Source: Candidatus Curtissbacteria bacterium RIFCSPHIGHO2_01_FULL_41_11
GTDB lineage: Bacteria; Patescibacteriota; Microgenomatia; Curtissbacterales; GWA2-41-24
Assembly (NCBI GenBank): GCA_001776335.1
Contig: MFAZ01000012.1
Location: 1-42,127 of the forward strand
Length of the DNA: 42,127 bases
Direction: 5' to 3'
Shown: one piece after another, positions 1-42,127 of the stretch
How positions within the stretch are numbered: the stretch's first letter is position 1
Layout: each line of letters starts with the position of its first letter
Translations under genes and position numbers: made by a program
The notes under the pieces: model-generated
Database searches by the model: none
Told to the model about the DNA's origin: nothing
The model's input: only the letters and a program-made list of their open reading frames with translations

Positions 1-400
1 GCTCAACTTTATATCCTGCTTGCCCAATAATTTTTTGGATATTTTCAGGCTCGATCTGCGAAGGATCGGTAATCCCGGAAATCATAATTCCGCCTTTTGT
101 CTTGCCAACAACTAAATTTTCTACCGCAACAGGCTCTTCTTTTTGCTGAACATTATCCGTTTCCTCCCGCGCAGCGGATGCTTGCCTTCTACCCGCAACA
201 CTTTCTGCTGCTTCTCTGGTTCTTTTCGAGGACTCATTCGCCTCTTTCGCTTCCTTTCGGAGCTGTTGTAGTCGAGCTTGTCTTTCTTCTTCTACGCGTT
301 TTTTCTTGGAAGTTTCAGAATCTTTAGGTTTAGGCGTTTTGCGACTGGAATCGACATCTTCGTCTCTACCTTTGCCGCTTTCTTTAGGTCCAGTGGGCAT
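1..400 (-). CDS. Partial CDS running off the left edge. It has a K/E/R-rich low-complexity N-terminus followed by a globular part. Function unknown.
   Basis: My own minus-strand translation from the ATG (complement of 398-400) stays open to position 2: MPTGPKESGKGRDEDV...VVGKTKGGIMISGITDPSQIEPENIQKIIGQAGYKVE. A GGGGAG Shine-Dalgarno lies at the complement of 407-412, 6 nt upstream. An in-frame ATG at the complement of 464-466 is an alternative start. It is absent from the ORF track, presumably because no stop lies inside the window. Confidence 0.5.
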   Translation of the reverse strand, partial: MPTGPKESGKGRDEDVDSSRKTPKPKDSETSKKKRVEEERQARLQQLRKEAKEANESSKRTREAAESVAGRRQASAAREETDNVQQKEEPVAVENLVVGKTKGGIMISGITDPSQIEPENIQKIIGQAGYKVE

Positions 401-509
401 AATTTTCTCCCCTCTGTATTTAGGATATAAACTCTCACCATGATTAGCAACAATTTGCTCTGCCATATTGCGGCAAATATAATGCAAAAAGTCGAATCTG
501 GCTTGATAT

Positions 510-539
510 TTACCTAACAAGTACCTTACGGGATATAAT
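510..539 (+). promoter_or_regulatory. Candidate sigma70-type promoter for the regulator gene (TTACCT-N18-TATAAT)
   Basis: TATAAT lies at 534-539, 10 nt before the ATG at 550. The best -35 is TTACCT at 510-515 (4/6 match). This implies a very short leader. Confidence 0.3.
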
Positions 540-549
540 TGTTTCCGAA

Positions 550-1917
550 ATGCAAAAGCTAATTCTTCTCGACAACTTCCCTAAAGACTTTCGCGAGAAA
601 GATGTGAAACAAATCTTTGGCTACGTCTTAACCGGCAAATTTTGCCAGCTCATCTCAATTCCCGGTGGAGGTAAAGCAACCCTCCTAAAACTGATGGCAT
701 CAAACGAAAATTTACGCAAGTTTCACCTGGGACCAAGGCTCACTTCAACCAGAATAATATATTTAGATCTTCACGAACTTCCAAACTTTGAAATATCACA
801 AGTTGAGAAATTCCTGCTTCTATCGATAGACCCGAAGGTTAATGCGGAAACTGAGCCTTTGCTGCTTACAAAACAGCTGAATCGCCTATTTAGTAAGCTA
901 ATCGCACAAAATATAAATATTATCTTCTTGCTTGATCATTTTGACGAATTCCAAAACAGCCTGCCGCCTTCCTTCTTCCAAATGTTAAAACGCCTAAGAA
1001 CTCTAAATAAATACAAATTTGGCGTTGTTTTTGGCACAAGACGGGATCTAAAGGAATTAATAGACCGTGAAGTCCTCACAAATTTCTACGATTTTTTCAC
1101 CGACAACACACTTTACCTGAAAATCTACGATGAAAAGGCTATAAATGTTATGTTTTCCCAAATTGAACAGGCTTTTTCCCAAAAACTCTCGACAGAACAA
1201 AAAGAAGCAATCATCAAACTCACGTCCGGCCACGCAAAACTGACTAAAGTGCTAACAGAAATAACCCTCCGGGAGAAGCAAGCTCCGGATCTCGAAACTC
1301 TACCTCAAAAACCACTAATCAAAGAGGCTCTTTTTGAAATCTGGCTTTTTCTAACCGCTAAGGAGCAGAATTTACTGAAATTAATAGCCCAAAAGAAAGC
1401 AGTTGAAAAAGACGAAGCATTGGAAAACCTGATTAAATTCGATCTCGTTCAACAATTCAACCCGCTTCGCCCGCAACTTGCGTCGACGCAGGCGCGAAGC
1501 GAGACGAGCAATTCAACAATTCAACCCGCTTCGCCCGCGAAGCGAGGCGAGCAATATTCTTTCACTATTCCCCTTTTTGAACAATTTGTACTCGACATAG
1601 TACCAAGTATTACCCAAGAGAAAATTTCCTTTAATCAGGAATCTAAGGAAATCCTTAAGGGGACAAGTGTGATATCTGATTTACTTTCCCCTCAGGAATT
1701 TCGCCTTTTGAGATTCTTAATTCAAAACGAAGGAAAAATCATCGGCCGGGATGAAATAATAGAAGCCGTCTGGACAGATGTTAAATCGCAGGAGGGTATT
1801 AGCGATGAGGCCATCGACCAAATGATTTTCAGGCTGCGCAAAAAAATTGAGGACGAGCCACAGGCGCCGAAGCATATTGTAACCGTAAAAGGCCTCGGAG
1901 TGCGCTTCCAACCTTAA
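550..1917 (+). CDS. P-loop NTPase (STAND/AAA-like) fused to a C-terminal OmpR/PhoB-type winged-helix DNA-binding domain; putative transcriptional regulator
   Basis: Walker A-like IPGGGKATLLKLM and Walker B-like IIFLLDHFDEF. The C-terminus (LSPQEFRLLRFLIQNEGKIIGRDEIIEAVW...DQMIFRLRKKIE...IVTVKGLGVRF) fits the Trans_reg_C wHTH pattern. The linker is encoded by a GC-rich repeat block (1450-1552). Confidence 0.7.
   Translation: MQKLILLDNFPKDFREKDVKQIFGYVLTGKFCQLISIPGGGKATLLKLMASNENLRKFHLGPRLTSTRIIYLDLHELPNFEISQVEKFLLLSIDPKVNAETEPLLLTKQLNRLFSKLIAQNINIIFLLDHFDEFQNSLPPSFFQMLKRLRTLNKYKFGVVFGTRRDLKELIDREVLTNFYDFFTDNTLYLKIYDEKAINVMFSQIEQAFSQKLSTEQKEAIIKLTSGHAKLTKVLTEITLREKQAPDLETLPQKPLIKEALFEIWLFLTAKEQNLLKLIAQKKAVEKDEALENLIKFDLVQQFNPLRPQLASTQARSETSNSTIQPASPAKRGEQYSFTIPLFEQFVLDIVPSITQEKISFNQESKEILKGTSVISDLLSPQEFRLLRFLIQNEGKIIGRDEIIEAVWTDVKSQEGISDEAIDQMIFRLRKKIEDEPQAPKHIVTVKGLGVRFQP
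1450..1552. repeat. GC-rich palindromic repeat block inserted in frame in the regulator gene
   Basis: Perfect 25-nt direct repeat CAACAATTCAACCCGCTTCGCCCGC at 1450-1474 and 1514-1538. Inverted partners CGCTTCGC/GCGAAGCG lie at 1463-1470/1494-1501 and 1527-1534/1537-1544. A 12-nt palindrome TGCGTCGACGCA lies at 1479-1490. Confidence 0.8.
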
Positions 1918-1941
1918 GCGAAAACGCTATAATACCAATCC

Positions 1942-3144
1942 ATGAATAAAACCATAGTCGTTGGTGTGACAGGCAGCATTGCCGCATTTAAATCTTTGGA
2001 GCTAGTAAGAGAACTGAAAAAAGAAGGCCTGAACGTCGAGGTCGTCATGACCAAAAGTGCGGCCCGAATTATCCCGGCGGAAAAATTTCAAAAAGCATCG
2101 GGTAAAAAAGTCTACCTGGAGCTTTTCGAAAAAGATTTTAACTATCAAAATGTTCTAAAGAAGCGTGAGGTCGAACACATCGAACTTGCAAAAAAGGCAG
2201 ACGTTGTGGTTATCGCACCGGCAACTGCCGACATTATCGCCAAAATCGCAAACGGTATCGCAGACGATTGCTTAACAACTACAATTTTGGCAACCACTGC
2301 CCCCGTCATTATTTGTCCTGCCATGAACACTAATATGTGGAACAATCCGCTCACTTGCGAAAATATTTCTAAACTTAAAAAACTCGGATTTTTGATCATA
2401 GAGCCGACTTCCGGAATGTTAGCCTGTGGCGACGTGGGCAAGGGGAAGTTAATGGAGATTTCTCAAATTAAAAAAGAAGTCTTAACAGAACTTAGATACA
2501 CCCAAAATCTCAAAGGTAAAAGGATAATTGTCACATCCGGTGCAACCTCGGAAAAAATAGACGCCGTCCGTTATATAACTAATCGCAGCTCGGGCAAAAT
2601 GGGCATAGCAATAGCCGAGGAATGCAAAAGACAAGGAGCGGATATTTTACTTCTGAGATCCAAAAATTCAAAACAGCCTCGCTATCTTATAAAAGAACAG
2701 CTATTCTCATCCACAAACGATCTCTTAAATCTGGTTCGAACAAACGTTAAAAATTATGATTATTTTTATCACGCGGCTGCAGTATCGGATTTTTCCGTTA
2801 AAAATCCCAAAATAGGTAAACTTTCAAGTACCAGCAGACAAAAAATAGAATTAGAACCTCAAATAAAAATCATTGACGAGATTAAAAAATTCAATCCCAA
2901 AATACATTTAATTGGCTTCAAAACTATCTTTGATTATCCCCGAAAAGACCAGGAAGAAGCTGGACGGCAAAAACTGCTGCAATCAAAAGCGGACGCCATA
3001 ATAGTTAACGACATCAGCAAAAATGGGCAAGGCTTCGAATCAGACTTTAATGAAGTTTTAATTGTTAGCCCTAAAAATACTCTGAGGCTTCCGCTTGCAA
3101 CTAAAACAGATCTCGCCAGAAAAATTGTCGCTCTCCTAAATTAA
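1942..3144 (+). CDS. coaBC: Bifunctional phosphopantothenoylcysteine decarboxylase / phosphopantothenate-cysteine ligase (Dfp)
   Basis: Flavoprotein half: VGVTGSIAAFKS, PAMNTNMWNNP, ACGDVGKGKL. Ligase half: ITNRSSGKMG, HAAAVSDF. The 400-aa length is typical of fused CoaBC. Confidence 0.9.
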   Translation: MNKTIVVGVTGSIAAFKSLELVRELKKEGLNVEVVMTKSAARIIPAEKFQKASGKKVYLELFEKDFNYQNVLKKREVEHIELAKKADVVVIAPATADIIAKIANGIADDCLTTTILATTAPVIICPAMNTNMWNNPLTCENISKLKKLGFLIIEPTSGMLACGDVGKGKLMEISQIKKEVLTELRYTQNLKGKRIIVTSGATSEKIDAVRYITNRSSGKMGIAIAEECKRQGADILLLRSKNSKQPRYLIKEQLFSSTNDLLNLVRTNVKNYDYFYHAAAVSDFSVKNPKIGKLSSTSRQKIELEPQIKIIDEIKKFNPKIHLIGFKTIFDYPRKDQEEAGRQKLLQSKADAIIVNDISKNGQGFESDFNEVLIVSPKNTLRLPLATKTDLARKIVALLN

Positions 3145-3251
3145 TTGTGAAAAGCTAGGGCTATTAGATGCTGTTTGATCTACTTTCCGACCCTTGTTTC
3201 ACATGTTATTGTGAATGCGATGCATTCTGAACTAAATTTTTAAATAATAAA

Positions 3252-4862
3252 ATGGAGCAACATCCTGTCCCCCAGCATATAGCTTCTTTTGAATTTAAAC
3301 TCTTCTGGAATCTCACCGTCCGCCAATTTGTAACCTTGGCTATTCCGATGTCCCTGGCAGCTGCTATATTTTTTTCCTCTCTGCCAAGCTTACTCCGCTA
3401 TCCATTTTCGGGTGTTATTGCTCTTTTTGCCTTCTTTGCAGCTCTTGTCCCGATAAATGGCCGCCCGCTTGATAAATGGCTCGTTTCTTTTATAAAAGCC
3501 GTTACTTCTCCAACCCAAAGGCTCTGGGTTAAAGAACCAAAAATTCCTGAATTTTTAAACATTGTAATATCACCTTCTCCGCAAGAAGAAAAAGTTCCGG
3601 AAACTATTACTTCTCAGGGTCGTGAAAGACTTAGAGCCTACCTCAGATCGCTTCCAAAGGGGACTTATACTCCGTTTGACGTTAAGGAACAAATTGCAGT
3701 CGAAAGACTGGGGCTCCAACCTGGTCAATTAGCTCCAGGCGGATTCTCAACACAAGGTACTCTTCCGCCTCCAATTATCTGGCCGACTACAACAGGAGCC
3801 GGCAGATACGTTTACACTGGTCCCTCTGTACCCCAAGTTTCCGCCGCTCCCGGGCTTTCAATGTCTCAAATGCCCGCAGGATCTACCACCCCTAGGCTTC
3901 AATTAGACGAACAGTACGAAGGCTCCATGGAAGAAGCCCTTCCTCCGACTGCACCGACCAGAACTGCAGCTGCTCCAAAAATCACTCTCCATGCCAAACC
4001 ATACGCCTTGCCCGGCCTGGAAAAAAAGCTTCAGAAAAAAACCAAAGCTGAGCATATCGAACTTGCCCCGACTGCACCCCTTGTAAAAGCCCAGATTGCT
4101 TCAGAAACCAATCCGGCAGTAGAAAATGTAATCTCAATAAGAACGCCGGACAGAAAAATTAAGCTAATCCATGGCGTCGGCCAAACCAGAGTAAGAAAGC
4201 TCCATTTTGCACCTCCGGAAGGATTCGATCTTTCAAAGATGCCAATTCGCGGCGAAAAAAGATTCGAGATTTCCCAGGAGCTGAAAAGCCGTTTTACGGT
4301 TGATAATGACTTATTCGAAGAAAAACAGGCTCCTGCTCCACCTGTTGTTCTGCCAACGGCACCCCAGACCGTCTCCTATACCCCGGAAAATCCTGAATTC
4401 AAACAATCTTCACAAGCACCCATGCCAGATAAAATTCACTTCATCCCAAAAAATAAAGTGGTTCAACCTACTACCGGTGTAACCCTTAAAAAAGATGAGG
4501 CTGAGAACCTTGAAGCCAAAATCTCAGTCGGTGGAGAAAAAACACCCCACATCCCCTTATCCGGGACAACCGGCAGAGCCCAAATCGTCCCCCTAACAAA
4601 TACCCCTAACGTTATTTCCGGTATTGTTACCGATCAGGAAGGTAATCCGGTAGAAAGCGCCATTCTTATCATAAAAGATTCCACTGGAATTCCTGTAAGA
4701 GCGCTTAAAACAAACAAGCTGGGACAATTTCTTTCGGCAACGCCCCTAAACGATGGCCCATATTCCATCGAAGTCGAATCTGATGAGAAAAATTTTGATG
4801 CCATGTCTTTAATGCTGGCAGGAAAAATTATTGATCCTTTGCAAATAAAATCAAAAAACTAA
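3252..4862 (+). CDS. PrgI-family (VirB3-like) membrane protein with a long P/T/Q-rich extension and a C-terminal CarboxypepD_reg-like beta-sandwich
   Basis: The N-terminus HPVPQHIASFEFKLFWNLTVRQFVTL plus two hydrophobic helices fits the PrgI signature. The C-terminal ISGIVTDQEGNPVESAILIIKDSTGIPVRALKTNKLGQF...YSIEVES (about 4614-4799) fits the carboxypeptidase-regulatory-like fold. It is the first gene of the T4SS-like operon. Confidence 0.65.
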   Translation: MEQHPVPQHIASFEFKLFWNLTVRQFVTLAIPMSLAAAIFFSSLPSLLRYPFSGVIALFAFFAALVPINGRPLDKWLVSFIKAVTSPTQRLWVKEPKIPEFLNIVISPSPQEEKVPETITSQGRERLRAYLRSLPKGTYTPFDVKEQIAVERLGLQPGQLAPGGFSTQGTLPPPIIWPTTTGAGRYVYTGPSVPQVSAAPGLSMSQMPAGSTTPRLQLDEQYEGSMEEALPPTAPTRTAAAPKITLHAKPYALPGLEKKLQKKTKAEHIELAPTAPLVKAQIASETNPAVENVISIRTPDRKIKLIHGVGQTRVRKLHFAPPEGFDLSKMPIRGEKRFEISQELKSRFTVDNDLFEEKQAPAPPVVLPTAPQTVSYTPENPEFKQSSQAPMPDKIHFIPKNKVVQPTTGVTLKKDEAENLEAKISVGGEKTPHIPLSGTTGRAQIVPLTNTPNVISGIVTDQEGNPVESAILIIKDSTGIPVRALKTNKLGQFLSATPLNDGPYSIEVESDEKNFDAMSLMLAGKIIDPLQIKSKN

Positions 4863-5927
4863 ATGTCAAAAAAACAGGTTAAGGCAAAAGCATCAACTCA
4901 AGAGCATTTGGATATAGACGACATAGTAGACGACCTTGTGCTTCTTAAAACCGGTTGGGTTGCATGTGTTATGTCCACAACCGCAGTTAATTTTGACCTG
5001 CTTTCAGAAGCCGAACAAGATGCCACTATCTACGCTTTCGGTGCTTTCTTGAATTCGCTTTCCTTCCCTTTGGAAATTCTTATCCGCTCTAAGAAGGCAG
5101 ACATAACCTCCTATTTCCAAAGTTTGGAAGAAGCCGAGGTTGCTCAGCCGAATCCGGATATCAAAAGACAAATTCAAAAGTACAAGGACTTTATCCAATC
5201 AACAGTTCAGCAAAAAACAGTTCTTGATAAAAAATTCTATTTTATAATAAATTTCTCTCCTGTTGAGCTTGGTTTAAAAGGCGGGCTTTCTGGTAAAAAG
5301 GCAGGTGCCGGGAGTAAATCTCAATTATTAACGGACGCCAAAACTGCCCTTGCGCCAAAACGAGACCACATCATAAAACAAACCTCAAGACTCGGCTTAA
5401 CTACCAAACAACTTACAACTCAGGAGTTAATCGAGTTGTTTTATGATATCTACAATCCCGCCCCCACCGGAACCCAAAGAGTTCTTTTAGACACTGACGC
5501 CTACACCACGCCCTTGGTCGAGCCAGCAGTCGAGGTCCCAATTCCCGCCCCTGTCCAAATACCTCAACAACCTGCTCCGCCACCTTCACCCCTAATTAAT
5601 CCAGTCCAAGAAGCAACCGCACCCGTCTCAGGGTTAGACCTAAGACAAAAAATTTCCCCTATACAAGAACCTTCGGCACCGGAACTTCGTCCTGTAGACC
5701 CGAGGCCTCAAGTTGCACCCCCGCCTAACCTTGCACCCCATCAGGCCCGCCCGCCAACGACTGCAGCCGTAGGCTCTGTCGGGCAGGCAGAAGCATTAAA
5801 AAATTTACAAGCGGCAACTTCTCAAGCTGCCCAGTTTACCCAGCCTGCAGGCGGGCAGGCCAACAGACCAACACCAAACCCAACAATAAATCAAAACCCA
5901 AATGTCAAAACTGAAAACTATAACTAA
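4863..5927 (+). CDS. VirB4 N-terminal-domain-like protein without ATPase motifs, with a Pro-rich C-terminal tail
   Basis: Its ATG abuts the upstream TAA (4860-4865). HLDIDDIVDDLVLLKTGWVACVMSTTAVNFDLLSEAEQDATIYAFGAFLNSLSFPLEILIRSKKAD resembles, from memory, the N-terminal domain of Gram-positive VirB4 ATPases (Tn916 Orf16/ConE type). No Walker A or B motif is present. The last ~130 aa are Pro-rich low complexity. Confidence 0.55.
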   Translation: MSKKQVKAKASTQEHLDIDDIVDDLVLLKTGWVACVMSTTAVNFDLLSEAEQDATIYAFGAFLNSLSFPLEILIRSKKADITSYFQSLEEAEVAQPNPDIKRQIQKYKDFIQSTVQQKTVLDKKFYFIINFSPVELGLKGGLSGKKAGAGSKSQLLTDAKTALAPKRDHIIKQTSRLGLTTKQLTTQELIELFYDIYNPAPTGTQRVLLDTDAYTTPLVEPAVEVPIPAPVQIPQQPAPPPSPLINPVQEATAPVSGLDLRQKISPIQEPSAPELRPVDPRPQVAPPPNLAPHQARPPTTAAVGSVGQAEALKNLQAATSQAAQFTQPAGGQANRPTPNPTINQNPNVKTENYN

Positions 5928-5950
5928 AAAATTAATAATAATTAAAATAA

Positions 5951-5969
5951 AAGCTAACAAAGTTAGCTT
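5951..5969 (+). other. Perfect 8-bp stem / 3-nt loop hairpin between the VirB4-N-like gene and virB4
   Basis: AAGCTAAC (5951-5958) aaa GTTAGCTT (5962-5969). No U-tract follows, so it is not a canonical terminator. Confidence 0.4.
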
Positions 5970-5973
5970 CCAT

Positions 5974-6008
5974 AACTTTGAACTTTTAACTTTGAACTTT
6001 TAACTTTT
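5974..6008 (+). repeat. Heptamer tract AACTTTG/AACTTTT x5 immediately upstream of the virB4 start
   Basis: Units at 5974, 5981, 5988, 5995 and 6002. TGA/TAA at 5979, 5987, 5993 and 6001 cover all three frames. The tract ends 3 nt before the ATG at 6012. Confidence 0.85.
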
Positions 6009-6011
6009 TGT

Positions 6012-7907
6012 ATGAGTATCTTTAACCCTTTTTCCAAACCACAGCCGAAACAAACCCCATTAACTGCCAAAGAACAGCAATGGGCACAGACGCTGTCTGC
6101 TGGCACGGTTTCCGTCAAAGACATAATCGCCCCGCCGGCAATTGAAGTCGACTTTGATTTTCTCAAGGTAGGATCCACCTATTACCGCACATTGTTTGTT
6201 GTAGGTTATCCAAGATATGTTCAGGCAAATTGGCTTGCACCTTTAATTAACTTTGAACACACTCTGGAAATATCCATGTACACCTATCCTGTCGAGGCAA
6301 AAGGCGTTTTAGATGATCTCAGAAGAAAAATCACCGAAATGGAAGCAACCATCGCCACAGATATTCAACATGGTCGTCTCATCGACCCTGCGGTCCAAGC
6401 AGCTCTCGAGGATGCCCATATGCTTCAGGAAGAACTCGTCAAAGGTGCAGAACGATTCTTCCAGTTTGCCCTTTATGTCACAATCCCTGCAGATTCCATT
6501 GAAGAGTTGAATACAATCACCAAACAAGTTGAGTCTACGCTTGGCTCACTTCTGCTGGTCCCTAAACACGCCACACTTCAACAGGAAGACGCTTTCAAAA
6601 CCACCTTGCCTCAAGGCACAGACCATATTTATATCACCCGCAACATGGACACAACATCTCTGGCTACCACTTTCCCATTCATCTCCTCGTCTCTAACCTC
6701 AAACACAGGCGTTATGTACGGCATAAACGAACACAACGGTTCATTGGTTATTTTCGATAGGTTTAGCCAGGAAAATGCCAATTCCGTGATTTTTGCCAAA
6801 TCCGGAGCCGGAAAATCCTATCTGGTAAAACTCGAAGCCCTTAGGTCTCTCATGTTTGGAACAGAAGTAATTGTTATCGACCCCGAAGAAGAATACAAAA
6901 ATCTTTGCGAAGCAATTGGCGGGGAGTATATTTCCTTTAGCTTCAGTTCTCCGGCCAAAATCAACCCGTTTGATCTTTCTGGAATCTACGAAGAAGGTGA
7001 AAATGAACTCGGTCTTAAAATTCTTTCTCTCCATGGCCTGTTGAAAGTCATTATGGGAGAACTCACTCCCGCAGAAGATGCCATTTTAGACAGAGCCCTT
7101 GTTGCAACTTACAAAGCAAAGGGTATAACACCCGATCCGGCAACTCAACAGAATGAACCGCCTCTTATGGAAGACCTGTACAAGGCTCTTCTGGGAATGG
7201 AAGACCCCGGCGCCAAAGGCCTTGCCGACAGGCTTGAACGCTTCGTCAAAGGTTCACTTTTGGGAATTTTTAATCAGCAAAGCAATATCGATATCAAAAA
7301 CACTTTTACTGTTTTTTCAATTAAAGATCTTGAAGACGAACTTCGACCAATCGCCATGTTTCTGATTCTCGACTTTATTTGGACCAGAGTTAAAAACGAC
7401 ATCAGAAAACGTTTGCTCGTGGTGGACGAGGCTTGGTACATGCTTCAGTATCCTGACAGCGCAACGTTCATGTACAGTATCGCCAAACGCGCCAGAAAAT
7501 ATTATCTGGGACTAACTACAATTACCCAAGACGTCGAAGACTTTTTAAATACGGATTACGGCAAAGCAATTGTTACCAACTCCTCCATCCAGATTCTTTT
7601 AAAACAATCTCCGGCAGCCATCGATCAAGTAGCCGATGTCTTCTATCTCTCCGAAGGAGAAAAACACTTGCTTTTGGCAGCAGACATAGGAGAAGGCATA
7701 TTTTTTGCTGGCCCCAATCATGTTGCAATTCGTGTAATAGCTTCACAGGACGAACACTATTTGGTTACCACAAATCCTGAAGAAGTTATGGAAATGCAGA
7801 AAAAAGCCGAAGAAACCGAACAGCAGTTCCAACAGCAGCCTGCCTCGCCGACTGGCGGGCCTGCCTCGCCGACTGGCGGGCCTCCCCAAAATCCGCAAAC
7901 TCAATAG
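6012..7907 (+). CDS. virB4: VirB4/PrgJ-family type IV secretion ATPase
   Basis: Walker A FAKSGAGKSYLVK and Walker B RLLVVDEAWYML. N-terminal VirB4-type block YYRTLFVVGYPRYV. The C-terminal tail PASPTGGPASPTGGP is encoded by GC-rich 21-nt repeats. Confidence 0.85.
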   Translation: MSIFNPFSKPQPKQTPLTAKEQQWAQTLSAGTVSVKDIIAPPAIEVDFDFLKVGSTYYRTLFVVGYPRYVQANWLAPLINFEHTLEISMYTYPVEAKGVLDDLRRKITEMEATIATDIQHGRLIDPAVQAALEDAHMLQEELVKGAERFFQFALYVTIPADSIEELNTITKQVESTLGSLLLVPKHATLQQEDAFKTTLPQGTDHIYITRNMDTTSLATTFPFISSSLTSNTGVMYGINEHNGSLVIFDRFSQENANSVIFAKSGAGKSYLVKLEALRSLMFGTEVIVIDPEEEYKNLCEAIGGEYISFSFSSPAKINPFDLSGIYEEGENELGLKILSLHGLLKVIMGELTPAEDAILDRALVATYKAKGITPDPATQQNEPPLMEDLYKALLGMEDPGAKGLADRLERFVKGSLLGIFNQQSNIDIKNTFTVFSIKDLEDELRPIAMFLILDFIWTRVKNDIRKRLLVVDEAWYMLQYPDSATFMYSIAKRARKYYLGLTTITQDVEDFLNTDYGKAIVTNSSIQILLKQSPAAIDQVADVFYLSEGEKHLLLAADIGEGIFFAGPNHVAIRVIASQDEHYLVTTNPEEVMEMQKKAEETEQQFQQQPASPTGGPASPTGGPPQNPQTQ

Positions 7908-7937
7908 CCTGCCTCGCCGACTGGCGGGCCTGCCTCG
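7839..7937. repeat. GC-rich 21-nt hairpin unit CCTGCCTCGCCGACTGGCGGG: 2 copies, a 27-nt spacer, then 1.4 copies, straddling the virB4 stop
   Basis: Copies at 7839-7859, 7860-7880 and 7908-7928, with a partial copy at 7929-7937. The TAG stop (7905-7907) lies in the spacer. Each unit has an internal stem CTCGCC/GGCGGG with loop GACT. Confidence 0.85.
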
Positions 7938-7980
7938 TGCTAATATGGAAGTAAGCCTGTAAATTCTGGCCAATTGGGTC

Positions 7981-10900
7981 ATGCCTGCTGCCACTGCCGA
8001 AAATTTAGAACCCATAAATCCAACAAAACTCGCAGACGCCATTCGCTGGTCGATAGAATATTTGCTTGACCCAAAGCGTGGAGGCGGTAAATCGCTGCCT
8101 TCAGATAAAGAACTCAAACTCCGCTACCAAAATCCTCAGATAACCCAAAAGCTTATTAATTTCGAGGTGCTGAACCGCTTCTCTGTAAATTCGATAGAAA
8201 AAATTCAGGATCTTGAACAACAAAAGATACAAGAAGTGTTGGGGAAAACTGGGCAAGAGCAAGAGCAAAATCAGTCAACTATAAATCAAGCCGCAGTTCC
8301 CAAAACCCAGGCAAAAATAATTCAGTTCCCCTCATCAAAAAGAGTATCAGCGCTTGGTGTTTTGGCTGAAATCGATACTGTTTTGGAAAATCACAAAAAT
8401 TCCATAAGCCCCAAACTTACCGCCGATTTATCACCAAAGATCAAGGAACTCCTGCCAAAGTTAGGCATCAAAAACTTAAGCGAAGAACAACTTAATAAAA
8501 TAGCTCAGGAAGTCGCTGTTGAAACATCGCGTCAAACATTAGAAGACGCCCATAAAATTCAAAACGTATCGCAAATAAATGACCTGGTCGCAGACAGTCT
8601 AACCCAGACACTTATCACCCATCCGGAAATCGCGGGGAAAATCAAAGACGAGCCTACAAAAGTTTTCCAAAAAATTTGGGGTCAAACCAAGGAAATCTCA
8701 ACAAGCAACCAAAATGACCTGGAAAAAGCGGCAGCCCTTGCAAATCTAGACGAAATTGCCGAACTTCAAAAACCCGATCAAGCAGTCGAGGAAGCACTTA
8801 CAACAAGTGCCAGAGACACAGTAGAATCGCAAGAACCCTTGGGTGGATCACAACTTCAGGAAAATATAAAAGGCAACTTTAAAAGCTATTTATCAGATTA
8901 CGTAAAAGAAGTGGATACTCAACTATCAAAATTACCAAAAGGCGAAGTCCCAAGTCTTGAAGAGCTTCAAAAATTAAAAGATGCAGCGCATACCAACGCG
9001 CAAGAAACACAAGGCGGCAAACAAAGTGGCACCAAGATAGACTACAAAAATGCTGCGGATACTCTGGCAAACTCACTAAACCTGGCACAAATTCAACCAA
9101 AAAGTGCGCCAAACCTACCAGTAGTTATAGAAACAATTGTCAATAATCCCACATACGGCAAAAAGCTGTACCTCGCCGCCCTTGGCCACGACGAACAAAC
9201 TCTTGCCAAAAGCCTGAAGGAAAAATCCGAAATAATCGAAAGGCTTAAAAGCAAAAAGTCGCTGACTTTAAAAGAGGCCAAACAACTGTCCGAAGCGAAG
9301 CTTTACTGGGCAAAATACGCTCAAGCCCAAGCATTAAAAGTAAAAAATCCCAAACAATACCAGGCGCTTCTTAGTATTCTCTCCAAAATGGGTGATGGAC
9401 GAGCTGAACTTGTCTCCCAATCAGTCTGGCAATCGGAGCGTTTCCTCCAGGCGAAAATGCCCAAAATTTTTGCCTACAACGAACGACTCACCGCTGGAGC
9501 TGCCTTTGGGAAACTCGGTTTCAATATCGGTGGCATGGGCATCGGATCTATATTCTCAAATATCAAAGGCCAGATAAGCGCTGCCTCAATGCTCGGCATG
9601 GGCATGGCTTCGACCAAATCAATAAATAAGATCCGGAATCAAATCACTGCAGCAATCGGTGCGCCAATCGCAGGTCTTATGCTCTATCTTATGAGTCTTG
9701 GCCAAGCTGCAGTCACCGGCGCCATTATCGGCATGGGCACAGGTGCTTTAGCAGGGGCCGTCATCCCTGTCGCCTTTTTAGGTCCTGCCGGCGTCCTTCT
9801 TTGGCCGGTCACAGTTCCTCTTGGCATTGTTATGGGTGGCGCAGCCGGCGCACTAATCGGACTGGGTATAGCATCCGGCAGTGCCACTATGATTTCGATG
9901 GGCGCAGCCGGCGCAACCGGCGCTTTAATAGGCGGCTACATTGGATTTGGGGTTGGAGCAGGAATTGGAACATTTTTGGCCGGCGTATGTATTACATTTA
10001 CCGCAGGACTATGTGCACCATTCGCACCATTTATTGTCATCGGATCAACAGCAATAGGCACTGCAATTGGCGCTGCCATCGGGTTTGTCGTTGGCCTTGC
10101 AACCGGCTATTTGATCGGCAAATTCTTGATAACTCCATTAATGTCCGGCGTCAAAAGCGCTCTTGGCGGAATCGGTGCCGGGGCCGGGGCAGGGTTAGGC
10201 CTTCTCAACTCCCTCTATGGGCTGGCGACTGGCCTTCTCCATACCGGTATAGGCGCTATAAGTTCAATAGGAGGTGGTCTGCTTAGCGGACTGTCCGGTG
10301 GTCTAAGCATGATTGTTAATGGTCTTGGTTTTGGTGGTGCTGCAACAGCAAGCGCTGCCGCAATACCCGTCCTTTCCACATTTGGCGTTGTTGGAGTAAC
10401 GGGAGCTATGACCGCAGTCATCGTCCCCGCAGCCATCTTCGCCACAATTGCCGGCGATGAAATCACCCCTATTATTACACCTGGCCAAAATCAATATTTT
10501 TCCCTCACCAAATCCGCTGTCCCGGACAAAATTCCAAACTCAGCGCTTCCCTCACAGATAGATTACACGATAACACTAGAAGCCAAAGTCAATCTGGAAA
10601 ATATTCAAATCACAGACGTGCTCAAGGTTCAAAAGCAAAGCACTAGTTTTGAGCTGTCACCCGACCCGTGCACCGGCACCTTACCGCAAACCCTGCAAGC
10701 CGGAGACCCGCCGTGGACCTGCAATTTCTCAGTTACAGTAGACATAAATTTCGAAGACTCTTTGGTGGCCAATACTGTAACTGTAAAAGCAACACCTGAA
10801 GGCCAGGCGGAATTCACGGACCACTCAACCGCGACAACGATTATAGGAAATCCCCCCACAATCTGCGCGATATTAAATATTGAAGGTCCATGGTCACAGG

Positions 10901-11415
10901 AAGAAAAAGACAACATAAACTCCATTTGCCAAGTCCTCGATCAGTCTCCTCAATATGTTTCTCTGTTGCAAAGAGCTGGCACAATTACACTCCAACGTGT
11001 TCCAGGTGGAACCTTGGGAGAAGGGGTCTGTGGCACAGTCAATGGAGGCAACATCGTAAGAATTTCATGTTCCATGACACCCATAAGCTTCGCAAAATAC
11101 GTAATTATCCATGAATTAGGGCACGTCTTGGGGAATTACAATGGCGCGCTTTTTAATGATTTTATATCGACCTATAACCAAGAAGGCCTTGTGCCAACCT
11201 ATCCTTTTGATGTAGAGAGTGCCGATGAATCTTTCGCGGAAATGACAACAGAATATGTAGTCTCTAAAGAATACAATCACCCTCCAAGATCATGGTCGGG
11301 ATACCCGGGAGGCCCATGGATCAACCCCGGGCCAGGGTGGACAACATTCCAACAAGATAGACCTGCTCACTATGATTTTGCTAAATCCAAAGTATTTGGC
11401 GGCAAGGAATACTGA
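7981..11415 (+). CDS. Giant polytopic membrane protein in the VirB6/PrgH position: soluble N-terminal region, Gly/Ala-rich multi-TM core, C-terminal zincin (HExxH) domain
   Basis: The first ~480 aa are K/E/Q-rich and soluble. Residues ~500-830 (about nt 9480-10470) are extremely G/A-rich, with many GxxxG-type hydrophobic helices. The C-terminus carries HELGH (11110-11124) and a downstream DESFAEM (11224-11244). Confidence 0.7.
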   Translation: MPAATAENLEPINPTKLADAIRWSIEYLLDPKRGGGKSLPSDKELKLRYQNPQITQKLINFEVLNRFSVNSIEKIQDLEQQKIQEVLGKTGQEQEQNQSTINQAAVPKTQAKIIQFPSSKRVSALGVLAEIDTVLENHKNSISPKLTADLSPKIKELLPKLGIKNLSEEQLNKIAQEVAVETSRQTLEDAHKIQNVSQINDLVADSLTQTLITHPEIAGKIKDEPTKVFQKIWGQTKEISTSNQNDLEKAAALANLDEIAELQKPDQAVEEALTTSARDTVESQEPLGGSQLQENIKGNFKSYLSDYVKEVDTQLSKLPKGEVPSLEELQKLKDAAHTNAQETQGGKQSGTKIDYKNAADTLANSLNLAQIQPKSAPNLPVVIETIVNNPTYGKKLYLAALGHDEQTLAKSLKEKSEIIERLKSKKSLTLKEAKQLSEAKLYWAKYAQAQALKVKNPKQYQALLSILSKMGDGRAELVSQSVWQSERFLQAKMPKIFAYNERLTAGAAFGKLGFNIGGMGIGSIFSNIKGQISAASMLGMGMASTKSINKIRNQITAAIGAPIAGLMLYLMSLGQAAVTGAIIGMGTGALAGAVIPVAFLGPAGVLLWPVTVPLGIVMGGAAGALIGLGIASGSATMISMGAAGATGALIGGYIGFGVGAGIGTFLAGVCITFTAGLCAPFAPFIVIGSTAIGTAIGAAIGFVVGLATGYLIGKFLITPLMSGVKSALGGIGAGAGAGLGLLNSLYGLATGLLHTGIGAISSIGGGLLSGLSGGLSMIVNGLGFGGAATASAAAIPVLSTFGVVGVTGAMTAVIVPAAIFATIAGDEITPIITPGQNQYFSLTKSAVPDKIPNSALPSQIDYTITLEAKVNLENIQITDVLKVQKQSTSFELSPDPCTGTLPQTLQAGDPPWTCNFSVTVDINFEDSLVANTVTVKATPEGQAEFTDHSTATTIIGNPPTICAILNIEGPWSQEEKDNINSICQVLDQSPQYVSLLQRAGTITLQRVPGGTLGEGVCGTVNGGNIVRISCSMTPISFAKYVIIHELGHVLGNYNGALFNDFISTYNQEGLVPTYPFDVESADESFAEMTTEYVVSKEYNHPPRSWSGYPGGPWINPGPGWTTFQQDRPAHYDFAKSKVFGGKEY

Positions 11416-11990
11416 TGGCAGAATTCAATCTCATCCGGATTTCAAAACTTATTAAATCAGAACTGCTTCTAATAATTTTAGGAGTTCTCTCAATTACAAT
11501 TTTTTCTATAGCTGTCATAAGCTTCACAAAAAGAGGAAAGGCACCGCCACCCGCACAAACACCTTGGAACGAAAATATTTATGCAGGCCAAACAACTAAG
11601 CAGGAACTTGAAACGAAGCTGGGTACCCCCGAAAAGATTGAAGCAATTGATGAAGGGGTCGCTTATTTTTACCCCACGGAAGACAGGTACAGACCGGACA
11701 AAATAGAAATCAGTGGGGATACTGTTTCTATAATCAAAGAACAGGTTCTCGAGTCAGAAAAAGGGGGCTTGAATAATTATTTACAAAAATATGGTACACC
11801 ACAGGCAAAGTTATATGGCCCATTCGGAACAATTGCGCCTGGGCATTTCTGGGGGAATAACGGAATTATTGTATTTGGGAATGAACATGACGGTACTATA
11901 GTAGAAATTTGGTATTTTGCACCGACCAATTTAGAAAATTTTCTTGCGCAAAACACCAAACTGAAGACGGAAGAACCTCGAGGTTTTTAA
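11415..11990 (+). CDS. Small N-terminally membrane-anchored protein; last gene of the T4SS-like operon
   Basis: TGATG start/stop overlap with the upstream gene (11413-11417). One N-terminal TM helix (LLLIILGVLSITIFSIAVISF), then a ~150-aa soluble domain. I recognised no family. Confidence 0.6.
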   Translation: MAEFNLIRISKLIKSELLLIILGVLSITIFSIAVISFTKRGKAPPPAQTPWNENIYAGQTTKQELETKLGTPEKIEAIDEGVAYFYPTEDRYRPDKIEISGDTVSIIKEQVLESEKGGLNNYLQKYGTPQAKLYGPFGTIAPGHFWGNNGIIVFGNEHDGTIVEIWYFAPTNLENFLAQNTKLKTEEPRGF

Positions 11991-12289
11991 AAACTCCTAA
12001 ACCTCAAACTTCTCACAATCTTCTTCCCCAACGTCTCATTAATGTCTCGCATCAGCCCACCAGCGCGCATCTGAAGTTCGCTTGACATCAAACCGGGAGA
12101 CTTAACCGTCAACACCCCTTTTTTAAAAGACGTAGGTCTTGCCGTTTTTAAAACACTCTCCGGTAAATCACCGCAAACTTTTTTTAGCGAATCAAAAAAA
12201 GCGCGTCGTACATGAAGAGCGACAATTGCATCTGGGGTCTTGGATCGTTTTGGTAGTGTCTTGATAAGATCACCGACTTGGGTAAACAC
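11987..12289 (-). CDS. dciA: DUF721/DciA-like protein (putative replicative-helicase operator)
   Basis: 100 aa with a GTG start. SFKKGVLTVKSPGLMSSELQMRAGGLMRDINETLGKKIVRSLRF fits the DUF721 pattern. It sits in the classic position directly downstream of dnaN. Confidence 0.6.
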   Translation of the reverse strand: MFTQVGDLIKTLPKRSKTPDAIVALHVRRAFFDSLKKVCGDLPESVLKTARPTSFKKGVLTVKSPGLMSSELQMRAGGLMRDINETLGKKIVRSLRFRSF

Positions 12290-12301
12290 AGCATTAGTTT
12301 A

Positions 12302-12343
12302 CTAGTTGCTAGTGGCTAGTTGCTAGTGGCTAGTGGCTAACTT
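12302..12343. repeat. Heptamer tract CTAGTTG/CTAGTGG x5 plus CTAACTT, filling the dnaN-dciA spacer
   Basis: Units at 12302, 12309, 12316, 12323, 12330 and 12337. The palindromic CTAG gives TAG in all six frames. The dnaN TAG stop (complement of 12337-12339) lies in the last unit. Confidence 0.9.
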
Positions 12344-13464
12344 TGCAGTCGGACCGGCATGACAATATGAAAGTAATCTCCTTCGTCAGGAATTGTAATT
12401 CGCCCGGGGTTCAAGCTTTCAATCATTTCGAAAAAAATATCATCGCTTTCGATAGATGATAAAACCTCGAGAAGATAACGAAAGTTGAAGGCAATTTCTC
12501 CTCCATTCCCGGTAAGTTCGATTTCCGAAGAGGCTTCATCCGACCCCACCTGATTGTTATTTGCAGAAACTGTCAAAATCCCTTTCGCCCCACCTTCAAG
12601 TTTTAGCTTAATAATGTTCCCTGAATCGCGGGCAAAAATAGACGCTACTCTTACCAGCCTTATCAGTTCTTCTCTAGAAATTTTGGCTTTTGAAGAAAAG
12701 CTCGTAGGGATAATTTTCTGCCAAGGGGGGAATTCACCCTCAATAAGTCTCGAGGTAAACTCCACATTGCCTATCCCAAAATTTACCTGATTCAAAGCAT
12801 CCGCCACAGTAACCAGGACAGGCTTGCCGCTTGCTTCTTCCCCAGCTTCACTGATTATTTTGAAAACCTCAAACAACGTTCTGGCGGGTGTTATTATCTT
12901 ACCCACAAAATCACCCTCTGCCGAAAACTGCTGGAAGCTTAACCTGTAACCATCGGTCGCTACCATTGAAAAGCTCTTTTTGGAAAACTCACACAGAACG
13001 CCCACAAGAGCCGGCCTCCCCTCGTCTTGTGAAGCCGAAAATGCCACCCTTAATATTGCTTTTGAAAACTCAAGTGCATCCAAAACCAGAGTTTTCCCTT
13101 TGTCTATTTTTGGTATCGCTGGGAAATCTTCAATAGGCATTGTCGCAAATCTCGCGCTAAATCTTTTGGAAGAAACCTTGACCTCCTCACCCAGTTTTTC
13201 AACAATCATCTCCCCTGGGGGTACCTGAGCGACAAATTCGGAAATTGGCCTCCCAGGGACCGTTGTTTTGCCTTCAACTTCAACATTGCATTCGGTATTT
13301 ACCCGCGTAGCAGTTTCCAAATCCGTCGAAAGAACCTCTATTTTCCCCTTGGAGGCAGAAATTAAAATGTTTGTGAGGATGGGCAGGTTTGCTTTTGTTT
13401 GAAGTGATTTATTTACGGAAACAAGCAGTTTGGAAAATTCTTCCTGGGAAATTTTAAATTTCAT
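12337..13464 (-). CDS. dnaN: DNA polymerase III beta sliding clamp
   Basis: MKFKISQEEFSKLLVSVNKSLQTKANLPILTNILISA..., with three-domain clamp length and a position downstream of dnaA. I prefer the ATG at 13464. The ORF-track start at 13521 is a GTG that would add 19 aa. Confidence 0.9.
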   Translation of the reverse strand: MKFKISQEEFSKLLVSVNKSLQTKANLPILTNILISASKGKIEVLSTDLETATRVNTECNVEVEGKTTVPGRPISEFVAQVPPGEMIVEKLGEEVKVSSKRFSARFATMPIEDFPAIPKIDKGKTLVLDALEFSKAILRVAFSASQDEGRPALVGVLCEFSKKSFSMVATDGYRLSFQQFSAEGDFVGKIITPARTLFEVFKIISEAGEEASGKPVLVTVADALNQVNFGIGNVEFTSRLIEGEFPPWQKIIPTSFSSKAKISREELIRLVRVASIFARDSGNIIKLKLEGGAKGILTVSANNNQVGSDEASSEIELTGNGGEIAFNFRYLLEVLSSIESDDIFFEMIESLNPGRITIPDEGDYFHIVMPVRLQS

Positions 13465-13521
13465 TTTTTCTTTGAGGATTCTTGTTGGGGCAGAAACATC
13501 GCCATTATATAGATTTTCCAC

Positions 13522-13727
13522 AAATTTTTAAACACCCAATCTCAAACTAAAGTTATATCAAAAATAGTAATATTCTTAGTATTCTTGTTTATATCTTAAA
13601 AACCAAGAGCCGCACCTGCCTGGAATTATGTCGAAAAAATTGTGGAAAACCTTCCACTTGTTGTTGATAAGTATGAAATTTTTGTGGGGGAACACAATGT
13701 TTTTGTAGAAAAGCTTTATGAGAAATA
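13522..13727. promoter_or_regulatory. Candidate oriC: AT-rich stretch plus a same-orientation cluster of DnaA-box-like 9-mers in the dnaA-dnaN spacer
   Basis: TGTGGAAAA at 13641-13649. TGTTGATAA at 13662-13670 (1 mismatch to TGTGGATAA). TGTGGGGGA at 13683-13691 (weak). TGTAGAAAA at 13704-13712. An AT-rich segment spans about 13522-13610. Confidence 0.5.
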
Positions 13728-15080
13728 TTATTGTTGGAAAATTGCCCTTATTCTCGAAATTTCGTCCCGTTGGCTTTGGTCAACAGCAACTAACCCCTCT
13801 ACCTTCTCTACACCATAAAGAACAGTGGAGTGATCTCGACCGCCGGTAATGTCGCCTACTCCCTCTAGGGGAAGACCCAAATCTTTTCTAAGTAAATACA
13901 TTAAAACTTGCCTGGCTCGAACAAAAGAGGCCTTTCTCTTTGGTCCGCACAAATCACCACTACTCAACCTAAAATGCCTAGACACTGCCTCAATAACCTT
14001 TCCTGGAGTTGGTTTTGGCTTGTTATCTCGCAAATTATTTTCAACAGAGCGCTTGACTTGCTCTAGAGTCAAAAGGCCAGATGACAACCTCAAAAGAGCA
14101 AGAACCTGAACCAAAGTTCCTTCAAGCTCTCTTGCGCCGCTTCCGCAAACATTCGCAATATAATCAATGATCTCGTTTGATAAAGCAACTCCCTTCTCCT
14201 TACACCTTGCTTTAAGAATTGCTGCTCGAAGCTCCACATCCGGAAGCTGTATATCAACTGTCATCCCACCCATCAGCCTACTTGCCAGCCTGTCTTGTAA
14301 TTTCCCAAGATCTTTAGGGTGCCTGTCTGCTGCAACTATTATTTGTCGCCCGGACATGTAAAGCTCATTGAAAGTGTAAAAAAATTCGTCTTGGGTACTT
14401 TCCTTGCCGGCGAAAAACTGTATGTCGTCAACCAGTAAAACATCCACGCCGCGGTATTTCTGCCTAAAAGCAGCTGTAGTGCGGCTGTTTAATGACTCGA
14501 TATAGTCGTTAGTAAATTTCTCAGCGCTGGCATAAAGCACTTTGGCATCAATAGATTTGTTCAATATCTCATTTGCAACCGCTTGCATTAAATGAGTTTT
14601 ACCAACGCCAGTTGGCCCCCAGACAAAAAGAGGGTTATACGCGTGACCAGGATTTTGAGCAGTCTGAGAGAAGGCAAGATAAGCAAGGTTATTTGAAGGA
14701 CCGGTCACAAAACGCTCAAAATTGTGAGCCGGATTAATACTTTCGTTTTTCCTAACGGTACCAAAGTACACTGGCGCTTCCCCAGAAAAAAGCGGTGTAG
14801 TAAAAGCCGGTTTATCAGTTTCCTCTTTCGAAACAATAAAAACTACCTCCCCAGAAAAACCGTTTTTTTCTGCAACCGTATTTATTTGCAATCGATACCT
14901 CGTTTCAAGCTGTTCTTTAATGAAATTATTTTTAACGCCAATGATCAAAATATCCCGCTCGTCTGATTTTTTAAGATCCAAAACTCGTGAACCGCCAAAC
15001 CACGTTCTGTAAGTTGACGGAGAAATTTGTGCTTTAAGGCCACTTAATATTTTGGCCCAAACTTTTTGACCACAGTTCAT
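13728..15080 (-). CDS. dnaA: Chromosomal replication initiator DnaA
   Basis: Walker A GPTGVGKTHLMQA, Walker B VLLVDDIQF, C-terminal DNA-binding HTH (GGRDHSTVLYGVEKV). I prefer the ATG at 15080. The ORF-track start at 15089 is a TTG. Confidence 0.95.
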   Translation of the reverse strand: MNCGQKVWAKILSGLKAQISPSTYRTWFGGSRVLDLKKSDERDILIIGVKNNFIKEQLETRYRLQINTVAEKNGFSGEVVFIVSKEETDKPAFTTPLFSGEAPVYFGTVRKNESINPAHNFERFVTGPSNNLAYLAFSQTAQNPGHAYNPLFVWGPTGVGKTHLMQAVANEILNKSIDAKVLYASAEKFTNDYIESLNSRTTAAFRQKYRGVDVLLVDDIQFFAGKESTQDEFFYTFNELYMSGRQIIVAADRHPKDLGKLQDRLASRLMGGMTVDIQLPDVELRAAILKARCKEKGVALSNEIIDYIANVCGSGARELEGTLVQVLALLRLSSGLLTLEQVKRSVENNLRDNKPKPTPGKVIEAVSRHFRLSSGDLCGPKRKASFVRARQVLMYLLRKDLGLPLEGVGDITGGRDHSTVLYGVEKVEGLVAVDQSQRDEISRIRAIFQQ

Positions 15081-15103
15081 GTTATTCAAATAGTTTTTGA
15101 AAT

Positions 15104-15230
15104 AGTGCTCTATGCAGGCTTATCGGTGTTTGTAGATCTGGGCTGAAGAAGATCTAAATTTTTTTAGAGCACTAATTATAATTGCAAAACTTTTCCACAG
15201 ATGTCAACACCCAAAATTTTTTGTGGAAAA
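15104..15230. promoter_or_regulatory. dnaA/rpmH divergent control region: a nested palindrome plus two facing DnaA boxes
   Basis: AGTGCTCTA (15104-15112) pairs with TAGAGCACT (15165-15173). This encloses TAGATCT (15133-15139) paired with AGATCTA (15150-15156). TTTTCCACA lies at 15191-15199 and TGTGGAAAA at 15222-15230. Confidence 0.45.
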
Positions 15231-15280
15231 CACCTCGCAAGGTACTTGATATATCGAAATAATTCTAGTAACCTTAACCC

Positions 15281-15418
15281 ATGCCAAAGCGAACTTATCA
15301 ACCAAAAAAAAGGAAAAGGGCAAAGACTCACGGGTTCAAAAGGAGAATGAGAACGACAGACGGACGCAAAGTTTTGAAGAGAAGGAGAGCAAAAGGCAAA
15401 AAAAGGCTCTCTGTCTGA
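15281..15418 (+). CDS. rpmH: 50S ribosomal protein L34
   Basis: A 45-aa ORF absent from the provided track: [48 protein letters not shown] stop at 15416-15418. It lies directly upstream of rnpA. Confidence 0.9.
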
Positions 15419-15420
15419 TA

Positions 15421-15672
15421 ATGTTTCCAAGATCCAGTAAAAACTTTCTTATAAAGTTTCCCAAGTCAAAAACCCGAAATGTTACGATTGTAGTCAAAAA
15501 AGCTATTGCCAAGAATGCGGTTGATAGAAACAGGATTAAAAGAATAACAAGAGAGGCTTTGAAAAAAATTGGAGACTTAGAAACAGGTATTGTTTTAATT
15601 CCAAAAAATAACATCGCCAAACTTAAAACTCAAGAAGTTTATGAAGAGCTCAGAAAAATAATTAAGAAATGA
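15421..15672 (+). CDS. rnpA: RNase P protein component (short form)
   Basis: NAVDRNRIKRITREAL matches the RnpA RNR motif. The conserved rpmH-rnpA-yidD order supports the call. At 83 aa it is short for the family. Confidence 0.75.
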   Translation: MFPRSSKNFLIKFPKSKTRNVTIVVKKAIAKNAVDRNRIKRITREALKKIGDLETGIVLIPKNNIAKLKTQEVYEELRKIIKK

Positions 15673-15878
15673 CACAAAAAATTGCCAAAAAACTTTTTCG
15701 ACTTTACCACCTTGTATTTGCCTCCACCAATGCAAATTGCCGGTTTCATCCTACATGTTCAAAATATGCGCTTGATGCAATCGAAAAATATGGAGTCGCA
15801 AAAGGAACTTATTTGGCTGCCGTAAGAATTTTAAATTGTCATCCTTTTACAAAAAGGCCAATTTACGATCCAGCATGA
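15669..15878 (+). CDS. yidD: Membrane protein insertion efficiency factor YidD
   Basis: CRFHPTCSKYALDAIEKYG...ILNCHPF. It overlaps the rnpA stop by 4 nt. Confidence 0.9.
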   Translation: MTQKIAKKLFRLYHLVFASTNANCRFHPTCSKYALDAIEKYGVAKGTYLAAVRILNCHPFTKRPIYDPA

Positions 15879-16690
15879 ACCCCTTTGATATTTTCCTAAC
15901 AACGCCGATTTTAAATCTTCTAATAGCAATCTATAAAATTTTGGCGTCCGCAAATATCCCGGGCACTCTTGGTTTGTCAATAATAATTCTAACAGCCATT
16001 ATCCGCTTTGCTCTTTGGCCGCTGACGTCGAGCCAGCTTAAAAGTACACAGAAAATGGCCGCTCTAAAACCTCACCTGGATAGAATAAAGACCGAGCACG
16101 GTCACGACAAGGTCCGCCATCAGGAAGAAGTCACAAAGCTCTATAAAGAACATGGAGTTAATCCCCTGGCTGGTTGTCTACCTCTCCTTTTGCAACTGCC
16201 GGTATTCTTTGCGTTATACAACGTGCTAAACAAAGTTGTAACTGCAAACGGAGACGATTTTGTTAAAACCATCAATAGCCAGCTATATTCCCCAGTTCTT
16301 CATTTAGACAAAGCACCCAGTACCTCATTCCTCACTTATGGTCTCCACAATAAGCCCAGCGAATGGCAGCAAGTTGGCATGCTAATACTTTTAGTTCCGC
16401 TTTTAACTGGAGCATTTCAGTTTATCCAGTCAAAAATGATTGTTGCACCAGCACCCAAAACAGCAGTTAAAAAAGCGGATGGCAAAGAAGGTATGGAAGA
16501 TACAATGGCTCAAGTTTCTTCCCAAATGACATTCCTGATGCCGGCAATGATCGCTTTTTTCTCTTACGGTTTCCCGCTCGGCCTTTCTCTTTACTGGAAT
16601 ACGTTTACCATAATTGGTATCATCCAGCAGTATGTAATTTCTGGTGCAGGCGCCCTCAACCAGTACCTGCCCAAAAAGTGGCAGAAATAA
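15875..16690 (+). CDS. yidC: Membrane protein insertase YidC (short Gram-positive-like form)
   Basis: ATGA overlap with the yidD stop (15875-15878). Motifs: LWPLTSSQLKSTQKMAALKPHLDRIK, GVNPLAGCLPLLLQLPVFFALY, LSLYW. The ORF-track start at 15836 would overlap yidD by 43 nt. Confidence 0.85.
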   Translation: MNPFDIFLTTPILNLLIAIYKILASANIPGTLGLSIIILTAIIRFALWPLTSSQLKSTQKMAALKPHLDRIKTEHGHDKVRHQEEVTKLYKEHGVNPLAGCLPLLLQLPVFFALYNVLNKVVTANGDDFVKTINSQLYSPVLHLDKAPSTSFLTYGLHNKPSEWQQVGMLILLVPLLTGAFQFIQSKMIVAPAPKTAVKKADGKEGMEDTMAQVSSQMTFLMPAMIAFFSYGFPLGLSLYWNTFTIIGIIQQYVISGAGALNQYLPKKWQK

Positions 16691-16704
16691 CTCTAAAAAA
16701 AATT

Positions 16705-17286
16705 ATGGCAACTAAGGCAGCAGCAAAACCAAAACACTCCCCCATCACCCCGAGCCCTTCAGGGAGAACCCTTAGGGTGAACCCAAAGGTCATCGACCCT
16801 GAGGCTCAGACCCGAAAGGGCGAAGGACCTAAGCCCTTTCTGGACGAAAATTTCGTAGCAGAACAGGTAAGGCAAATCATAGAAAAACTTGGCGTCTCGG
16901 CAACCGCCGAAGTCTCCCGAATGGACAAAACATTCACCGTCGATATTTCCTCTAGCGACTCGTCTCTTCTAATTGGTAAATACGGCGTAAATCTAGACAG
17001 TCTTCAGTTTATTCTCGCAGTTAGAATTAAGACCCTAACCGGCGAAGAAGATTTCGAAATTTTTGTCGATATAGACGGCTGGCGCAGACAAAAAGAAGAC
17101 AAACTAAAAAATATGGCCCTTTCAGTTGCAGATGAGGTGGCCAAAAGCGGCAAGCCAGAATCCCTCTTTAATTTGAAAGCTTCGGAAAGAAGAGTCATCC
17201 ACACAGTCTTAACAGATCATCCCAAGGTCCAGACAATCTCGGAAGGCGAAGGTCTGGACAGATATCTTGTAATTAAACCAAAGTAA
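16705..17286 (+). CDS. jag: Jag/KhpB-like RNA-binding protein (KH + R3H)
   Basis: KH-like LLIGKYGVNLDSLQFIL and R3H-like ERRVIHTVL...EGEGLDRYLVIKP. Its position after yidC is conserved. I prefer the ATG at 16705 over the GTG at 16678. Confidence 0.75.
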   Translation: MATKAAAKPKHSPITPSPSGRTLRVNPKVIDPEAQTRKGEGPKPFLDENFVAEQVRQIIEKLGVSATAEVSRMDKTFTVDISSSDSSLLIGKYGVNLDSLQFILAVRIKTLTGEEDFEIFVDIDGWRRQKEDKLKNMALSVADEVAKSGKPESLFNLKASERRVIHTVLTDHPKVQTISEGEGLDRYLVIKPK

Positions 17287-17378
17287 AATTGACCTAATTA
17301 TTCTAATTAACCTAATTGACCTAAATAAATTCTAATTCATAAATTTTTAAATTTCGACATTAGGATTTGAAAAATTAT

Positions 17379-17406
17379 TTAGAAATTAGAAATTAGCAAT
17401 TAGAAA
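17379..17406 (+). repeat. Heptamer tract TTAGAAA/TTAGCAA x4 upstream of the ligase-like gene
   Basis: Units at 17379, 17386, 17393 and 17400, giving a TAG every 7 nt and so covering all three frames. The ATG lies at 17426. Upstream, 17284-17345 is rich in CTAATT and TAATTGACCTAA repeats. Confidence 0.85.
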
Positions 17407-17425
17407 TTTATTCTGCACCTACTTA

Positions 17426-18625
17426 ATGTCCAAATCAGATCTCCTTTTCCTGGTATCTGTTGCCAGTATCCCCATTCAACTAAACAAATTTTTCTTCCCT
17501 GACTATTCTTTTGTATTTGGTCTGCCTGTAGACTACAGGGGCATTTCGATCTATCTATCCCATATTGCAATTGTTCTCTATCTGGTTGCATTCGTTCTGG
17601 AAAATCTTAAAAATCATAAAAAAATCTTCCAACGCTTCAAGCTATTCGCTCTGGTACTTTTTTTATTTAATTCATATTTATTCATCTCTTCTGCAATTTT
17701 CTCTGTTTCCAATGTCGCCTCGCTTATTTACAACATCAAGATTTTAACTCTAAGCCTTTTTTCATATGCTGCAGCAATAACCTTGTCTAAAAAACCAATA
17801 ACCAAACCACTAATAACAGTTATCAAGCTTTCCGTTTTCTGGGAATCGGCCCTGGTAGTCGCTCAGTTTCTGCTTCAGCGATCATTAAACCTTTGGCTTA
17901 TAGGTGAGAGAAGTTTCGATGTCTCCACACCGGGCATCGCCCACAGTCAGCTTTTCGGAAGTCAAATTCTTCGCCCATACGGTACATTTCCCCATCCAAA
18001 TGTTCTGGCCGCCTATCTCGTCATCTCTTTGATAATTTTAGGGAGTGATGCAAGAAGACAATTTTTGGCGACCGCTGCCCTCATTCTCACATTTTCCAGA
18101 AGTGCCTATCTTGTTGCAGCTTCGGCAATTTTGGCTTCGACCAGAAAAGTCCAATATCTGGCCGTGGAACTGGCTCTGGCAGCCGCCGCCGCTTTGTTTC
18201 TAACCAAACAGCTTCTCACATCCCAGCTCTCGTCAGTCGCCGAACGCCTTCTTTTAATTCAGTCGGCCCTAGATATTTCTCTCAAAAATCCTCTGTTTGG
18301 AGTTGGCAGCAATAATTTTATTCTTGAGCTTTCAAAACTTGATCTAACATCGCTTTCGCAAACCCGCCTCCTTCAGCCTGTCCATAATGTTTTTCTCCTC
18401 ATAGCTACCGAAAACGGTATCGTCGGACTCCTGCTCTTCACAGCCGTTCTTTTTGTTGCTTCAAAACACGTTAACTCCAAAACCAAAGCCCTTCTTTTCA
18501 TTGCCCTTCTGGCCTTCTCATCAATAGACCACTTCCTCTGGACCTTACACCAAGGCCAGATGATGCTATTCTTGATCCTTGCCTACATTGTGAGCAAAAA
18601 GCAATCTACCAAAAAGGGTGTATAA
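17426..18625 (+). CDS. O-antigen ligase / Wzy-like polytopic membrane protein
   Basis: About 10 hydrophobic helices. Wzy_C-like segment NPLFGVGSNNF...HNVFLLIATENGIVGLLLF. Confidence 0.65.
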   Translation: MSKSDLLFLVSVASIPIQLNKFFFPDYSFVFGLPVDYRGISIYLSHIAIVLYLVAFVLENLKNHKKIFQRFKLFALVLFLFNSYLFISSAIFSVSNVASLIYNIKILTLSLFSYAAAITLSKKPITKPLITVIKLSVFWESALVVAQFLLQRSLNLWLIGERSFDVSTPGIAHSQLFGSQILRPYGTFPHPNVLAAYLVISLIILGSDARRQFLATAALILTFSRSAYLVAASAILASTRKVQYLAVELALAAAAALFLTKQLLTSQLSSVAERLLLIQSALDISLKNPLFGVGSNNFILELSKLDLTSLSQTRLLQPVHNVFLLIATENGIVGLLLFTAVLFVASKHVNSKTKALLFIALLAFSSIDHFLWTLHQGQMMLFLILAYIVSKKQSTKKGV

Positions 18626-18636
18626 TACTCTCCGAT
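18554..18636 (+). repeat. Copy A of a diverged direct repeat (3' end of the ligase-like gene plus the junction)
   Basis: GCCTACATTGTGAGCAA (18581-18597) matches 19127-19143 at 16 of 17 positions. AATACTCTCCGAT (18624-18636) resembles GATACTATCCGAT (19155-19167). Copy A encodes GQMMLFLILAYIVSK. Copy B reads GRLILSLTLAYIVSKQKR*. Confidence 0.7.
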
Positions 18637-18873
18637 ATGACTAAAAAATTAGACTACATAATTAAATTAACCTACGATAAAGAATACAAAGGCTACGTTG
18701 CCGATGTTTTAAATCTTTACGGCTGCATGAGCCAAGGCAAAACCAAAAAAGAGGCCATCGCTAATGCCAGAAAAGCCATTAAAGCCTACATGGAGGCAAC
18801 AACCAAAAATGTTGAAAAATCTGCCCAACTGACTACAACCTCAGTTGACATGCCTTTGGCATTTGTTAACTAA
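18637..18873 (+). CDS. hicB: HicB-family antitoxin
   Basis: YKGYVADVLNLYGCMSQGKTKKEAIANARKAIKAYME fits the UPF0150/HicB-like fold. It is paired with a downstream hicA. Confidence 0.75.
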   Translation: MTKKLDYIIKLTYDKEYKGYVADVLNLYGCMSQGKTKKEAIANARKAIKAYMEATTKNVEKSAQLTTTSVDMPLAFVN

Positions 18874-19097
18874 TGGGTCTGCTTGCCAATATTTCAGGCA
18901 GAGAAGCAGTCAAAGCGCTTGTAAAATTTGGATACGTCCACACTCACACATCCGGCGATCACGCAATCCTGCAAAAATCTAATTCTCCAAGCCTATCAAT
19001 TCCGCTGCACAAAGAAGTAGCGCCATTCCTACTTAAGGCGCAGATTAAAAAAGCGGGAATATCAGTTAAAGAATTTCTAGGTTTGTTAAGAAAGTAA
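18873..19097 (+). CDS. hicA: HicA-family mRNA interferase toxin
   Basis: GREAVKALVKFGY...SGDHAIL...IPLHKEVAPFLLKAQIKKAGISVKEF. TAATG overlap with hicB. Confidence 0.8.
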   Translation: MGLLANISGREAVKALVKFGYVHTHTSGDHAILQKSNSPSLSIPLHKEVAPFLLKAQIKKAGISVKEFLGLLRK

Positions 19098-19099
19098 AA

Positions 19100-19171
19100 G
19101 GCCGACTTATCCTTTCTCTAACCCTAGCCTACATTGTCAGCAAGCAAAAAAGATGATACTATCCGATTGTC
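19100..19171 (+). repeat. Copy B of the diverged direct repeat (relic ligase-gene 3' end plus junction) downstream of hicA
   Basis: See copy A. The in-frame relic reads KGRLILSLTLAYIVSKQKR, followed by TGA. The same junction motif precedes the ATG at 19172. Confidence 0.65.
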
Positions 19172-19630
19172 ATGGTTGAACGGGTAATAGATTCAAGCCC
19201 AACAGATACTCTTATCAGACCGAAACTGTCTCTTTTTGAAAAGCGTCAACCCGGATTTTCCCATGTAATTCGCGAACTCGATCAAGAGTGTATAGAAGTC
19301 AATGGCCATGGGCTATTCTGGAGACTTTTTCTAGATCGACTACATTCACTCGAGCTAGGAAAAATCGCGGAGTTAGTTGGCGAAAGCAATCGCGAGCATC
19401 ACCTCCCACTAGTTGACGAAACTCTAGAGGAGGCTCTCAGCGCTGTTCAAGCTACCAAAAAAGACCCTAGATTTGCCTTTAGCCTTGGAGTCCCTCTGGG
19501 CTGGCAAGACAGAGATATAGAGCTCGCCTTTGCCTTTCTTAAGTTTTGCGACTCCAGAGAAAGAGCAATGAAGATGGCTGGGAACATTTACACAATAATT
19601 GGCGAGTTTCTGCCTGAAGAAAAAAGGTAA
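19172..19630 (+). CDS. Hypothetical protein (orphan; second cassette after hicBA)
   Basis: A 152-aa ORF with no overlapping alternative ORF. It is preceded by the same junction sequence as hicB. I recognised no motif. Confidence 0.5.
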   Translation: MVERVIDSSPTDTLIRPKLSLFEKRQPGFSHVIRELDQECIEVNGHGLFWRLFLDRLHSLELGKIAELVGESNREHHLPLVDETLEEALSAVQATKKDPRFAFSLGVPLGWQDRDIELAFAFLKFCDSRERAMKMAGNIYTIIGEFLPEEKR

Positions 19631-19749
19631 ATTTCACTCTCCTCAATCACCACACTCAAGTTGCTAGCCAGTCGCAAATATAGCAATTTATCACTGACGG
19701 CCCTTCATATTCATTGTCAATTATCAACTGCCAAGTGTATCCTTAGTAC

Positions 19750-21015
19750 GTGTTCAAAAAGGTTATCTACAACACCGGCGCTCAAGTTATTGGTAAAGCA
19801 ACTACCGCAACAATCACCCTTTTAATTACTTTAATCATCGGCCGCACCTTGGGCCCTGCAGGCTATGGAGATTTCACTAAAATTTTCGTTTTCGTTGGCT
19901 ATTTCTATACGCTTGCTGATTTTGGTCTTAACGCCATCTATATTAAAATTGCCAAAGAAAATGAATTACCACACCTCAAATCATTACTCGGGCTTCGCAT
20001 AATAATCGGAGTCACACTCGCACTGATTGCAACCGTCTCTGGCTTTCTGCTTCCTTACGATCAGGCTGCCTCAACCGGCTTTAGCCCTCTCGTCAAAGTT
20101 GGAATTGCCATCGCCTCCATAACCATCATTACCCAAGCTCTTTACCTTACTGCCAACGCCTTCTACCAAAAAATTCTGCGCTATGATCTTTCAACAATTT
20201 CCGCAGCCGTAAGCTACGTTTTTGTTTTATTAACAGCTGCTCTCGTCACCTTCACATCAAAATCCCTCCTCGGCTACACAATAGCCTATCCGATTGGCGG
20301 ATTCATTCTAGTTCTGGTTGCTTTTGCGATTATCAAAAAAAGAACAAAAACTCTCCCCACTCCGACATTCTCAAAAAAAGAAGTCATAAAATTTGCAAAA
20401 CCTGCTTGGCCGGTCGGCCTCGCGCTCATCTTCAACCTTATCTACTTTAGAATTGATGTTTTTATTCTTTCAAACTACAGACCAAGTACGGAAGTGGGGC
20501 TCTATGGTCTTGCCTACCAATTTTTTGAAGCAGCTCTTGCGATCCCAATTTTTTTCTCAAACGCCATCTACCCTCCACTGGCCAATTTTTACAAAGTAAG
20601 CAGGCAGCGCTTCCAAAAAGAAGTTAAAAACTGGCTTTTTATCCTAAGTGGAGTTTCCATCCTTCTCACCATCACAATGTTCTCGGTGTCTTTTTTTATC
20701 TCGGCAATTTTTGGGAGAAATTTTGAAGGCTCTATGCCGGCCCTCCAAATTCTCTCCATAGGCCTTCCATTTTTCTTTATCTCTGCTCTCTTGTGGCATT
20801 TATTGATTATTTACGACAAGCAGAAATACCTCACTTTGATTTATGCAGTTGGCGCCGTCTTCAACATCATCGCCAATCTTATTTTTATCCCAACCTACGG
20901 TTACATCGCAGCAAGCATCATCACTGTTATTTCGGAAGCGCTAATCACCCTGCTGCTTGTAATAGCGATTCGTTCCAAAAACAATTTAACAATGAAACAA
21001 TTTAACAATTATTGA
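19750..21015 (+). CDS. Wzx/MOP-family polysaccharide flippase
   Basis: GTG start and about 12-14 TM helices. N-terminus AQVIGKATTATITLLITLIIGRTLGPAGYGDF is typical of oligosaccharide flippases. The last 10 codons are encoded by an octamer tract. Confidence 0.7.
   Translation: MFKKVIYNTGAQVIGKATTATITLLITLIIGRTLGPAGYGDFTKIFVFVGYFYTLADFGLNAIYIKIAKENELPHLKSLLGLRIIIGVTLALIATVSGFLLPYDQAASTGFSPLVKVGIAIASITIITQALYLTANAFYQKILRYDLSTISAAVSYVFVLLTAALVTFTSKSLLGYTIAYPIGGFILVLVAFAIIKKRTKTLPTPTFSKKEVIKFAKPAWPVGLALIFNLIYFRIDVFILSNYRPSTEVGLYGLAYQFFEAALAIPIFFSNAIYPPLANFYKVSRQRFQKEVKNWLFILSGVSILLTITMFSVSFFISAIFGRNFEGSMPALQILSIGLPFFFISALLWHLLIIYDKQKYLTLIYAVGAVFNIIANLIFIPTYGYIAASIITVISEALITLLLVIAIRSKNNLTMKQFNNY
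20981..21012 (+). repeat. Octamer tract ACAATTTA/ACAATGAA x4 at the flippase 3' end / rnhA 5' end
   Basis: Units at 20981, 20989, 20997 and 21005. It encodes NNLTMKQFNNY. Confidence 0.8.
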
Positions 21016-21017
21016 AT

Positions 21018-21428
21018 ATGCTTAATATTTTTTGCGACGGAGGGGCACGGGGTAATCCAGGACCGGCAGCTTATGGTTTTGTGATAAAAGAAAATGGTAA
21101 GACAATAAAAAAAGAAGGTAAAACACTCGGGATTGCAACCAATAATTTTGCCGAGTATACTGCCGTTATCGAAGCGCTTAAGTGGCTTTTGGATGGCTAC
21201 GAAGGTCAGGACCTTAACTTTTTTTTGGATTCGCAACTGGTAGCCTCCCAGCTGTCAGGCATTTACAAAGTTAAAAATGCCCAAATACGCGAACTGGTTC
21301 TTAAGGTAAAAAATCTTGAAACTAGCTTTGGTCAGATTAAATATATGTATATTCCAAGAGAACAAAACAAAGAAGCTGATGCAATGGTAAACAGAGCACT
21401 CGACTCAGAATTAGTAATTAGAAATTAG
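21018..21428 (+). CDS. rnhA: Ribonuclease HI
   Basis: CDGGARGNPGPAAYGFVI, NNFAEYTAVIEAL, LDSQLV, REQNKEADAMVNRAL. I prefer the ATG at 21018 over the TTG at 21012. The C-terminal SELVIRN and the TAG stop are encoded by heptamers at 21411-21431. Confidence 0.85.
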   Translation: MLNIFCDGGARGNPGPAAYGFVIKENGKTIKKEGKTLGIATNNFAEYTAVIEALKWLLDGYEGQDLNFFLDSQLVASQLSGIYKVKNAQIRELVLKVKNLETSFGQIKYMYIPREQNKEADAMVNRALDSELVIRN

Positions 21429-21431
21429 AAA
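21411..21431 (+). repeat. Heptamer tract TTAGTAA/TTAGAAA x3 forming the rnhA 3' end and stop
   Basis: Units at 21411, 21418 and 21425. Same family as 17379-17406. Confidence 0.8.
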
Positions 21432-21440
21432 TTCTCAGAC

Positions 21441-22007
21441 ATGGAGCTTAAAGAATATTTATCTCTTTTCAAAAAATATTCAGTTTTTATTCTGGTATGT
21501 CTCATTTTGGGAACGATAACCGGTACGCTGACTACAAATTTTCTACCTTCAGGGTTCAACCTTAACCAAACCTTTTATCTGGCCATTTCTCAGCCGGCAA
21601 CACAGCAAAGCTACGATTATGAGGGCTTCTACGCTCAGGAGAGAGCCAGAAACTTTACCGACAGCGCAGTCGCAATTCTTGAAAGTAGCGATTTTCAGAC
21701 AGAGGTAGCCCAAGAGGGGCAGGCCTTGATGGTTAAAAAGCTGGCCCCCCAGGTAATTCGCATAACAGCAATAGGAGACAATACTCAAAGCGCCAAAAAC
21801 CTTATGATAAAAACTACAGACGTATTCAATAAGAAATTTACAGATCTCGCAGGAGTCGAAAACGCCCTGTCCCTCAAGCAAATCGCAAATCCCCAGGAGC
21901 CCTCCTTCAAAAGAAGTAGCAGAAAAATCTATGCAGCAGCAGGAGCCGTTTTGGGTATCGTCACAGCTGTTGTGGTAATCAGCCTTAAATCATACTTCAG
22001 ACTATGA
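21441..22007 (+). CDS. Wzz-like (polysaccharide co-polymerase-like) bitopic membrane protein
   Basis: An N-terminal TM (VFILVCLILGTITG) and a C-terminal TM (AAAGAVLGIVTAVVVISL) flank a ~130-aa loop. The N-terminal MELKEYLSLFKK pattern is typical of chain-length determinants. Confidence 0.45.
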   Translation: MELKEYLSLFKKYSVFILVCLILGTITGTLTTNFLPSGFNLNQTFYLAISQPATQQSYDYEGFYAQERARNFTDSAVAILESSDFQTEVAQEGQALMVKKLAPQVIRITAIGDNTQSAKNLMIKTTDVFNKKFTDLAGVENALSLKQIANPQEPSFKRSSRKIYAAAGAVLGIVTAVVVISLKSYFRL

Positions 22008-22017
22008 CATCATTTAT

Positions 22018-22102
22018 TCTGAGCGAAAAAACTCCGGTATTTATGCCGGAGATGAAGCGAATTTTAAGCGAAGATCAGAGAACCACGGCCTTTAGGCCGT
22101 GG
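22018..22102. repeat. GC-rich intergenic element with three AGCGAA motifs and two hairpins
   Basis: TGAGCGAA, GAAGCGAA and TAAGCGAA. Hairpin CTCCGG-N8-CCGGAG at 22032-22051. Strong hairpin CCACGGCC-TTTA-GGCCGTGG at 22083-22102, with no U-tract. Confidence 0.6.
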
Positions 22103-22147
22103 GTATCTATTAGCATAAATTCGTATTAACATTCGCATTTAATTAGC

Positions 22148-24919
22148 ATGTCTACTTCTGCCCAAAAAAAGCTGTCCGTCTTGATAACAGAGGCAGGCAC
22201 ATTTCTTGGCACCGAGCTTGCCCGGGCATATCTTGCTGAAGATACCATCGTCTACGGGGTGAGCAATACGACGCTCCCCGGGGATTTACTTATAAACCAT
22301 AACTTCACCCTACTTGAACTTGATCTCAGCCAACCGCTACCGGCATACCTTCCGAGTTTTGATCTTATTTTTGATTTTTCTATACTAAAAAACTCCAAGA
22401 TAAACCTGTTTTCTCAAATGCCGGCAGTCCCCCAGCAGACTGAAAATATAATCTCTCAGCTTCAAGACAACACAAAACTTTTTATTTTTTCGAAAATCGC
22501 AACCAATGAGGACTTATATGATTATCTGACAAGATCGGGAAGCAGTCTTAAAAGAAAACTCAAGCTAGTACTCGTTGGTGATCTCTATGGACCAGCTGTC
22601 AAAGAGCAGGAGGGGAACGAACTGACAAATATAATCTTCCAGGCAATAAAAAGTGACAAAATAATTTTAGAGGATGAGGGGCTAAGACTCATCTACCCTG
22701 CATATGTCACCGATGTCACCGAATCGATTATCCAAATAGCAAAAGAACCAAAAGATAAAGAAATCTACAGGTTTGTTTCAGACCAAGCTAAAACCTCCCT
22801 GACTGTCTCTTACGAGCTGCAGGACATAGCAAGACTTGTTCTAGGTAAAGAATTAGGCTTATTTTTTAGCGGCCCACAGAAACAAATTACCCACGAGCCA
22901 GAAATTATGGTTACCGCAGACGTCATAAAAAAAACAGATTTGAGAGAGGGCTTAAATAAAACCTTGGAGTATTTCAACAACAATGAACAAATCGAGCACC
23001 CCAAAAAGATACCTCTTGCAAATTATCACCACCCAAACCCGCCGACCCAAAGAGAAGAGCAAAAACCTCCACATGTCACAAAAAGACTTCCCGTATTTAC
23101 CCTCGCCTATAACTTCAAAGCCAGAAATGTTATTGCAATCCTCATCATGCTGTTTCTGCTGACAGTCACCAAAACTGTTTTGGATTTCTACCTTGGGGCT
23201 ACTAGCTTAAAAGCTGCAAAATCTCAGCTGGAGTCAGGAGATTTTAAAGCCGCCCGCCAAAAGGCTTCTAATTCTCAAAAATCGTTTCATGCGGCGGCAA
23301 ATAAAACCATATTTATAAAAAGCCTCAACACGCTTGCAAATTCTCTGGAAACAGGCAGCACGGCAGCTCTTTATTTCACGGATGGCGCCGAAGCATTTTC
23401 AAAAAGCATTTATGACATAACACAGCCAGGGTCGACGGCTACTCAGGATAAAGATGCAGTCAGCGCAAGTTTTCAAAAAGCAACCTCACTTTCCGCCTAC
23501 GCATCCGCAAAACTCAACTCGGTGAGTATAAGCCCTCTTAACTCCAGCATTGAAATTGCCAAAAAGGAATTTACAGATCTTAGCCGTCTTTCACAAAGCG
23601 CATACGAACTTTCCAATTTACTTGACGACTTAACAGGTGCAAGCGGCAGCAAAAAAACCTATCTGGTTTTGCTTCAAAATAATACCGAACTGCGGCCAGG
23701 CGGCGGCTTTATTGGGAACTACGCAACCGTTGAATTTAATCAAGGGAAGCTCGGTGATATAACAGTTGATGACATTTACAATATTGATGGCCAGCTCAAA
23801 GAAAAAATTGAACCTCCAAAAGAGCTTAAAGATAAATTAGGTACGACTCAGCTCTATCTTCGCGATTCCAATTGGAGTCCTGACAATACTCTTAACTCCC
23901 AAACCGAAAGGGATCTCTTTAAAAAAGAAACAGGCAAAAGTGTTGACGGAGTCATAACTCTGGACCTTAGCTTCGTTCAGGAGATCCTTGAAAGTTCCGG
24001 CCCAATCAGGCTCGAAGATTACAAAGAAGACATAAGTGCCAAAAACCTCTTCGAGAAAGGAGAATACTACAGTGAAATTGGTTTTTTCCCGGGTTCCACC
24101 CAGAAAAAGGACTTTTTCGGTGCTCTTTCAAAGGCACTAATTGCCAAGGTACTTCAAACAGAAAAGGAAGACAAAAACGCAACTTCACAAATCGCCCTTA
24201 TAAAAGCCGTCAGAAATGCTCTTCATGGCAAACATATGATGCTCTCCTTCGACGACCCCAATCTCGCAACGTATGTCGCAACTCACGGCTGGAATCAACC
24301 ACTCCCTCCGCTTACCTTCAACCCGGCAGACGATTCATTTGAAACTCGGGATTTCCTAACTATCTCAGAAGCCAATCTCGGAGCCAATAAGGTCAACAGA
24401 TTTATAGAAAGAAAAATTTCCTACGATATGACAATTGGCAGAGATGCCGATCTTGTTGCCAAATTGAAGATTTCATATACCAACAACAGCCAGGCTGACA
24501 CTTGGCCGGGTGGCAAATATACAAATTTTCTGAGAGTGTACGTACCCGCAAACTCCGGCCTTCTGGAAGTAAGAAATGGCGACGTAACAGACATAAAGAC
24601 TGTCGCAACCCAAATCCAAGGCTTTTTAACCTCTTTTTCAACTTTTGTCGAAGTCCCAATAAAGTCTACAAAAGAAATCGAACTTACTTACCGTATTCCA
24701 AAAAACATTAAACTTGAGACCAACCCAACCTACCATGTTTACTTCTCCAAACAGCCTGGGACCGAAAGTGATCCCCTAACTTTCATATTCAATCTGCCCC
24801 AATACTTACAGATAAGATCCATAAATGGCAGCGAGGAAGTAACAGGCAAGCAAAACGTAAAAACAGAAACAGATTTAGAAGTTGACAGGCAATTTACAAT
24901 TGAAGTTAAAAAGAATTAG
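22148..24919 (+). CDS. DUF4012-domain envelope protein with an N-terminal Rossmann-like (epimerase-like) domain
   Basis: N-terminal VLITEAGTFLGTELARAYL, one TM (IAILIMLFLLTV), and the DUF4012 hallmark LVLLQNNTELRPGGGFIGNYATVEF. Confidence 0.6.
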   Translation: MSTSAQKKLSVLITEAGTFLGTELARAYLAEDTIVYGVSNTTLPGDLLINHNFTLLELDLSQPLPAYLPSFDLIFDFSILKNSKINLFSQMPAVPQQTENIISQLQDNTKLFIFSKIATNEDLYDYLTRSGSSLKRKLKLVLVGDLYGPAVKEQEGNELTNIIFQAIKSDKIILEDEGLRLIYPAYVTDVTESIIQIAKEPKDKEIYRFVSDQAKTSLTVSYELQDIARLVLGKELGLFFSGPQKQITHEPEIMVTADVIKKTDLREGLNKTLEYFNNNEQIEHPKKIPLANYHHPNPPTQREEQKPPHVTKRLPVFTLAYNFKARNVIAILIMLFLLTVTKTVLDFYLGATSLKAAKSQLESGDFKAARQKASNSQKSFHAAANKTIFIKSLNTLANSLETGSTAALYFTDGAEAFSKSIYDITQPGSTATQDKDAVSASFQKATSLSAYASAKLNSVSISPLNSSIEIAKKEFTDLSRLSQSAYELSNLLDDLTGASGSKKTYLVLLQNNTELRPGGGFIGNYATVEFNQGKLGDITVDDIYNIDGQLKEKIEPPKELKDKLGTTQLYLRDSNWSPDNTLNSQTERDLFKKETGKSVDGVITLDLSFVQEILESSGPIRLEDYKEDISAKNLFEKGEYYSEIGFFPGSTQKKDFFGALSKALIAKVLQTEKEDKNATSQIALIKAVRNALHGKHMMLSFDDPNLATYVATHGWNQPLPPLTFNPADDSFETRDFLTISEANLGANKVNRFIERKISYDMTIGRDADLVAKLKISYTNNSQADTWPGGKYTNFLRVYVPANSGLLEVRNGDVTDIKTVATQIQGFLTSFSTFVEVPIKSTKEIELTYRIPKNIKLETNPTYHVYFSKQPGTESDPLTFIFNLPQYLQIRSINGSEEVTGKQNVKTETDLEVDRQFTIEVKKN

Positions 24920-26709
24920 TTTCTGCGAAACCCCGAACTCGCTCCGGCTCCTGCCGCTCCTCCGGCGCCAACCGCAAGAGCTGGACCAACACCCGCAGTT
25001 ACAGCGCCTACAACTCCAGCCAAAAGTGCTAATAAGAGTATTAACAGGCCTTTATTCTTTGCGGCAAGCTTCAGAACTTTTTCCCAATTAGACGGAAATG
25101 CTTCCCTCAATGCCTTGTTCCCCTCTTTCGTGGCAGCCGCAGCAGCAATAACAGTGGGAGCGATTTCCGAGTATCTGCCATTCAGCTGATAAACAGTCTG
25201 CAGCACACTTCTGTCTCCCGCGACTAATCTGTCAGAAGTGTAACGGACAAACTGAGCCATTTCATTTTGGCTCAAAGCATCTCCCGCGTAAATCTTTTCT
25301 TCAAGCAAAACGTACTCATACGCATTAAGTCCAGGAAGCGCACCTGCAAGTTCCTGAAGTCGAGCAACTTTTTCTTCTTTACTCAACCTGGAATATTCTG
25401 CCGGAGACATTTTGGCCACACTTTCTGCGCCAATAACCGCTTCAGCTCCTTGTGATTCTGCCAGCCTACTCTCAGCAGTTCTTTGTGCGTTCTCGTACAA
25501 CTTCAAGCGTCTGCGGGCATCCAGCAAATTCGAACGAACTTCTGCGCGTTCCGCTGACAACTGTTTTTTTCTGTCAGCATCAACCTCTGCCGCAACCGCC
25601 TCATTAAGCTCCGCGTAAGAACTTTCAAAATCAGAAACTTCATTTTGGATATTTCTGACCGTCCTTCTAAAATTATCCAGATCTGTCGAAGTGGCTGTCT
25701 CCGCCCGTAGCCCGATAAGTTCCTCCTCATTTCGCCTCTGCTCCTCCGCACTCTTTTTCGTCTCCTCCTCTTGCTTTTTTGTTTTATCCTCAGGTTCCCT
25801 GGACTCCTTCAGATTATTTATGGCTTCGAGCCTTGCCTCAGAATCCCTGATCCTCTTTGTAATCTCGTCCCTGTCTGCTCCCCTTGAAGTGTCTAGCTCT
25901 TTATTAAGAGCCTTAAACACCGCTTCCTCTGTTTGGCCTTCGGAATTTAAATCTGCCGAAGATAAACGGGCCAGTCTTCTATACTCTTCTAACCTCTGCT
26001 GAGACTCTCTTCTCGCCTCATCCCTTTCCTCCAGTTTCTCCTCTCGGGTTTGTCTTCCAGTTCCTCTTTCTCTGCCGTCGGCTTTTGGCAATACGTCTAT
26101 CTCATCTCCTCTTATCTCTTGAATATCCTCGATAATGTCCAATTGGTCCTGAAGACGATCAATATCGGTTTGCAGTTTATCCATATCTGAAAGGTTGGTA
26201 AGCCTGTCGGATTTACGACCTAAACTGGCAATTTGTCTCTGAATATTATCGGACTTTCTCTGTAGTTGTTGCGGTGACATGCGTTCAAAAATAGAGGCGA
26301 GTTTTTCTTCCTCGGTCTCAGCCGGAATCTGAGGATTTTGTTCGCCACTAGGTTGCGTTCCTACCGCAGTGGGCGCTTCCGGCGGAGGAATTCCTCCGCC
26401 CGCAGATGCAGGCGCGGGTTCAACAGTTTGGTCAATTCCGTCAGGAAATTTGTCTTTTACTGCCTGCAGGCGAGCCATTTCCTGAGAGGTAAAAGATGGA
26501 GACGCAGTTTGATTTAGCGCAGCTTCCGGCCCTTGAGCAGACTCCACTCTTTGCACCTGCTCCGCTGCTCTTCTTGCAGCAGTCTGAATTGGATCCTCCA
26601 CAGGCGTTTGTGCTGCAATAGTTTCCAATCGCTTGGTTGCTTCTCCGACACCGATATGCGCTGCTCCAACCCCACCCTCGGGACTTATTGGAGGTGCTCC
26701 GCTAGCCAT
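24916..26709 (-). CDS. Long coiled-coil, charge-rich protein with a C-terminal TM helix and Gly/Ala tail (tail-anchored); function unknown
   Basis: I prefer the start at the ATG at the complement of 26707-26709. It has a GGGAGG SD 5 nt upstream and an ATGGCTAG overlap with the upstream stop. Extended E/R/K/Q heptad-like sequence. C-terminus LLILLLALLAGVVGAVTAGVGPALAVGAGGAAGAGA. Confidence 0.7.
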   Translation of the reverse strand: MASGAPPISPEGGVGAAHIGVGEATKRLETIAAQTPVEDPIQTAARRAAEQVQRVESAQGPEAALNQTASPSFTSQEMARLQAVKDKFPDGIDQTVEPAPASAGGGIPPPEAPTAVGTQPSGEQNPQIPAETEEEKLASIFERMSPQQLQRKSDNIQRQIASLGRKSDRLTNLSDMDKLQTDIDRLQDQLDIIEDIQEIRGDEIDVLPKADGRERGTGRQTREEKLEERDEARRESQQRLEEYRRLARLSSADLNSEGQTEEAVFKALNKELDTSRGADRDEITKRIRDSEARLEAINNLKESREPEDKTKKQEEETKKSAEEQRRNEEELIGLRAETATSTDLDNFRRTVRNIQNEVSDFESSYAELNEAVAAEVDADRKKQLSAERAEVRSNLLDARRRLKLYENAQRTAESRLAESQGAEAVIGAESVAKMSPAEYSRLSKEEKVARLQELAGALPGLNAYEYVLLEEKIYAGDALSQNEMAQFVRYTSDRLVAGDRSVLQTVYQLNGRYSEIAPTVIAAAAATKEGNKALREAFPSNWEKVLKLAAKNKGLLILLLALLAGVVGAVTAGVGPALAVGAGGAAGAGASSGFRRN

Positions 26710-27139
26710 CAGTACCTCCCAGCTCCGCAAGCCTACCGATTTCGCCTATGAATTTAGCCTGGTTTTTAGTTATGAAACCTTGAAACTCATCACCTGTGAC
26801 TTCTAGATTCAAAATATCCTTGGAAAAAAGTGTATCTCTTTTTTCAAGACCAAGTTCTGCAAGTCTGTCCCCAATCGACATACTCTTATCGTCAAAAGGA
26901 TTTTTAAAATCCGCTGGTAATGGGTCAGCGGGTATAAAGGGATCATTTTCAAAAGCAGATCTGTTGTCTTGCAGGAACTTAATGAAGCTGGAGCCGTAAA
27001 CAGGCATCGCCAGAAGATCTTCGGAAAACTTTTTGCTAACTTCTTGCGGATCAAAGCCCAGCTCCTCAAGCCGCACCCCAATAGCTTTTGGTTCGTCTGA
27101 AAGCGCTCCGATTAAATTATTAACTGACTTTTGTTTCAT
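26702..27139 (-). CDS. Hypothetical protein with an internal ~42-aa duplication
   Basis: IGVRLEELGFDPQEVSKKFSEDLLAMPVYGSSFIKFLQDNRSAF aligns with IGDRLAELGLEKRDTLFSKDILNLEVTGDEFQGFITKNQAKF. A third partial copy reads IGEIGRLAELGG. It overlaps both neighbouring genes. Confidence 0.6.
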   Translation of the reverse strand: MKQKSVNNLIGALSDEPKAIGVRLEELGFDPQEVSKKFSEDLLAMPVYGSSFIKFLQDNRSAFENDPFIPADPLPADFKNPFDDKSMSIGDRLAELGLEKRDTLFSKDILNLEVTGDEFQGFITKNQAKFIGEIGRLAELGGTDG

Positions 27140-27488
27140 GAGCAGTTTCTGCTAGTGCGGTTTTGGCTATCTGATGCGCACTGTCAAAATTGCCGGCATC
27201 AATGGCGCCAAGCGCCTGCCTGTACTGACTTATTTCCCGCGATTTTATAATTTCGTCCTTAACTTTAGTATACAAAATTTTAAAGACAGGGTATTTATCA
27301 GAAAGATTTTTGTAAAAATTTACCAAAGAATCCTCATGCTGCTCAATTTCTCCTACAGTTGCAAGTGTATCTCTTGCTGCCTGCTGAGCTTGCTCAACAG
27401 TCATCTCACCGGAATTAAGCCCGTCGACTATCGCGTCAACTATCTCCTTTTCTACCCTATATTTGGCAGAAAGCGTGCTTGCGCTCAT
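27120..27488 (-). CDS. Hypothetical small protein, helical by eye; first gene of the orphan operon
   Basis: 122 aa. It overlaps the downstream gene by 20 nt. I recognised no motif. Confidence 0.55.
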   Translation of the reverse strand: MSASTLSAKYRVEKEIVDAIVDGLNSGEMTVEQAQQAARDTLATVGEIEQHEDSLVNFYKNLSDKYPVFKILYTKVKDEIIKSREISQYRQALGAIDAGNFDSAHQIAKTALAETAHETKVS

Positions 27489-27561
27489 CCAGTTTCAATA
27501 TATCACAAATACCATCGAGCCTTGACCATATGATTGATTGTCTGCTACCATTCCGTAAGGT

Positions 27562-27595
27562 CCTGAGCGAATCGAGTAATCGATGAGTCGAAGGG
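27562..27595 (+). repeat. CCTGAGCGA...GTCGAAGGG GC-rich element in the rplY leader
   Basis: CCTGAGCGA at 27562-27570 and GTCGAAGGG at 27587-27595, separated by 16 nt containing TCGAGTAATCGA. Confidence 0.65.
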
Positions 27596-27608
27596 CCCCA
27601 GTACAAGT

Positions 27609-28364
27609 ATGGAACAAATCCCGCTCGTTGCCCAAAAACGCACAGTTTTAGGCAGAAAAGTAAAAACCATAAGAAAAGAAGGGTTCATCCCCGCTCATGT
27701 TTATGGGAAGAAAATAGAAACAATTCACGTACAGGTCAAAGGCGCTGATTTTAGAAAGGTTTTTGAACAAGCAGGAGAAACAGGAATAGTAGACTTACAA
27801 ATAGATGGAGCCAAGCACCCTGCTCTTATTAGAAACGTTCAGGTCCACCCCGTTACAGACGAACCTCTTCACATCGATTTTTATCAAGTAAACCTCGCAG
27901 AAAAGGTTAAAGTTAACGTTCCTGTAGAAGTTACTGGCGAAGCCCCTGCAGAGCAGAAAAAAATCGGGCTGTTGCTTACACCTACCTCAGAAATTGAAGT
28001 GGAAGCACTGCCTGCTGATATCCCGGAAATTATTGAGGTGGATGTATCAAAGCTGGAAAATATCGGCGACGAAATCAGAGTCAAAGATTTGCCAATCGAT
28101 AAATCCAAAATCGAAGTTCTGGCAGACGAAGATCTCGTTGTTGCCGCAATTGGCGAACTTGTAACCAAAGAACAGGCAGAGCTGGAAGCCCAAATTGAAG
28201 CCGAAGCAGCTGAAGCAGCCGCGACAGAAGCCGTCCCAGCTGAAGGCGGAGCCGCCGAAGGCGAGCCTAGCCCGGAGGAGCGGGAGGGTGAAGCACCCAA
28301 AGAGGGCGAGGGCGAAGCACCTAAAGAAGGCGAAGCGAAAACCGAGGAGAAAAAGGAAGAATAG
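27609..28364 (+). CDS. rplY: 50S ribosomal protein L25 / general stress protein Ctc, with an acidic repeat tail
   Basis: AQKRTVLGRKVKTIRKEGFIPAHVYGK and a two-domain Ctc-type length. The tail contains a 24-nt tandem repeat (28284-28307 and 28308-28331) encoding EGEAPKEG twice. Confidence 0.9.
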   Translation: MEQIPLVAQKRTVLGRKVKTIRKEGFIPAHVYGKKIETIHVQVKGADFRKVFEQAGETGIVDLQIDGAKHPALIRNVQVHPVTDEPLHIDFYQVNLAEKVKVNVPVEVTGEAPAEQKKIGLLLTPTSEIEVEALPADIPEIIEVDVSKLENIGDEIRVKDLPIDKSKIEVLADEDLVVAAIGELVTKEQAELEAQIEAEAAEAAATEAVPAEGGAAEGEPSPEEREGEAPKEGEGEAPKEGEAKTEEKKEE

Positions 28365-28365
28365 T

Positions 28366-28776
28366 CTACAAATCCGGATCCAGATTTTTAGCAGTTTCTC
28401 TAGACTGTTCGGCTAAATCACTTTCCCCAAGTCCTTCATACAGGACCGAAAGTCTTAACCATGCCCCGGCATAATCCGGCCTCGCATATATAACGTCTCT
28501 TGTCTTTTTAATCTCTGCATCAATCGCCTCTTTATCAATCATTAAATCATTTTTACCCTCCATCTTCGTCTGCTGCCCCAATACTTTTCTTTTACTCGGG
28601 TTGGGTTTTTCGCTTATCGCCATCCCAAAAGCAGCCAAAATTAAAAGTACCAGAACTATGCGAAAAGCTGCGGGGAAAAATGCGCTAATTATGCGGGTAA
28701 TATTGTTTACCCCACGAAATTTTAATGTAGTGGGGCGGAGATTATGCGGAGAAAGCAAATTGTTAAATTGTATCAT
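28366..28776 (-). CDS. Membrane-anchored protein with a TPR-like C-terminus
   Basis: One TM (FRIVLVLLILAAFGMAI). C-terminal AGAWLRLSVLYEGLGESDLAEQSRETAKNLDP is TPR-like. I prefer the ATG at 28776. The ORF-track start at 28821 is a TTG inside the octamer array. Confidence 0.5.
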   Translation of the reverse strand: MIQFNNLLSPHNLRPTTLKFRGVNNITRIISAFFPAAFRIVLVLLILAAFGMAISEKPNPSKRKVLGQQTKMEGKNDLMIDKEAIDAEIKKTRDVIYARPDYAGAWLRLSVLYEGLGESDLAEQSRETAKNLDPDL

Positions 28777-28830
28777 TGTTAAATTGTTATTAAATTCTAC
28801 AGCAATACAGCAATATAACAATATAACAAT
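28759..28830. repeat. Inverted pair of 4-unit octamer arrays (ATTGTTAA-type, then ACAGCAAT/ATAACAAT-type)
   Basis: Left arm 28759-28790, an 8-nt centre, right arm 28799-28830. The arms are about 23/32 complementary. Confidence 0.75.
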
Positions 28831-28849
28831 CTTGAATCAAAATGATTAA

Positions 28850-30934
28850 TCATAGAGGCCATTTTTCCAACATAATAGATTTTCTATGTACATCAAATTG
28901 TTGATAAATTTCCTCGGTTAAAAACGGCATAAATGGATGAAGAATAATCATAACTTGTTTAAGAACATACTCCAAAGTTGCTTGGGCCTCTTCTCTGCTG
29001 GTCTTGGACTTCTCAATATATTTATCTGCAAAGTCATGCCATACAAAATTATAAATGTCTTCAACAGCCAGATGGAGTTCAAGCGATTCCAGATTTTTCG
29101 TCACCCTCGCTACTAGTCTCTCCAACTTGTCCTGTATCCAAATATCATCCTTATGTCTGTTGTCTGTAGTCGGTAGTCTGTTGTCTGTAGTCCTGAGTTC
29201 GATAACAAATCGTGCAATATTTCTGATTTTTGTCGCAAAATTCCTGAAATTTTTCCCGCGCTCATCTAGTGTTTGCTTGGAAACACGCCCGTCTCTTCCG
29301 GGGATGCTGTATGTATAAAGTGCCATTCTTGTTGCATCCACTCCCCACTGCCCGATTAAATAACCGGGCTCGATTCCGTTGCCCAGGGATTTACTAAACT
29401 TCCTCCCCTGCAAATCTCGCAGCATTCCGTGGAAAAACATAGTCTTAAATGGTTCCATTTTTGTAAAATAATTGGAAATCATAATCATTCTCGCAATCCA
29501 CAAAAATTTAATTTCCGGTGCTGATATTTCAAAATCCCAGGGGAAATACCTATCCAACAAATTTTCAACTTTCAACTTTCCACTCTCAACTTTGTTTAGC
29601 CAACCTAACGTGGATAGAGGCCAAAGTCCAGAGGAAAACCATGTATCCAAAACCTGCTCGTCTTGTTTCCACCCAACACCGGGAGACTTTAAAGAAACCT
29701 TTATTTCTTTCCCCCGATACCATACAGGAATTCTATGTCCCCACCAAAGAGATCTGGAAATACACCAATCATGAATACCTTTTAACCACTCGATCAAAAT
29801 TTTCTTATAGTTTCCGGGTAGAAATTTAATTGCATCCTTGTTAATTAGTTGAATAGCCTCCTTCGCAATCTCCTCGACTTTTACAAACCACTCCTCTGAA
29901 ATAATTGGCTCAACTACGCTTTTACACCTTTCGCAAACAGCGACGTTATGAACATAATCCTCTTCCTTTACCAATATGCCTTTTTCTTTAAGCTCAGGAA
30001 TCATTGCCTCTCGGGCTTCAGTGACTTTCATTCCCGCATACTTTCCAGCAGCATCAGTTAATCTTCCCTCTTTATTTATTACATTGATAATCGGCAAATT
30101 ATGCCTTTTGCCGATTTCATAGTCGATAAAATCATGGCCTGGTGTAACTTTAATAACACCAGTTCCAAAGTCCGGATCAACAACATCGTCTGCGACAACC
30201 CTCATCTTCTTTTTGCCGTTTAATGTTTCAATTTCAAATTCTTTCCCTACATAGTCCTTATACCTTTTGTCTTTAGGATTTACCGCCATTGCAGTGTCAC
30301 CAAATTTTGTTTCAGGTCTGACGGTTGCGAGAGTCAATGGTCCATACTTCAAGTAGTAAAGTTTCTCCTTCCTTTCTTCATACTCCACCTCCACATCTTC
30401 AATCGCAGTCCGGTCGCGTGGACACCATTGCACAATATATGGTCCTTTATAAATTAAGCCGGCGTCATAATATGTTTTAAATTCTTCAAAAACAGCTCTT
30501 TGGCATTTTTCTTCCAGTGTAAAAACCTCTCGGCTCCAGTCGGCAGACAGACCCATCATTCTCCAACTACCGGATAGCGATTTATAAATCTCGTCTTTAA
30601 ATTTCCATGCCAACTCCAGCCATTTTTCCCGCCCTAATTTTTGTTTAGAAAGCCCCTGTTTCGCTAAGTGTTTATCAAATGTTGACTCAAATTGAATGCC
30701 TGCATGATCTACACCTGGTAACAATAAAACATCAAATCCCTGCAGTCGCCTAAAACGCGCAACAGCATCCAGTATTGAATGCTGCATTGCGTGTCCGAGA
30801 TGTAATTCTCCAGTTAAATTGGGTGGAGGAATCAGCAAAGAATATTTTTTCTTGTTGGAGTTCGGATCCGCAGAGAATAATTTTTCTTTCTCCCAAAATT
30901 CATAAATTTCGGATTCTTTTTTAAATTTGTTCAT
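28850..30934 (-). CDS. valS: Valyl-tRNA synthetase (short form lacking the C-terminal coiled coil)
   Basis: HIGH-type LHLGHAMQH, KMSKS-type KFSKSLGN, ValRS editing-domain hallmark TGVIKVTPGHDFIDYEIG. It contains repeat-derived insertions at 29154-29195 and 29566-29593. Confidence 0.9.
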   Translation of the reverse strand: MNKFKKESEIYEFWEKEKLFSADPNSNKKKYSLLIPPPNLTGELHLGHAMQHSILDAVARFRRLQGFDVLLLPGVDHAGIQFESTFDKHLAKQGLSKQKLGREKWLELAWKFKDEIYKSLSGSWRMMGLSADWSREVFTLEEKCQRAVFEEFKTYYDAGLIYKGPYIVQWCPRDRTAIEDVEVEYEERKEKLYYLKYGPLTLATVRPETKFGDTAMAVNPKDKRYKDYVGKEFEIETLNGKKKMRVVADDVVDPDFGTGVIKVTPGHDFIDYEIGKRHNLPIINVINKEGRLTDAAGKYAGMKVTEAREAMIPELKEKGILVKEEDYVHNVAVCERCKSVVEPIISEEWFVKVEEIAKEAIQLINKDAIKFLPGNYKKILIEWLKGIHDWCISRSLWWGHRIPVWYRGKEIKVSLKSPGVGWKQDEQVLDTWFSSGLWPLSTLGWLNKVESGKLKVENLLDRYFPWDFEISAPEIKFLWIARMIMISNYFTKMEPFKTMFFHGMLRDLQGRKFSKSLGNGIEPGYLIGQWGVDATRMALYTYSIPGRDGRVSKQTLDERGKNFRNFATKIRNIARFVIELRTTDNRLPTTDNRHKDDIWIQDKLERLVARVTKNLESLELHLAVEDIYNFVWHDFADKYIEKSKTSREEAQATLEYVLKQVMIILHPFMPFLTEEIYQQFDVHRKSIMLEKWPL
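29154..29195. repeat. Period-7 tract / 21-nt tandem duplication inside valS (encodes TTDNRLP-TTDNRH)
   Basis: TGTCTGT TGTCTGT AGTCGGT AGTCTGT TGTCTGT AGTCCTG. The 12-mer TTGTCTGTAGTC recurs at 29160-29171 and 29181-29192. Confidence 0.8.
29566..29593. repeat. Heptamer tract CAACTTT x4 (one variant unit) inside valS
   Basis: Units at 29566, 29573, 29580 (CCACTCT) and 29587. It encodes KVESGKLKVEN between the conserved STLGW and YFPWD blocks. Confidence 0.8.
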
Positions 30935-30960
30935 ATTATTTTTCCAATTGAAAATATTTT

Positions 30961-30992
30961 TAGCAATTTAACAATTCAGCAATATAACAACT
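30961..30992. repeat. Octamer tract TAGCAATT TAACAATT CAGCAATA TAACAACT upstream of valS
   Basis: Four units, beginning 26 nt beyond the valS start codon (30934). Confidence 0.8.
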
Positions 30993-31235
30993 TAATTTTT
31001 TCTTTGAAAAATTGGTTTCTTTCACGTGCGAGTAAATTTTACCACTATTATTTTTAAAATACGTCTCGTTAATTTACCCCATCTGGCACGTGCAAAATTT
31101 TCTCAAAATCTGAGTCGGTGTCTGCCCCGCTAAAAGTTTGTGGTTTTAGGCTTAATGTGTCACGAAAGTTATCAACAAATTTTAAACTGAGTGACCGTTT
31201 CTATATATTTTTTACGGGGTTGATAACTCTCCATT

Positions 31236-32270
31236 TTAAAAGTAGAGTCCGGGATTTGCAGAGATACTCAATGGATTGACAAAGCGTTTTTGCCAATAGG
31301 CTGCAGTCGCAATCATTGCTCCGTTATCTACAGACAAGTTTTTTCCCGGGAAAAGAACCTGTAAATTATTCTTTCGCCCTTCACTAACCAGAGCATTTTC
31401 CAGAGCTGCATTTGCTGCAACGCCTCCCCCAACAACCACATATTTCACTTTATACTTTTCAGCAGCTCTTAAAGTTTTTTTAACCAGTACATCACAAACT
31501 GCGTTTTGAAATTCATATGCAACTTCAGGATATCTGTTCTCTGGAAACTTGTTTCTAGAAACTAAATTAACAACTGCGGTTTTAAGTCCAGAAAAAGAAA
31601 AATCAAAATTATCTTCAGCTATCATCGGTCTTGGAAACTTAACGTTTCTAGTTTCAAGTTTCCAGTTTCCAGTTTGAAAATTGCTTGCAATTTTCTCGAT
31701 CTCCGGTCCGCCCGGGTAAGAAAAGCCTAAAACTCGTGCCACTTTGTCAAAAGCTTCACCACAGGCGTCGTCTAAAGTTCCACCCAACCATTGAAATTTA
31801 TTGTGGTCTTTCATGAGAATCAAGTCCGTGTGTCCACCGGAAACAATCAAAGCTATTAGAGGAAACTCAGGAAGTTTAAAGTTTCCAGTGTCTAGTTTTT
31901 CGTTATTGATCCAATTGGCATAAACATGAGCAACCAAATGGTTAACAGCAACCAGTGGTTTATTAAAAACAAGCGCTAAAGTTTTAGCAGTCTCAACACC
32001 AATTAAAAGCGAACCAATAAGGCCCGGTCCATAAGAAACGGCGATTGCATCAACATCTTGCATTTCAAGACCAGACTCACTAAAAGCTCGATCAACGGTG
32101 GGAATAATTGCTTTAACTTGCTCCCTTGCTGCAACTTCCGGAACGATTCCACCATATGCTTTGTGCATTTCACTTGAGCTTGCCACAACATTCCCAAGAA
32201 TTTCTCTGCCGTTACGTACGATTCCAACACCAGTTTCATCACAAGTACTCTCAATACCTAATATAATCAT
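31236..32270 (-). CDS. tsaD: tRNA N6-adenosine threonylcarbamoyltransferase
   Basis: ILGIESTCDETGVGIV, HLVAHVYANW, VSGGHT, FSFSGLKT. It carries two heptamer-derived insertions. Confidence 0.9.
   Translation of the reverse strand: MIILGIESTCDETGVGIVRNGREILGNVVASSSEMHKAYGGIVPEVAAREQVKAIIPTVDRAFSESGLEMQDVDAIAVSYGPGLIGSLLIGVETAKTLALVFNKPLVAVNHLVAHVYANWINNEKLDTGNFKLPEFPLIALIVSGGHTDLILMKDHNKFQWLGGTLDDACGEAFDKVARVLGFSYPGGPEIEKIASNFQTGNWKLETRNVKFPRPMIAEDNFDFSFSGLKTAVVNLVSRNKFPENRYPEVAYEFQNAVCDVLVKKTLRAAEKYKVKYVVVGGGVAANAALENALVSEGRKNNLQVLFPGKNLSVDNGAMIATAAYWQKRFVNPLSISANPGLYF
31644..31678. repeat. Heptamer tract GTTTCNA x5 inside tsaD
   Basis: GTTTCTA GTTTCAA GTTTCCA GTTTCCA GTTTGAA. It encodes FQTGNWKLETRN. 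Confidence 0.85.
31874..31901. repeat. Second heptamer tract inside tsaD
   Basis: GTTTAAA GTTTCCA GTGTCTA GTTTTTC. It encodes EKLDTGNFKL, just before the conserved PLIALIVSGGHT. Confidence 0.75.
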
Positions 32271-32283
32271 CCAAAAAGTTTAC

Positions 32284-32302
32284 CCCGAGCGAAGTCGAAG
32301 GG
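32284..32302 (+). repeat. Compact copy of the CC[CT]GAGCGA-GTCGAAGGG element between tsaD and the DUF192 gene
   Basis: CCCGAGCGAAGTCGAAGGG at 32284-32302. Confidence 0.6.
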
Positions 32303-32309
32303 TCAAATG

Positions 32310-32864
32310 TCAGAGTGTGAAGTTTACCTGATCGCCTATCTGCAGTCCATGAAGAGAAGTCAGACCTGCATTTATTTCTAAAACATAAAGAGCTTCAGCT
32401 CTGGGTTTATAACGCGTCAGCTCGCTGTCGGATTTACCAGGCTCCGGCGGTACATCACTATAGATATCTACAATTTTTTTATTCTCATCAATCCAAATAA
32501 TATCAATTGCAAACTTCATGTCTTTCATCCAAAAAGTGTAAGTACCCTTCTGCTCGAAAACAAAAAGCAAGCCTCCGTTCAAAGGAATAGAATCCTTCCC
32601 GCTTAGACCTTTTTTCCTATCCGATGCCTTTGACACTACCTGTGCATCTATATTCAATGACCCCGCATTTACAGGGACGAAGCCCGAAGTAGGTTTTTTT
32701 GCAAAGTTCGAACTCGGAGTCGATTCACCCACAAAATTAAAGCTAGTGAAAGATTGGCCAAAAATAAGAAGTACAACTATAAATAAAAAGAGACCAATAA
32801 TAATTGCCAGGTCTTTTTTCAGAAAAATTATCCTCCAGTACCCACTAAGTATACCGCCCGCCAA
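32310..32864 (-). CDS. DUF192-domain protein with an N-terminal membrane anchor
   Basis: FWMKDMKFAIDIIWIDENKKIVDIYSDVPP...ALYVLEINAGLTSLHGLQIGDQV fits the DUF192 pattern. The start overlaps the upstream gene by 37 nt, so the true start is uncertain. Confidence 0.65.
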   Translation of the reverse strand: MAGGILSGYWRIIFLKKDLAIIIGLFLFIVVLLIFGQSFTSFNFVGESTPSSNFAKKPTSGFVPVNAGSLNIDAQVVSKASDRKKGLSGKDSIPLNGGLLFVFEQKGTYTFWMKDMKFAIDIIWIDENKKIVDIYSDVPPEPGKSDSELTRYKPRAEALYVLEINAGLTSLHGLQIGDQVNFTL

Positions 32865-34681
32865 GGTCTATAAACAGACTTAAACGATTCGTCAATAATA
32901 AGCTTATCTCCTTTATATACTTTTCTACCAAATACAGAAGTCGCTCCCTGTGCGGAAAAATCAACCTGCTTTTTCGTTCCCTTCGGCAGTGTCGGATCAT
33001 CCTGGAATTCATCAGGAGGAGCCGGTTGAATGTTAGAAATAACCGGATCCGTTATCTGCACTTTTCTTCCGTCCCCTGTCCCATAAATACTTACCTCAAG
33101 TTTTGCGCTGGAGCCGTCAAAAACTGTCTGTACCAAAATGGAATGGTCGGTATCATTTTTAAAAGCAAAATCAACAGCGGGCGCCCAAACAGTCGCATCA
33201 AGCCCAGCCTTGAATCCGCGTTGCTCATAATATCCGACTCTATATGCATGAGCAGTCCTGGCGACTATTGGCAATCCGGCATTCAAGGCAGCTCTAAACA
33301 CTGTCGTTGAAACCTGGCATATTCCTCCGCCATCATCCAAAACAGTTCGTCCGGACGAAATAACATAAGCCTGCTTATAACCGGTTGAACCTGAAACTTC
33401 CCCAACCGCTTTATTAAAAGAGAAAACTTCTCCGCTTTTAACAAGAGTCCCGTTTATACGGCTCGCTCCAAGCGAAATATTATAGACACGATTTGCAATC
33501 GATCCGGCAAAATACGATACTCCCTTCCCAATTAATTCCCGAATCCCGAGAGAATTGATTTCGTCATTGGCAATTTTTGCAGGTACAACTCTAACCGGCA
33601 AATTGATTGACAGCTCCCTCTCGCTGGAAAGATTATCGACAGAAACAGCATTTTTAATAAGATTAAAAGTAACGTCTTGATCCAACTTTTGGCCGTCCTG
33701 TGCAGGAGTAAACTCCTTAACCTTACCTCCTTCAAAAACCAATGTCGCATCCACTTTTTCTTGATCGACCGAATCAGCTATATCTTCAACAAACTGCGTT
33801 ATATAATTATCGTCGACACTAACCTCAAGCTCGTCAGCGGAATTATTACTCGAATTTAAAACTACTAGAGATTGATCTCCAAGCTCAAATTTTAAAGCAT
33901 ACCCCCTCTCCATTCCCTTCGGATAAAACCTCAAAATTGAAATCAAAGTCTTCCCTGAAATTTTCCAGCTATTAAAACCAAAAGTTAAAACGATCCTTTG
34001 ATTATTTAACTTTTTTACGCGAGCCAGGGCTATATCTGCACCGCCTGCCTTCACCCTGGCCTGATCATACATTACCGGGACAGTCACTGCTTCAAAAGAA
34101 AAATCTCTTATTCTGTCTCTTAAGTCCTGTACGGAGCGAGTCTTGTCCACAATCAAACCGTCTTGTGCTTCCTCAATCCTCACATCTCTATCGAAAACAA
34201 TACTGGCGTCTTTGGTTTCCTTCGTGTCATTTTCGCTAACTTGATCAAGAGTATTGGAAAAAGTTGAAAAATCAATGTTTGTTACCGGATAAATATAATC
34301 CTTAGCGAAAAAGGACCTAATTTTAACTCTCAAATCCAAAAAAGTATTTCCGCTTCTCCCGATTTTATAAGCGCGTTTGGCAGTCTCCTCTGGGTCAAAG
34401 CTAATGCCCAGACTGGAGGCAGGAACAGCAACATCATGGGATCCGGAAGCACCAAGAATACGAAAGACAATATCTCTCTTAAAAAAATTATCAGATTTTT
34501 CAACTACTAATCTCTCTAGGTCCTCACTTGCCATACCTGAAACATCCTCTCCCATAACGAAAACATTATTTAAGACCTTACCCGCAAAATAGAAATTTAC
34601 AAACACTAAAAGTAAAACAGGCAAAGCAAGCGAGGAGACCAATAAAATTTTTAAATGAGAATCTTTAGGCACATAAAACAT
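32828..34681 (-). CDS. VanW-family protein with a C-terminal G5 domain
   Basis: DDGGGICQVSTTVFRAALNAGLPIVARTAHAYRVGYYE is the VanW core. The C-terminal PKGTKKQVDFSAQGATSVFGRKVYKGDKLI is G5-like. There is an N-terminal TM anchor. Confidence 0.75.
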   Translation of the reverse strand: MFYVPKDSHLKILLVSSLALPVLLLVFVNFYFAGKVLNNVFVMGEDVSGMASEDLERLVVEKSDNFFKRDIVFRILGASGSHDVAVPASSLGISFDPEETAKRAYKIGRSGNTFLDLRVKIRSFFAKDYIYPVTNIDFSTFSNTLDQVSENDTKETKDASIVFDRDVRIEEAQDGLIVDKTRSVQDLRDRIRDFSFEAVTVPVMYDQARVKAGGADIALARVKKLNNQRIVLTFGFNSWKISGKTLISILRFYPKGMERGYALKFELGDQSLVVLNSSNNSADELEVSVDDNYITQFVEDIADSVDQEKVDATLVFEGGKVKEFTPAQDGQKLDQDVTFNLIKNAVSVDNLSSERELSINLPVRVVPAKIANDEINSLGIRELIGKGVSYFAGSIANRVYNISLGASRINGTLVKSGEVFSFNKAVGEVSGSTGYKQAYVISSGRTVLDDGGGICQVSTTVFRAALNAGLPIVARTAHAYRVGYYEQRGFKAGLDATVWAPAVDFAFKNDTDHSILVQTVFDGSSAKLEVSIYGTGDGRKVQITDPVISNIQPAPPDEFQDDPTLPKGTKKQVDFSAQGATSVFGRKVYKGDKLIIDESFKSVYRPWRAVYLVGTGG

Positions 34682-34737
34682 TGTTACGTGATACAGTCAA
34701 TATGATATCATAGAAATAAGTTTCATTAGGCTCAAAA

Positions 34738-36045
34738 ATGCCCAGGTTGCCGCTTCTAAAAATAGTTTCAATTTTTCTACTTGTTCTCACCTCGTCGATT
34801 ATCCTGTCGGCCTGTTCCAAATTGCCCATATCAATCTTGGATAAATCAAAAAATGAAGCAGTCAACATCGAATATTGGGGACTCTGGGATTCCCAATCAA
34901 CAATGGACTCAATAATTGGCGACTACAAAAAAACCAAACCAAATGTGAACATTTCCTACAAAAAGAAAAGTATCCAGCAATATAGAGAAAGCCTTTCGAG
35001 TCAGATTGATTCCGGGAAGGGTCCGGATATGTTCGTTTTTCATAATACGTGGACCCCTATGCTTAAAGATCAGCTCTCACCTGTGCCTTCTAGCGTGGTC
35101 TCGGCATCGGAAATAAAAAATAACTTTTATCCTGCTGTATCCCAAGATTTGATAGCAAACGGCAAACTTGTGGGATTACCGACAGAAGTAGACGGATTGG
35201 AGCTCTACTACAATGAAGATGTTTTTAAAGCTGCCGGAATCATCAAACCTCCCACAACATGGTCGGAGTTTGCGCAAGATGCAGTCAAATTAACAGTACG
35301 CGACTCTCAAGGAGGCATTAGAACCGCGGGAGCCGCAATCGGAACAATAAGTAATGTTGATCACTTTTCAGACCTACTCGGTCTTATGATTATGCAAAAC
35401 GGAGGTGATCTCAAATCCCCAACTGACAAACAATCGGCGGAAGCCCTTCAATATTATTTAAGCTTTGCTCAGGGTAACAATAAAGTTTGGGATGAATTGC
35501 AGCCTCCCTCGACAGTGGCCTTCAGTGGAGGCAATGTGGCCATGTATTTCGGGCCAAGCTTCAGAGCAATTGAGATTAAAAATGCCAACCCGCAGCTCAA
35601 ATTCAAAGTTGCCCCAGTTCCTCAACTGGAAGGCAATAAAATTGCTTGGGCCAGCTACTGGGCAAACGGCGTGTCGGCAAAAAGTACCAACAAACAAGAA
35701 GCATGGGAATTCGCAAAATATCTGGAGAAGGAAGACGTACTTATTAAAAGATTCAGCGAAAATGCCAAAAGCCCGTCACGCTTTTTTGGCGAACCTTACC
35801 CGCTTGTCTCCATGGCATCTAAATTAGCATCCGATCCTGTGCTTGGCGCCTTCGTCACAGACGCTCCGTATGCCAGATCCTTCCCACTCACCTCAAGAAC
35901 CTTCGATAGTGGTATAAATGATCAAATCATCAAGGCATATGAAGATGCCGTAAATAGTGTAATTAAAGGAGCCCAGCCTAAGACTGCGCTTGAAACGACA
36001 GCCAAAAATGTCAGCCAGATCTTGACTCGCTTCGGAGCAAAATAG
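34738..36045 (+). CDS. ABC-transporter solute-binding lipoprotein (family 1, sugar-type), with no adjacent permease or ATPase
   Basis: Signal peptide with lipobox ILSAC. Length and composition are typical of sugar-binding SBPs (WGLWDSQ..., GLPTEVDGLELYYN). Confidence 0.65.
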   Translation: MPRLPLLKIVSIFLLVLTSSIILSACSKLPISILDKSKNEAVNIEYWGLWDSQSTMDSIIGDYKKTKPNVNISYKKKSIQQYRESLSSQIDSGKGPDMFVFHNTWTPMLKDQLSPVPSSVVSASEIKNNFYPAVSQDLIANGKLVGLPTEVDGLELYYNEDVFKAAGIIKPPTTWSEFAQDAVKLTVRDSQGGIRTAGAAIGTISNVDHFSDLLGLMIMQNGGDLKSPTDKQSAEALQYYLSFAQGNNKVWDELQPPSTVAFSGGNVAMYFGPSFRAIEIKNANPQLKFKVAPVPQLEGNKIAWASYWANGVSAKSTNKQEAWEFAKYLEKEDVLIKRFSENAKSPSRFFGEPYPLVSMASKLASDPVLGAFVTDAPYARSFPLTSRTFDSGINDQIIKAYEDAVNSVIKGAQPKTALETTAKNVSQILTRFGAK

Positions 36046-36088
36046 TTCCCATTTACAATAAAACCCTCTCGGTTTATATTAACGATCG

Positions 36089-36979
36089 ATGAGACTGAAA
36101 CAGGCAATCCTAGCCACACTCGCATACCACGACATTTTTGATTACCCCTTAACAGCACAGCAGATACATAGGTATTTAATAATCAAAGCGAGTAAAACTG
36201 CACTCGAAAAAGAATTAGCCGTATTATTTCCTGCAAAGGAGTTCTACTCACTCACCAACCGTCAAAAAATAGCACTGATAAGAAAAAAACGCCAGAAGTA
36301 CTCAAATAAAAAGCTCAAACGAGCTTACTTCTACGCAAGCTTTCTTAAGCAGATTCCAAGTATAAAAATGGTTGCAATCTCAGGCGCACTTGCCATGGAA
36401 AACAGTCACAAAAGTGACGACATAGACCTTGTCATTGTCACCGCCAAAAACACCCTTTGGACTACAAGATTTCTTGCAAATATTCTCCTGTTTCCGTTCA
36501 AACGTAAGCCGCATTCTAGTCGACTAATCACTAGCCACTATGCACTAGCCACTAACAATAAAGCCTGCCTTAATATTTTCTTGGATGAATCCAACCTGAA
36601 AATTTCTCCGAGAAATATTTACACAGCCCACGAACTCTGCCAGCTAAAATCATTAATAGATATAAATAAAACCTATAGTAGATTAATCAAAGCTAACCTG
36701 TGGATTTACAAGTATTTACCAAATTGGGAACCTGAAGCTGAAAGACAATCGAGGAACGTCGATCGCAGACTGCGTCTAAAAGCTTTAGTCTTTAGTCGTT
36801 CAGCATTAGTCCTTGAAAACTTTCTCAAAAAATTTCAACTATTTTATATGAGAAAAAGAATTACCTCAGAGCAGATAGGGGAGCATCAACTATTTTTCCA
36901 CCCGTCAAATACTCAAGAGTGGGTTTTAAAAGAATATCAAAAGAGGTTAAAAAAGCTAAAATTGGCAAAGTCTTTTTAA
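36089..36979 (+). CDS. Putative nucleotidyltransferase-fold protein (Pol-beta-like)
   Basis: ISGALAMENSHKSDDIDLVIV resembles the GS-x-DxD nucleotidyltransferase motif. It contains two heptamer-tract insertions. Confidence 0.4.
   Translation: MRLKQAILATLAYHDIFDYPLTAQQIHRYLIIKASKTALEKELAVLFPAKEFYSLTNRQKIALIRKKRQKYSNKKLKRAYFYASFLKQIPSIKMVAISGALAMENSHKSDDIDLVIVTAKNTLWTTRFLANILLFPFKRKPHSSRLITSHYALATNNKACLNIFLDESNLKISPRNIYTAHELCQLKSLIDINKTYSRLIKANLWIYKYLPNWEPEAERQSRNVDRRLRLKALVFSRSALVLENFLKKFQLFYMRKRITSEQIGEHQLFFHPSNTQEWVLKEYQKRLKKLKLAKSF
36516..36557. repeat. Heptamer tract (CTAG/GCCAC family) inside the NTase-like gene
   Basis: CTAGTCG ACTAATC ACTAGCC ACTATGC ACTAGCC ACTAACA. It encodes SSRLITSHYALATN. 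This is the same family as 12302-12343, in the opposite orientation. Confidence 0.85.
36783..36817. repeat. Second heptamer tract inside the NTase-like gene
   Basis: CTTTAGT CTTTAGT CGTTCAG CATTAGT CCTTGAA. It encodes ALVFSRSALVLE. Confidence 0.75.
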
Positions 36980-37254
36980 TCGGTCTTAACGCTTTTATTG
37001 CCTGTCGCCAAAAGTGCCAAAATAGTCGCAATACCCGCTCCTATTACCACTTTATCAGTACCCCTGTCATCATCAGTTTCTCGCTCGTCAATCTTGCTAA
37101 TATCCAGAACATCCGGATCGTCAGCAGGGTTTGTATCTGTAGTTGCCATCTCATAGACTCCCACCGAACAAAATCCGAGTGCGGCAACGGTGAAGCCTCC
37201 ATAGACGATACCGCGGCAAGCTTTGTCCAGTCTGCTTAGTTTCCTTTCTCCCAT
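36976..37254 (-). CDS. Small two-TM membrane protein with an acidic loop; function unknown
   Basis: Two hydrophobic segments: IVYGGFTVAALGFCSVGVY and VVIGAGIATILALLATG. I prefer the ATG at 37254. The ORF-track start at 37290 is a TTG abutting the pyrG -35 box. Confidence 0.4.
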   Translation of the reverse strand: MGERKLSRLDKACRGIVYGGFTVAALGFCSVGVYEMATTDTNPADDPDVLDISKIDERETDDDRGTDKVVIGAGIATILALLATGNKSVKTD

Positions 37255-37283
37255 AGGCCCAATATTATACCGAAAATTCAAAC

Positions 37284-37313
37284 TTGACAAAAATTTACCA
37301 GTTTTGAGAGAAT
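37284..37313 (+). promoter_or_regulatory. pyrG promoter: TTGACA-N18-TGaGAGAAT (extended -10)
   Basis: TTGACA at 37284-37289, TG at 37305-37306, GAGAAT at 37308-37313. The predicted start falls on GGGCC at 37320-37324. Confidence 0.55.
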
Positions 37314-37330
37314 ATTGGTGGGCCGAAGGT

Positions 37331-37385
37331 CCTGAGTCCTGAGCGATGGTGAGAGAAATCGAACCAGAGTCGAAGGATCGAAGGG
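37331..37385 (+). repeat. Expanded CCTGAGCGA...GTCGAAGGG element in the pyrG leader
   Basis: CCTGAGT (37331-37337), CCTGAGCGA (37338-37346), GTCGAAGG (37369-37376), ATCGAAGGG (37377-37385). Confidence 0.65.
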
Positions 37386-37394
37386 CACCACGCC

Positions 37395-37421
37395 AAGAGC
37401 TCCCCGCAAGGGAGTTTTTTT
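37395..37421 (+). terminator. Intrinsic terminator/attenuator hairpin plus a T7 run in the pyrG leader
   Basis: Stem CTCCC (37400-37404) pairs with GGGAG (37410-37414), with loop CGCAA. It is extendable by AAGAG pairing with the T-run. Seven T at 37415-37421, which is 70 nt before the pyrG ATG. Confidence 0.55.
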
Positions 37422-37491
37422 AGGCCCGCAGTCCGAGTCATCGAGGACGAGGACCGCATGCCAAACGCCCTGATTTGAAGGGGCACTGTAT

Positions 37492-39117
37492 ATGGTTCGA
37501 ACAAAATACATCTTTGTCTCAGGCGGGGTTATTTCCGGAATCGGCAAAGGCATCGCCGTCTCTTCAATATCTCTTCTTCTAAAATCCCGCGGTTTTTCGG
37601 TAACTGCCATGAAAGCCGATCCGTATCTCAACGTAGACGCCGGCACCTTAAACCCAATTGAGCACGGAGAAGTCTTTGTTCTGGATGATGGCATGGAGTG
37701 CGACCAGGATCTGGGCAACTACGAGCGCTTTTTGGATCAATCTTTAAACGCCACCAACTACATGACCACGGGCCAAGTCTTCAAATCTATAATCGATCGC
37801 GAGAGGGCTTTAGGCTACGAAGGGAAAACAGTCGAGTTTTTCCAGCATCCGCCCGAAGAAATCATTTCAAGAATCAAAAAATGTGTCAGGCGAAATCGCG
37901 CCGAGATCATTGTTTTTGAAGTAGGAGGAACTGTAGGGGAGTACCAAAACCTGCTTTTTCTGGAGGCTAATCGTCTTCTGAAGCTTACTCACCCCAGAGA
38001 TGTTCTTCACGTCCATGTCACTTATTTGCCGATCCCCTCATCAATAGGGGAGATGAAGTCAAAACCCGCCCAAATGTCCATCAATCAACTGTTCCAGTCG
38101 GGGATTCAGCCCGATTTTGTACTTGCCCGTTCGCAAATGGCCGTCGATGAAAAGAGAAAGCAGAAAATAGCAATCGCTGTCGGCATGAACCCCGACGATA
38201 TCATCTCCGCCCCGGACGTCGAAAGCATATATCAGGTACCACTTAATTTCGAAAACCAGGAACTTTCCAACAAAATCTTGAAAAAGCTCTTCATCAAACC
38301 ACGAAGGCGTGATCTTTCGGATTGGAAAGTTATGGTCAACAACACTTTAACTGCCAAAAAGACGGCCAAAATTGCCATGGTCGGTAAATATTTTGCAACC
38401 GGAGATTTCACTCTTTCCGATGCTTACCTTTCTGTCATAGAGTCCATAAAACACGCATCAGCTGCAAATGATATCAAACCCAAAATTACCTGGGTCGACA
38501 GTGGCCAAATCGAAAAAGAAGGCACCAAAATACTCGCCGGCTACGACGGAATTATCGTTCCGGGAGGCTACGGTGAAAGGGGAGTCGAGCAAATCATAGA
38601 AAGCATCAAATTCACAAGAGAAGCCGGAATTCCGTATTTCGGGCTCTGCTTTGGAATGCAGCTTGCGGCAGTCGAATTTGCCAGAAACGTTTGTGGATAC
38701 AAGGATGCCCACACAACTGAGATCAACCCCAAAACCAAAAATCCGGTAATCGATGTCATGGAGTCTCAAAAAGAAAACGTCGCGGGTAAAGTCTTAGGTG
38801 GCACTCAGCGCTTGGGATCTTGGGACTTCAAAGCCACAAAAGGCACAAAGTTTGCAAAAGCCTACGGTTCACTATCAGGTTCAGAGCGTCACCGTCATCG
38901 CTACGAATTCAATAATAAATATAGGAAATTGTTTGAAAAGAAAGGCTTTTTAGTCGCTGCCAGCAATAAAGAAGAAACTCTGGTCGAAGCCTTGGAACTC
39001 AAAGACCACCCCTTTTTCATCGGTGTCCAGTTCCACCCCGAACTCAAATCCCGCCCGCTTCACCCACACCCCCTCTACATGGCTTTCATGGAAGCGGTTA
39101 GCAAATCGATAAAGTAA
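37492..39117 (+). CDS. pyrG: CTP synthase
   Basis: KYIFVSGGVISGIGKGIA (synthetase domain), GLCFGMQLAAVEFARN and ERHRHRYEFN (glutamine amidotransferase domain). 541 aa. Confidence 0.95.
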   Translation: MVRTKYIFVSGGVISGIGKGIAVSSISLLLKSRGFSVTAMKADPYLNVDAGTLNPIEHGEVFVLDDGMECDQDLGNYERFLDQSLNATNYMTTGQVFKSIIDRERALGYEGKTVEFFQHPPEEIISRIKKCVRRNRAEIIVFEVGGTVGEYQNLLFLEANRLLKLTHPRDVLHVHVTYLPIPSSIGEMKSKPAQMSINQLFQSGIQPDFVLARSQMAVDEKRKQKIAIAVGMNPDDIISAPDVESIYQVPLNFENQELSNKILKKLFIKPRRRDLSDWKVMVNNTLTAKKTAKIAMVGKYFATGDFTLSDAYLSVIESIKHASAANDIKPKITWVDSGQIEKEGTKILAGYDGIIVPGGYGERGVEQIIESIKFTREAGIPYFGLCFGMQLAAVEFARNVCGYKDAHTTEINPKTKNPVIDVMESQKENVAGKVLGGTQRLGSWDFKATKGTKFAKAYGSLSGSERHRHRYEFNNKYRKLFEKKGFLVAASNKEETLVEALELKDHPFFIGVQFHPELKSRPLHPHPLYMAFMEAVSKSIK

Positions 39118-39123
39118 CTCGTT

Positions 39124-39153
39124 TTGACTTTCGCACGTCAATATAAATATAAT
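39124..39153 (+). promoter_or_regulatory. Candidate promoter TTGACT-N18-TATAAT giving a leaderless or near-leaderless transcript for the 93-aa ORF
   Basis: TTGACT at 39124-39129 and TATAAT at 39148-39153. The ATG at 39162 lies only 8 nt after the -10 box. Confidence 0.45.
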
Positions 39154-39161
39154 TTCCGCTA

Positions 39162-39443
39162 ATGACTGAACGAGATTTTTCGGAAGAACTATTAATAAAT
39201 GCTCCGAAACAAAAAACCGCAATAGAATTTCCTTCTGTGCTTCGGCAGGCGGTTAAAGCGAAGTTATGGTTAGATCAAATTCAAACCGGCCAGGAGATAA
39301 CCTTTACTCAAGCGGTTAACGCTCTTCTCGCAATAGAGTTCTTACCAATGGATGTTGGGCAAGTACAGGAATTGATAAAAAGATATCGGAAAGCAAGAGT
39401 CTCTCAAATCTTGCCAAATCCGTCTGACAAACAAAACCCTTGA
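39162..39443 (+). CDS. Hypothetical 93-aa protein
   Basis: An ORF with its own consensus-like promoter. Its stop is embedded in the groES -35 box. I recognised no motif. Confidence 0.4.
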   Translation: MTERDFSEELLINAPKQKTAIEFPSVLRQAVKAKLWLDQIQTGQEITFTQAVNALLAIEFLPMDVGQVQELIKRYRKARVSQILPNPSDKQNP

Positions 39444-39467
39444 CAAAAACAAAATCCTTGCTAAAAT
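39440..39467 (+). promoter_or_regulatory. groES-groEL promoter TTGACA-N16-TAAAAT
   Basis: TTGACA at 39440-39445 and TAAAAT at 39462-39467. Confidence 0.6.
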
Positions 39468-39469
39468 AC

Positions 39470-39500
39470 TAGCAGTCACAATCACCTAGTGCTTGTGACT
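39470..39500 (+). promoter_or_regulatory. Inverted-repeat operator just after the -10 box; partial resemblance to CIRCE
   Basis: Perfect IR: AGTCACAA (39474-39481), N11, TTGTGACT (39493-39500). The overlapping CTAGCAGTC-N9-TAGTGCTTG matches TTAGCACTC-N9-GAGTGCTAA at 13 of 18 positions. Confidence 0.5.
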
Positions 39501-39540
39501 TTTGCTCTAAAATTAAGAATTCTGCCTGCAATTCTGTTCA

Positions 39541-39572
39541 ATAACAATTTAACAATATAGCAATATAACAAT
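39541..39572 (+). repeat. Octamer tract ATAACAAT TTAACAAT ATAGCAAT ATAACAAT directly upstream of groES
   Basis: Four units ending 7 nt before the ATG at 39580. TAA/TAG falls in every frame. No Shine-Dalgarno is present. Confidence 0.85.
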
Positions 39573-39579
39573 TAATTTT

Positions 39580-39906
39580 ATGCTTAAACCTTTAGCCGGA
39601 TACGTACTAATAGAACCTGCCGAAAAAGAAACTAAAACTGCTTCCGGAATTTTACTTCCGGACTCTGCCGACGAAAAACCACAAGAGGGCAAAGTTTTGG
39701 CTTGCGGGGACGATGCAGTCGAAGAAGGCAAAACAATCAAATGCCCGGTCAAAGTAGGGGACAAGGTCGTTTACAAAAAGTGGGGCGGCAACGAAATCAA
39801 AGTCGAAGGCAAAGAACTCCTGCTCATAAAATTCGAAGACCTAATGGCAATAGTGACAAAGAGTAACTTAGAACTTGTCCAAGAATTAGTTGATAAAAAG
39901 AAATAA
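39580..39906 (+). CDS. groES: Co-chaperonin GroES (with a ~12-aa C-terminal extension)
   Basis: MLKPLAGYVLIEPAEKETKTASGILLPDSADEKPQEGKVLACG. It lies directly upstream of groEL. Confidence 0.95.
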   Translation: MLKPLAGYVLIEPAEKETKTASGILLPDSADEKPQEGKVLACGDDAVEEGKTIKCPVKVGDKVVYKKWGGNEIKVEGKELLLIKFEDLMAIVTKSNLELVQELVDKKK

Positions 39907-40008
39907 TTTATATTAATTTTAAATTTGGCTTAGCCAATTTAAAATTGTCCAATTGGGGAAAGAAAAATATTAAAAGGAAAACCGTAGGTTGTCCTTTTAA
40001 AGTGAAAT

Positions 40009-41634
40009 ATGGCTAAACAAATAATTTACGCAGAAGAAGCAAGAACCAAGTTAAAAGCAGGCGTCGATAAACTCTCAAATGCCGTCGCAACTACTCTAGG
40101 CCCCAAAGGCCGCAATGTGGCCTTAGACAAGAAATGGGGGGCTCCAAACGTTATCCACGACGGTGTCACCGTCGCCAAAGAAATCGAACTTGAAGACCCA
40201 TTTGAAAACATGGGTGCATCTCTTGTCAAAGAAGCGGCCAGCAAAACATCTGACGTTGCCGGAGACGGCACGACAACAGCCACAGTTCTTGCCCAGGCTA
40301 TGGTCGAAGAAGGCCTAAAAAACATCACAGCCGGTGCCAACCCGATGATCCTCAAGCGAGGCGTTGAAAAAGCAACCGAAGCAGTTGTCGCACAACTCAA
40401 AACCATGGCCAAAAAAGTAGGCGATCAAGGTGAAATCGAAAAAATCGCCACAATATCGGCAGCCGACCCGGCAATTGGTAAATTAATTGCCGATGCTCTT
40501 CAAAAAGTCGGCTCGGATGGTGTAGTCACAGTCGAGGAAGGCAAAGGTCTGGAACTTTCTGTCGAATACAAAGAAGGCATGGAATTCGATCGTGGTTTCG
40601 TCTCCGCTTATTTTGTGACAGATCCGGAAAAAATGCAGGCAGTTGTCGAAGACGCCCACATCTTGATAACCGATCAAAAAATCTCCTCTTTGCAGGAACT
40701 CGTTCAATTTCTGGAAAATTTTGTAAAAGTAAGCAAGAACCTGGTAATTATAGCCGACGAAGTCGAAGGCGAAGCCCTGGCTACTCTGGTTGTCAACAAA
40801 ATGAGAGGTGTATTTAATGTTCTGGCAATCAAAGCTCCCGGTTTTGGTGACAGAAGAAAAGAAATGTTGGAAGACATCGCAATATTAACAGGCGGAACTG
40901 TAATCTCCGAAGACATGGGCAGAAAGCTGGAATCAGTAACTGTCGAAGACCTCGGAAAAGCGGAAAGGGTTACCTCCGACAAAGACAACACCATAATAAT
41001 CGGTGGCAAAGGTAGCAAGGCTGCCCTGGAAGCCAGGATCAAACAGATCAGAAAAGAACTGGAAACCACAGACAGCGATTTTGACCGCGAAAAACTTCAG
41101 GAAAGACTCGCTAAACTTTCCGGTGGGGTAGCCGTGATCAACGTAGGCGCAGCCACAGAAATCGAACTTAAAGAGAAAAAAGAAAGGGTAGACGATGCAG
41201 TTCACGCCACCAAAGCCGCCGTTGAAGAAGGCTATGTTGTCGGCGGAGGAGTCGCCCTTATTCGATCAATGAAAGTTCTCGACAAAATGATCCAAACCGC
41301 GCAAGACACAGACGAAAGGATCGGTCTTGAAATAGTCCGGGATTCACTCGAGCAGCCTCTTGCCAAAATCGCCGAAAATGCCGGTGTAGATTCCGGTTGG
41401 GTTGTAAAAGAAGTAGAAAAAGCGGTCGGCAATGTGGGCCTGAATGCACTGACCGGTAAATTTGAAGATTTAACAGTAGCAGGCGTCATCGACCCTGTAA
41501 AAGTCACCCGCTCTGCTCTACAGAATGCAGCGTCTGTAGCTATGATGATTCTGACAACAGAAGCCCTAATCACCGATCTCCCCGAAAAAGAAAAGGCCAT
41601 GCCACAAATGCCCGCAGGCGGCATGGACTATTAA
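40009..41634 (+). CDS. groEL: Chaperonin GroEL
   Basis: [14 protein letters not shown]..., [30 protein letters not shown]-terminal GGMDY. 541 aa. Confidence 0.97.
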
Positions 41635-41652
41635 AATTGACCTAAAGTTTAA

Positions 41653-42127
41653 TTATTTGTAAAATTTTAATAGCAATGGAGAGAACCCGATTCGACTTAA
41701 TTTTTCAATCTTCAAAGAATCTTCAACTTGGAAGGGAACCAGTTCATGGTAAACACGAAGGACATAGAAACATAAGGAGCAAGCAAAATCGGAGCCAGGC
41801 AAGACTATTCCAAAGATTGCAAAGAGATTCAAAACCGGCTTCACAAACAGAAACTGCGGACCGCTTAACCCAAAAAAGATATCTTGGTAATAACTGGCAG
41901 CCGCTCTTAGGGGAGATACTACCGCCAGATATAAAAACACGTATATCAGAATTATCTTCGGAATAAATTCTTGGCTGTCTTCTTGACAGCGTCTGATCAT
42001 AGCAATACAATTTTCACAGAAGCCCAACTGCCATGGTCTTTTTTTAAATGGCAATAGAATCATTAGAATTTCATCCAGGACCCAGCTACTTCCCGGAAGC
42101 CCGACAGCATCAAAAGAAACATTCTGC
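41653..42127 (-). CDS. Possible partial CDS (open to the right edge): hydrophobic protein with a CxxC motif; function unknown
   Basis: The minus-strand frame stays open upstream of the track's ATG (42063) to the window edge. It has TM-like segments (IILIYVFLYLAVV, LNLFAIFGIVL) and FCENC. It competes with a hydrophilic plus-strand ORF at 41676-41966. Confidence 0.3.
   Translation of the reverse strand, partial: QNVSFDAVGLPGSSWVLDEILMILLPFKKRPWQLGFCENCIAMIRRCQEDSQEFIPKIILIYVFLYLAVVSPLRAAASYYQDIFFGLSGPQFLFVKPVLNLFAIFGIVLPGSDFACSLCFYVLRVYHELVPFQVEDSLKIEKLSRIGFSPLLLKFYK

What the first reader, a model, noticed from the sequence alone, without database searches (positions are those of the whole stretch)
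3252..11990. Origin-adjacent minimal T4SS-like operon with no relaxase, coupling protein or VirB11
Five co-directional genes are packed with gaps of 0-84 nt and with start/stop abutments (TAA|ATG at 4860-4865, TGATG at 11413-11417). They look like one operon.

The five products are:
- a PrgI/VirB3-like membrane protein
- a VirB4-N-domain-like protein
- a VirB4-family ATPase (GAGKS, LLVVDEAW)
- a 1144-aa polytopic protein in the VirB6/PrgH position
- a small anchored protein

Nothing in the window resembles a relaxase, a VirD4-type coupling ATPase, VirB11, a pilin or an integrase. The block also abuts dciA-dnaN-dnaA, so it sits in the core chromosome rather than on an obvious ICE.

To my knowledge VirB4/VirB6-like genes have been noted in Saccharibacteria/CPR genomes. 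The composition, substrate and role of such a reduced apparatus are not established. Candidate roles are DNA uptake or delivery of effectors to a host cell.
Basis: partly seen in the sequence, partly recalled or inferred. Interest (0 to 1): 0.75.

Follow-up and report, generated by a model that had tools for sequence, protein, structure and literature searches.

The report
Known CPR secretion machine, swappable peptidase
The five genes are the relaxase-free type IV secretion core already described for ultra-small Patescibacteria, here in a Curtissbacteria genome next to dnaA; the one fresh detail is that its large membrane protein carries an exchangeable zinc-peptidase head that always travels with a small inhibitor-fold partner gene.

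Summary
Five co-directional ORFs (3252-11990) have gaps of 0, 84, 73 and -1 nt and end against dciA-dnaN-dnaA.

ORF1 has a PrgI/VirB3 domain. ORF2 is a TrsD-like VirB4 N-domain protein. ORF3 is a VirB4 ATPase of the CD1110 family.

The organism is Candidatus Curtissbacteria (Microgenomatia), not Saccharibacteria.

Two corrections:
- ORF4 shows no VirB6/TrbL homology. By pCF10 gene order it sits in the PrgK (wall hydrolase) slot, not the PrgH slot.
- ORF5 is not VirB8-like. It has a DUF4309/BLIP-like fold from the PepSY clan, which includes enzyme inhibitors.

New here:
- ORF4 ends in an uncatalogued HExxH...E zincin domain whose nearest fold match is PPEP-1.
- In close relatives the ORF4 head region plus ORF5 is replaced, as one cassette, by a Peptidase_M23 head plus an unrelated 330-360 aa protein.
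- The HExxH gene was followed by an ORF5-family gene in 10 of 10 loci, one of them outside any T4SS.

Verdict: a new member of a known kind, with a modest new sub-feature.

The parts
3252..4862 (+). ORF1, 536 aa. It has a PrgI/VirB3-like two-TM N-terminus (aa 5-91, nt 3264-3524), a long Pro-rich linker and a conserved C-terminal CarboxypepD_reg-like beta-sandwich (aa 455-511, nt 4614-4784). The tail is probably cytoplasmic.
   Evidence: Pfam PrgI scores 36.2 bits against a cut-off of 27. CarboxypepD_reg scores 27.2 bits, below its cut-off of 32.3. Two hydrophobic segments were found. Both the N-terminal and the C-terminal pieces are conserved upstream of TrsD across the loci. The topology is inferred from the charge distribution around the TM segments.
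4863..5927 (+). ORF2, 354 aa. It is a TrsD-like protein homologous to the N-terminal domain of VirB4 (aa 4-130), with a low-complexity Pro-rich tail.
   Evidence: NCBIfam VirB4_plasma profile positions 96-234 match at E 1.1e-8, and TrsD at E 6.2e-8. Of 24 orthologues, 24 hit the VirB4_plasma N-region and 22 hit TrsD. The precomputed Pfam annotation is 'TraC-like (weak)'.
6012..7907 (+). ORF3, 631 aa. It is a VirB4-family ATPase lacking the usual N-terminal ~180 aa. Walker A is at nt 6804-6818 and Walker B at nt 7413-7436.
   Evidence: NCBIfam conju_CD1110 scores 395.9 bits against a cut-off of 325, over profile positions 178-734 of 752. Pfam P-loop_TraG scores 107 bits. The PDB 4ag5 VirB4 C-domain matches at E 8e-51.
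7981..11415 (+). ORF4, 1144 aa. Its parts are: a soluble helical N-region (aa 1-~540), a glycine-zipper polytopic region (aa ~541-830), an Ig-like module (aa ~831-962, ending in the conserved GNPPTIC motif at nt 10846-10866), and a C-terminal HExxH...E zincin head (aa ~963-1144). HELGH is at nt 11110-11124 and ESFAE at nt 11227-11241.
   Evidence: TM scan. The alignment of six homologues shows the head swap. Only Gly-zipper, M23 and DUF7507 hits, and no TrbL hit, were found among 48 relatives. The head model has pLDDT 93.8. Foldseek places it nearest PPEP-1/Zmp1. H1044, E1045, H1048 and E1083 are invariant.
11415..11990 (+). ORF5, 191 aa. It has an N-terminal membrane anchor and an extracytoplasmic DUF4309/BLIP-like (PepSY-clan) domain. 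It is the obligate partner of the HExxH head.
   Evidence: The AlphaFold model has pLDDT 84. Foldseek matches YjgB/DUF4309 (4ygt) and the CAP-associated domains of 4h0a and 4ifa at E ~2e-4, and returns no VirB8/NTF2 hit. The gene lies directly downstream of an HExxH gene in 10 of 10 loci.
10512..11986 (+). Replaceable cassette, comprising the Ig-like module and HExxH head of ORF4 plus all of ORF5. In the closest M23-type relative it is exchanged for an M23 head plus a 332-aa 'p350' gene.
   Evidence: blastn of the window against L086 is colinear at 67-82% identity on both sides. Homology is lost at 10511 and resumes exactly at 11987, the dciA 3' end.
11987..15089 (-). dciA (11987-12289), dnaN (12337-13521) and dnaA (13728-15089), the replication genes that flank the block.
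   Evidence: Pfam hits. The same arrangement recurs in related loci.
13514..15230 (.). Two candidate oriC box clusters. TTTTCCACA occurs at 13514 and 13641 (with TTATCAACA at 13662) in the dnaN-dnaA spacer, and at 15191 and 15222 upstream of dnaA.
   Evidence: Motif search and local AT-richness, with GC of 0.32-0.36.
550..1917 (+). Candidate regulator. It has a P-loop/STAND-like N-region and an OmpR-type winged-helix C-terminus. It is co-directional with the block and syntenic with it in Curtissbacteria.
   Evidence: Pfam Trans_reg_C at E 1e-20. A weak NACHT hit is recorded for the L086 orthologue. The gene is adjacent to the block in L001, L002, L004, L005, L008, L009 and L010.

Best explanation
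This is the chromosomal, vertically inherited type IV secretion core of the 'Patescibacteria clade', which derives from monoderm MPF-FATA conjugation systems. Here it sits in a Candidatus Curtissbacteria genome.

Shown:
- ORF1 is a PrgI/VirB3-type membrane protein.
- ORF2 plus ORF3 together make a split VirB4: a TrsD-like N-domain followed by the ATPase.
- The block lies 1.5-3 kb from DnaA-box clusters and is conserved there across Microgenomatia.
- ORF4 is a large polytopic glycine-zipper protein. Its extracytoplasmic end is an Ig-like module plus a zincin (HExxH...E) peptidase head.
- ORF5 is a membrane-anchored protein with a PepSY-clan (BLIP/DUF4309) fold that always accompanies that head.

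Inferred:
- PrgI anchors the VirB4 hexamer at the membrane.
- ORF4 supplies the membrane channel or scaffold (a VirB6-like role). Like PrgK in pCF10, it also supplies the enzyme that cuts a path through a cell wall or surface-protein layer, either the cell's own or that of the host it sits on.
- ORF5 restrains or guards against that peptidase on the producer's surface.
- With no relaxase or coupling ATPase nearby, the machine does not conjugate. It moves proteins or host-derived macromolecules at the epibiont-host contact, as proposed for Saccharibacteria, where the homologous genes are essential.
For: Family assignments:
- PrgI is above Pfam's cut-off.
- conju_CD1110 is above NCBIfam's cut-off, and the profile coordinates are complementary: ORF2 matches VirB4 positions 96-234 and ORF3 matches 275-879.
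- Of 24 ORF2 orthologues, 24 hit the VirB4 N-region and 22 hit TrsD.
- ORF3 matches PDB 4ag5 at E 8e-51.

Lineage and synteny:
- The best virB4 loci (83-95% identity) are mostly Curtissbacteria MAGs.
- PrgI-TrsD-VirB4 order is conserved in the loci with enough upstream sequence. dnaA or dnaN lies within 5.7 kb of virB4 in 35 of 36 loci with at least 8 kb on both flanks.
- Housekeeping genes fill the rest of the window. GC content is 0.453 in the block against 0.421 elsewhere.

ORF4 and ORF5:
- The head model has pLDDT 93.8, and its best structural neighbours are PPEP-1/Zmp1 and other zincins. H-E-x-x-H and a downstream E are invariant in 33 sequences.
- Relatives carry Peptidase_M23, with or without YkuD, at the same place.
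- pCF10 gene order is prgI-prgJ(virB4)-prgK(hydrolase)-prgL.
- ORF5 has a DUF4309/BLIP-like fold. That clan contains enzyme inhibitors (PMC11836899).
- HExxH and ORF5 are paired in 10 of 10 loci, and M23 and p350 in about 23 of 25.
- The cassette boundaries were mapped.

Literature:
- The Southlakia T4SS genes are essential and lack a relaxase and T4CP (PMC10633639).
- The phylum-wide survey covers TrsD, PrgI, dnaA proximity and the scarcity of relaxases (PMC12102498).
Against: - No experiment exists for any Microgenomatia T4SS.
- ORF4 shows no sequence similarity to VirB6/PrgH or to PrgK, so its channel and wall-cutting roles rest on architecture and gene position.
- The head's similarity to PPEP-1 is moderate (TM ~0.5, E ~4e-3), so the substrate is unknown and need not be peptidoglycan.
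- ORF5's inhibitor role is inferred only from its fold clan and its co-occurrence with the head.
- A T4CP, VirB2 pilin array, VirB8-like protein or relaxase could lie elsewhere in the genome. The contig ends about 750 bp left of the window.
- There is no GC-skew inversion at dnaA within the window.
Confidence: 0.75

Rival explanations
1. The block is a decayed or cryptic conjugative element (ICE remnant) that inserted next to the origin. Its relaxase, coupling protein and integrase were lost or lie just off the contig.
For: The VirB4 belongs to a family typical of Firmicutes ICEs and plasmids, CD1110. The contig ends about 750 bp left of the window, so the left side is only partly visible. GC content is slightly higher in the block, 0.453 against 0.421.
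Against: The same gene order next to dnaN/dnaA/yidC recurs in about 80 species-level Microgenomatia loci whose VirB4 identity falls as low as 61%. That pattern fits vertical inheritance, not recent insertion. In L051, L059 and L063 the dnaN-dnaA-yidC-jag group lies immediately upstream of virB4. In L051 and L063 it separates virB4 from PrgI-TrsD. No integrase, tRNA or flanking direct repeats were found. Relatives with 10 kb of left flank show no relaxase or T4CP Pfam hits there.
Confidence: 0.04
2. The block is a DNA-import machine. It would be a T4SS-derived uptake system analogous to archaeal Ced or Helicobacter ComB, bringing host DNA or nucleotides into a cell that cannot make them.
For: ORF3 has weak similarity to CedB and CedD, at E 9e-11 and 1e-6. 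The organism's lineage lacks nucleotide synthesis, and the import idea is favoured in PMC12102498. No relaxase or T4CP is needed for import.
Against: No DNA-binding or nuclease component is present in the block. In Southlakia, comEC-dependent DNA uptake is dispensable while the T4SS is essential, so the substrate remains open (PMC12857230). The CedB similarity is far weaker than the similarity to conjugative VirB4. This rival concerns the substrate and is compatible with the anatomy given in the best explanation.
Confidence: 0.2
3. ORF4 and ORF5 form a polymorphic-toxin-like effector/immunity pair that uses the T4SS membrane complex as its platform. The variable peptidase head attacks the host bacterium's envelope, and ORF5 protects the producer.
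For: The organisation has a conserved body, a conserved junction motif (G956...C962) and a variable C-terminal enzyme domain, with a co-varying downstream gene. The pair also exists as a stand-alone two-gene unit outside any T4SS, in L092. The partner has an inhibitor-clan fold. Peptidase heads swapped on one membrane anchor have been described in another patescibacterial operon (PMC12419801).
Against: The head is part of a polytopic membrane protein with no evident release site. M23 and zincin domains are also ordinary housekeeping wall enzymes. Gram-positive T4SSs need a cis-acting hydrolase such as PrgK, which explains the position without invoking toxicity. No toxicity or immunity data exist.
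Confidence: 0.3

Closest known systems
Patescibacteria-clade T4SS (Quinonero-Coronel et al. 2025, PMC12102498; Southlakia epibionticum SEML1_0006-0019, Wang et al. 2023, PMC10633639)
   Same: It shares PrgI/VirB3, TrsD and VirB4 in one cluster. It is chromosomal and close to dnaA/dnaN. No relaxase or T4CP lies nearby. The VirB4 is related to monoderm MPF-FATA systems.
   Different: No VirB2-like pilin array and no recognisable VirB6 were found in this window. The published survey itself reports VirB6 as scarce in Microgenomatia. The gene after virB4 is a very large polytopic protein with an exchangeable peptidase head plus a PepSY-clan partner, which those papers do not describe.
pCF10 Prg/Pcf conjugation system of Enterococcus faecalis (prgH-prgI-prgJ-prgK-prgL)
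   Same: The order is the same: PrgI, then VirB4, then a large membrane-anchored envelope-cutting enzyme, then a ~200-aa N-terminally anchored protein. ORF1 and PrgI hit the same Pfam family, with similar scores.
   Different: VirB4 is split into TrsD plus the ATPase. There is no PrgH/TrbL homologue. ORF4 has a zincin head in place of lysozyme plus CHAP, and shows no sequence similarity to PrgK. ORF5 has a BLIP/DUF4309 fold rather than the VirB8/NTF2 fold of PrgL, and shows no similarity to PrgL. There is no T4CP (PcfC), relaxase, or adhesin.
pGO1/pSK41 Trs system (source of the TrsD family)
   Same: It has a separate small protein homologous to the N-terminal part of VirB4, encoded next to the ATPase (PMC12102498).
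   Different: ORF2 scores far below the TrsD family cut-off (32.7 bits against 200). It also carries a 130-aa Pro-rich tail. The rest of the Trs gene set is absent.
PPEP-1/Zmp1 Pro-Pro endopeptidase of Clostridioides difficile (PDB 5a0p, 6r56)
   Same: It is the best structural neighbour of the ORF4 head (TM ~0.5, probability ~1.0). Both have an HExxH motif plus a downstream glutamate ligand, and both are extracytoplasmic.
   Different: Sequence identity is 12-15% and there is no Pfam or NCBIfam family hit. The ORF4 head is fused to a 960-aa membrane protein and is always paired with a DUF4309-fold gene. Its substrate specificity is unknown.
Polymorphic toxin / immunity cassettes (CdiA-CT/CdiI, Rhs, LXG)
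   Same: Both have a conserved body, a conserved junction, a variable C-terminal enzymatic domain, and a co-varying gene immediately downstream. Both are exchanged as one DNA segment.
   Different: No known toxin-delivery domain or release site is present. The body is a polytopic T4SS-associated membrane protein. Immunity function is untested.

Membership tests
Patescibacteria-clade T4SS (PMC12102498) | VirB4 ATPase with Walker A and B motifs | tested here: met
   conju_CD1110 scores 395.9 bits against a cut-off of 325. P-loop_TraG scores 107 bits. PDB 4ag5 matches at E 8e-51. The GAGKS and LLVVDEAW motifs are present.
Patescibacteria-clade T4SS (PMC12102498) | TrsD-like protein (VirB4 N-domain homologue) encoded next to virB4 | tested here: met
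   ORF2 matches the VirB4_plasma N-region at E 1e-8 and TrsD at E 6e-8. Of 24 orthologues, 24 and 22 hit these respectively. All scores are below the full-length family cut-offs.
Patescibacteria-clade T4SS (PMC12102498) | PrgI/VirB3 homologue near virB4 | tested here: met
   Pfam PrgI scores 36.2 bits against a cut-off of 27.
Patescibacteria-clade T4SS (PMC12102498) | VirB4 falls inside the monophyletic Patescibacteria clade | tested here: inconclusive
   No tree was built. Many of the 80 closest genomic loci carry Patescibacteria or Microgenomates names, and many others carry names that look like mislabels, such as Gammaproteobacteria and Pseudomonadales.
Patescibacteria-clade T4SS (PMC12102498) | No relaxase or T4CP near virB4, and a chromosomal location near dnaA/dnaN | tested here: met
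   No such families were found in 42 kb, or in 2.5 kb further left on L081. dnaN lies 347 nt from the end of ORF5. The whole genome is not available.
Patescibacteria-clade T4SS (PMC12102498) | VirB2-like pilin array (frequent, not universal) | tested here: inconclusive
   No array of small two-TM ORFs was seen in the window. No pilin HMMs were available, and such an array may lie elsewhere in the genome.
VirB6 / TrbL / PrgH | Sequence homology to the TrbL/VirB6 polytopic domain | tested here: not met
   ORF4, 37 relatives and 10 locus proteins gave no PF04610 hit. hhalign against PrgH gave probability 0.1. As a positive control, pCF10 PrgH hits TrbL at 29.2 bits. Only the polytopic architecture resembles 'extended VirB6'.
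VirB8 / PrgL (NTF2-like) | N-terminal TM segment plus an NTF2-like periplasmic fold | tested here: not met
   The ORF5 model (pLDDT 84) matches DUF4309/BLIP-like structures. No VirB8 entry appears among the hits. hhalign against PrgL gave probability 0.7.
Conjugative T4SS (MPF-FATA, e.g. pCF10) | Relaxase and VirD4-type coupling protein functionally linked to the channel genes | tested here: not met
   Both are absent from the window and the visible flanks. The rest of the genome cannot be tested.
Zincin / gluzincin metallopeptidases (PPEP-1/M34-like) | HExxH motif with a downstream Glu ligand, on a zincin fold | tested here: met
   H1044, E1045, H1048 and E1083 are invariant in 33 sequences. 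Foldseek matches PPEP-1, 4l7a and Wss1 with TM 0.47-0.53. Membership of a named MEROPS or Pfam family is not met, since there were no Pfam hits.
DUF4309 / PepSY clan (BLIP-like) | Tandem alpha+beta4 BLIP-like fold, with a Pfam PF14172 match | tested here: inconclusive
   The fold matches YjgB (4ygt) at E 1.9e-4 with TMt 0.55. Pfam DUF4309 scores 16.9 bits against a cut-off of 25.
Polymorphic toxin-immunity systems | A variable C-terminal domain after a conserved junction, with a co-varying downstream gene | tested here: met
   
Polymorphic toxin-immunity systems | Toxicity of the C-terminal domain and neutralisation by the downstream protein | not testable with these tools
   This needs expression, binding and inhibition assays.

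The most novel reading that the evidence does not exclude
In Microgenomatia the 'missing' VirB6 may be replaced by a fast-evolving polytopic glycine-zipper protein. Its outer end would be a plug-in enzymatic head (M23, YkuD or a previously uncatalogued HExxH zincin). The head is exchanged by recombination together with a cognate inhibitor or immunity gene. On this reading the T4SS is a contact weapon or feeding port whose envelope-cutting specificity, and hence host range, is set by a polymorphic cassette.
Probability: 0.25. Interest if true: 0.65.

Novelty: new member of a known kind. Interest (0 to 1): 0.38.

Why it matters
The T4SS itself adds nothing new beyond another Microgenomatia example of a published system.

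The ORF4/ORF5 result is more useful. It gives a concrete candidate for the membrane and envelope-breaching component that homology surveys could not find in Microgenomatia. It also defines an undescribed zincin domain family (about 107 cluster representatives among 1.84 billion proteins). And it shows that this head always travels with a PepSY-clan partner and is swapped as a cassette against M23 heads.

If the head acts on the host envelope, this would be a testable determinant of epibiont-host specificity in a phylum where almost nothing is known mechanistically.

Tried and rejected
- **ORF5 as VirB8/PrgL analogue:** rejected by the predicted fold and by hhalign.
- **ORF4 as VirB6 or PrgK homologue:** no support from Pfam scans of 48 relatives, from hhalign against PrgH and PrgK or from a profile search of PDB sequences. 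That search found only M23 hits, which come from the M23-type members of the alignment.
- **ORF2 against solved structures:** nothing by single sequence or by profile. hhalign against the single PrgJ sequence was only suggestive (E 0.058), though in the right region.
- **Promoter and terminator scans:** counts were no different from shuffled sequence.
- **Direct repeats, tRNA and att-like features around the block:** none relevant.
- **GC skew as an origin marker:** no inversion anywhere in the window.
- **The p350 partner of M23-type heads:** no Pfam or PDB match. It shows no domain homology to ORF5 beyond the membrane anchor.
- **Large conserved proteins upstream of the block in relatives:** no Pfam hits, apart from an unrelated ClpB in L054.
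- **Hidden T4CP among unannotated ORFs:** no Walker A motifs found.

Full report
**1. Observation**

- 3252-4862 (536 aa)
- 4863-5927 (354 aa)
- 6012-7907 (631 aa)
- 7981-11415 (1144 aa)
- 11415-11990 (191 aa)

The gaps between them are 0, 84, 73 and -1 nt. The abutting TAA|ATG and the overlapping TGATG were read in the sequence. The Walker A (GAGKS) and Walker B (LLVVDEAW) motifs are in ORF3.

ORF5 converges on dciA with a 4-nt overlap. dnaN and dnaA follow on the minus strand, then yidD, yidC and jag.

The rest of the window is housekeeping: LeuRS, TsaD, CTP synthase, GroES/EL, ribosomal protein L25 and polysaccharide genes. No ORF hits a relaxase, VirD4-type ATPase, VirB11 or integrase family. 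The ORFs without Pfam hits have no Walker A motif. There is no tRNA gene.

Operon status is an inference from spacing and conserved order, because the consensus promoter and terminator scans were no better than shuffles.

**2. Origin adjacency**

Four exact copies of the DnaA-box variant TTTTCCACA occur in the 42 kb. All four lie in the two AT-rich intergenic regions flanking dnaA, at 13514, 13641, 15191 and 15222. This supports an oriC within 1.5-3.2 kb of the end of the block. GC skew, however, does not change sign anywhere in the window. The origin call therefore rests on dnaA/dnaN and the boxes only.

**3. What the first three genes are**

- **ORF1.** Residues 5-91 match Pfam PrgI above the gathering score (36.2 against 27 bits). 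This is about the same score that authentic pCF10 PrgI gets (32.6 bits). Two hydrophobic helices are present. The remaining ~440 residues are a Pro-rich linker and a C-terminal CarboxypepD_reg-like beta-sandwich. That domain is below Pfam's threshold but conserved in relatives. From the charge distribution, the tail is probably cytoplasmic (inference).
- **ORF2.** It has no Pfam hit in my scan. It matches the N-terminal part of a full-length VirB4 model (VirB4_plasma positions 96-234, E 1.1e-8) and the TrsD model (E 6.2e-8). Of 24 orthologues taken from related loci, 24 hit the VirB4 N-region and 22 hit TrsD.
- **ORF3.** It passes NCBIfam's cut-off for the CD1110 family of VirB4 ATPases (395.9 against 325 bits), but aligns only from profile position 178 onward. 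It covers VirB4_plasma positions 275-879. It matches the solved VirB4 C-domain 4ag5 at E 8e-51.

ORF2 and ORF3 therefore behave as a VirB4 split into its N-domain and its ATPase. This is what the literature calls TrsD plus VirB4.

**4. Lineage and conservation**

A genome-collection scan with ORF3 returned 80 loci. Most of the closest ones (83-95% identity) are Candidatus Curtissbacteria MAGs. The others carry Microgenomates-group or Patescibacteria names, and many carry names that look like mislabels. The organism is therefore Microgenomatia, not Saccharibacteria.

tblastn and ORF mapping of these loci show three things:
- PrgI-TrsD-VirB4 is kept in order in nearly all loci with enough upstream sequence.
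- dnaA or dnaN lies within 5.7 kb of virB4 in 35 of 36 loci with at least 8 kb on both flanks.
- In L051, L059 and L063 the dnaN-dnaA-yidC-jag group lies immediately upstream of virB4. In L051 and L063 it separates virB4 from PrgI-TrsD.

This is vertical, core-chromosome behaviour, not that of a recently inserted element. The contig that holds the window ends about 750 bp to the left. A second contig shows only a large protein of unknown function, transcribed divergently, in that position.

**5. It is already published**

- Wang et al. 2023 (PMC10633639) described the Southlakia epibionticum T4SS (SEML1_0006-0019). It is essential for epibiotic growth, resembles Gram-positive conjugative systems, and lacks recognisable coupling and relaxase proteins.
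- Quinonero-Coronel et al. 2025 (PMC12102498) surveyed 3,035 Patescibacteria genomes. They found a monophyletic VirB4 clade nested in MPF-FATA. They also found TrsD as the commonest companion, PrgI/VirB3, few relaxases, and T4CP genes rarely near virB4. dnaA and dnaN were abundant near virB4 'including ... Microgenomatia'. They proposed a gene-dosage rationale and import of DNA or other macromolecules.
- The 2025 FEMS review repeats this (PMC12857230).

**6. Corrections: ORF4 and ORF5**

The survey notes that VirB6 homologues are scarce in Microgenomatia. I found none either:
- ORF4, 37 relatives and 10 locus proteins give no TrbL/VirB6 hit. They give only Gly-zipper, DUF7507 and Peptidase_M23 hits.
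- The same Pfam model does detect pCF10 PrgH.
- hhalign of the ORF4 family against PrgH or PrgK finds nothing.

The pCF10 gene order is prgH, prgI, prgJ (virB4), prgK (hydrolase), prgL. ORF4 therefore sits in the PrgK slot and ORF5 in the PrgL slot, not the 'VirB6/PrgH position'.

ORF5 was modelled with 14 homologues (pLDDT 84). Its ectodomain matches B. subtilis YjgB (DUF4309, 4ygt), the CAP-associated domains of 4h0a and 4ifa, and more weakly a BLIP-like protein. No VirB8/NTF2 structure is among the hits. According to PMC11836899, DUF4309 lies in Pfam's PepSY clan with BLIP and PepSY-like families that act as enzyme inhibitors.

**7. Anatomy of ORF4**

ORF4 has four parts:
- a ~540-aa soluble helical N-region
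- about 7-9 hydrophobic, glycine-zipper helices
- an Ig-like module (aa ~831-962)
- a ~180-aa C-terminal domain containing HELGH

Only six full-length homologues were found by the word-indexed search. Their alignment shows a shared body up to a conserved G-x-P-P-x-x-C junction (G956...C962). After the junction, two of them (including the window protein) carry the HExxH domain and four carry Peptidase_M23.

An exhaustive HMMER search with the HExxH domain found 107 cluster representatives among 1.84 billion proteins. The domain is almost always at the C-terminus of TM-containing proteins of about 600-1,500 aa. A few are short stand-alone proteins or fragments.

In 33 aligned sequences, H1044, E1045, H1048 and E1083 are invariant. 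This is a gluzincin-type signature. The AlphaFold model is confident (pLDDT 93.8). Its best structural neighbours are the C. difficile Pro-Pro endopeptidase PPEP-1/Zmp1, PPEP-2, a Bacteroides putative zinc peptidase (4l7a) and Wss1, at TM ~0.5. Profile-sequence matches to PDB are weak and go only to other zinc hydrolases. No Pfam or NCBIfam family covers the domain.

**8. The cassette**

HMMs for the two head types and the two downstream proteins were run over all ORFs of the loci. Five further HExxH genes were then looked up in public contigs.
- Every HExxH-type gene is followed immediately by an ORF5-family gene, in 10 of 10 loci at E from 3e-22 to 4e-95. One of these is L092, where a 275-aa stand-alone HExxH protein lies among glycoside hydrolase genes with no T4SS nearby.
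- M23-type genes are followed by an unrelated 330-360 aa single-TM protein ('p350') in about 23 of 25 loci, and never by ORF5.
- p350 has no Pfam or PDB match. It shares only the membrane anchor with ORF5.

In the closest M23-type relative (L086), the whole neighbourhood is the same as in the window. Its DNA is colinear with the window at 67-82% identity. The exception is window 10512-11986, which is replaced. Homology resumes exactly at the dciA stop.

The Ig-like module is the only part of ORF4 recognisable across 27 loci. The N-region and TM region are conserved only within Curtissbacteria. In some lineages the big gene and its partner lie upstream of PrgI rather than downstream of VirB4, but they stay in the cluster.

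**9. Mechanism**

Shown:
- a PrgI-type anchor, a split VirB4 motor and a large polytopic protein ending in an Ig-like module and a zincin fold
- a PepSY-clan partner genetically locked to that head
- no conjugation-specific genes in view

Inferred:
- The motor assembles on PrgI at the membrane.
- ORF4 provides the membrane conduit or scaffold (an 'extended VirB6'-like architecture). Like PrgK, it also provides the enzyme that opens a wall or surface layer.
- ORF5 restrains or neutralises the peptidase on the producer's surface.
- The substrate and direction of transport are unknown. Protein export and import of host macromolecules both remain open, as in the literature.

A polymorphic-toxin-like reading of ORF4/ORF5 fits the cassette behaviour but is untested. 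I give it about 0.25-0.3. A similar swap of papain-like and Gly-Gly peptidase heads on one membrane anchor has been noted in a different patescibacterial operon (PMC12419801).

**10. Verdict**

The locus is a new member of a known kind. The peptidase-head and partner cassette is a modest, apparently undescribed sub-feature that deserves a phylum-wide survey and a binding test.

Noticed in passing
window 550-1917 (+): A 455-aa protein with a P-loop/STAND-like N-region (GGGKAT; its L086 orthologue has a weak NACHT hit) and an OmpR-type winged-helix C-terminus. It has no receiver domain. In Curtissbacteria it lies directly next to the T4SS block: upstream in L001, L004, L005, L009, L010 and L086, and inverted downstream of virB4 in L002 and L008. 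It is a candidate regulator of the block.
   Followed up: partly
window 1-520 (-); L081 2-2419 (-): A large (more than 806 aa), highly charged protein with no TM segment and no Pfam hit. It is divergently transcribed from the reg-coaBC-T4SS string. Homologues of 24-39% identity lie close to the T4SS block in other Curtissbacteria loci (L002-L005, L009-L011). In L003-L005 and L009-L011 they lie upstream on the opposite strand. Its function is unknown.
   Followed up: partly
L003 691-2211, L007 1140-2636, L009 14-2221, L043 981-2711 and other loci (not in the window): A polytopic protein of about 460-735 aa with 6-10 TM segments recurs a few kb upstream of PrgI in many Microgenomatia loci. The L003 and L009 examples had no Pfam hit. 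It is an alternative candidate for the missing VirB6. It would lie beyond the left end of this window's contig.
   Followed up: no
window 7839-7937: The 21-nt unit CCTGCCTCGCCGACTGGCGGG occurs twice in tandem at the 3' end of ORF3, where it encodes PASPTGG twice. A further 1.5 copies lie just after the stop codon, in the ORF3-ORF4 spacer. The repeat tract therefore extends past the present stop.
   Followed up: partly
window 1448-1538: A perfect 27-nt direct repeat (TTCAACAATTCAACCCGCTTCGCCCGC) spaced 64 nt apart lies inside the 'reg' ORF. A GC-rich palindromic stretch sits between the copies. This region (1177-1646) does not align with the L086 orthologue, which is 31 aa shorter.
   Followed up: no
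window 18637-19097 (+): Two small overlapping ORFs of 78 and 74 aa. By eye they look like a HicB-like antitoxin followed by a HicA-like toxin. They sit between the O-antigen-ligase-like gene and the polysaccharide genes. They were not scanned against any library.
   Followed up: no
window 24916-26730 (-): A 604-aa charged, probably coiled-coil protein with no Pfam hit. It ends in a single Gly/Ala-rich (glycine-zipper-like) hydrophobic tail, reminiscent of the Gly-zipper helices in ORF4.
   Followed up: no
window 28850-30934 (-): The leucyl-tRNA synthetase is only 694 aa, and the editing-domain match covers only about 55 residues. This suggests a truncated CP1 editing domain.
   Followed up: no
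L092 2311-3698: The HExxH zincin and its ORF5-family partner also occur as a stand-alone two-gene unit (275 aa and 185 aa, each with a hydrophobic N-terminal segment). Here they lie among GH130 glycoside hydrolase genes, with no T4SS genes within 7 kb.
   Followed up: partly
L007 11909-14905: One Curtissbacteria ORF4 homologue carries both a Peptidase_M23 domain and a YkuD (L,D-transpeptidase) domain after the membrane region. This indicates that the heads are aimed at peptidoglycan peptide stems.
   Followed up: no

Follow-up and report, generated by a model that had tools for sequence, protein, structure and literature searches.

A membrane scaffold in a Patescibacteria T4SS cluster with an apparently exchangeable C-terminal domain, here a predicted M34/Mx1-like gluzincin

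What is a polytopic membrane protein with a zinc peptidase-like C terminus doing in a secretion gene cluster, and what might it cut? The question arises in a 42,127-nucleotide stretch of an ultra-small CPR organism, Candidatus Curtissbacteria bacterium RIFCSPHIGHO2_01_FULL_41_11 (here called the window), where an open reading frame at 7981..11415 (+) encodes a 1144-aa product. The public databases annotate this product as a hypothetical protein; its orthologues include P0003 (40% identical), P0004, and P0005.

Anatomy of the scaffold protein

An initial annotation had divided the protein into a K/E/Q-rich N-terminal part, a Gly/Ala/Ile/Leu membrane block with serial GxxxG motifs, and a C-terminal part in which a β-rich module precedes HELGH and ESFAE motifs. 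Composition, shuffled sequences, and an AF2 model bear out this layout. The modules, from N to C terminus, are a helical N-domain, a glycine-zipper block, an Ig-like stalk, and a gluzincin peptidase domain, the last assigned from model and profile comparisons.

7981..11415, +: whole ORF, scaffold-plus-peptidase protein of the T4SS cluster, 1144 aa
7981..9480, +: N-terminal soluble K/E/Q/L-rich domain, aa 1-500 (composition; conservation in relatives)
9637..10455, +: glycine-zipper polytopic membrane region, aa 553-825 (composition; GxxxG enrichment with period 4)
10498..10845, +: Ig-like β-sandwich stalk, aa ~840-955 (AF2 model, Foldseek, weak DUF7507 match)
10843..10866, +: junction motif IGNPPTIC, aa 955-962 (homology to M23-type proteins P0124 and P0020 ends exactly here)
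10867..11412, +: predicted gluzincin peptidase domain, aa 963-1144, M34/Mx1-like fold (AF2, Foldseek, profile search against PDB sequences)
11110..11124, +: HELGH, aa 1044-1048, with H1044 and H1048 as putative zinc ligands and E1045 as putative general base (invariant in alignments)
11200..11202, +: Y1074, invariant, equivalent within one residue to catalytic Y178 of PPEP-1 (HMM alignment)
11227..11241, +: ESFAE (E1083...E1087), the "Glu helix," both Glu invariant (HMM alignment to PPEP-1 EFFAE)
11415..11990, +: candidate cognate partner, 191 aa, N-terminally anchored (same family in 6/6 zincin loci)

The N-terminal domain (Leu 12%, Lys 11%, and Ala, Glu, and Gln 9% each over aa 1-480) is kept in 24 long relatives, with either type of C-terminal domain. 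The N terminus lacks a signal peptide, a K/R cluster (aa 487-552) lies ahead of the first hydrophobic block, and the domain is probably cytoplasmic. The region that follows (Gly 22%, Ala 17%, Ile 12%, and Leu 11% over aa 500-828) contains two charge-free blocks, 553-713 and 726-825, with K714 and K725 between them, and would hold about 8 to 10 helices as estimated by eye. GxxxG occurs 28 times versus 15.5 ± 3.1 in 2,000 composition-preserving shuffles, none of which reached 28, and GxxxGxxxG occurs 14 times versus 3.3 (0/2,000). Peaks in the glycine autocorrelation fall at lags 4 and 8, and the zippers exceed an effect of composition. Homologues match the Pfam Gly-zipper_Omp/YMGG families, above cut-off in P0005 and P0046.

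In the AF2 model of aa 830-1144, the β-rich module comprises seven long strands (aa ~840-955) with pLDDT of >90 across the strands. Foldseek matched it to CARDB, RbmA, and arrestin-like or Ig-like sandwiches, and profile matches to DUF7507 (0.003) and DUF11 were weak.

The gluzincin-like domain and its nearest relatives

HELGH and DESFAEM (aa 1082-1088) lie at nucleotides 11110-11124 and 11224-11244, where they had been reported about 40 residues apart; the measured distance from H1044 is 38 residues. HExxH is invariant in every aligned homologue, and H1044, E1045, H1048, Y1074, E1083, and E1087 are all invariant in alignments of 33 and 45 sequences with a mean identity of ~30%. Among the matches listed, 116/150 relatives have HExxH, and nearly all others carry a different domain at that position. 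HMM alignment pairs E1083 with the PPEP-1 zinc ligand E185 and E1087 with E189, and four Cys residues of the domain are invariant in close relatives. The domain was modeled with a pLDDT of 91.3 and a pTM of 0.90, with HELGH on a helix at aa 1035-1053 and ESFAE on a helix at aa 1081-1094; HELGH is therefore placed in a confident soluble domain and not in a transmembrane (TM) helix.

The top Foldseek matches of this model in the PDB were anthrax lethal factor (LF), PPEP-1/PPEP-2 (M34), and the Bacteroides Mx1 peptidase 4l7a, which ranked second (all probability 1.0, TM score 0.5-0.56). A family profile searched against PDB sequences gave E values of 3.6e-4 for 9urd_A, 4e-3 for 4l7a, 0.02 for PPEP-1, and 0.04-1 for LF. 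No curated profile matched the peptidase domain at threshold: Pfam ATLF matched 1/45 family members (E 0.037, below threshold), and Pfam Peptidase_Mx1 gave subthreshold matches in 13/45. Since the six residues are invariant and the best matches of the model are LF, the PPEPs, and Mx1, we assign the domain to an M34/Mx1-like gluzincin fold. The initial proposal of an LF/PPEP-type (M34-like) gluzincin holds for fold and active-site layout but does not extend to membership of M34 proper, given the ATLF result. Fold, motif conservation, and motif location were the three points on which that proposal might have failed, and none spoke against it. With its predicted active site intact, the domain is apparently an active zinc peptidase.

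Each of the two families differs from the window protein in places. The M34 enzymes LF, PPEP-1 (Zmp1), and PPEP-2, the best structural matches, have the catalytic layout seen here, with HExxH, a Tyr shortly ahead of the Glu ligand, and a Glu helix of the form E-x-F-A-E, and they are secreted or surface located; the ~190-aa domain size is that of PPEP-1. However, their profile support is borderline, the Tyr-Glu spacing is 9 here versus 7, close relatives of the window protein have an extra C-terminal WSGYPGGPW segment, and a polytopic membrane scaffold, encoded in a T4SS cluster, anchors the domain here. Peptidase_Mx1 (PF15890; PDB 4l7a and 9urd), the Bacteroidota [quoted passage not shown] gives the best sequence-profile matches, in an alignment spanning the β-strands ahead of HExxH through Y...E-D-F-x-E, and those proteins are anchored at the cell surface, as the window protein is predicted to be. 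These matches fall under the Pfam cut-off, though, and the Mx1 proteins are diderm lipoproteins encoded in SusC/D-type loci, without a polytopic scaffold, Ig-like stalk, or T4SS context.

Exchange of the C-terminal domain and of the downstream gene

The same domain fusion, for which the initial annotation had proposed a search in other genomes, proved widespread (at least 116 cluster representatives) and appears to be one state of a modular cassette. P0124 is 51% identical to the window protein over aa 1-962 and then continues as an M23 peptidase domain; the VirB4 of its locus (L007) shares 89% identity with that of the window across the last 378 aa. P0020 likewise is 33% identical over aa 11-962 and then turns into M23. 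Peptidase_M23 ends 9/10 "stalk-only" relatives, and the conserved scaffold bears at least three unrelated C-terminal domains. The consensus [IVLF]GxPPxxC was found in 108/116 zincin, 26/33 M23, and 2/3 other variants, and comparison of the sequences marks the IGNPPTIC junction as the point of exchange. Identity along the protein is mosaic: M23-type P0124 matches segment 121-240 at 83% and segment 361-500 at 74% identity, whereas stalk and peptidase domain are nearest to zincin-type P0003 (60% and 62%), unlike the P0124-like N-terminal half. In most M23 variants the canonical HxxxD spacing is missing, so their activity is uncertain.

The gene downstream changes with the C-terminal domain. Its start codon overlaps the scaffold stop codon by 1 nt (TGATG). 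In a sample of 10 loci, one downstream family is common to 6/6 zincin loci (BLAST 1e-9 to 1e-71), including one with the zincin encoded by a gene of its own. Another family occupies 4/4 M23 loci, where 4/6 pairs reach significance (1e-7 to 1e-16) and every member connects via L003 or L009. Comparisons between the two families gave E values of ≥0.07 and an hhalign probability of 0.6%. No informative homologue of the 191-aa partner was found; it may be an inhibitor or immunity protein for the peptidase, or alternatively it could be a structural subunit. Stalk, peptidase domain, and partner would together form an exchangeable cassette, sister genomes carrying an M23-like peptidase and another partner at the junction. 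With both peptidase and partner differing at this spot in related genomes, the arrangement suggests a swappable envelope-cutting tool. New here are the zincin/M23 swap at a conserved junction and the downstream gene that covaries with it.

Indirect evidence suggests that the peptidase domain is exposed on the outer side of the cytoplasmic membrane. The stand-alone homologue P0002 begins with a signal/anchor sequence, and the short relatives P0043 and P0073 have a single N-terminal TM helix directly followed by stalk and zincin. The stalk is of an Ig-like, surface type, the four Cys residues are invariant in close relatives, the TM block lies between K/R residues on its N-terminal side and D826/E827 on its C-terminal side, and the alternative domain, M23, belongs to a family of extracytoplasmic wall peptidases. 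Of the two roles first proposed, envelope cutting and effector processing, the M23/zincin alternation favors envelope cutting.

The secretion locus and competing readings

Upstream of the scaffold gene lie the following T4SS genes.

3252..4862, +: PrgI (VirB3-like) protein fused to a CarboxypepD_reg-like domain (profile match)
4863..5927, +: TraC-like/TrsD-like protein, N-terminal part of a split VirB4 (profile match)
6012..7907, +: VirB4-type ATPase, C-terminal part (NCBIfam conju_CD1110, 3.6e-118; Pfam P-loop_TraG, AAA_10)

The scaffold gene follows VirB4 on the same strand after a 73-nt gap. The window, L003, L004, L008, and L010 all have the gene order PrgI-like, TraC-like, VirB4, scaffold, partner, dnaN, dnaA, the four other loci likewise having a separate TraC-like gene. 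Locus L009 is rearranged, with its PrgI and TraC-like genes pointing in divergent directions, and the scaffold gene still adjoins T4SS genes. Synteny across loci extends to the ori-proximal block (dnaA, dnaN, rnpA, yidC, jag, and others), and because this whole region is conserved, VirB4 adjacency is weaker evidence than it appears. Neither a coupling protein nor a relaxase was found within the window. The locus is a known Patescibacteria T4SS cluster, whose type and dnaA-adjacent position have been described (PMC12102498), and the link of the scaffold to the T4SS rests on synteny. The same work noted M23 or lysozyme-type proteins near virB4 (PMC12102498), and in a saccharibacterium the T4SS is essential for epibiotic growth (PMC10633639).

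Comparable parts occur in other systems. The VirB1-like hydrolases PrgK (pCF10), TraG (pIP501), CwlT (ICEBs1), and TcpG (pCW3) also sit inside MPF-FATA-type T4SS clusters and join an N-terminal membrane anchor to extracytoplasmic hydrolase domains; PrgK has a LytM/M23-type domain, as do the M23 variants of the scaffold (see also PMC12102498). Their domains are SLT, CHAP, NlpC/P60, or LytM rather than gluzincin, their anchor is a single TM helix versus a glycine-zipper block of ~270 aa and a predicted cytoplasmic domain of 500 aa here, and no covarying partner gene has been described for them. Polymorphic toxins (CdiA-CT, Rhs, LXG) and the Xanthomonas X-Tfe/X-Tfi pairs, T4SS effectors that kill bacteria and their immunity proteins, share a conserved N-terminal part, unrelated enzymatic domains past a junction motif, a covarying gene immediately downstream, and wall-hydrolase-type C-terminal domains. 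The window scaffold differs in being an integral membrane protein of its producer, and it contains none of the pre-toxin motifs VENN, PxxxxDPxGL, LXG, and XVIPCD.

The reading we favor, at a probability of roughly 0.55, is that of an exchangeable peptidase, linked to the T4SS and displayed at the surface, that cuts the envelope and has a cognate partner. The scaffold would be the large membrane subunit of a monoderm-type (MPF-FATA-like) T4SS cluster beside dnaA/dnaN, holding the peptidase next to the machine outside the cytoplasmic membrane. H1044, H1048, and E1083 would bind zinc, E1045 would act as general base, Y1074 would stabilize the transition state, and E1087 would lie in the second shell. 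The enzyme would cut envelope peptide bonds, in peptidoglycan stems or cross-bridges or in wall-associated proteins, of the bacterium's own wall, the host bacterium's, or both, and so give the T4SS a way through. The translationally coupled, membrane-anchored partner would be a likely inhibitor or immunity factor limiting damage to the producer. Two points count against wall cutting: LF and PPEP-1, the closest solved relatives, cut proteins and not peptidoglycan, and we know of no HExxH gluzincin demonstrated to be a T4SS wall hydrolase.

It is possible, if doubtful, that the locus is instead a polymorphic toxin-immunity module, its peptidase released at IGxPPxxC and delivered to host or competitors and its downstream protein strictly an immunity factor. 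Such a module would fit the mosaic scaffold with its varied C-terminal domains and conserved junction, the perfect tracking by the downstream gene in 10 loci, the swap between genomes with ~89% identical VirB4, and the secreted stand-alone zincin P0002 followed by the same partner family. No cleavage site or autoprotease is evident, however; the domain would already be outside after normal membrane insertion, leaving the T4SS unneeded for export; a coupling protein is missing; and the inspected loci have a single cassette each, with no orphan arrays of C-terminal domains or immunity genes. The toxin-immunity and envelope-cutting readings overlap, differing mainly in release and lethality.

We consider it unlikely that the protein is a divergent VirB6/PrgH-type channel subunit whose peptidase processes pilins, effectors, or other machine components or substrates rather than the envelope. 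Like VirB6/TrbL/PrgH/TcpH it is polytopic, directly follows VirB4, and is the sole such protein of its cluster; VirB6 homologues are reportedly scarce in Microgenomatia, which the authors attributed to extreme divergence (PMC12102498). The M34 relatives are site-specific protein-cutting enzymes. Yet, in line with the initial view that this is no classical VirB6, neither the window protein and nine HExxH-type homologues (E ≤ 0.1) nor ten stalk-only relatives (E ≤ 0.01) matched TrbL/VirB6/PrgH-type profiles. Instead of a defined VirB6 fold, the membrane part has a low-complexity glycine zipper with large soluble domains on either side, and replacement by an M23-like domain in sister genomes ill fits a specific processing role. 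A housekeeping wall-remodeling or division hydrolase, or another envelope protease of the ori-proximal block with no functional T4SS tie, is quite improbable: regional synteny could make VirB4 adjacency mere inherited context, and P0002 stands alone, but the tight spacing to VirB4 and partner on one strand and the adjacency that survives in rearranged L009 speak against it, and rapid evolution and domain swapping are atypical of such enzymes. Least credible of all is a catalytically dead binding module or a chance HELGH. P0063 does retain fold-level similarity with a degenerate KETGL motif, but the six invariant catalytic-type residues and the prevalence of HExxH among relatives oppose a pseudoenzyme, and the chance expectation of HExxH in the window protein is 0.006.

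A polytopic membrane protein encoded beside VirB4

The ORF at 7981 to 11415 (+) encodes, as the initial annotation stated, a protein of 1,144 aa, referred to here as the scaffold. It lies among genes that run from 3252 to 11990 on one strand with short gaps between them, 73 nt downstream of the end of VirB4.

Genes of the T4SS cluster and its surroundings
550-1917: 455-aa protein with a C-terminal OmpR-type winged-helix domain (Trans_reg_C, 1e-20)
3252-4862, same strand as the cluster: PrgI (VirB3-like) protein with a C-terminal CarboxypepD_reg-like beta-sandwich domain, 536 aa
4863-5927, same strand as the cluster: TraC/TrsD-like protein, 354 aa, the N-terminal part of a split VirB4
6012-7907, same strand as the cluster: VirB4 ATPase, 631 aa (CD1110 family, 3.6e-118)
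11987-15089, minus strand: dciA, dnaN, and dnaA, directly downstream of the T4SS cluster

This locus is the Patescibacteria T4SS cluster described previously, which is MPF-FATA-like, adjoins dnaA, and lacks a relaxase (PMC12102498). Such systems are widespread and located at the replication origin (PMC12102498, PMC10633639), and the position of dciA, dnaN, and dnaA shows that the cluster in the window likewise abuts the origin, in agreement with the published observation; YidC, Jag, and other origin-proximal genes are found farther along. The division of VirB4 into two genes is conserved and does not reflect a frameshift, since the separate TraC-like gene recurs in the homologous loci L003, L004, L008, and L010. 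The pairing of PrgI with a CarboxypepD_reg-like domain also occurs in L003, L008, and L010. A tandem PASPTGG repeat occupies the C-terminal tail of VirB4 (aa ∼607 to 631, window 7830-7907), and over this stretch runs a spurious 124-aa minus-strand ORF (7743-8117) with repeated RPASRRG. The 455-aa OmpR-type protein lacks a receiver domain, and its N terminus gave a weak NACHT/P-loop hint; its gene is separated from the T4SS cluster by coaBC (1942-3144), both lying upstream. Scans of the window for tRNAs and Rfam families were empty.

The first 480 aa of the scaffold, described initially as soluble, are rich in L/K/A/E/Q and form a conserved domain present in 24 long relatives. The Gly/Ala/Ile/Leu block that had been noted next is likewise real: residues 500 to 828 are 22% Gly, 17% Ala, 12% Ile, and 11% Leu, and within them a Kyte-Doolittle scan delimits two hydrophobic blocks (aa 553-713 and 726-825) without a single charged residue. 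Serial GxxxG motifs, also part of the initial description, number 28 compared with 15.5 ± 3.1 in 2,000 shuffles of this region, and GxxxGxxxG occurs 14 times compared with 3.3; neither count was reached in any shuffle, and the spacing between glycines shows peaks at 4 and 8. Composition does not account for the glycine zippers, and the serial GxxxG of period 4 in a hydrophobic segment is that of a transmembrane glycine zipper. The Pfam Gly-zipper models did not match the window protein; homologs P0005 and P0046 pass them.

The membrane block is followed, at aa ∼840 to 955, by a beta-rich module that is modeled as an Ig-like beta-sandwich with strand pLDDT values above 90 (the stalk), for which Foldseek returned CARDB-like matches and profile searches weak DUF7507/DUF11 matches. 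We place the stalk and the C-terminal domain beyond it most likely outside the cytoplasmic membrane, because the stalk is a surface-type domain, short relatives have a single transmembrane helix directly before it, a stand-alone homolog of the C-terminal domain has a signal/anchor sequence, the alternative C-terminal domain is an M23 peptidase, four Cys residues do not vary among close relatives, and K/R precede the membrane block while D/E follow it.

VirB6 homologs are scarce in Microgenomatia (PMC12102498), and no VirB6 and no consistent VirB1 equivalent has been identified there (PMC12102498, PMC10633639). The scaffold resembles VirB6/TrbL/PrgH proteins in being polytopic and encoded beside VirB4. 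However, no VirB6/TrbL/PrgH-type Pfam or NCBIfam model matched it at an E value of ≤0.1, and none matched nine HExxH-type homologs or ten stalk-only relatives at ≤0.01, consistent with the initial view that it is not a classical VirB6. With VirB1-like hydrolases of the PrgK/TraG/CwlT type it would share its place in the T4SS cluster by synteny, a membrane anchor, and an outside domain, but it has no SLT, CHAP, NlpC/P60, or LytM domain. Paralogous scaffolds, unlike the window protein, do carry Peptidase_M23/LytM, and the VirB1-like proteins of the Patescibacteria cluster sometimes have M23 (PMC12102498).

The C-terminal zincin domain

HMMER, run exhaustively against 1.84 billion cluster representatives, retrieved 404 relatives, of which 169 fell below 1e-10; word-indexed homolog searches had returned only 2 and then 11, and a genome-collection scan with a seven-sequence alignment found two Curtissbacteria metagenome-assembled genomes (MAGs) only. 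Close relatives of the C-terminal domain are in Candidatus Curtissbacteria MAGs. HExxH, mostly HExGH, falls within the last 200 residues in 116 among the best 150 of the 404 relatives; its chance expectation from the window protein's own composition is 0.006. HELGH (aa 1044-1048, nt 11110-11124) and DESFAEM (aa 1082-1088, nt 11224-11244) are present as initially annotated. Two alignments, of 33 and 45 sequences and ∼28 to 30% mean column identity, show no variation at H1044, E1045, H1048, Y1074, E1083, and E1087. A glycine at the boundary between stalk and peptidase is additionally invariant in one of the two. One 1,211-aa relative, P0063, possibly a pseudoenzyme variant, has KETGL in place of HExGH and keeps DDFAE.

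The AlphaFold model of aa 955 to 1144 (pLDDT 91.3, pTM 0.90) predicts a small beta-sheet, then a long helix bearing HELGH and a second helix bearing ESFAE. The layout is that of a gluzincin: HELGH, invariant in zincin-family alignments A1 and A2, sits on the active-site helix (1035-1053), and the invariant E1083 and E1087 sit on the downstream helix (1081-1094) and supply the putative third zinc ligand. The two-domain model, when submitted to Foldseek, drew mainly matches to the Ig-like sandwich and was uninformative on the peptidase, and the isolated domain was used instead. Its top 26 PDB matches are all zincins (probability 0.99 to 1.0, TM score 0.47 to 0.56), led by anthrax lethal factor (LF), the Bacteroides caccae Mx1 peptidase 4l7a, and PPEP-1/PPEP-2 (probability 1.0, TM score 0.5 to 0.56, E value ∼1e-3), and the viral library yielded zincin-type proteins too. 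Searched against PDB sequences, the family profile matched 9urd_A, a [quoted passage not shown] (3.6e-4), 4l7a (4e-3), PPEP-1 (0.02), and LF (0.04 to 1.2); single-sequence phmmer of the C terminus against the same kind of library found no match.

In the alignment with PPEP-1, E1083 falls on the zinc ligand E185, which makes it the probable third ligand, E1087 falls on E189, and Y1074 lies one residue off the catalytic Y178. The invariant Y1074 shortly before the Glu ligand and the consensus E-[SD]-F-A-E, which aligns with EFFAE, correspond to the M34/ATLF motif. The resemblance to M34-like gluzincins proposed in the initial annotation thus holds for fold and catalytic layout, but not for formal membership in M34 or Mx1. 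For MEROPS M34/Pfam ATLF (PF07737), the window domain is unmatched and 1 of the 45 family members matches, at an E value of 0.037; for Peptidase_Mx1 (PF15890), 13 of 45 match, at ≥0.0059 only. None of the 45 reaches a Pfam or NCBIfam cutoff, and their sub-threshold matches to zincin families are scattered. The family is probably a sister family of Peptidase_Mx1. The closest solved relatives of the domain cut proteins, not peptidoglycan.

Exchange of C-terminal domains and co-variation of the downstream gene

Many relatives align with the stalk alone, and 9 of 10 of these stalk-only proteins end in Peptidase_M23. Two M23-type homologs match the window protein as far as the junction between stalk and C-terminal domain (IGNPPTIC, aa 955-962) and diverge there.

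M23-type homologs of the window protein
P0124: M23 C-terminal domain; 51% identity over aa 1-962; homology ends at IGNPPTIC/IGTPPADC
P0020: M23 C-terminal domain; 33% identity over aa 11-962; homology ends at the same junction

The VirB4 encoded at the P0124 locus is 89% identical to that of the window over the C-terminal 378 aa. Identity along the scaffold is mosaic: for segments 121-240 and 361-500 it is 83% and 74% with P0124 and just 50% and 31% with the zincin-type P0003, and the stalk and zincin domain of the window protein reach 60% and 62% with P0003. Among the variants, 108 of 116 zincin, 26 of 33 M23, and 2 of 3 others carry the junction motif [IV]GxPPxxC. As in polymorphic toxins, a conserved N-terminal part is followed, after a junction motif, by variable C-terminal domains, which are swapped between close relatives. 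The key new result is that the C-terminal domain behaves in these comparisons as an exchangeable cassette.

A third C-terminal domain, "domain X," occurs on the same scaffold in three proteins (the large protein at L002 2-1306, P0133, and P0138). It comprises ∼220 Cys-rich aa with the motifs VEASW...FISGR...DGAATAAKE after an IGxPPxxNC junction and matches nothing in Pfam; a BLIP-II repeat was the sole match and was rejected as implausible. In L002, the domain X scaffold stands beside a separate secreted zincin and a zincin-type partner gene. The M23 domains of P0020, P0124, and ∼30 other relatives keep HxH, and most lack the canonical HxxxD spacing, so they are not plainly canonical. They conserve CPxGWP...QGPxGxxSH, whose "SH" lies 4 to 15 residues ahead of xEAIDI, an arrangement suggestive of an insertion or a variant zinc site.

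The gene downstream varies with the C-terminal domain. In the window it encodes a 191-aa anchored protein, and its ATG overlaps the TGA of the scaffold by one base; it gave weak DUF4309/BamE-like hints only and no relative in the PDB. At six of six zincin loci (the window, L002, L004, L005, L006, and L008), the next gene belongs to one family of 183- to 199-aa N-anchored proteins (BLAST, 1e-9 to 1e-71), including L002, in which the zincin is a separate secreted protein of 236 aa. At four of four M23 loci (L003, L007, L009, and L010), the next gene belongs to a different family of 323 to 356 aa; within this family, four of six pairs give significant matches (1e-7 to 1e-16), and L003 or L009 links all four loci. 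Comparisons between the two families gave E values of ≥0.07 and an hhalign probability of 0.6%. Such co-variation, here in a small sample of ten loci, is also a property of polymorphic toxins, and the downstream gene would encode the cognate partner of the C-terminal domain, probably an inhibitor or immunity factor. A small 23S_rRNA_IVP gene (Pfam PF05635), absent from the window, lies within or beside the T4SS cluster at two M23-type loci (L003 6738-7121 and L009 2580-2936).

A putative T4SS-associated envelope hydrolase

The best-supported reading is that a T4SS-linked scaffold displays an apparently active, exchangeable peptidase at the cell surface to cut the envelope; the apparent link to the T4SS is synteny within an origin region that is itself generally conserved. 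This supports the initial interpretation, which had offered envelope cutting or effector processing: the former is favored, and the latter is less compatible with the data because the zincin alternates with M23. The envelope cut could be the cell's own wall, in a VirB1/PrgK-like role, or that of a host. The evidence leans toward a host-facing role, short of proof, because the scaffold diverges fast (51% identity compared with ∼89% for VirB4), C-terminal domains are swapped, and the partner co-varies with them. In one Saccharibacterium, the sole species tested, epibiotic growth requires the T4SS cluster (PMC10633639).

Extending the host-facing reading, we tentatively propose, with a probability of about one in four for the whole, that stalk, C-terminal domain, and partner make up a polymorphic "wall-opener" and immunity module of CPR epibionts, by which a T4SS-tethered peptidase would breach the host wall. 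An M34-like zincin, an M23-like domain, or the third domain would be exchanged by recombination at IGxPPxxC to match host peptidoglycan or surface chemistry, so that the cassette would help set host range, and the co-varying anchored partner would shield the envelope of the epibiont itself. The glycine-zipper block and the 500-aa cytoplasmic domain may stand in for VirB6 and link VirB4 ATPase activity to the exposed enzyme. Should the host wall indeed prove to be the target, microbial dark matter would have in this cassette a molecular determinant of host attack and host range.

The family, with its membrane scaffold, predicted outside peptidase that appears active, swapped C-terminal domains, and cognate partner, is a concrete candidate to fill the VirB6/VirB1 gap of Microgenomatia. 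Neither PMC12102498 nor PMC10633639 mentions a zincin, and a literature search found no description of the scaffold-zincin architecture. New here are the glycine-zipper scaffold, the previously unnoted cassette of C-terminal domain and partner, and an M34/Mx1-like gluzincin family outside curated profiles, which has at least 116 HExxH cluster representatives, no Pfam or NCBIfam model, and kinship to anthrax lethal factor/PPEP and Bacteroides Mx1 lipoproteins. Its members are publicly named "hypothetical protein" or, mistakenly, "TauE/SafE exporter"; P0012 (MBI3342258.1) carries the NCBI label "sulfite exporter TauE/SafE family protein," a false call presumably caused by the Gly/Ala-rich membrane block.

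Follow-up and report, generated by a model that had tools for sequence, protein, structure and literature searches.

Tandem heptanucleotides between bacterial genes have been reported in several lineages. The closest description concerns direct repeats of the TAACTGA heptamer, found as 2-6 tandem units in marine Beggiatoaceae, some cyanobacteria and Bacteroidetes (MacGregor 2015, PMC4679880). In cyanobacteria, heptamer arrays were known as STRRs as early as 1990 (Mazel 1990, as cited in PMC4692102), and since 2007 heptanucleotides have counted as the commonest class of long simple sequence repeats (SSRs) in prokaryotes, as that survey is summarised by later authors (Mrazek 2007, in PMC4679880 and PMC4692102). 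Other intergenic heptamer arrays are those of GGGAATC in Xanthomonas and of GGGGAYT in Nostoc (Rehm 2015, PMC4692102). For the reason why slippage should favour 7 nt there is a published conjecture only. In Haemophilus, the copy number of 7-bp promoter repeats sets the expression level of hmw1A and hmw2A. These repeats are phase-variable (see PMC8262952, PMC12721329). At the ctxAB promoter, TTTTGAT heptads constitute the operator of the winged-helix regulator ToxR (bioRxiv 10.1101/2021.05.14.444153).

The DNA examined here, referred to below as the window, is a stretch of 42,127 nucleotides from a Candidatus Curtissbacteria bacterium of the Candidate Phyla Radiation (CPR). A first-pass annotation had pointed to four heptamer tracts lying exactly at gene boundaries, and the sequence agrees with this placement at every site. 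Both TRF and an independent lag-7 scan give 5.4, 5.1, 4.3 and 3.6 copies at the dnaN, virB4, Wzy and RNase H sites. The first tract (12302..12343, units to 12339, minus strand) is a direct array of CTAGTKG x5.4, which reads on the gene strand as five CCACTAG/CAACTAG units plus a degenerate TAAACTA. It fills the spacer from the dnaN stop to the dciA start: the dnaN TAG (CTA on the plus strand, 12337-12339) lies within the last unit of the array and the dciA GTG is found at 12287-12289. The second (5974..6008, plus strand) is a direct array of (T/G)AACTTT x5, i.e. AACTTTG/AACTTTT, ending 3 nt before the virB4-like ATG at 6012. In the fold this array stays unpaired; just upstream on the same strand, an 8-bp hairpin, AAGCTAAC-AAA-GTTAGCTT (5951..5969), carries one inverted copy (CAAAGTTA) of its unit. 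The third, TTAGAAA x4.3 (17379..17408, plus strand), is sense-oriented and lies 17-19 nt before the ATG (17426) of the Wzy_C gene. Within the Jag-to-Wzy spacer it forms the right arm of an inverted pair whose left arm is a period-9 array of AATTRACCT x4.7 (17287..17328, plus strand), with TTCTAATT/CCTAATT words complementary to TTAGAAA. The fourth, TTAGTAA/TTAGAAA x3.6 (21409..21433, plus strand), encodes the RNase H end ...ELVIRN with its TAG stop (21426-21428) and lies 7-9 nt before the ATG (21441) of a gene for a 188-aa protein. In coordinate order, the virB4, dciA, Wzy and 188-aa tracts end 3, 12, 17 and 7 nt before starts validated by conservation, and the DciA, DnaN, TraG/VirB4 P-loop, Wzy_C and RNase H identities of the window genes are confirmed by Pfam.

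Such arrays are much commoner than chance. Under one fixed criterion, 7 arrays of period 7 are counted in the window, where 200 shuffles that preserve dinucleotides average 0.04, and each other period from 4 to 15 gives 0-2. Four further period-7 arrays lie within ORFs (at 29155, 29563, 31644 and 36529) and had been overlooked, as had a related period-8 family (at 20979, 28757/28798, 30959 and 39541). The count was extended to more than 80 related origin loci, designated by L-numbers where they must be told apart (about 1.08 Mb, all within ~10-30 kb of dnaN). In this lineage sample there are 60 non-identical period-7 arrays for about one expected, and at most 19 for any other unit length (15-19 each for periods 6, 8, 9 and 12). 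Although only about 10% of this DNA is non-coding, 52 of the 60 arrays are in it, because a unit of 7 is not a multiple of 3; periods 6, 9 and 12 are found chiefly in CDS. Of 40 arrays, 33 lie at most 16 nt from a stop or at most 26 nt from a start, where random placement expects 21.6; outside the window, starts were assigned by a crude longest-ORF caller, biased to place them just 3' of stop-rich arrays. The observation is confirmed, with an excess that is specific to period 7. The families TTAGAAA, TAACAAT(N) and CNACTAG recur within the origin-proximal 52 kb of this genome and across relatives. A search with DnaN of species-representative contigs returned no close relative, the sole match being an unrelated Lentisphaeraceae locus (31% identity).

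The first-pass annotation knew of no described function for such tracts. Similar tracts are on record, nearly identical observations having been made for TAACTGA arrays (PMC4679880). In both cases the arrays are overwhelmingly intergenic and lie 'forward' just upstream of the starts of unrelated genes, a bias which here is marked for TTAGAAA-type units (17:2) and weak when all units are pooled (25:14). In both, downstream genes are without Shine-Dalgarno (SD) sequence, which is non-discriminating here; stops occur in all forward frames, overlap being limited to the last few codons of the upstream ORF; and copies within ORFs are found only where no sense-strand stop arises or, here, where none falls in the frame read. 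Occasional inverted copies and direct arrays devoid of predicted RNA structure are also common to both. The TAACTGA unit itself, however, forms no array in the window or in the related loci, where the nearest units are CAACTGA/CCACTGA (L012) and TAACTTT (window). No single unit dominates here: CCACTAG, AACTTTK, TTAGAAA, AACAATT, AAATCCT and others are used, TTAGAAA being the most frequent. The distance to the start has its mode at 7-9 nt instead of ~1 nt, about half of the arrays adjoin stop codons rather than starts, inverted pairs are common and the host belongs to the CPR. Unlike for TAACTGA, turnover and constraint are here shown by comparison.

As in long SSRs and STRRs, to the extent that the summaries cited above describe them, period 7 is over-represented, non-coding DNA is where units that are not multiples of 3 are confined, and an origin by slippage has been proposed; they have several unit families per genome, and here several recur within the 52 kb sampled. 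In contrast with what these summaries report, the present arrays are degenerate, short (3-5 units) and tied to starts or stops in very compact junctions; CPR genomes were apparently not included in the surveys so summarised. The Xanthomonas and Nostoc arrays (PMC4692102) are likewise intergenic heptamers, some in inverted pairs able to form stem-loops, but they are G-rich and quadruplex-forming whereas ours are 78% A+T and G-poor. The hmw and ctxAB systems also have tandem heptamers upstream of a gene; here, however, copy number shows no polymorphism among strains of 96-100% identity, and arrays 3-19 nt from starts would fit a promoter only with leaderless mRNAs. The window arrays are another lineage's example of a known heptanucleotide SSR phenomenon, in a new host group, the CPR, with compact genomes and almost no use of SD. 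We suppose that the tracts are slippage-born SSRs of this known class, probably kept as A-rich, unstructured leaders.

It had been proposed that the tracts are insulators, selected to provide stops in all frames and so to end any ribosome at operon junctions. Every unit of the four named tracts does contain a stop triplet, eight arrays of the lineage supply or overlap the stop codon of the upstream gene, and a sense-strand stop is present in 71% of intergenic arrays (37/52), compared with 43% of 7-mers drawn at random from intergenic DNA. However, the antisense strand is equally stop-rich (38/52, 73%), letter-shuffled units are expected to yield 32.8 of 52 arrays with a stop (63%), and 15 of the 52 (29%) have no sense-strand stop at all. 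Moreover, like arrays live inside ORFs, and relatives employ overlapping stop/start codons or ~15-nt spacers at the same junctions. An array of at least three units is read in all three phases, so that stop-bearing units persist only outside ORFs. This reading-phase filter alone would yield the association of stops with boundaries, as also noted in MacGregor 2015 (PMC4679880), and the association thus reflects filter rather than design. Together with the 78% A+T of the units (over the 52 intergenic arrays), this filter accounts for the all-frame stops in every intergenic tract first noticed. The stops are incidental, a by-product of A/T-richness, and the insulator idea can be set aside; that selection built such insulators is scarcely credible.

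The arrays within ORFs show the other side of this filter. In the ValRS gene (minus strand), CTACAGA/CAACAGA x5.4 (29155..29192), which encodes RTTDNRLPTTDNRH, falls in a linker that is variable relative to T. thermophilus ValRS and is devoid of sense-strand stops, and GTTGAAA x4.4 (29563..29593), encoding VESGKLKVENL, matches an 8-residue insertion relative to the 1gax ValRS. Similarly, the TsaD array GAAACTG x4.6 (31644..31675, minus strand), encoding QTGNWKLETRN, matches a loop insertion of ~7-8 residues relative to solved TsaD structures. The fourth, CACTAGC CACTATG CACTAGC CACTAAC (36529..36554, plus strand), was picked up by the scan as period 14 and lies in an ORF (36089-36979) with a weak Polbeta nucleotidyltransferase match only. 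Its unit is the reverse complement of that of the dnaN tract, and TAT stands in the unit where TAG would be in frame. These arrays contain no stop in the frame read and are in-frame loop insertions of ~21-24 nt. The filter thus confines stop-bearing units to DNA outside ORFs, or to the extreme 3' end of a gene whose stop they provide, and lets units without in-frame stop survive in ORFs as well, as such ~21-24-nt loop insertions.

Given the dnaA-dnaN context, origin-of-replication elements (DUE, iterons) were also considered and rejected as a general explanation, because like arrays occur at the VirB4, Wzy, RNase H, GroES/GroEL, YidC and PrgI junctions and in ORFs, where they are found up to 24 kb from dnaN.

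How the arrays arise can be followed among relatives. At the dnaN-dciA junction the array is unchanged in all strains of 96-100% identity and missing in L010 (81%) and L011 (65%), whose spacer of ~15 nt contains the TAAACTG seed alone. These two read 'TAG TG(T/G)TAAACTG...GTG'; at this place in the window, five CNACTAG units are inserted ahead of TAAACTA. After dnaN, L012 has CAACTGA CCACTGA, the period-8 family of the inverted pair downstream of the ValRS stop (28757..28830) fills the spacer of L054, L071, L056 and L043, and more than 12 distinct units are met across loci and species. The virB4 junction is overlapping or short in relatives, with one TAACTTG seed in L010, and short or overlapping junctions are the rule in most relatives at Wzy, g188, VirB4 and DUF4012. 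The RNase H/188-aa-gene junction carries TTAGAAA-like arrays in L040, L054/L055, L060/L064 and L061 and an AACAATT array in L012. Exact 7-nt indels separate relatives in two sets of loci (L020/L038/L044 and L059/L060). The suggestion that the tracts are slippage relics survives, supported by these whole-unit indels, the local seeds and the 21-24-nt in-frame insertions. The comparative series thus traces the birth of arrays from a local seed through insertion at overlapping or ~15-nt junctions and exact 7-nt steps to a constraint like that of other intergenic DNA. As the comparison shows, a local 7-nt word multiplies head-to-tail by whole units, turning a tight or overlapping junction into a spacer of 40-140 nt, and the array is at times copied inverted, giving an imperfect hairpin.

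Comparison of orthologous spacers, which the first-pass annotation had recommended, answered in both directions: shared arrays are constrained, yet arrays come and go and relatives often have none. L002-L009 and L098-L101 (96-100% identity) carry all the arrays of the window without change, including the RNase H tail array in the 96-99% strains, and more than 12 independent assemblies at 96-100% identity agree in this; strain contigs at 99.5-100% are too close alone to inform on repeat stability. The sole difference at strain level, among ~99% strains, is the presence or absence of a whole array pair before groEL, an inverted GTCTAC/GTAGAC pair found in a 99.1% strain and absent from the window. 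Relatives at 86-92% dnaN identity retain equal unit numbers and differ by point substitutions only. Shared arrays are 92-100% identical, against 55-80% for third codon positions and 79-91% for other alignable intergenic DNA, a control which excludes the comparison of the window with L010 and L012 (opposite orientation); they match first and second codon positions in conservation. Between L020 and L038, the spacer is 91% identical and third positions 40%. Because alignable non-array intergenic DNA is also well conserved, a claim of exceptional constraint must be scaled down.

These data bear on the possibility that the arrays are contingency loci, in which hypermutable copy number would switch or tune surface and secretion genes (VirB4/T4SS-like, Wzy, flippase, DUF4012). 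Several arrays do precede envelope or secretion genes, whole-unit indels separate species, the groEL pair is present or absent between ~99% strains, and contig breaks fall inside arrays (L006, L007, L097). Against this stand the absence of any copy-number difference among the independent assemblies mentioned above and the stable unit number of the 86-92% relatives. Furthermore, degeneracy of the arrays damps slippage, arrays also precede dciA, groES, yidC and RNase H-adjacent genes, and de Bruijn assembly is expected to break contigs anyway at repeats exceeding k. We consider contingency loci highly improbable. In the slippage-born SSR scheme that we favour, established arrays would instead be held by purifying selection like other intergenic DNA and would not act as hypermutable switches.

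Besides direct arrays, inverted pairs and period-8 arrays are met. The period-8 members of the window are AAACAATT/TAACAATG x3.9, which makes up the flippase C-terminal tail and the region of the rnhA start (20979..21010, plus strand); an inverted pair, (AAATTGTT)n then (ATAACAAT/ACAGCAAT)n, downstream of the ValRS stop (28757..28830); an array of TTTAGCAA/TTTAACAA type between the TsaD stop and the ValRS start (30959..30995); and the sense-oriented ATAACAAT/TTAACAAT/ATAGCAAT x4 (39541..39572, plus strand), which ends 7 nt before the GroES ATG at 39580. RNA folding predicts no structure for direct arrays (z=+0.34 for the dnaN-dciA array). The ValRS inverted pair gives an imperfect hairpin of ~30 bp on either strand (z=-1.5 and -1.9), and the Jag-to-Wzy spacer folds better than its shuffles in sense (z=-2.2) but not in antisense (z=-0.5). 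An argument for sense-RNA structure from hairpin strand asymmetry (A·C vs G·U) was rejected, being inconsistent between spacers. The window contains 20 terminator-like sites, as do shuffles (20.5), none of them at arrays on the sense strand; a promoter scan of the window likewise did not exceed shuffles and gave no convincing site at the tracts, and no Rfam family reached gathering score anywhere in it.

Inverted pairs are frequent at the dnaN-dciA junction of the lineage, where their folds are significant (z -3.5 to -6.3). In L061, the loop between the inverted arms of this spacer holds a gene of the 23S_rRNA_IVP family (PF05635, E=5e-26), and similar insertions occur in L012, L075, L036 and L049. 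Stem-loop intervening sequences of 23S rRNA carry this four-helix-bundle gene. The L061 element resembles them in that a long imperfect inverted repeat encloses an IVP-family ORF in its loop; unlike them, it sits between dnaN and dciA and its arms are heptamer arrays, and the window has no cargo. One may imagine small stem-loops, mobile or processed and either MITE/REP-like or akin to rRNA intervening sequences, that insert at junctions, the direct arrays of the window being half or decayed copies. Sharp presence/absence, and high identity despite saturated flanking genes as between L020 and L038, would agree with this. However, no full-length element is found at several loci among the sampled origin loci, which share only 7-8-nt units; target-site duplications and transposase were not seen, the dnaN, virB4 and rnhA tracts of the window are direct-only and come from local seeds, and hairpin strand preference is inconsistent. 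Such mobility seems very unlikely to us. Arrays abutting stops, and inverted pairs with significant hairpin potential, indicate that one function need not fit all arrays.

What present role the start-adjacent arrays may have is suggested by their leaders. It had been noted that downstream genes have no obvious SD. This is true for all four tracts and not specific to them: an SD core of at least 4 nt precedes 3 of the 32 window genes, and 14% of genes in the lineage against 13% in a control window. With a lineage so poor in SD, its absence is uninformative. A role as unstructured A/U-rich sequence, also suggested in the first-pass annotation, survives in the form of a leader function, to which the unfolded state of direct arrays, the sense orientation of TTAGAAA-type units and the choice of units among the commonest words of leaders (86th percentile) point. 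We suggest that start-adjacent direct arrays would be kept in sense orientation as A-rich, G-poor, unstructured 5' leaders, which would permit or mildly favour SD-independent initiation in a lineage where very few genes use SD. The strand bias of composition adds nothing to this: A exceeds T on the sense strand in 25 arrays against 14 over all unit types, which is not significant, and the 15:7 of start-proximal arrays merely equals the A-richness of all leaders (505:260). It was for these two reasons dropped as functional evidence.

The TTAGAAA family stands apart. Near starts, its tandems are in sense orientation 17 times and in antisense twice, before at least 10 different downstream genes, and for 9 of these 17 the gap to the start is 7-9 nt, at five junction types. 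The class makes up 8 of 49 arrays against 0.23 expected under a purely local-seed model, which hints at sequence-specific selection or at a sequence-specific generating process. These figures speak for arrays, of TTAGAAA/TTTAGRA or of TAACAAT(N)/TTGACA-like units, as sequence-specific docking sites for a trans-acting translation or transcription factor, candidates being the ribosome (S1, 16S distal 3' tail), a KH/R3H or cold-shock-type RNA-binding protein, or an OmpR/ToxR-type regulator. Further support comes from the TTAGAAA unit found at the same Wzy junction in L061 and in L012, where its position is also kept at 64% DnaN identity, from unit-specific variants kept between species with a conservation like that of first and second codon positions, and from TTGACA/TTAACA or TGTCA cores in many units. 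Next to the cluster, in the window (550-1917) and in relatives, is encoded a winged-helix protein of OmpR/PhoB type whose N-terminus is ATPase-like, and precedents exist in the proposal made for TAACTGA (PMC4679880) and in ToxR on its heptads (bioRxiv 10.1101/2021.05.14.444153). On the other hand, units vary widely between loci, and between species at one and the same junction, as after dnaN, and close relatives manage without arrays. The positional profile of TTAGAAA words in single copy has no sharp peak, and the orientation of the family exceeds the general A-rich leader bias marginally (p=0.02). We regard specific docking as unlikely.

A narrower version can be put in terms of initiation. 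The distal 3' tail of 16S rRNA reads …CCUCCUUUCUA-3' in many bacteria and is complementary to UAGAAA; the 16S 3' end of this lineage was sought, and no rRNA was found in any sampled locus sequence. TTAGAAA-type and perhaps TAACAAT-type arrays could be a lineage-specific surrogate of SD, offering multi-copy, register-tolerant docking ~7-9 nt before starts, through candidate pairing with the 16S tail or recruitment of either S1 or a KH/R3H protein. This we hold to be quite improbable. If true, the 7-nt period would have a function, and selection would favour new arrays at junctions for enabling independent translation of the downstream gene once a formerly overlapping junction had opened. The new host group, the comparative series and the strong sense orientation and SD-like start distance of the TTAGAAA family make the translation-leader hypothesis concretely testable.

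The arrays also break metagenome assemblies, contigs terminating inside them in L006, L007 and L097. As they bias ORF start calling in addition to ending contigs, they are relevant to the curation of CPR genomes.

The window covers the origin region of a chromosome and carries rnpA, dnaA, dnaN, dciA, yidC and jag together with groES/EL and the genes for CTP synthase, ValRS and TsaD; its top named DnaN homologues belong to Candidatus Curtissbacteria (Microgenomates, Candidate Phyla Radiation or CPR), at 57-64% identity. The four heptamer tracts noticed at gene boundaries in the first-pass annotation are present exactly as described, with copy numbers of 3.6-5.4 according to Tandem Repeats Finder. 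On the minus strand, the array at 12302-12339 lies between the Pfam-assigned genes of DnaN (12337-13521) and DciA (11987-12289); read on the gene strand, its first triplet is the dnaN TAG, and the DciA GTG is found 12 nt past the array. Three other Pfam-assigned genes have plus-strand tracts: the array at 5974-6008 ends 3 nt before the ATG of a TraG/VirB4-type P-loop ATPase (6012-7907), that at 17379-17408 precedes a Wzy_C protein (17426-18625), and that at 21409-21433 codes for the C-terminus (...ELVIRN) and stop of RNase H (21012-21428). Using one fixed criterion throughout (lag-p self-matches, score of at least 10, lower periods excluded), we counted 7 period-7 arrays in the window; 200 shuffles that preserve dinucleotides averaged 0.04. 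All other periods from 4 to 15 gave 0-2 arrays each, which confirms the tracts and their specificity to period 7. Four additional period-7 arrays, overlooked at first, are located within ORFs: ValRS holds two, and TsaD and ORF 36089-36979 hold one each. Tandem Repeats Finder also returned a related period-8 family, likewise overlooked, at 20979-21010, 28757-28830, 30959-30995 and 39541-39572, with cores TAACAAT/TAGCAAT/CAGCAAT, one inverted pair and one copy 7 nt upstream of the GroES ATG. This family also occupies dnaN-dciA or virB4 junctions in the compared loci L043, L054/L055, L056, L071 and L073. A -35-like TTGACA/TTAACA or a TGTCA core is present in many units of both periods.

The comparison drew on over 12 contigs from the same population (96-100% identity), graded relatives at 81, 65, 64 and 59% DnaN identity and 80 further metagenomic origin loci, about 1.08 Mb with the window; the synteny of the dnaN neighbourhood is conserved across this set. 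It contains 60 non-identical period-7 arrays, where about one is expected from the window shuffle rate, and 16 at period 14; periods 6, 8, 9 and 12 gave 15, 19, 19 and 18, and the remaining ones at most 5. Loci with a DnaN identity of 43% or less, about 200 kb in all, hold only three period-7 arrays. According to a crude ORF caller that scores 90% of the DNA as coding, 52 of the 60 are non-coding, as are most period-8 arrays (15/19), while those of periods 6, 9 and 12 are mostly within ORFs. In co-directional spacers, 33 of 40 arrays are at most 16 nt from an upstream stop or 26 nt from a downstream start, against 21.6 under random placement, with starts outside the window taken from longest ORFs, which are biased because arrays carry stops in all frames. 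Stop-adjacent arrays alone number 17 for 11.8 expected in these spacers. The four window starts are validated by N-termini conserved in relatives. Cumulative GC skew falls monotonically over 1-42127, including rnpA-dnaA-dnaN, with no inflection at the presumed origin, and G+C reaches its minimum of 35% at 15-16 kb, in the dnaA-yidC interval. Arrays continue beyond the origin-proximal genes, since TGTTTCT is repeated 4.7 times within a PEGA-domain ORF about 3 kb past the window's right end, on the same scaffold (L095:15140-15172). They also fragment assemblies: contigs L006 and L007 end, and L097 starts, within heptamer arrays.

The idea that the units are phased as all-frame stop signals is not supported. 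Among 52 intergenic period-7 arrays, the units of 37 (71%) include a stop triplet in sense and those of 38 (73%) in antisense, and 15 have no sense-strand stop. Random intergenic 7-mers carry one in 43% of cases, but array units are 78% A+T, and letter-shuffling within units predicts 32.8 (63%); there is thus no strand specificity and no stop excess beyond composition. A simple reading-frame filter explains the association. Stop-bearing units can persist only outside ORFs or at their extreme 3′ end because an array of at least three heptamers is read in all three phases, a point already made for TAACTGA (MacGregor 2015, PMC4679880). Arrays within ORFs agree with this filter: none has a stop in the frame read, and most units are stop-free on the whole sense strand. 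The array at 36529-36554 reads CACTAGC CACTATG CACTAGC CACTAAC, and the sole unit with a would-be in-frame TAG has TAT. The TsaD array coincides with a loop insertion of about 7-8 residues relative to solved TsaD structures, and one ValRS array falls where the protein has 8 residues more than its T. thermophilus counterpart. As a rough estimate, the approximately 60-fold lower array density in ORFs is about what such a filter would give, provided that it demands a net length in multiples of 3, a read frame free of stops and tolerance of 7 inserted residues.

Comparison of orthologous spacers documents how arrays arise. In the relatives at 81% (L010) and 65% (L011), the dnaN-dciA spacer is 15-16 nt long, AGT TAG TG(T/G)TAAACTG... 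GTG, and in the window it reads AGT TAG (CCACTAG CCACTAG CAACTAG CCACTAG CAACTAG) TAAACTA ATGCT GTG; the window array thus amounts to five units inserted beside a local seed. The relative at 64% (L012) has CAACTGA CCACTGA CATTTGA at the equivalent position. Across species, more than 12 different units directly follow the dnaN stop, among them AACAATT, AAATYCT, AACAAGA, CATTTGA, CTGGTAA, TCAAAGT and GACTACC, often with an inverted copy just upstream of dciA; a few species have a minimal spacer. The virB4 junction is overlapping or very short in relatives, with a single TAACTTG in L010, and the junctions of Wzy, of g188 (a 188-aa gene downstream of RNase H) and of DUF4012 are short or overlapping in most of them. 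Exact one-unit (7 nt) indels distinguish locus L020 from L038/L044 and L059 from L060. A strain at 99.1% carries GTCTACC GACTACA GACTACA ... GTAGACC GTAGACA GTAGACA 6 nt upstream of the groEL ATG (L097:1-60 and L095:9930-10000), where the window (39960-40008) has unrelated sequence with only a CCGTAG seed in common; scaffold L095 contains both versions, linked through a stretch of Ns. The window arrays are identical in every 96-100% assembly, the sole nearby change being a 1-nt insertion beside the rnhA tract, and relatives at 86-92% dnaN identity keep the unit number, with point substitutions only. Whole-unit indels, presence or absence and identity among strains thus show that arrays are gained, lost and resized in whole units over evolutionary time and are not hypermutable. 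They fail the defining test of contingency loci, as copy number does not vary among the compared strains. Elsewhere in the window, the 3′-terminal part of the virB4-like gene carries a perfect 21-nt repeat (x2.2, 7838-7883) that encodes PASPTGG PASPTGG, and contig L004 ends within it. The TraC-like protein (4863-5927) has 354 aa, against 340 in a 99.5% strain (L003); a 42-nt indel in the proline-rich part towards the C-terminus accounts for the difference.

Once shared, array-bearing spacers are far better conserved than dnaN third codon positions: 93.6% against 71% for L038/L044, 93.2% against 67% for L042/L077, 91% against 40% for L020/L038 and 95% against 52% for L059/L060. Unit-specific variants are kept between species sharing a spacer. 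Alignable non-array intergenic DNA is itself 79-91% identical in these compact genomes, and many arrays have no counterpart in a relative (0/97 nt for L013 versus L021). Taken together, these alignments show turnover by presence and absence, then constraint comparable to or slightly above that of other intergenic DNA. The arrays are neither neutral junk nor free-running microsatellites.

The lack of a Shine-Dalgarno (SD) sequence before the tract genes is real but does not speak for the tracts. Any 4-nt SD core at -18 to -4 is found for 3 of 32 window genes. Across the lineage the proportion is 14%, and a control interval further upstream gives 13%; enrichment of strong GGAGG-type cores is confined to a small minority of starts. 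In L010 and L011, where these junctions have no array, dciA and virB4 are without an SD as well, so its absence is uninformative. As RNA, the direct arrays are unstructured: the dnaN tract has z=+0.34 and an open centroid, the virB4 tract z=-0.47 (a distinct 8-bp hairpin at 5951-5969 excepted) and the rnhA tract z=-0.14. Consensus promoter and terminator scans gave nothing special at the tracts, and Rfam no family match within the window; the arrays failed the defining tests of intrinsic terminators and of a stop insulator. A slippage origin and an unstructured leader, both among the roles first suggested, remain plausible; stop phasing and the SD argument are not supported. We consider it reasonably probable that slippage creates heptanucleotide simple-sequence repeats (SSRs) that would open up tight gene junctions, that reading-frame constraints would then filter which arrays persist, and that start-proximal copies would be kept as A-rich unstructured leaders in this SD-poor lineage.

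The main rival, rather unlikely in our opinion, is that arrays are sequence-specific docking sites. Array units are drawn from the commonest leader words of the lineage (mean 86th percentile), and even so TTAGAAA is over-represented (8/49 arrays, 0.23 expected). Arrays of two or more tandem TTAGAAA-like units, sought in a dedicated scan, lie within 40 nt of a start 17 times in sense and twice in antisense orientation (p=7e-4 versus 0.5; p=0.02 versus the 66% A-rich leader background). They precede at least 10 different genes, and 9 of the 17 end 7-9 nt upstream of the start, a gap seen at five junction types (flippase, YidC, g188, PrgI, VirB4). Single-copy TTAGAAA ranks 6 of 2103 word classes and is twice as frequent as its complement, with no sharp positional peak. 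The A>T sense bias of all unit types (25:14; near starts 15:7) is no more than that of general leaders (505:260). It is the TTAGAAA family that points most clearly to a sequence-specific role, though this amounts only to a hint. UAGAAA is complementary to the distal 16S 3′ tail of many bacteria, and such putative pairing is an appealing lead; no rRNA was found in the window or any compared locus. OmpR/PhoB-class regulators bind tandem direct repeats in other bacteria. A 455-aa protein encoded in the window (550-1917) combines an N-terminal part resembling ATPases with a C-terminal winged helix of the OmpR/PhoB type (Trans_reg_C, E=1e-20); in L011 and L013 it is syntenic with the PrgI/TraC/VirB4-like cluster. 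A HicB-like antitoxin/HicA toxin pair (18637-19097; gene calls of the identical contig L002) lies between the Wzy_C and flippase genes and is absent at that position in L012 and L013.

The phenomenon is already in the literature, and the window arrays belong to a known kind to which the CPR case is an addition. In most prokaryotic genomes, heptanucleotide repeats outnumber every other class of long SSR, a polymerase contact of about 7 nt being proposed to favour slippage (Mrazek 2007, as summarised in PMC4679880 and PMC4692102). Cyanobacterial STRRs are heptamers (PMC4692102), and intergenic arrays of G-rich heptamers occur in Xanthomonas and Nostoc, in some cases as inverted pairs (Rehm 2015, PMC4692102). 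TAACTGA arrays of 2-6 copies lie forward-oriented just 5′ of start codons without SD, have stops in all forward frames and overlap ORF ends by at most 18 nt; a role in translation via S1, Csp or CsrA-like proteins was proposed (MacGregor 2015, PMC4679880). The literature searched yielded no report of heptamer arrays in CPR bacteria. Our arrays lack the TAACTGA unit itself; compared with the known cases, the lineage displays many units, the TTAGAAA family, a modal gap of 7-9 nt and frequent stop-adjacent and inverted-pair layouts. It adds comparative evidence on array birth, resizing and constraint. The period-7 excess is striking; the kind of repeat is known and the host uncultivated.

Inverted-pair spacers fold significantly better than shuffles (z=-3.5 to -6.3 in relatives; -2.2 for the window Jag-Wzy spacer; -1.5 to -1.9 for the period-8 pair at 28.8 kb). 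The better-folding strand varies case by case, which argues against one strand-specific RNA structure. It is conceivable, though improbable, that these pairs are mobile elements; the loop of the L061 pair holds a 23S_rRNA_IVP gene. Several relatives carry such a gene of about 124 aa (PF05635; the L061 match has E=5e-26) as an insertion between dnaN and dciA (L061:11146-11610, L012:11141-11600, and also downstream of dnaN in L075, L036 and L049), where a heptamer array and the inverted copy of it enclose the gene as a loop; the L012 ORF is apparently truncated by an early stop. In L012, the spacers flanking the virB4-like gene (L012:15610-15910 and L012:17735-18090) both hold further 8-9-nt repeats and one copy each of a hairpin-like element (GGTGAGATCCTTG...AAGGTCTCAYC), which may represent a small dispersed repeat family.

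Follow-up and report, generated by a model that had tools for sequence, protein, structure and literature searches.

How a tandem array of 7-nt units comes to be read in frame inside tsaD, an essential gene, is the question raised by this locus. We analyzed the window (the whole stretch of DNA containing this gene, 42,127 nt) together with related and control loci, which are designated by L numbers.

Heptanucleotide arrays in genes and spacers of the window

The genes and arrays concerned are as follows.

31236–32270, minus strand: tsaD, host gene of the focal tract
31644–31678, minus strand: focal tsaD array of five NNNAAAC units, site 2 (TRF, alignment to structures)
31874–31901, minus strand: second, weaker tsaD array (AAAAACT, AGACACT, GGAAACT, TTAAACT), site 1
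31535–31563, minus strand: possible third, GAAAC-related remnant in tsaD (TRF)
28850–30934, minus strand: valS, 694 aa, without the C-terminal extension
29566–29593, minus strand: valS array (AAAGTTG, AGAGTGG, AAAGTTG, AAAGTTG)
29149–29194, minus strand: second valS array, sense unit WACAGAC, five copies (TRF, lag-7 matches, relatives)
36089–36979, plus strand: NTase-like ORF, 296 aa
36516–36557, plus strand: ACTAGCC-type array, an insertion unique to this genome
36783–36817, plus strand: CTTTAGT-type array in a hypervariable region
5971–6011, plus strand: intergenic array AACTTTK, five copies, ending at the ATG at 6012
12297–12343, plus strand: array CTAGTKG, six copies, overlapping the dnaN stop codon and filling the spacer downstream of dnaN
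17373–17411, plus strand: intergenic array TTAGAAA, four copies, separated by 14 nt from the downstream ATG at 17426
21403–21438, plus strand: array ATTAGAA, three copies, running across a stop codon and the short gap that precedes the ATG at 21441

The tsaD product scored above the equivalog cutoff of TIGR03723 (E = 4.5e-117, 390.7 bits vs. a cutoff of 296.1), aligned to the solved TsaD structures 8iey and 6nak, and contained the metal-/ATP-site motifs HxxxH, SGGHT, YPGGP and DNGAM. By score and motifs, it is TsaD, the tRNA t6A37 threonylcarbamoyltransferase. The valS product aligned to residues 17–706 of the 862-residue chain 1GAX (T. thermophilus ValRS) and, judged by an equivalog score above the curated cutoff (NF004349, E = 8.9e-245, 814.9 bits vs. 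704), is a valine-tRNA ligase. For the NTase-like ORF, the only match was to Pfam Polbeta and below threshold (E = 0.0014, 19.1 bits vs. a cutoff of 26.9); the ORF is conserved and syntenic in relatives.

The coding strand of the focal tract (31678 to 31644) reads TTCAAAC, TGGAAAC, TGGAAAC, TTGAAAC, TAGAAAC and encodes FQTGNWKLETRN, flanked by IEKIA and FPRPM. The site 1 array encodes EKLDTGNFKL ahead of FPLIALIVSGGHT, and the valS array (29593 to 29566) encodes KVESGKLKVEN between STLGW and YFPWD. These tracts, and those of the NTase-like ORF, were present with the coordinates and peptides given in the initial annotation. The second valS array, which encodes TTDNRLPTTDNRHK in a variable linker of the anticodon-binding region, was missing from it. 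Within the possible third tract in tsaD lies the palindrome GTTTCTAGAAAC, and this tract pairs with the focal one as an inverted repeat (I1, 86% complementary). In relatives, heptamer tracts occur at the same relative position, 0.67–0.72 of the gene.

The significance of the period had been left as a point to be checked. With a threshold of at least 16 of 21 lag-7 matches, eight period-7 tracts were found in the window, vs. 0.03 expected from 30 dinucleotide shuffles. Four tracts were genic, vs. a mean of 0.07 and a maximum of one in 200 codon shuffles. TRF described the focal tract as period 7 with 4.6 copies and 92% matches, whereas the site 1 tract is weaker and passed only at 15 of 21. The repeats are imperfect, with unit matches of 78–92% across arrays (TRF). 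Since the period is 7 nt in the DNA itself (92% matches) and not merely 21 nt, the signal is DNA-driven. An origin by chance or codon usage, for which only the shortness of individual tracts speaks, retains next to no probability: neither shuffle reproduced the tracts, control loci were poor in them, and they recurred in independent assemblies. This origin was therefore rejected.

The density of tracts was 1.18/kb in intergenic DNA and 0.20/kb in genes, a difference of about six times. The initial annotation had assigned genic and intergenic arrays to the same unit families. This holds loosely; examples of pairs identical at 6 of 7 positions are TTTCAAC of valS with TTTGAAC/TTTTAAC of 5971–6011, and GTTTCTA of tsaD with TTTCTAA on the complement of 17373–17411. 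Genic–intergenic unit pairs with at most one mismatch made up 7.7%, vs. 3.7% in composition-matched shuffles. Across genes and genomes, unit families recurred about twice as often as expected from composition; AGTATCA is found in tsaD of L005 and valS of L016, and TAGAGTT in tsaD of L008 and a spacer of L014. Such recurrence hints at a sequence preference or templating.

Lineage-specific insertion and turnover of the arrays

In 216 kb from 12 related loci, 60 tracts were detected (0.278/kb), vs. 16 tracts in 1.03 Mb from 78 control loci (0.015/kb; 0.014/kb in GC-matched controls), the controls being mostly distant non-CPR TsaD loci from a metagenome scan with two peptide patterns. Other repeat periods were equal between related and control loci. 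Short 7-base arrays are about 20 times commoner in this Curtissbacteria-like CPR lineage than in other bacteria. When genome contigs were scanned with TsaD, the top match was only 46% identical, so that no close relative was obtained from this set. The source names of homologues point to Candidatus Curtissbacteria and other CPR bacteria.

The arrays had been supposed to be lineage-specific insertions, and comparison with solved structures and syntenic relatives bore this out: every one of the named sites is either a lineage-specific insertion or a hypervariable linker. Compared with the solved TsaD structures, the focal tract adds 7–8 residues ahead of FPRPM and the site 1 tract 8–9 residues. 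The valS array at 29566–29593 adds 8 residues to 1GAX; this insertion is absent in L008, L010 and L013, and L016 has 4.5 copies of AAAATGG there. With the array at 36516–36557, the NTase-like protein is 9 residues longer at this point than its seven syntenic orthologues. The region of 36783–36817 is hypervariable, and all relatives carry heptamers in it. At the 29149–29194 site of valS, relatives carry four copies of CAGTCTA (L005) or GGTTCAC-type units (L011). Surface loops had been expected for the inserts; in the AlphaFold model of TsaD, both are coil with lowered pLDDT (66 for residues 201–210, the focal insert; 70 for residues 121–130, site 1).

The same TsaD loop carries different unit families in different species (GAAACTN, GACAATG, CAAAAGT, CAACTGA and ACAGTTK) and no heptamer family in the outgroups L017–L020. 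The GAAACTN family is also found at site 2 in L007, L008 and L011. Site 1 is completely different between L010 and L013, which are about 80% identical in DNA. Among 120 homologues, site 1 lengths cluster at 32, 39 and 46 residues, that is, in 7-residue steps (three heptamers). The insert peptides show an identity peak of 12–13% at lag 7, vs. 3–8% at most other lags; at site 2, identity is also high at lag 2. The GAAACTN array is still strongly periodic in the DNA of species only 58–64% identical in TsaD, so ongoing homogenisation or selection is needed.

Orthologues of minimal length already contain proto-repeats (GGAAACCGAAAAC in L005), and the tracts grade slowly into the flanking sequence. 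Thus, of the two routes proposed earlier, insertion or expansion, expansion in place is the likelier. In some relatives the loops also contain GC-rich hairpin-type elements (tsaD of L010, L011 and L022; valS of L005, L010 and L015), and some heptamer arrays of relatives are interrupted by hairpin elements.

The initial annotation had suggested looking for unit-number polymorphism among related genomes. None was seen among near-identical strains (at least 99.8% identity, consensus assemblies): 11 tracts showed no differences in five assemblies 99.84–99.99% identical to the window, nor did the tracts in the near-identical pairs L008/L009 and L011/L012. About 51 differences were counted among near-identical strains, with none in tracts and no tract indels. 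The assemblies are population consensuses, and for this reason slippage intermediates and length variants did not show up in them.

Stop codons in genic and intergenic arrays

It had been claimed that in each genic tract the unit whose stop would fall in frame is the one that deviates from the consensus. This is true in valS and in the two NTase-like tracts, where the in-frame triplets are TAT at 36539–36541 and TCA at 36800–36802, but not in the focal tsaD tract. There, the consensus of the tract is TGGAAAC, which has no stop in any of the three frames and is found out of frame as well, in unit 2. In relatives, this family is likewise stop-free (GAAACTC/GAAACTG in L007, GAAATCC in L008). The deviation in the other three tracts is forced by any open reading frame; being a logical necessity, the pattern is not independent evidence.

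At the sequence level, a stop-codon filter on genic tracts is visible. Stop-bearing consensus units were found on the sense strand of 16 of 40 genic tracts (40%), vs. 58% under the composition null (P = 0.0045), and on 30 of 40 intergenic tract strands (75%; Fisher P = 0.003). The consensus is stop-free in 60% of genic tracts, and their sense strand is 42% A. The filter works mainly via the surviving unit and its orientation, and the ablation of one stop is a minor route. In short, the sequence facts reported earlier were upheld, as were loop insertion and the stop filter; the stop-ablation wording for the focal tract, ablation as the main route, strain polymorphism and the full analogy to Rickettsia palindromic elements (RPEs) were not.

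A special stop-bearing character of the intergenic families (a three-frame stop wall) was considered and rejected, their stop content fitting composition-matched shuffles. Stop-bearing units were found at 75% on each strand, vs. 68% (plus) and 56% (minus) expected, and units with a stop on either strand at 90%, as expected (90%). The stop richness of these families is no more than their AT-rich composition predicts.

Origin of the arrays and comparison with known systems

We consider it probable that the focal tsaD tract is a member of a lineage-wide population of heptanucleotide arrays, which arise by a slippage-type process and are carried as near-neutral passengers in permissive loops. In the Curtissbacteria-like lineage, a slippage-type process with a strong preference for the 7-nt register would seed arrays from local proto-repeats and expand them; we infer replication slippage or unequal exchange as the candidate processes. 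The majority of arrays lie in intergenic spacers and 5′UTRs. A coding array would persist only where the protein tolerates added residues (surface loops, linkers), where the net length is a multiple of three, giving effective growth steps of 21 nt and 7 residues, and where no stop falls in frame, mostly because the sense unit is stop-free and less often because the in-frame unit differs. Persistence would also require an A-rich sense strand, which gives hydrophilic K, S, T, N, Q and E residues. Read through the three frames in turn, a heptamer array yields peptide insertions with a 7-residue periodicity. Arrays are stable in near-identical strains and are replaced or turned over between species, so that the same loops come to hold different unit families. 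In all likelihood, the inserts are near-neutral passengers and not functional modules. Several points count against this account. Simple slippage leaves the choice of the 7-nt register unexplained, and slippage intermediates were not seen. The recurrence of unit families across genes and genomes and the lasting periodicity of the GAAACTN array, both described above, also weigh against it. In several species, moreover, an array directly precedes the start codon of groES, which could indicate a function.

The groES arrays bear on the alternative that the arrays are functional nucleic-acid elements, either sites bound in a 7-nt register by an oligomeric DNA- or RNA-binding protein or 5′UTR elements for translation or stability, with the genic copies as spill-over or dual-use. 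Arrays with differing units lie in the 5′UTR of groES in the window and in L010, L011, L014 and L022; the outgroups L017 and L018 have none there. Two arrays of the window (5971–6011 and 17373–17411) lie immediately upstream of start codons. Several intergenic families have TAG at period 7, and families recur beyond the composition expectation. HutP reads UAG-N4 repeats; HutP-like arrays were rejected here, TAG occurring in only some families and a common motif being absent. For the short tandemly repeated repetitive sequences (STRRs) of heterocystous cyanobacteria, an effect on transcript stability or on translational coupling has been proposed (PMC2670836). Nevertheless, units at one position differ completely between species, the stop and TAG content of intergenic units equals the composition null, the tracts lack RNA structure, and the genic ones lie, passenger-like, in protein-permissive loops; we regard this alternative as unlikely. 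Selection at the protein level appears slightly more doubtful still. By this reading, heptamer expansion would supply new flexible loops or disordered stretches through which TsaD, ValRS and further proteins are adapted, as has been proposed for the tandem repeats of Borg elements. It would fit the presence of inserts at the same loops in most of the 120 homologues, their hydrophilic character and lowered pLDDT, the retention of the GAAACTN-derived peptide L/F-E/Q-T/I-G/R-N-x-K in several species, and the disordered regions created by Borg repeats (PMC9879509). However, insert sequences at one site differ between species, and minimal loops suffice in many relatives, E. coli and T. maritima. 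All four residue differences of a 99% identical TsaD variant (P0001) lie within the two tracts, suggesting relaxed constraint. The same loops also take up unrelated GC-rich hairpin elements, a sign of permissiveness rather than of any specific function.

Because a one-unit change of a 7-nt repeat shifts the frame, the tracts might be contingency loci, hypermutable repeats that switch genes on and off; phase-variable heptanucleotide repeats exist in Haemophilus. This is highly improbable here: the host genes tsaD and valS are essential, the genic arrays are imperfect, and the unit number was constant in all 11 tracts across the five near-identical assemblies and in the two strain pairs. Phase variation was rejected at the strain level on this last ground. 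It is very unlikely, too, that the tracts are footprints of small RPE- or MITE-like mobile elements inserted in frame. The outcome would be the same, in-frame additions to unrelated housekeeping genes, and relatives do have GC-rich hairpin-type elements in the same loops of tsaD and valS. The tracts, however, are direct tandem arrays of 28–46 nt without inverted repeats or a shared long consensus, and they do not fold stably (z-scores −0.5 to +1.4). An RPE measures about 150 bp and encodes a conserved peptide (PMC10969869). Neither target-site duplications nor a conserved element consensus was seen flanking the arrays, and the only pair of local inverted-repeat arms, 81 nt apart, is within tsaD. 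An RPE or MITE identity was rejected because palindromy and structure are absent.

A further reading, in which a dedicated, lineage-restricted process (a factor templating, seeding or binding heptamers) lies behind the 7-nt register in place of generic slippage, is improbable; the recurrence of families across unrelated genes and genomes, the persistence of DNA periodicity at orthologous sites at about 60% protein identity, and the arrays before start codons are compatible with it. It would perhaps be analogous to whatever makes STRRs in heterocystous cyanobacteria and, if true, would continually supply new protein loops and 5′UTRs to an otherwise reduced CPR genome. A literature search for heptamer repeats yielded no relevant description from CPR, Microgenomates or Patescibacteria.

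In this lineage, a non-triplet microsatellite colonises essential genes and is translated in all three frames by rotation. For a genic array, the viable changes are those of three units at a time, and it has to be stop-free in every frame. To our knowledge, in-ORF repeat systems described so far have units divisible by three. The variable-length loops of TsaD, ValRS and other Microgenomates markers derive from repeat DNA and not from homologous residues, and should be masked in alignments for annotation and phylogenomics. The recurrent insertion sites also map where essential enzymes accept added residues.

Among known systems, RPEs are dispersed palindromic elements of about 150 bp encoding a conserved peptide, and they too are lineage-specific in-frame additions to unrelated housekeeping proteins at fold-compatible sites (PMC10969869). 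The comparison made in the initial annotation is apt in this outcome, but not in size, palindromy or RNA structure: the tracts here are non-palindromic, their copies have only the 7-nt units in common, and their peptides vary by site and species. Like contingency repeats, the arrays are short tandem repeats in or beside genes with a unit that is not a multiple of three; they differ in showing no copy-number variation among strains and in their hosts, which are essential housekeeping genes in place of surface or virulence ones. Borg tandem repeats, which create amino-acid repeats, are likewise genome-specific, pervasive and A-rich in intergenic DNA and ORFs. Within ORFs they too give rise to stretches of low complexity that are probably flexible, and they change rapidly from one relative to the next, but every in-ORF unit is divisible by three and the repeats are usually perfect (PMC9879509). 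Here, the unit is 7 nt and imperfect, the setting is a bacterial chromosome, and the arrays are short (4–6 units in genes of the window, up to 8–9 in relatives).

Reportedly, Vioque described STRR heptamers in an RNase P RNA gene in 1997; Rfam and tRNA scans of the window gave no matches and so offered no RNA-gene parallel to that cyanobacterial case. The STRR1–3 units presumably differ from the families here. STRRs are dispersed 7-bp tandem arrays of several families, mostly intergenic and of unknown function (PMC2670836), and those in the P6b stem of the Nostoc tRNA-Leu intron have genotype-dependent copy numbers and extra non-heptamer elements (PMC3488679). The present arrays resemble them as 7-bp tandem arrays (TRF period 7, lag-7 excess) of several dispersed, mostly intergenic families that recur across loci. 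Both systems also have arrays inside functional genes at tolerant positions, and the elements inserted in the Nostoc intron arrays are matched by the hairpin elements within heptamer arrays of relatives. The differences are that the host is a member of the CPR (Microgenomates/Curtissbacteria) and not a heterocyst-forming cyanobacterium, that arrays lie in frame within essential protein-coding genes, where the three frames are used in rotation to read them, and that most of the arrays form no hairpins. Heptanucleotide arrays are thus present in a second lineage, unrelated to cyanobacteria, and the question of why 7 nt becomes open to comparative genomics.

Heptamer tracts in tsaD, valS and an NTase-like gene

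A tract was defined by at least 16 matches per 21 lag-7 comparisons. The window, which is gene-dense with ~42% GC, contained eight period-7 tracts, compared with 0-3 tracts for each other period from 4 to 15 and a mean of 0.03 in dinucleotide-preserving shuffles. Four tracts were genic, against a mean of 0.07 and a maximum of 1 in 200 within-ORF codon shuffles. The period-7 signal reported in the initial annotation is real and highly significant. Since the periodicity was present at 7 nt and not at 21 nt alone, it belongs to the DNA itself; a protein repeat of 7 residues is not its source. The sequences, coordinates and peptides quoted in that annotation were all correct when checked against the window. 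The genes, and the period-7 arrays called by Tandem Repeats Finder, are as follows.

31236-32270, minus: tsaD (TIGR03723, E=4.5e-117)
28850-30934, minus: short valine-tRNA ligase, valS, 694 aa (profile match)
36089-36979, plus: NTase-like ORF (sub-threshold Polbeta nucleotidyltransferase match only)
31644-31675: focal array in tsaD, 4.6 copies, 92% matches, consensus GTTTCCA
29563-29593: valS array
29155-29192: second valS array, missed by the initial annotation, GTCTGTA x5.4, peptide TTDNRLPTTDNRHK
36529-36554: NTase-like array
36783-36797: NTase-like array

Of the 862 residues of the T. thermophilus enzyme, the 694-aa ValRS aligned with positions 17-706. It lacks the C-terminal extension, the coiled-coil domain.

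The tracts are insertions relative to homologues, as had been proposed. In alignments with the solved TsaD structures 8iey and 6nak, both tsaD tracts (site 1, 31874-31901; site 2, 31644-31678, before FPRPM) coincided exactly with gaps, of 8-9 residues at site 1 and 7-8 at site 2. When ValRS was aligned with the T. thermophilus enzyme (1GAX), the valS tract at 29566-29593 opened a gap of 8 residues following STLGW; that at 29149-29194 lies within a variable linker, which is shorter by just 2 residues in 1GAX. The NTase-like protein was aligned with seven syntenic orthologues: 36516-36557 was a 9-residue insertion in this genome only, and the tract at 36783-36817 lay within a stretch that was hypervariable throughout. 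Surface loops had been expected, and in the AlphaFold model of TsaD (mean pLDDT 88) both inserts were coil, with pLDDT of 70 and 66 in the 10-residue blocks 121-130 and 201-210, compared with 82-97 in most others.

A heptamer array is translated through all three frames, and thus no ORF can contain a stop-bearing unit repeated perfectly. According to the initial annotation, the unit whose stop would fall in frame is the one that deviates. In valS 29566-29593 and both NTase-like tracts, the sole in-frame unit indeed lacked the stop borne by its neighbors. Since any intact ORF forces this absence, it is not independent evidence. The claim failed for the focal tsaD tract, where the in-frame TGG is part of the consensus unit TGGAAAC, which is stop-free and was found out of frame too. 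The GAAACTN family lacked stops in the homologous loci L007 and L008, and P0001, a 99%-identical TsaD variant, has TTG at this position. A stop-codon filter on genic tracts is detectable and real. Among 40 genic tracts, 40% had a stop in the sense-strand consensus, versus 58% in composition-matched shuffles (P=0.0045). Intergenic tract strands were stop-bearing in 75% versus 40% of genic ones (Fisher P=0.003), the 75% showing no excess over its own composition-matched null. Genic sense strands were 42% A, and the commonest residues were K, S, T, L, N and Q.

Distribution and turnover

The heptamer phenomenon is lineage-wide. The nearest TsaD homologues came from sources with names such as Candidatus Curtissbacteria, and the syntenic contigs of relatives (TsaD identity 55-67%) carried 2-10 period-7 tracts apiece. 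The 12 non-redundant lineage loci contained 60 tracts in 216 kb (0.278/kb), compared with 16 in 1.03 Mb (0.015/kb) in 78 control loci and 0.014/kb in GC-matched controls. For periods other than 7, densities were alike in both sets. Tract density was about six-fold higher in intergenic (1.18/kb) than in coding DNA (0.20/kb). Four more distant loci resembling the candidate phyla radiation (CPR), L017-L020, had almost no tracts.

Excess period-7 tracts were also observed in some loci beyond the core lineage, namely L033 (4 period-7 and 6 period-8 tracts; GC 37%; TsaD 42% identical), L021, and the GC-rich L048 and L088. The trait may occur in other lineages.

Genic tracts recurred at the same relative positions in tsaD, valS and the NTase-like gene across species, but with differing units. 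The families at TsaD site 2 were:

GAAACTN: window, L007, L008, L011
GACAATG: L014
CAAAAGT: L021
CAACTGA: L022
ACAGTTK: L005

At site 1, L010 and L013 had unrelated families despite ~80% DNA identity. At the ValRS STLGW site, L008, L010 and L013 lack an insert, and L016 carries AAAATGG x4.5.

Among 120 TsaD homologues, the two loop regions were 29-68 and 35-86 residues long, with E. coli near the minimum (30 and 37). Site-1 lengths grouped at 32, 39 and 46 residues, although these homologues are mutually related and the counts are not independent events. Identity within insert peptides peaked at lag 7 (12-13% versus 3-8% at most other lags); site-2 peptides also gave 12.8% at lag 2. The 7-residue length clusters and the lag-7 peak are the signature of three-heptamer growth steps. 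Unit families were common to different tracts about twice as often as in composition-matched shuffles, an excess to which orthologous tracts contribute.

In five independent assemblies 99.84-99.99% identical to the window, none of ~51 differences fell in any of the 11 tracts of period 7 or 8, and unit numbers were constant. The near-identical pairs L008/L009 and L011/L012 likewise had no tract differences. The suggested unit-number polymorphism was thus not found among near-identical strains, and strain-level switching is ruled out by this constancy. Over longer times the arrays are the fastest-changing gene parts. All four residue differences in P0001 lay within the two tsaD tracts, for which we estimate a chance probability of ~3e-5 (~25 of 342 residues are in tracts).

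Expansion within coding loops, with only frame- and stop-compatible versions kept, is right in outline as an interpretation; three details of the initial account are corrected, namely the stop-ablation argument, the mode of origin and the comparison with Rickettsia palindromic elements. That account named insertion as well as expansion. Proto-repeats are already present in minimal-length orthologues (GGAAACCGAAAAC in L005) and arrays fade out into flanking sequence, both of which make in-place expansion the likelier. Any account of how the arrays arise, and of why their register is 7 nt, is inferred.

Other repeats

Additional repeats and two replication genes were observed in the window.

20979-21011, 28795-28834, 30959-30995, 39539-39575: second class of repeats, tandem octamer arrays, AACAATNT / AGCAATNT type, at gene boundaries
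7838-7883, 7907-7937: GC-rich, hairpin-capable 21-nt unit GCCTGCCTCGCCGACTGGCGG
32278-32304, minus: small GC-rich element GACCCTTCGACTTCGCTCGGGGTAAAC, filling the DUF192-tsaD spacer
17287-17328: period-9 array AATTGACCT AATTATTCT AATTAACCT AATTGACCT
12337-13521, minus: dnaN
13728-15089, minus: dnaA

One octamer array occupies the groES 5'UTR as far as the ATG at 39580; upstream of the array are an inverted repeat and a site resembling a promoter, TTGACA-17-TAAAAT. At this position relatives have heptamer arrays with other units, and the outgroups L017 and L018 have none. Another octamer array lies upstream of valS. There, a CACGTG motif pair (TTTRCACGTGG ... GCACRTGAAAG) is conserved in most relatives examined (L005-L008, L010, L013-L018, L022); in the window (30935-31010) the pair is missing and the octamer array is found instead. 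The pair may be a regulatory element whose place the array took.

The 21-nt unit forms 2.2 in-frame copies at the C-terminus of a VirB4/DUF87-like ATPase (PASPTGG PASPTGG) and recurs immediately past its stop codon. A similar GCCTGCC...GGCAGGC hairpin breaks the heptamer array in the L022 TsaD loop. The period-9 array shares its spacer with a TTAGAAA heptamer array, upstream of a Wzy_C-family gene at 17426. A CTAGTKG heptamer array begins at the dnaN stop codon. The minus-strand dnaN and dnaA lie opposite rpmH-rnpA-yidC-jag on the plus strand (12337-15300), an arrangement that places the replication origin probably near 15.1-15.3 kb; GC skew showed no sign switch at this putative origin region.

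Comparison with known repeat systems

The initial annotation compared the tracts to Rickettsia palindromic elements (RPEs). The comparison is apt for the outcome, but not for the element type. RPEs are palindromic and ~150 bp long (PMC10969869), whereas the heptamer tracts contained no palindromes and had RNA structure no stronger than in shuffles; an RPE-like identity is therefore rejected. The sole local inverted repeat, inside tsaD, has one arm in the focal tract and the other in a GAAAC-related remnant 81 nt away. GC-rich hairpin-type elements were found in frame at the same loops in tsaD of L010, L011 and L022 and in valS of L005, L010 and L015; thus, these loops are general landing pads. 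CCCTTCG...CTCAGGG elements related to GACCCTTCGACTTCGCTCGGGGTAAAC, observed in spacers of relatives (L011, L018, L017, L005, L015) and in frame in their ValRS/TsaD loops (peptides FANAQGKP, FDSAQDKP, SAIAQGRP), are a truly RPE/MITE-like situation.

Our literature search, of incomplete coverage, returned no description of heptamer arrays from CPR bacteria, which is an absence of evidence and no more. The nearest known match is the short tandemly repeated repetitive (STRR) heptanucleotide sequences of heterocystous cyanobacteria. Vioque (1997, cited in PMC2858038) reportedly described them inside the RNase P RNA gene. STRRs are tandem 7-bp units, chiefly intergenic, and their function is unknown (PMC2670836). 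They also occur within a tRNA-Leu intron, with variable copy number and extra elements inserted (PMC3488679). At tsaD site 1 of L013 (808-873), the array consists of a (GACTACR)n block followed by an opposed (NGTAGAC)n block, on either side of the 12-nt perfect palindrome CTACGGCCGTAG; it can thus form a hairpin, as can the P6b repeats of the Nostoc intron, and its peptide TDYRLQTTAVDSRQSTV is common to many homologues. The tandem repeats of Borgs form another parallel, differing from the 7-nt tracts in that their in-ORF unit lengths are always divisible by three (PMC9879509).

Follow-up and report, generated by a model that had tools for sequence, protein, structure and literature searches.

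CTP-sensitive reiterative transcription at pyrG, the gene for CTP synthase, is a textbook example of gene control that needs no regulator. When CTP is plentiful in Bacillus subtilis, the transcript begins GGGCUC... and is terminated at an attenuator (Meng, Turnbough & Switzer 2004, as summarized in PMC7039003); when CTP is low, according to the same summary, GGG is extended by up to 10 extra G residues and the leader forms an antiterminator. In that account the system needs only the GGGC start and a pyrimidine-rich segment of the attenuator (PMC7039003). With a purine at template position −1 the poly-G of pyrG stays short, about 8 nt, and productive, while a pyrimidine there gives 20-mers or longer (PMC7039003). 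The pyrG motif of the Bacilli, OCRC-39-1, is described in the supplement of PMC11109978 as having GGGC at the start, with GCUCCC and GGGAGC as the strands of the terminator stem, and the 231 representatives given there are all Bacilli. For Streptococcus agalactiae pyrG, dRNA-seq has yielded evidence of pseudo-templated G addition (PMC4448216). Documented cases of reiterative transcription at pyrG are, as far as we have found, confined to Bacilli, and a full-text literature search gave no paper joining reiterative transcription with Patescibacteria.

Here we analysed the pyrG leader of Candidatus Curtissbacteria bacterium RIFCSPHIGHO2_01_FULL_41_11 within a 42,127-nt stretch of DNA (contig MFAZ01000012.1), which as a whole we call the window. 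The window carries the elements of the Bacilli motif: GGGC at 37320–37323, GCUCCC at 37399–37404, and GGGAG followed by U at 37410–37415. We consider it likely that this leader is a CTP-sensing reiterative-transcription attenuator, as in B. subtilis. The original prediction, which read the leader as an attenuator of this kind, gains support at the level of sequence from the conserved GGGC, the pyrimidine-arm terminator and the presence in the window of the published defining elements.

Promoter, predicted start and hairpins of the pyrG leader

On re-reading the sequence, the positions originally given for the promoter, GGGCC, hairpin, T7 and ATG all proved exact (Table 1). A promoter scan scored the pyrG site at 10/12 matches plus the extended TG. 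The −10 element and GGGCC are separated by the 6 nt ATTGGT, and the first G of GGGC (37320), the seventh nucleotide past the −10, is the predicted +1, a placement drawn solely from promoter geometry. The C at +4 is proposed, by analogy, as the CTP-sensing position. Position −1 is T, giving a purine on the template strand. Among the 13 promoter-like sites of the window, the pyrG promoter alone has a G-run at its predicted start; this, and the recurrence of the whole arrangement in 24 other species (below), speaks against a chance pattern.

Table 1. Features of the pyrG locus in the window, numbered from its first nucleotide.
Feature	Positions	Strand	Details
−35 hexamer TTGACA	37284–37289	+	Promoter scan; invariant in 25/25 Curtissbacteria-type loci
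Extended −10 TGaGAGAAT	37305–37313	+	Hexamer GAGAAT at 37308–37313; spacer from the −35 of 18 nt
Predicted initially transcribed GGGC	37320–37323	+	GGGCC at 37320–37324; promoter geometry, 25/25 loci
Hairpin 1	37329–37386	+	Folding; long stem with nested tandem G·A internal loops (GUCCUGAG...UCGAAGGAU)
Leader terminator hairpin	37399–37414	+	5′ arm GCUCCC(C) at 37399–37405; loop CGCAA; 3′ arm GGGAG at 37410–37414
U-tract (T7) of intrinsic terminator	37415–37421	+	70 nt before the pyrG ATG at 37492
Second inserted hairpin module	37423–37462	+	Folding, z = −3.1; 40 nt
SD hairpin GCCCU/GGGGC	37467–37484	+	Folding; 3′ arm holds SD-like GGGG at 37480–37483
pyrG (CTP synthase), the putatively regulated gene	37492–39117	+	CTP_synth_N, E = 1.6e-96; GATase, E = 6.4e-34

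The encoded PyrG is 75–86% identical to that of loci L001–L026 and L028, from Curtissbacteria, and 55–60% identical to that of L027 and L029–L080, from Daviesbacteria and other Patescibacteria, a pattern that places the window among the Curtissbacteria. A minus-strand open reading frame (ORF; 36976–37290) sits between pyrG and the upstream plus-strand gene, and it had no Pfam match. A divergent promoter-like site on the minus strand (37254–37290; TTGTCA, 17 nt, TAATAT) overlaps the pyrG −35. Seven nucleotides past TAATAT is an ATG (37254, minus strand) within the same ORF, which from 37254 to 36976 may be a leaderless small gene.

The core of the terminator 5′ arm is CTCCC (37400–37404), and the pyrimidine-rich arm as a whole (37399–37405) is the proposed poly-G target. 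Folded alone, the terminator hairpin has a free energy of −15.6 kcal/mol (z = −3.7). Its stem runs on into the T-run (AAGAGCUCCC/GGGAGUUUUU) to reach 10 pairs by folding, with a G·U as the outermost pair where GCUCCC meets GGGAG+U. A terminator scan of the window did not list this hairpin, probably because the stem enters the T-run and leaves too few unpaired T for the rule of the scan. On the minus strand the hairpin has no T-run; this, together with the intervening minus-strand ORF, places the terminator inside the pyrG leader and not at the end of the neighbouring gene. Elsewhere in the 42-kb window canonical hairpin-plus-T-run terminators are few, with 8 candidates, all weak, and by a crude count motifs like a Shine–Dalgarno (SD) sequence are infrequent upstream of long ORFs; the strong leader terminator stands out against this background.

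Three further hairpins surround the terminator. At the base of hairpin 1, GGC (37321–37323) is predicted to pair with GCC (37392–37394); the hairpin itself is a variable insert, probably either dispensable or an insulator. The second module (pattern GGC..GC.GUCC-GA-GUC..loop..GAC-GA-GGAC.GC..GCC) begins with GGCCC (37423–37427), which is able to pair with the 5′ GGGCC. Besides the window it was found only in L013 and L028, and partly in L012, and by comparison of the leaders it lies outside the conserved core. In the third, the SD-like GGGG (37480–37483) ends 8 nt before the AUG and the opposing arm, GCCCU, is also C/U-rich; GGGG may serve as the SD sequence, and poly-G may open the hairpin that holds it.

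Conservation of the start and of the terminator arm

We placed the start codon of pyrG in each related locus and searched upstream for a promoter and then for GGGC. The Curtissbacteria-type set comprised 25 loci with upstream DNA, including the window; L012, L016 and L025 were excluded because they lie at a contig edge. All 25 have TTGACA, a spacer of 17–18 nt, TGnGAnAAT, 6 nt and GGGC, a signature that can be written TTGACA-N14-15-TGAGANAAT-N6-GGGC. The −10 region has the consensus TTTGAGAnAAT in 23 of the loci and TTTGCGAAAAT in the other two. Viewed column by column from −50 to +16, conservation is confined to three blocks, the −35, TTTGAGAnAAT and (G)CGGGC, with variation in the spacer, in the flanks and past +4. 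On the non-template strand position −1 is C in 23 and T in 2 loci, leaving a purine on the template throughout, and the genes upstream of the leader differ among the 25 species. The original prediction proposed comparing pyrG leaders of related genomes for a GGGC at +1, and the comparison found it conserved upstream of pyrG in every locus, exactly 6 nt past the −10. Metagenome contigs were also searched, with a pattern that set 17–18 nt between TTGACA and TGAGA, where the true spacing is 14–15; it gave 7 chance matches, none near pyrG.

A hairpin followed by a T-run of 4–7 ends every Curtissbacteria-type leader analysed. Across 27 loci the first six stem positions of its 5′ arm are pyrimidines at 151 of 162 sites (93%), a strand asymmetry that is somewhat inflated, as transition-only covariation (C–G to U–A) is the easiest path for any hairpin. 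The arms form 13 distinct pairs in these loci (UCCCCU/AGGGGA, UCCUCC/GGAGGA, UCUCCC/GGGGGA, CCCUCC/GGAGGG, GCUCCC/GGGAGC and others), so the stem co-varies while its 5′ side stays C/U. As controls we took 98 hairpin+T5 sites elsewhere in the window and the loci, found by the same search rule, and their 5′ arms were 51% pyrimidine. A run of at least five pyrimidines is present in the 5′ arm of 24/27 leaders versus 7/98 controls (Fisher p = 2e-16, which overstates independence, the loci being homologous, and is an upper bound on the evidence). A CUCCC-type pyrimidine arm in the pyrG terminator, the second feature proposed for comparison, is thus kept in 24 of 27 leaders. The full GCUCCC/GGGAGC pair of the Bacilli motif recurs in L006, and GCUCC with GGAGC in L004, L011, L012 and L024.

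Most Curtissbacteria-type terminators (for example, L003, L007 and L020–L023) consist of a 6-bp pyrimidine/purine stem, a 3×3 internal loop, a short GC stem and a small loop, the internal loop being GUA, GAA or AUA opposite GAA. The window terminator is a simple form compared with this more elaborate inner architecture of its relatives.

Between GGGC and the terminator the Curtissbacteria-type leaders differ widely: at one extreme is a 6-bp hairpin (GCACCC/GGGUGC), at the other are stems of 60 nt or two additional hairpins, and this region had no conserved sequence. The window, L004, L006, L011 and L024 form a subgroup with a common hairpin base (GUCCUGAG...UCGAAGGAC), tandem G·A loops and a variable top; their terminators have AGCUCCCC as the 5′ arm and GGGAG(C) or GGAGC as the 3′ arm. 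Hairpins of the other relatives at this place are short and unrelated to hairpin 1 of the window. This divergence agrees with the need in B. subtilis for GGGC and the pyrimidine segment alone. The base of hairpin 1 takes up G3 and C4 in many relatives, so that an unextended transcript exposes two G, which would be expected to lower basal read-through in those relatives.

Proposed mechanism, folding and alternatives

The scheme that follows is inferred as to the start site, slippage, dependence on CTP and direction of regulation. The sigma-70-type promoter (TTGACA, 18 nt, TGaGAGAAT) would start the transcript at GGGC (37320). With CTP plentiful, C would be added at +4, the RNA would keep GGGC as its 5′ end, partly tucked into the base of hairpin 1, and the GCUCCC/GGGAG hairpin with U7 (37399–37421) would terminate transcription ahead of pyrG. 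With CTP scarce, the polymerase would stall before +4 and GGG would slip on the template CCC, allowing extra G to be added; G-slippage by the polymerase of this lineage is presumed here by analogy. The single-stranded 5′ poly-G would then pair with the C/U-only arm CUCCCC on its emergence, blocking the terminator and giving read-through into pyrG.

Such pairing is thermodynamically feasible. In the nascent transcript folded up to just before the terminator 3′ arm, CUCCCC has a probability of 0.01 of pairing with the 5′ G-run when no G is added; one extra G raises this to 0.44, two raise it to 0.82, and three or more to about 1.0. When the transcript ends at the hairpin, the probability of the terminator stem falls from 0.88 to 0.04–0.23 with 3–6 extra G and to 0.00 with 8–10, and is 0.67 with extra A. 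Averaged over 23 leaders, it falls from 0.84 to 0.31 with G10, versus 0.82 with A10; L001, L005, L017, L028 and the multi-hairpin leaders L009, L010 and L021 showed little or no effect of poly-G at equilibrium. With the U-tract included at equilibrium the terminator is still favoured with 10 extra G (0.80), a fold that we judged the wrong model, since the U-tract is still engaged in the RNA:DNA hybrid when termination is decided. The preference for the terminator when the U-tract is free, together with the weak effect in some relatives, makes the antitermination argument a kinetic one, as in B. subtilis: the folding model predicts that three or more extra 5′ G capture CUCCCC before the terminator can form.

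The best-surviving alternative, which we nevertheless consider unlikely, keeps a real terminator and gives it another controller, either an RNA-binding protein (PyrR-like, or L7Ae-type on the tandem G·A hairpins) or a small-molecule aptamer, with GGG reflecting promoter strength or sensing of the initiating GTP. Large hairpins with tandem G·A loops, a common protein-binding motif, are present in the window leader, a similar hairpin lies in the leader of ribosomal protein bL25, and G-initiating promoters are known GTP sensors in Firmicutes. Against this, the 25 species share no conserved hairpin in the interval from GGGC to the terminator, where many have a 6-bp hairpin alone, and a middle region that varies so much speaks against both an aptamer and a conserved protein site. 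In Daviesbacteria-type leaders (described below) the tandem-GA element is seen in both orientations, as an inserted repeat would be and a ligand site would not. GTP sensing leaves the invariant C at +4 and the pyrimidine-only arm unexplained. Rfam searches (the window at gathering thresholds, the leader at 37150–37600 with E ≤ 10, and 15 related loci with E ≤ 1) gave two sub-threshold chance matches alone, and no match to a PyrR-binding site or any riboswitch at E ≤ 10 in 37150–37600; for a pyrG-leader family the lack of a match says little, since the element is short and mostly variable and the library may lack such a model.

The tandem G·A hairpins belong to a family (CCUGAG...CGAAGG) that recurs in intergenic leaders, in the window at 37329–37386, 37430–37455 and 27560–27596. 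In the window its pattern matches 4 times, versus 0.09 expected, with two of the matches nested inside the leader of pyrG, and its occurrence in both orientations in Daviesbacteria-type pyrG leaders was noted above; the element seems to be a small inserted palindromic repeat and not a dedicated RNA motif. Ribosomal protein bL25 binds the loop E region of 5S rRNA. One copy (27560–27608) lies directly upstream of the gene for bL25/Ctc (ORF 27609–28364; Pfam L25p, E = 4.6e-24), and by analogy the hairpin there could be an autoregulatory mimic.

Improbable to a greater degree is that the hairpin sequesters the ribosome-binding site or stabilizes the mRNA as a constitutive partial terminator, its C/U arm merely complementing a GGAGG SD sequence. 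In 16 of 23 relatives (L002, L003, L009, L017, L019–L023 and others) the T-run does end 0–5 nt from the start codon, with GGAGGA or GGGGGA of the 3′ arm sitting like an SD sequence, and in the window a separate hairpin, GCCCU/GGGGC, covers the SD-like GGGG. In seven leaders (the window, L007, L008, L013, L018, L024 and L028), however, the terminator is 18–81 nt from the start codon, and all seven keep the pyrimidine asymmetry; an SD role of the 3′ arm alone therefore cannot explain the pyrimidine arm, and we rejected it as the sole cause. SD-like motifs are, moreover, infrequent before other ORFs of these genomes (15/56, 7/83 and 4/24 in a crude count, which is weak since the start codons are uncurated), and the fixed GGGC at +1 in 25/25 loci is left unexplained. 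Sequestration fits the attenuator as an added translational layer and is not a true alternative to it: where a relative has its terminator right at the start codon, one and the same poly-G pairing would both prevent termination and free the ribosome site.

That the 100-nt segment from GGGC to U7 is an independent small RNA gene, upstream of pyrG by chance, is very improbable. In favour of this reading are a promoter and a terminator belonging to the segment and a fold better than that of shuffled sequences (z = −3.8), but the segment lies always directly upstream of pyrG in 25 species with differing upstream neighbours, its terminator abuts the pyrG start codon in most of them with no second promoter after it, and its internal sequence is without conservation.

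Variant leaders and relation to known systems

A different arrangement was found in 28 loci within L027 and L029–L077, the Daviesbacteria-type set, about 45–180 nt upstream of pyrG. These have TTGnnA, 17 nt, TATTAT, 5 nt and GGGCCT(C/T)AAAA (in RNA, GGGCCU(C/U)AAAA), with the start pattern conserved as TATTAT-5nt-GGGCCUCAAAA. A C-box (CCCC or longer) lies 11–114 nt from +1 in 26 of the 28, and no hairpin-plus-T-run terminator was found in any of the 28 leaders. Position −1 is A, so the template has a pyrimidine there, for which a longer poly-G is predicted (per PMC7039003). When six G are added, most of the short leaders are predicted to fold with the G-run paired to the C-box, and in folding the extra G are needed for a stable 5′-terminal G:C helix.

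The Daviesbacteria-type arrangement thus resembles a pyrG poly-G switch that does without a terminator, and its predicted G:C helix might control mRNA stability or translation and not termination. If so, it would be terminator-less reiterative-transcription control, a form not described before, and it may point to a second readout of a poly-G 5′ end. In the window, poly-G could likewise act both at the terminator (GCUCCCC) and at the SD-masking hairpin (37467–37484). More tentatively, and with a good deal of doubt, Microgenomates may possess in the GGGC(C) start an ancient, modular poly-G sensor to which different outputs can be coupled.

Two other roles for the Daviesbacteria-type elements were considered. 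Masking of the start codon by the C-box, through GGNGG codons of the conserved SGG motif, was rejected, since the codons are mostly GGU GGU and gave no consistent pairing; a DNA palindrome at the start (TTGAGG-G-CCTCAA), considered as a repressor operator, is only partly conserved.

Further variants were seen among the related loci. In L034, L037, L042 and L044 the last 20 nt before pyrG read tagGATAAT-gctagc-GTG, with the GTG start codon occupying the site of GGGC in Curtissbacteria, which suggests a leaderless pyrG mRNA. In L046 and L049 the leaders begin near GGGGGUCGG and end in (U)CCCCC directly before the ATG, another G-run/C-run pairing, but with U instead of C after the G-run.

The extra-G mechanism probably also works in this distant, minimal-genome lineage. 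A three-part device conserved in 25 species would carry it to very remote bacteria whose genomes are tiny and encode few regulatory proteins, and for which regulation without protein would be especially useful. For uncultivated bacteria the device yields a prediction of regulation at the level of RNA.

Among known systems, PyrR-mediated attenuation of pyr operons likewise places a terminator in the leader of a pyrimidine gene; it needs a conserved PyrR-binding hairpin, whereas the leader here is unconserved between GGGC and the terminator. Other slippage-controlled starts share the sensing of a nucleotide pool at a homopolymeric start without a regulatory protein, but they use U or A tracts and give non-productive transcripts, whereas the G-tract products here are predicted to be productive and antiterminating. 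For S. agalactiae pyrG the mechanism was drawn from sequence together with 5′ reads; here it is drawn from sequence alone.

The closest likeness is to the pyrG leader of B. subtilis and the Bacilli motif, with which the window shares the gene, the GGGC start, the GCUCCC and GGGAG(C) terminator strands, the purine at template −1, an unconserved intervening leader and the predicted logic of poly-G pairing with a pyrimidine strand. It differs from the Bacilli motif in its host, a member of the Curtissbacteria (Microgenomates, candidate phyla radiation), in an upstream neighbour that is not rpoE, and in a non-consensus GAnAAT −10 with an extended TG. In most Curtissbacteria relatives the terminator, unlike that of the Bacilli motif, abuts the start codon, so that its 3′ arm could double as the SD sequence, and the window itself has, in addition, two inserted modules of tandem-GA hairpins and an SD hairpin apart from the terminator.
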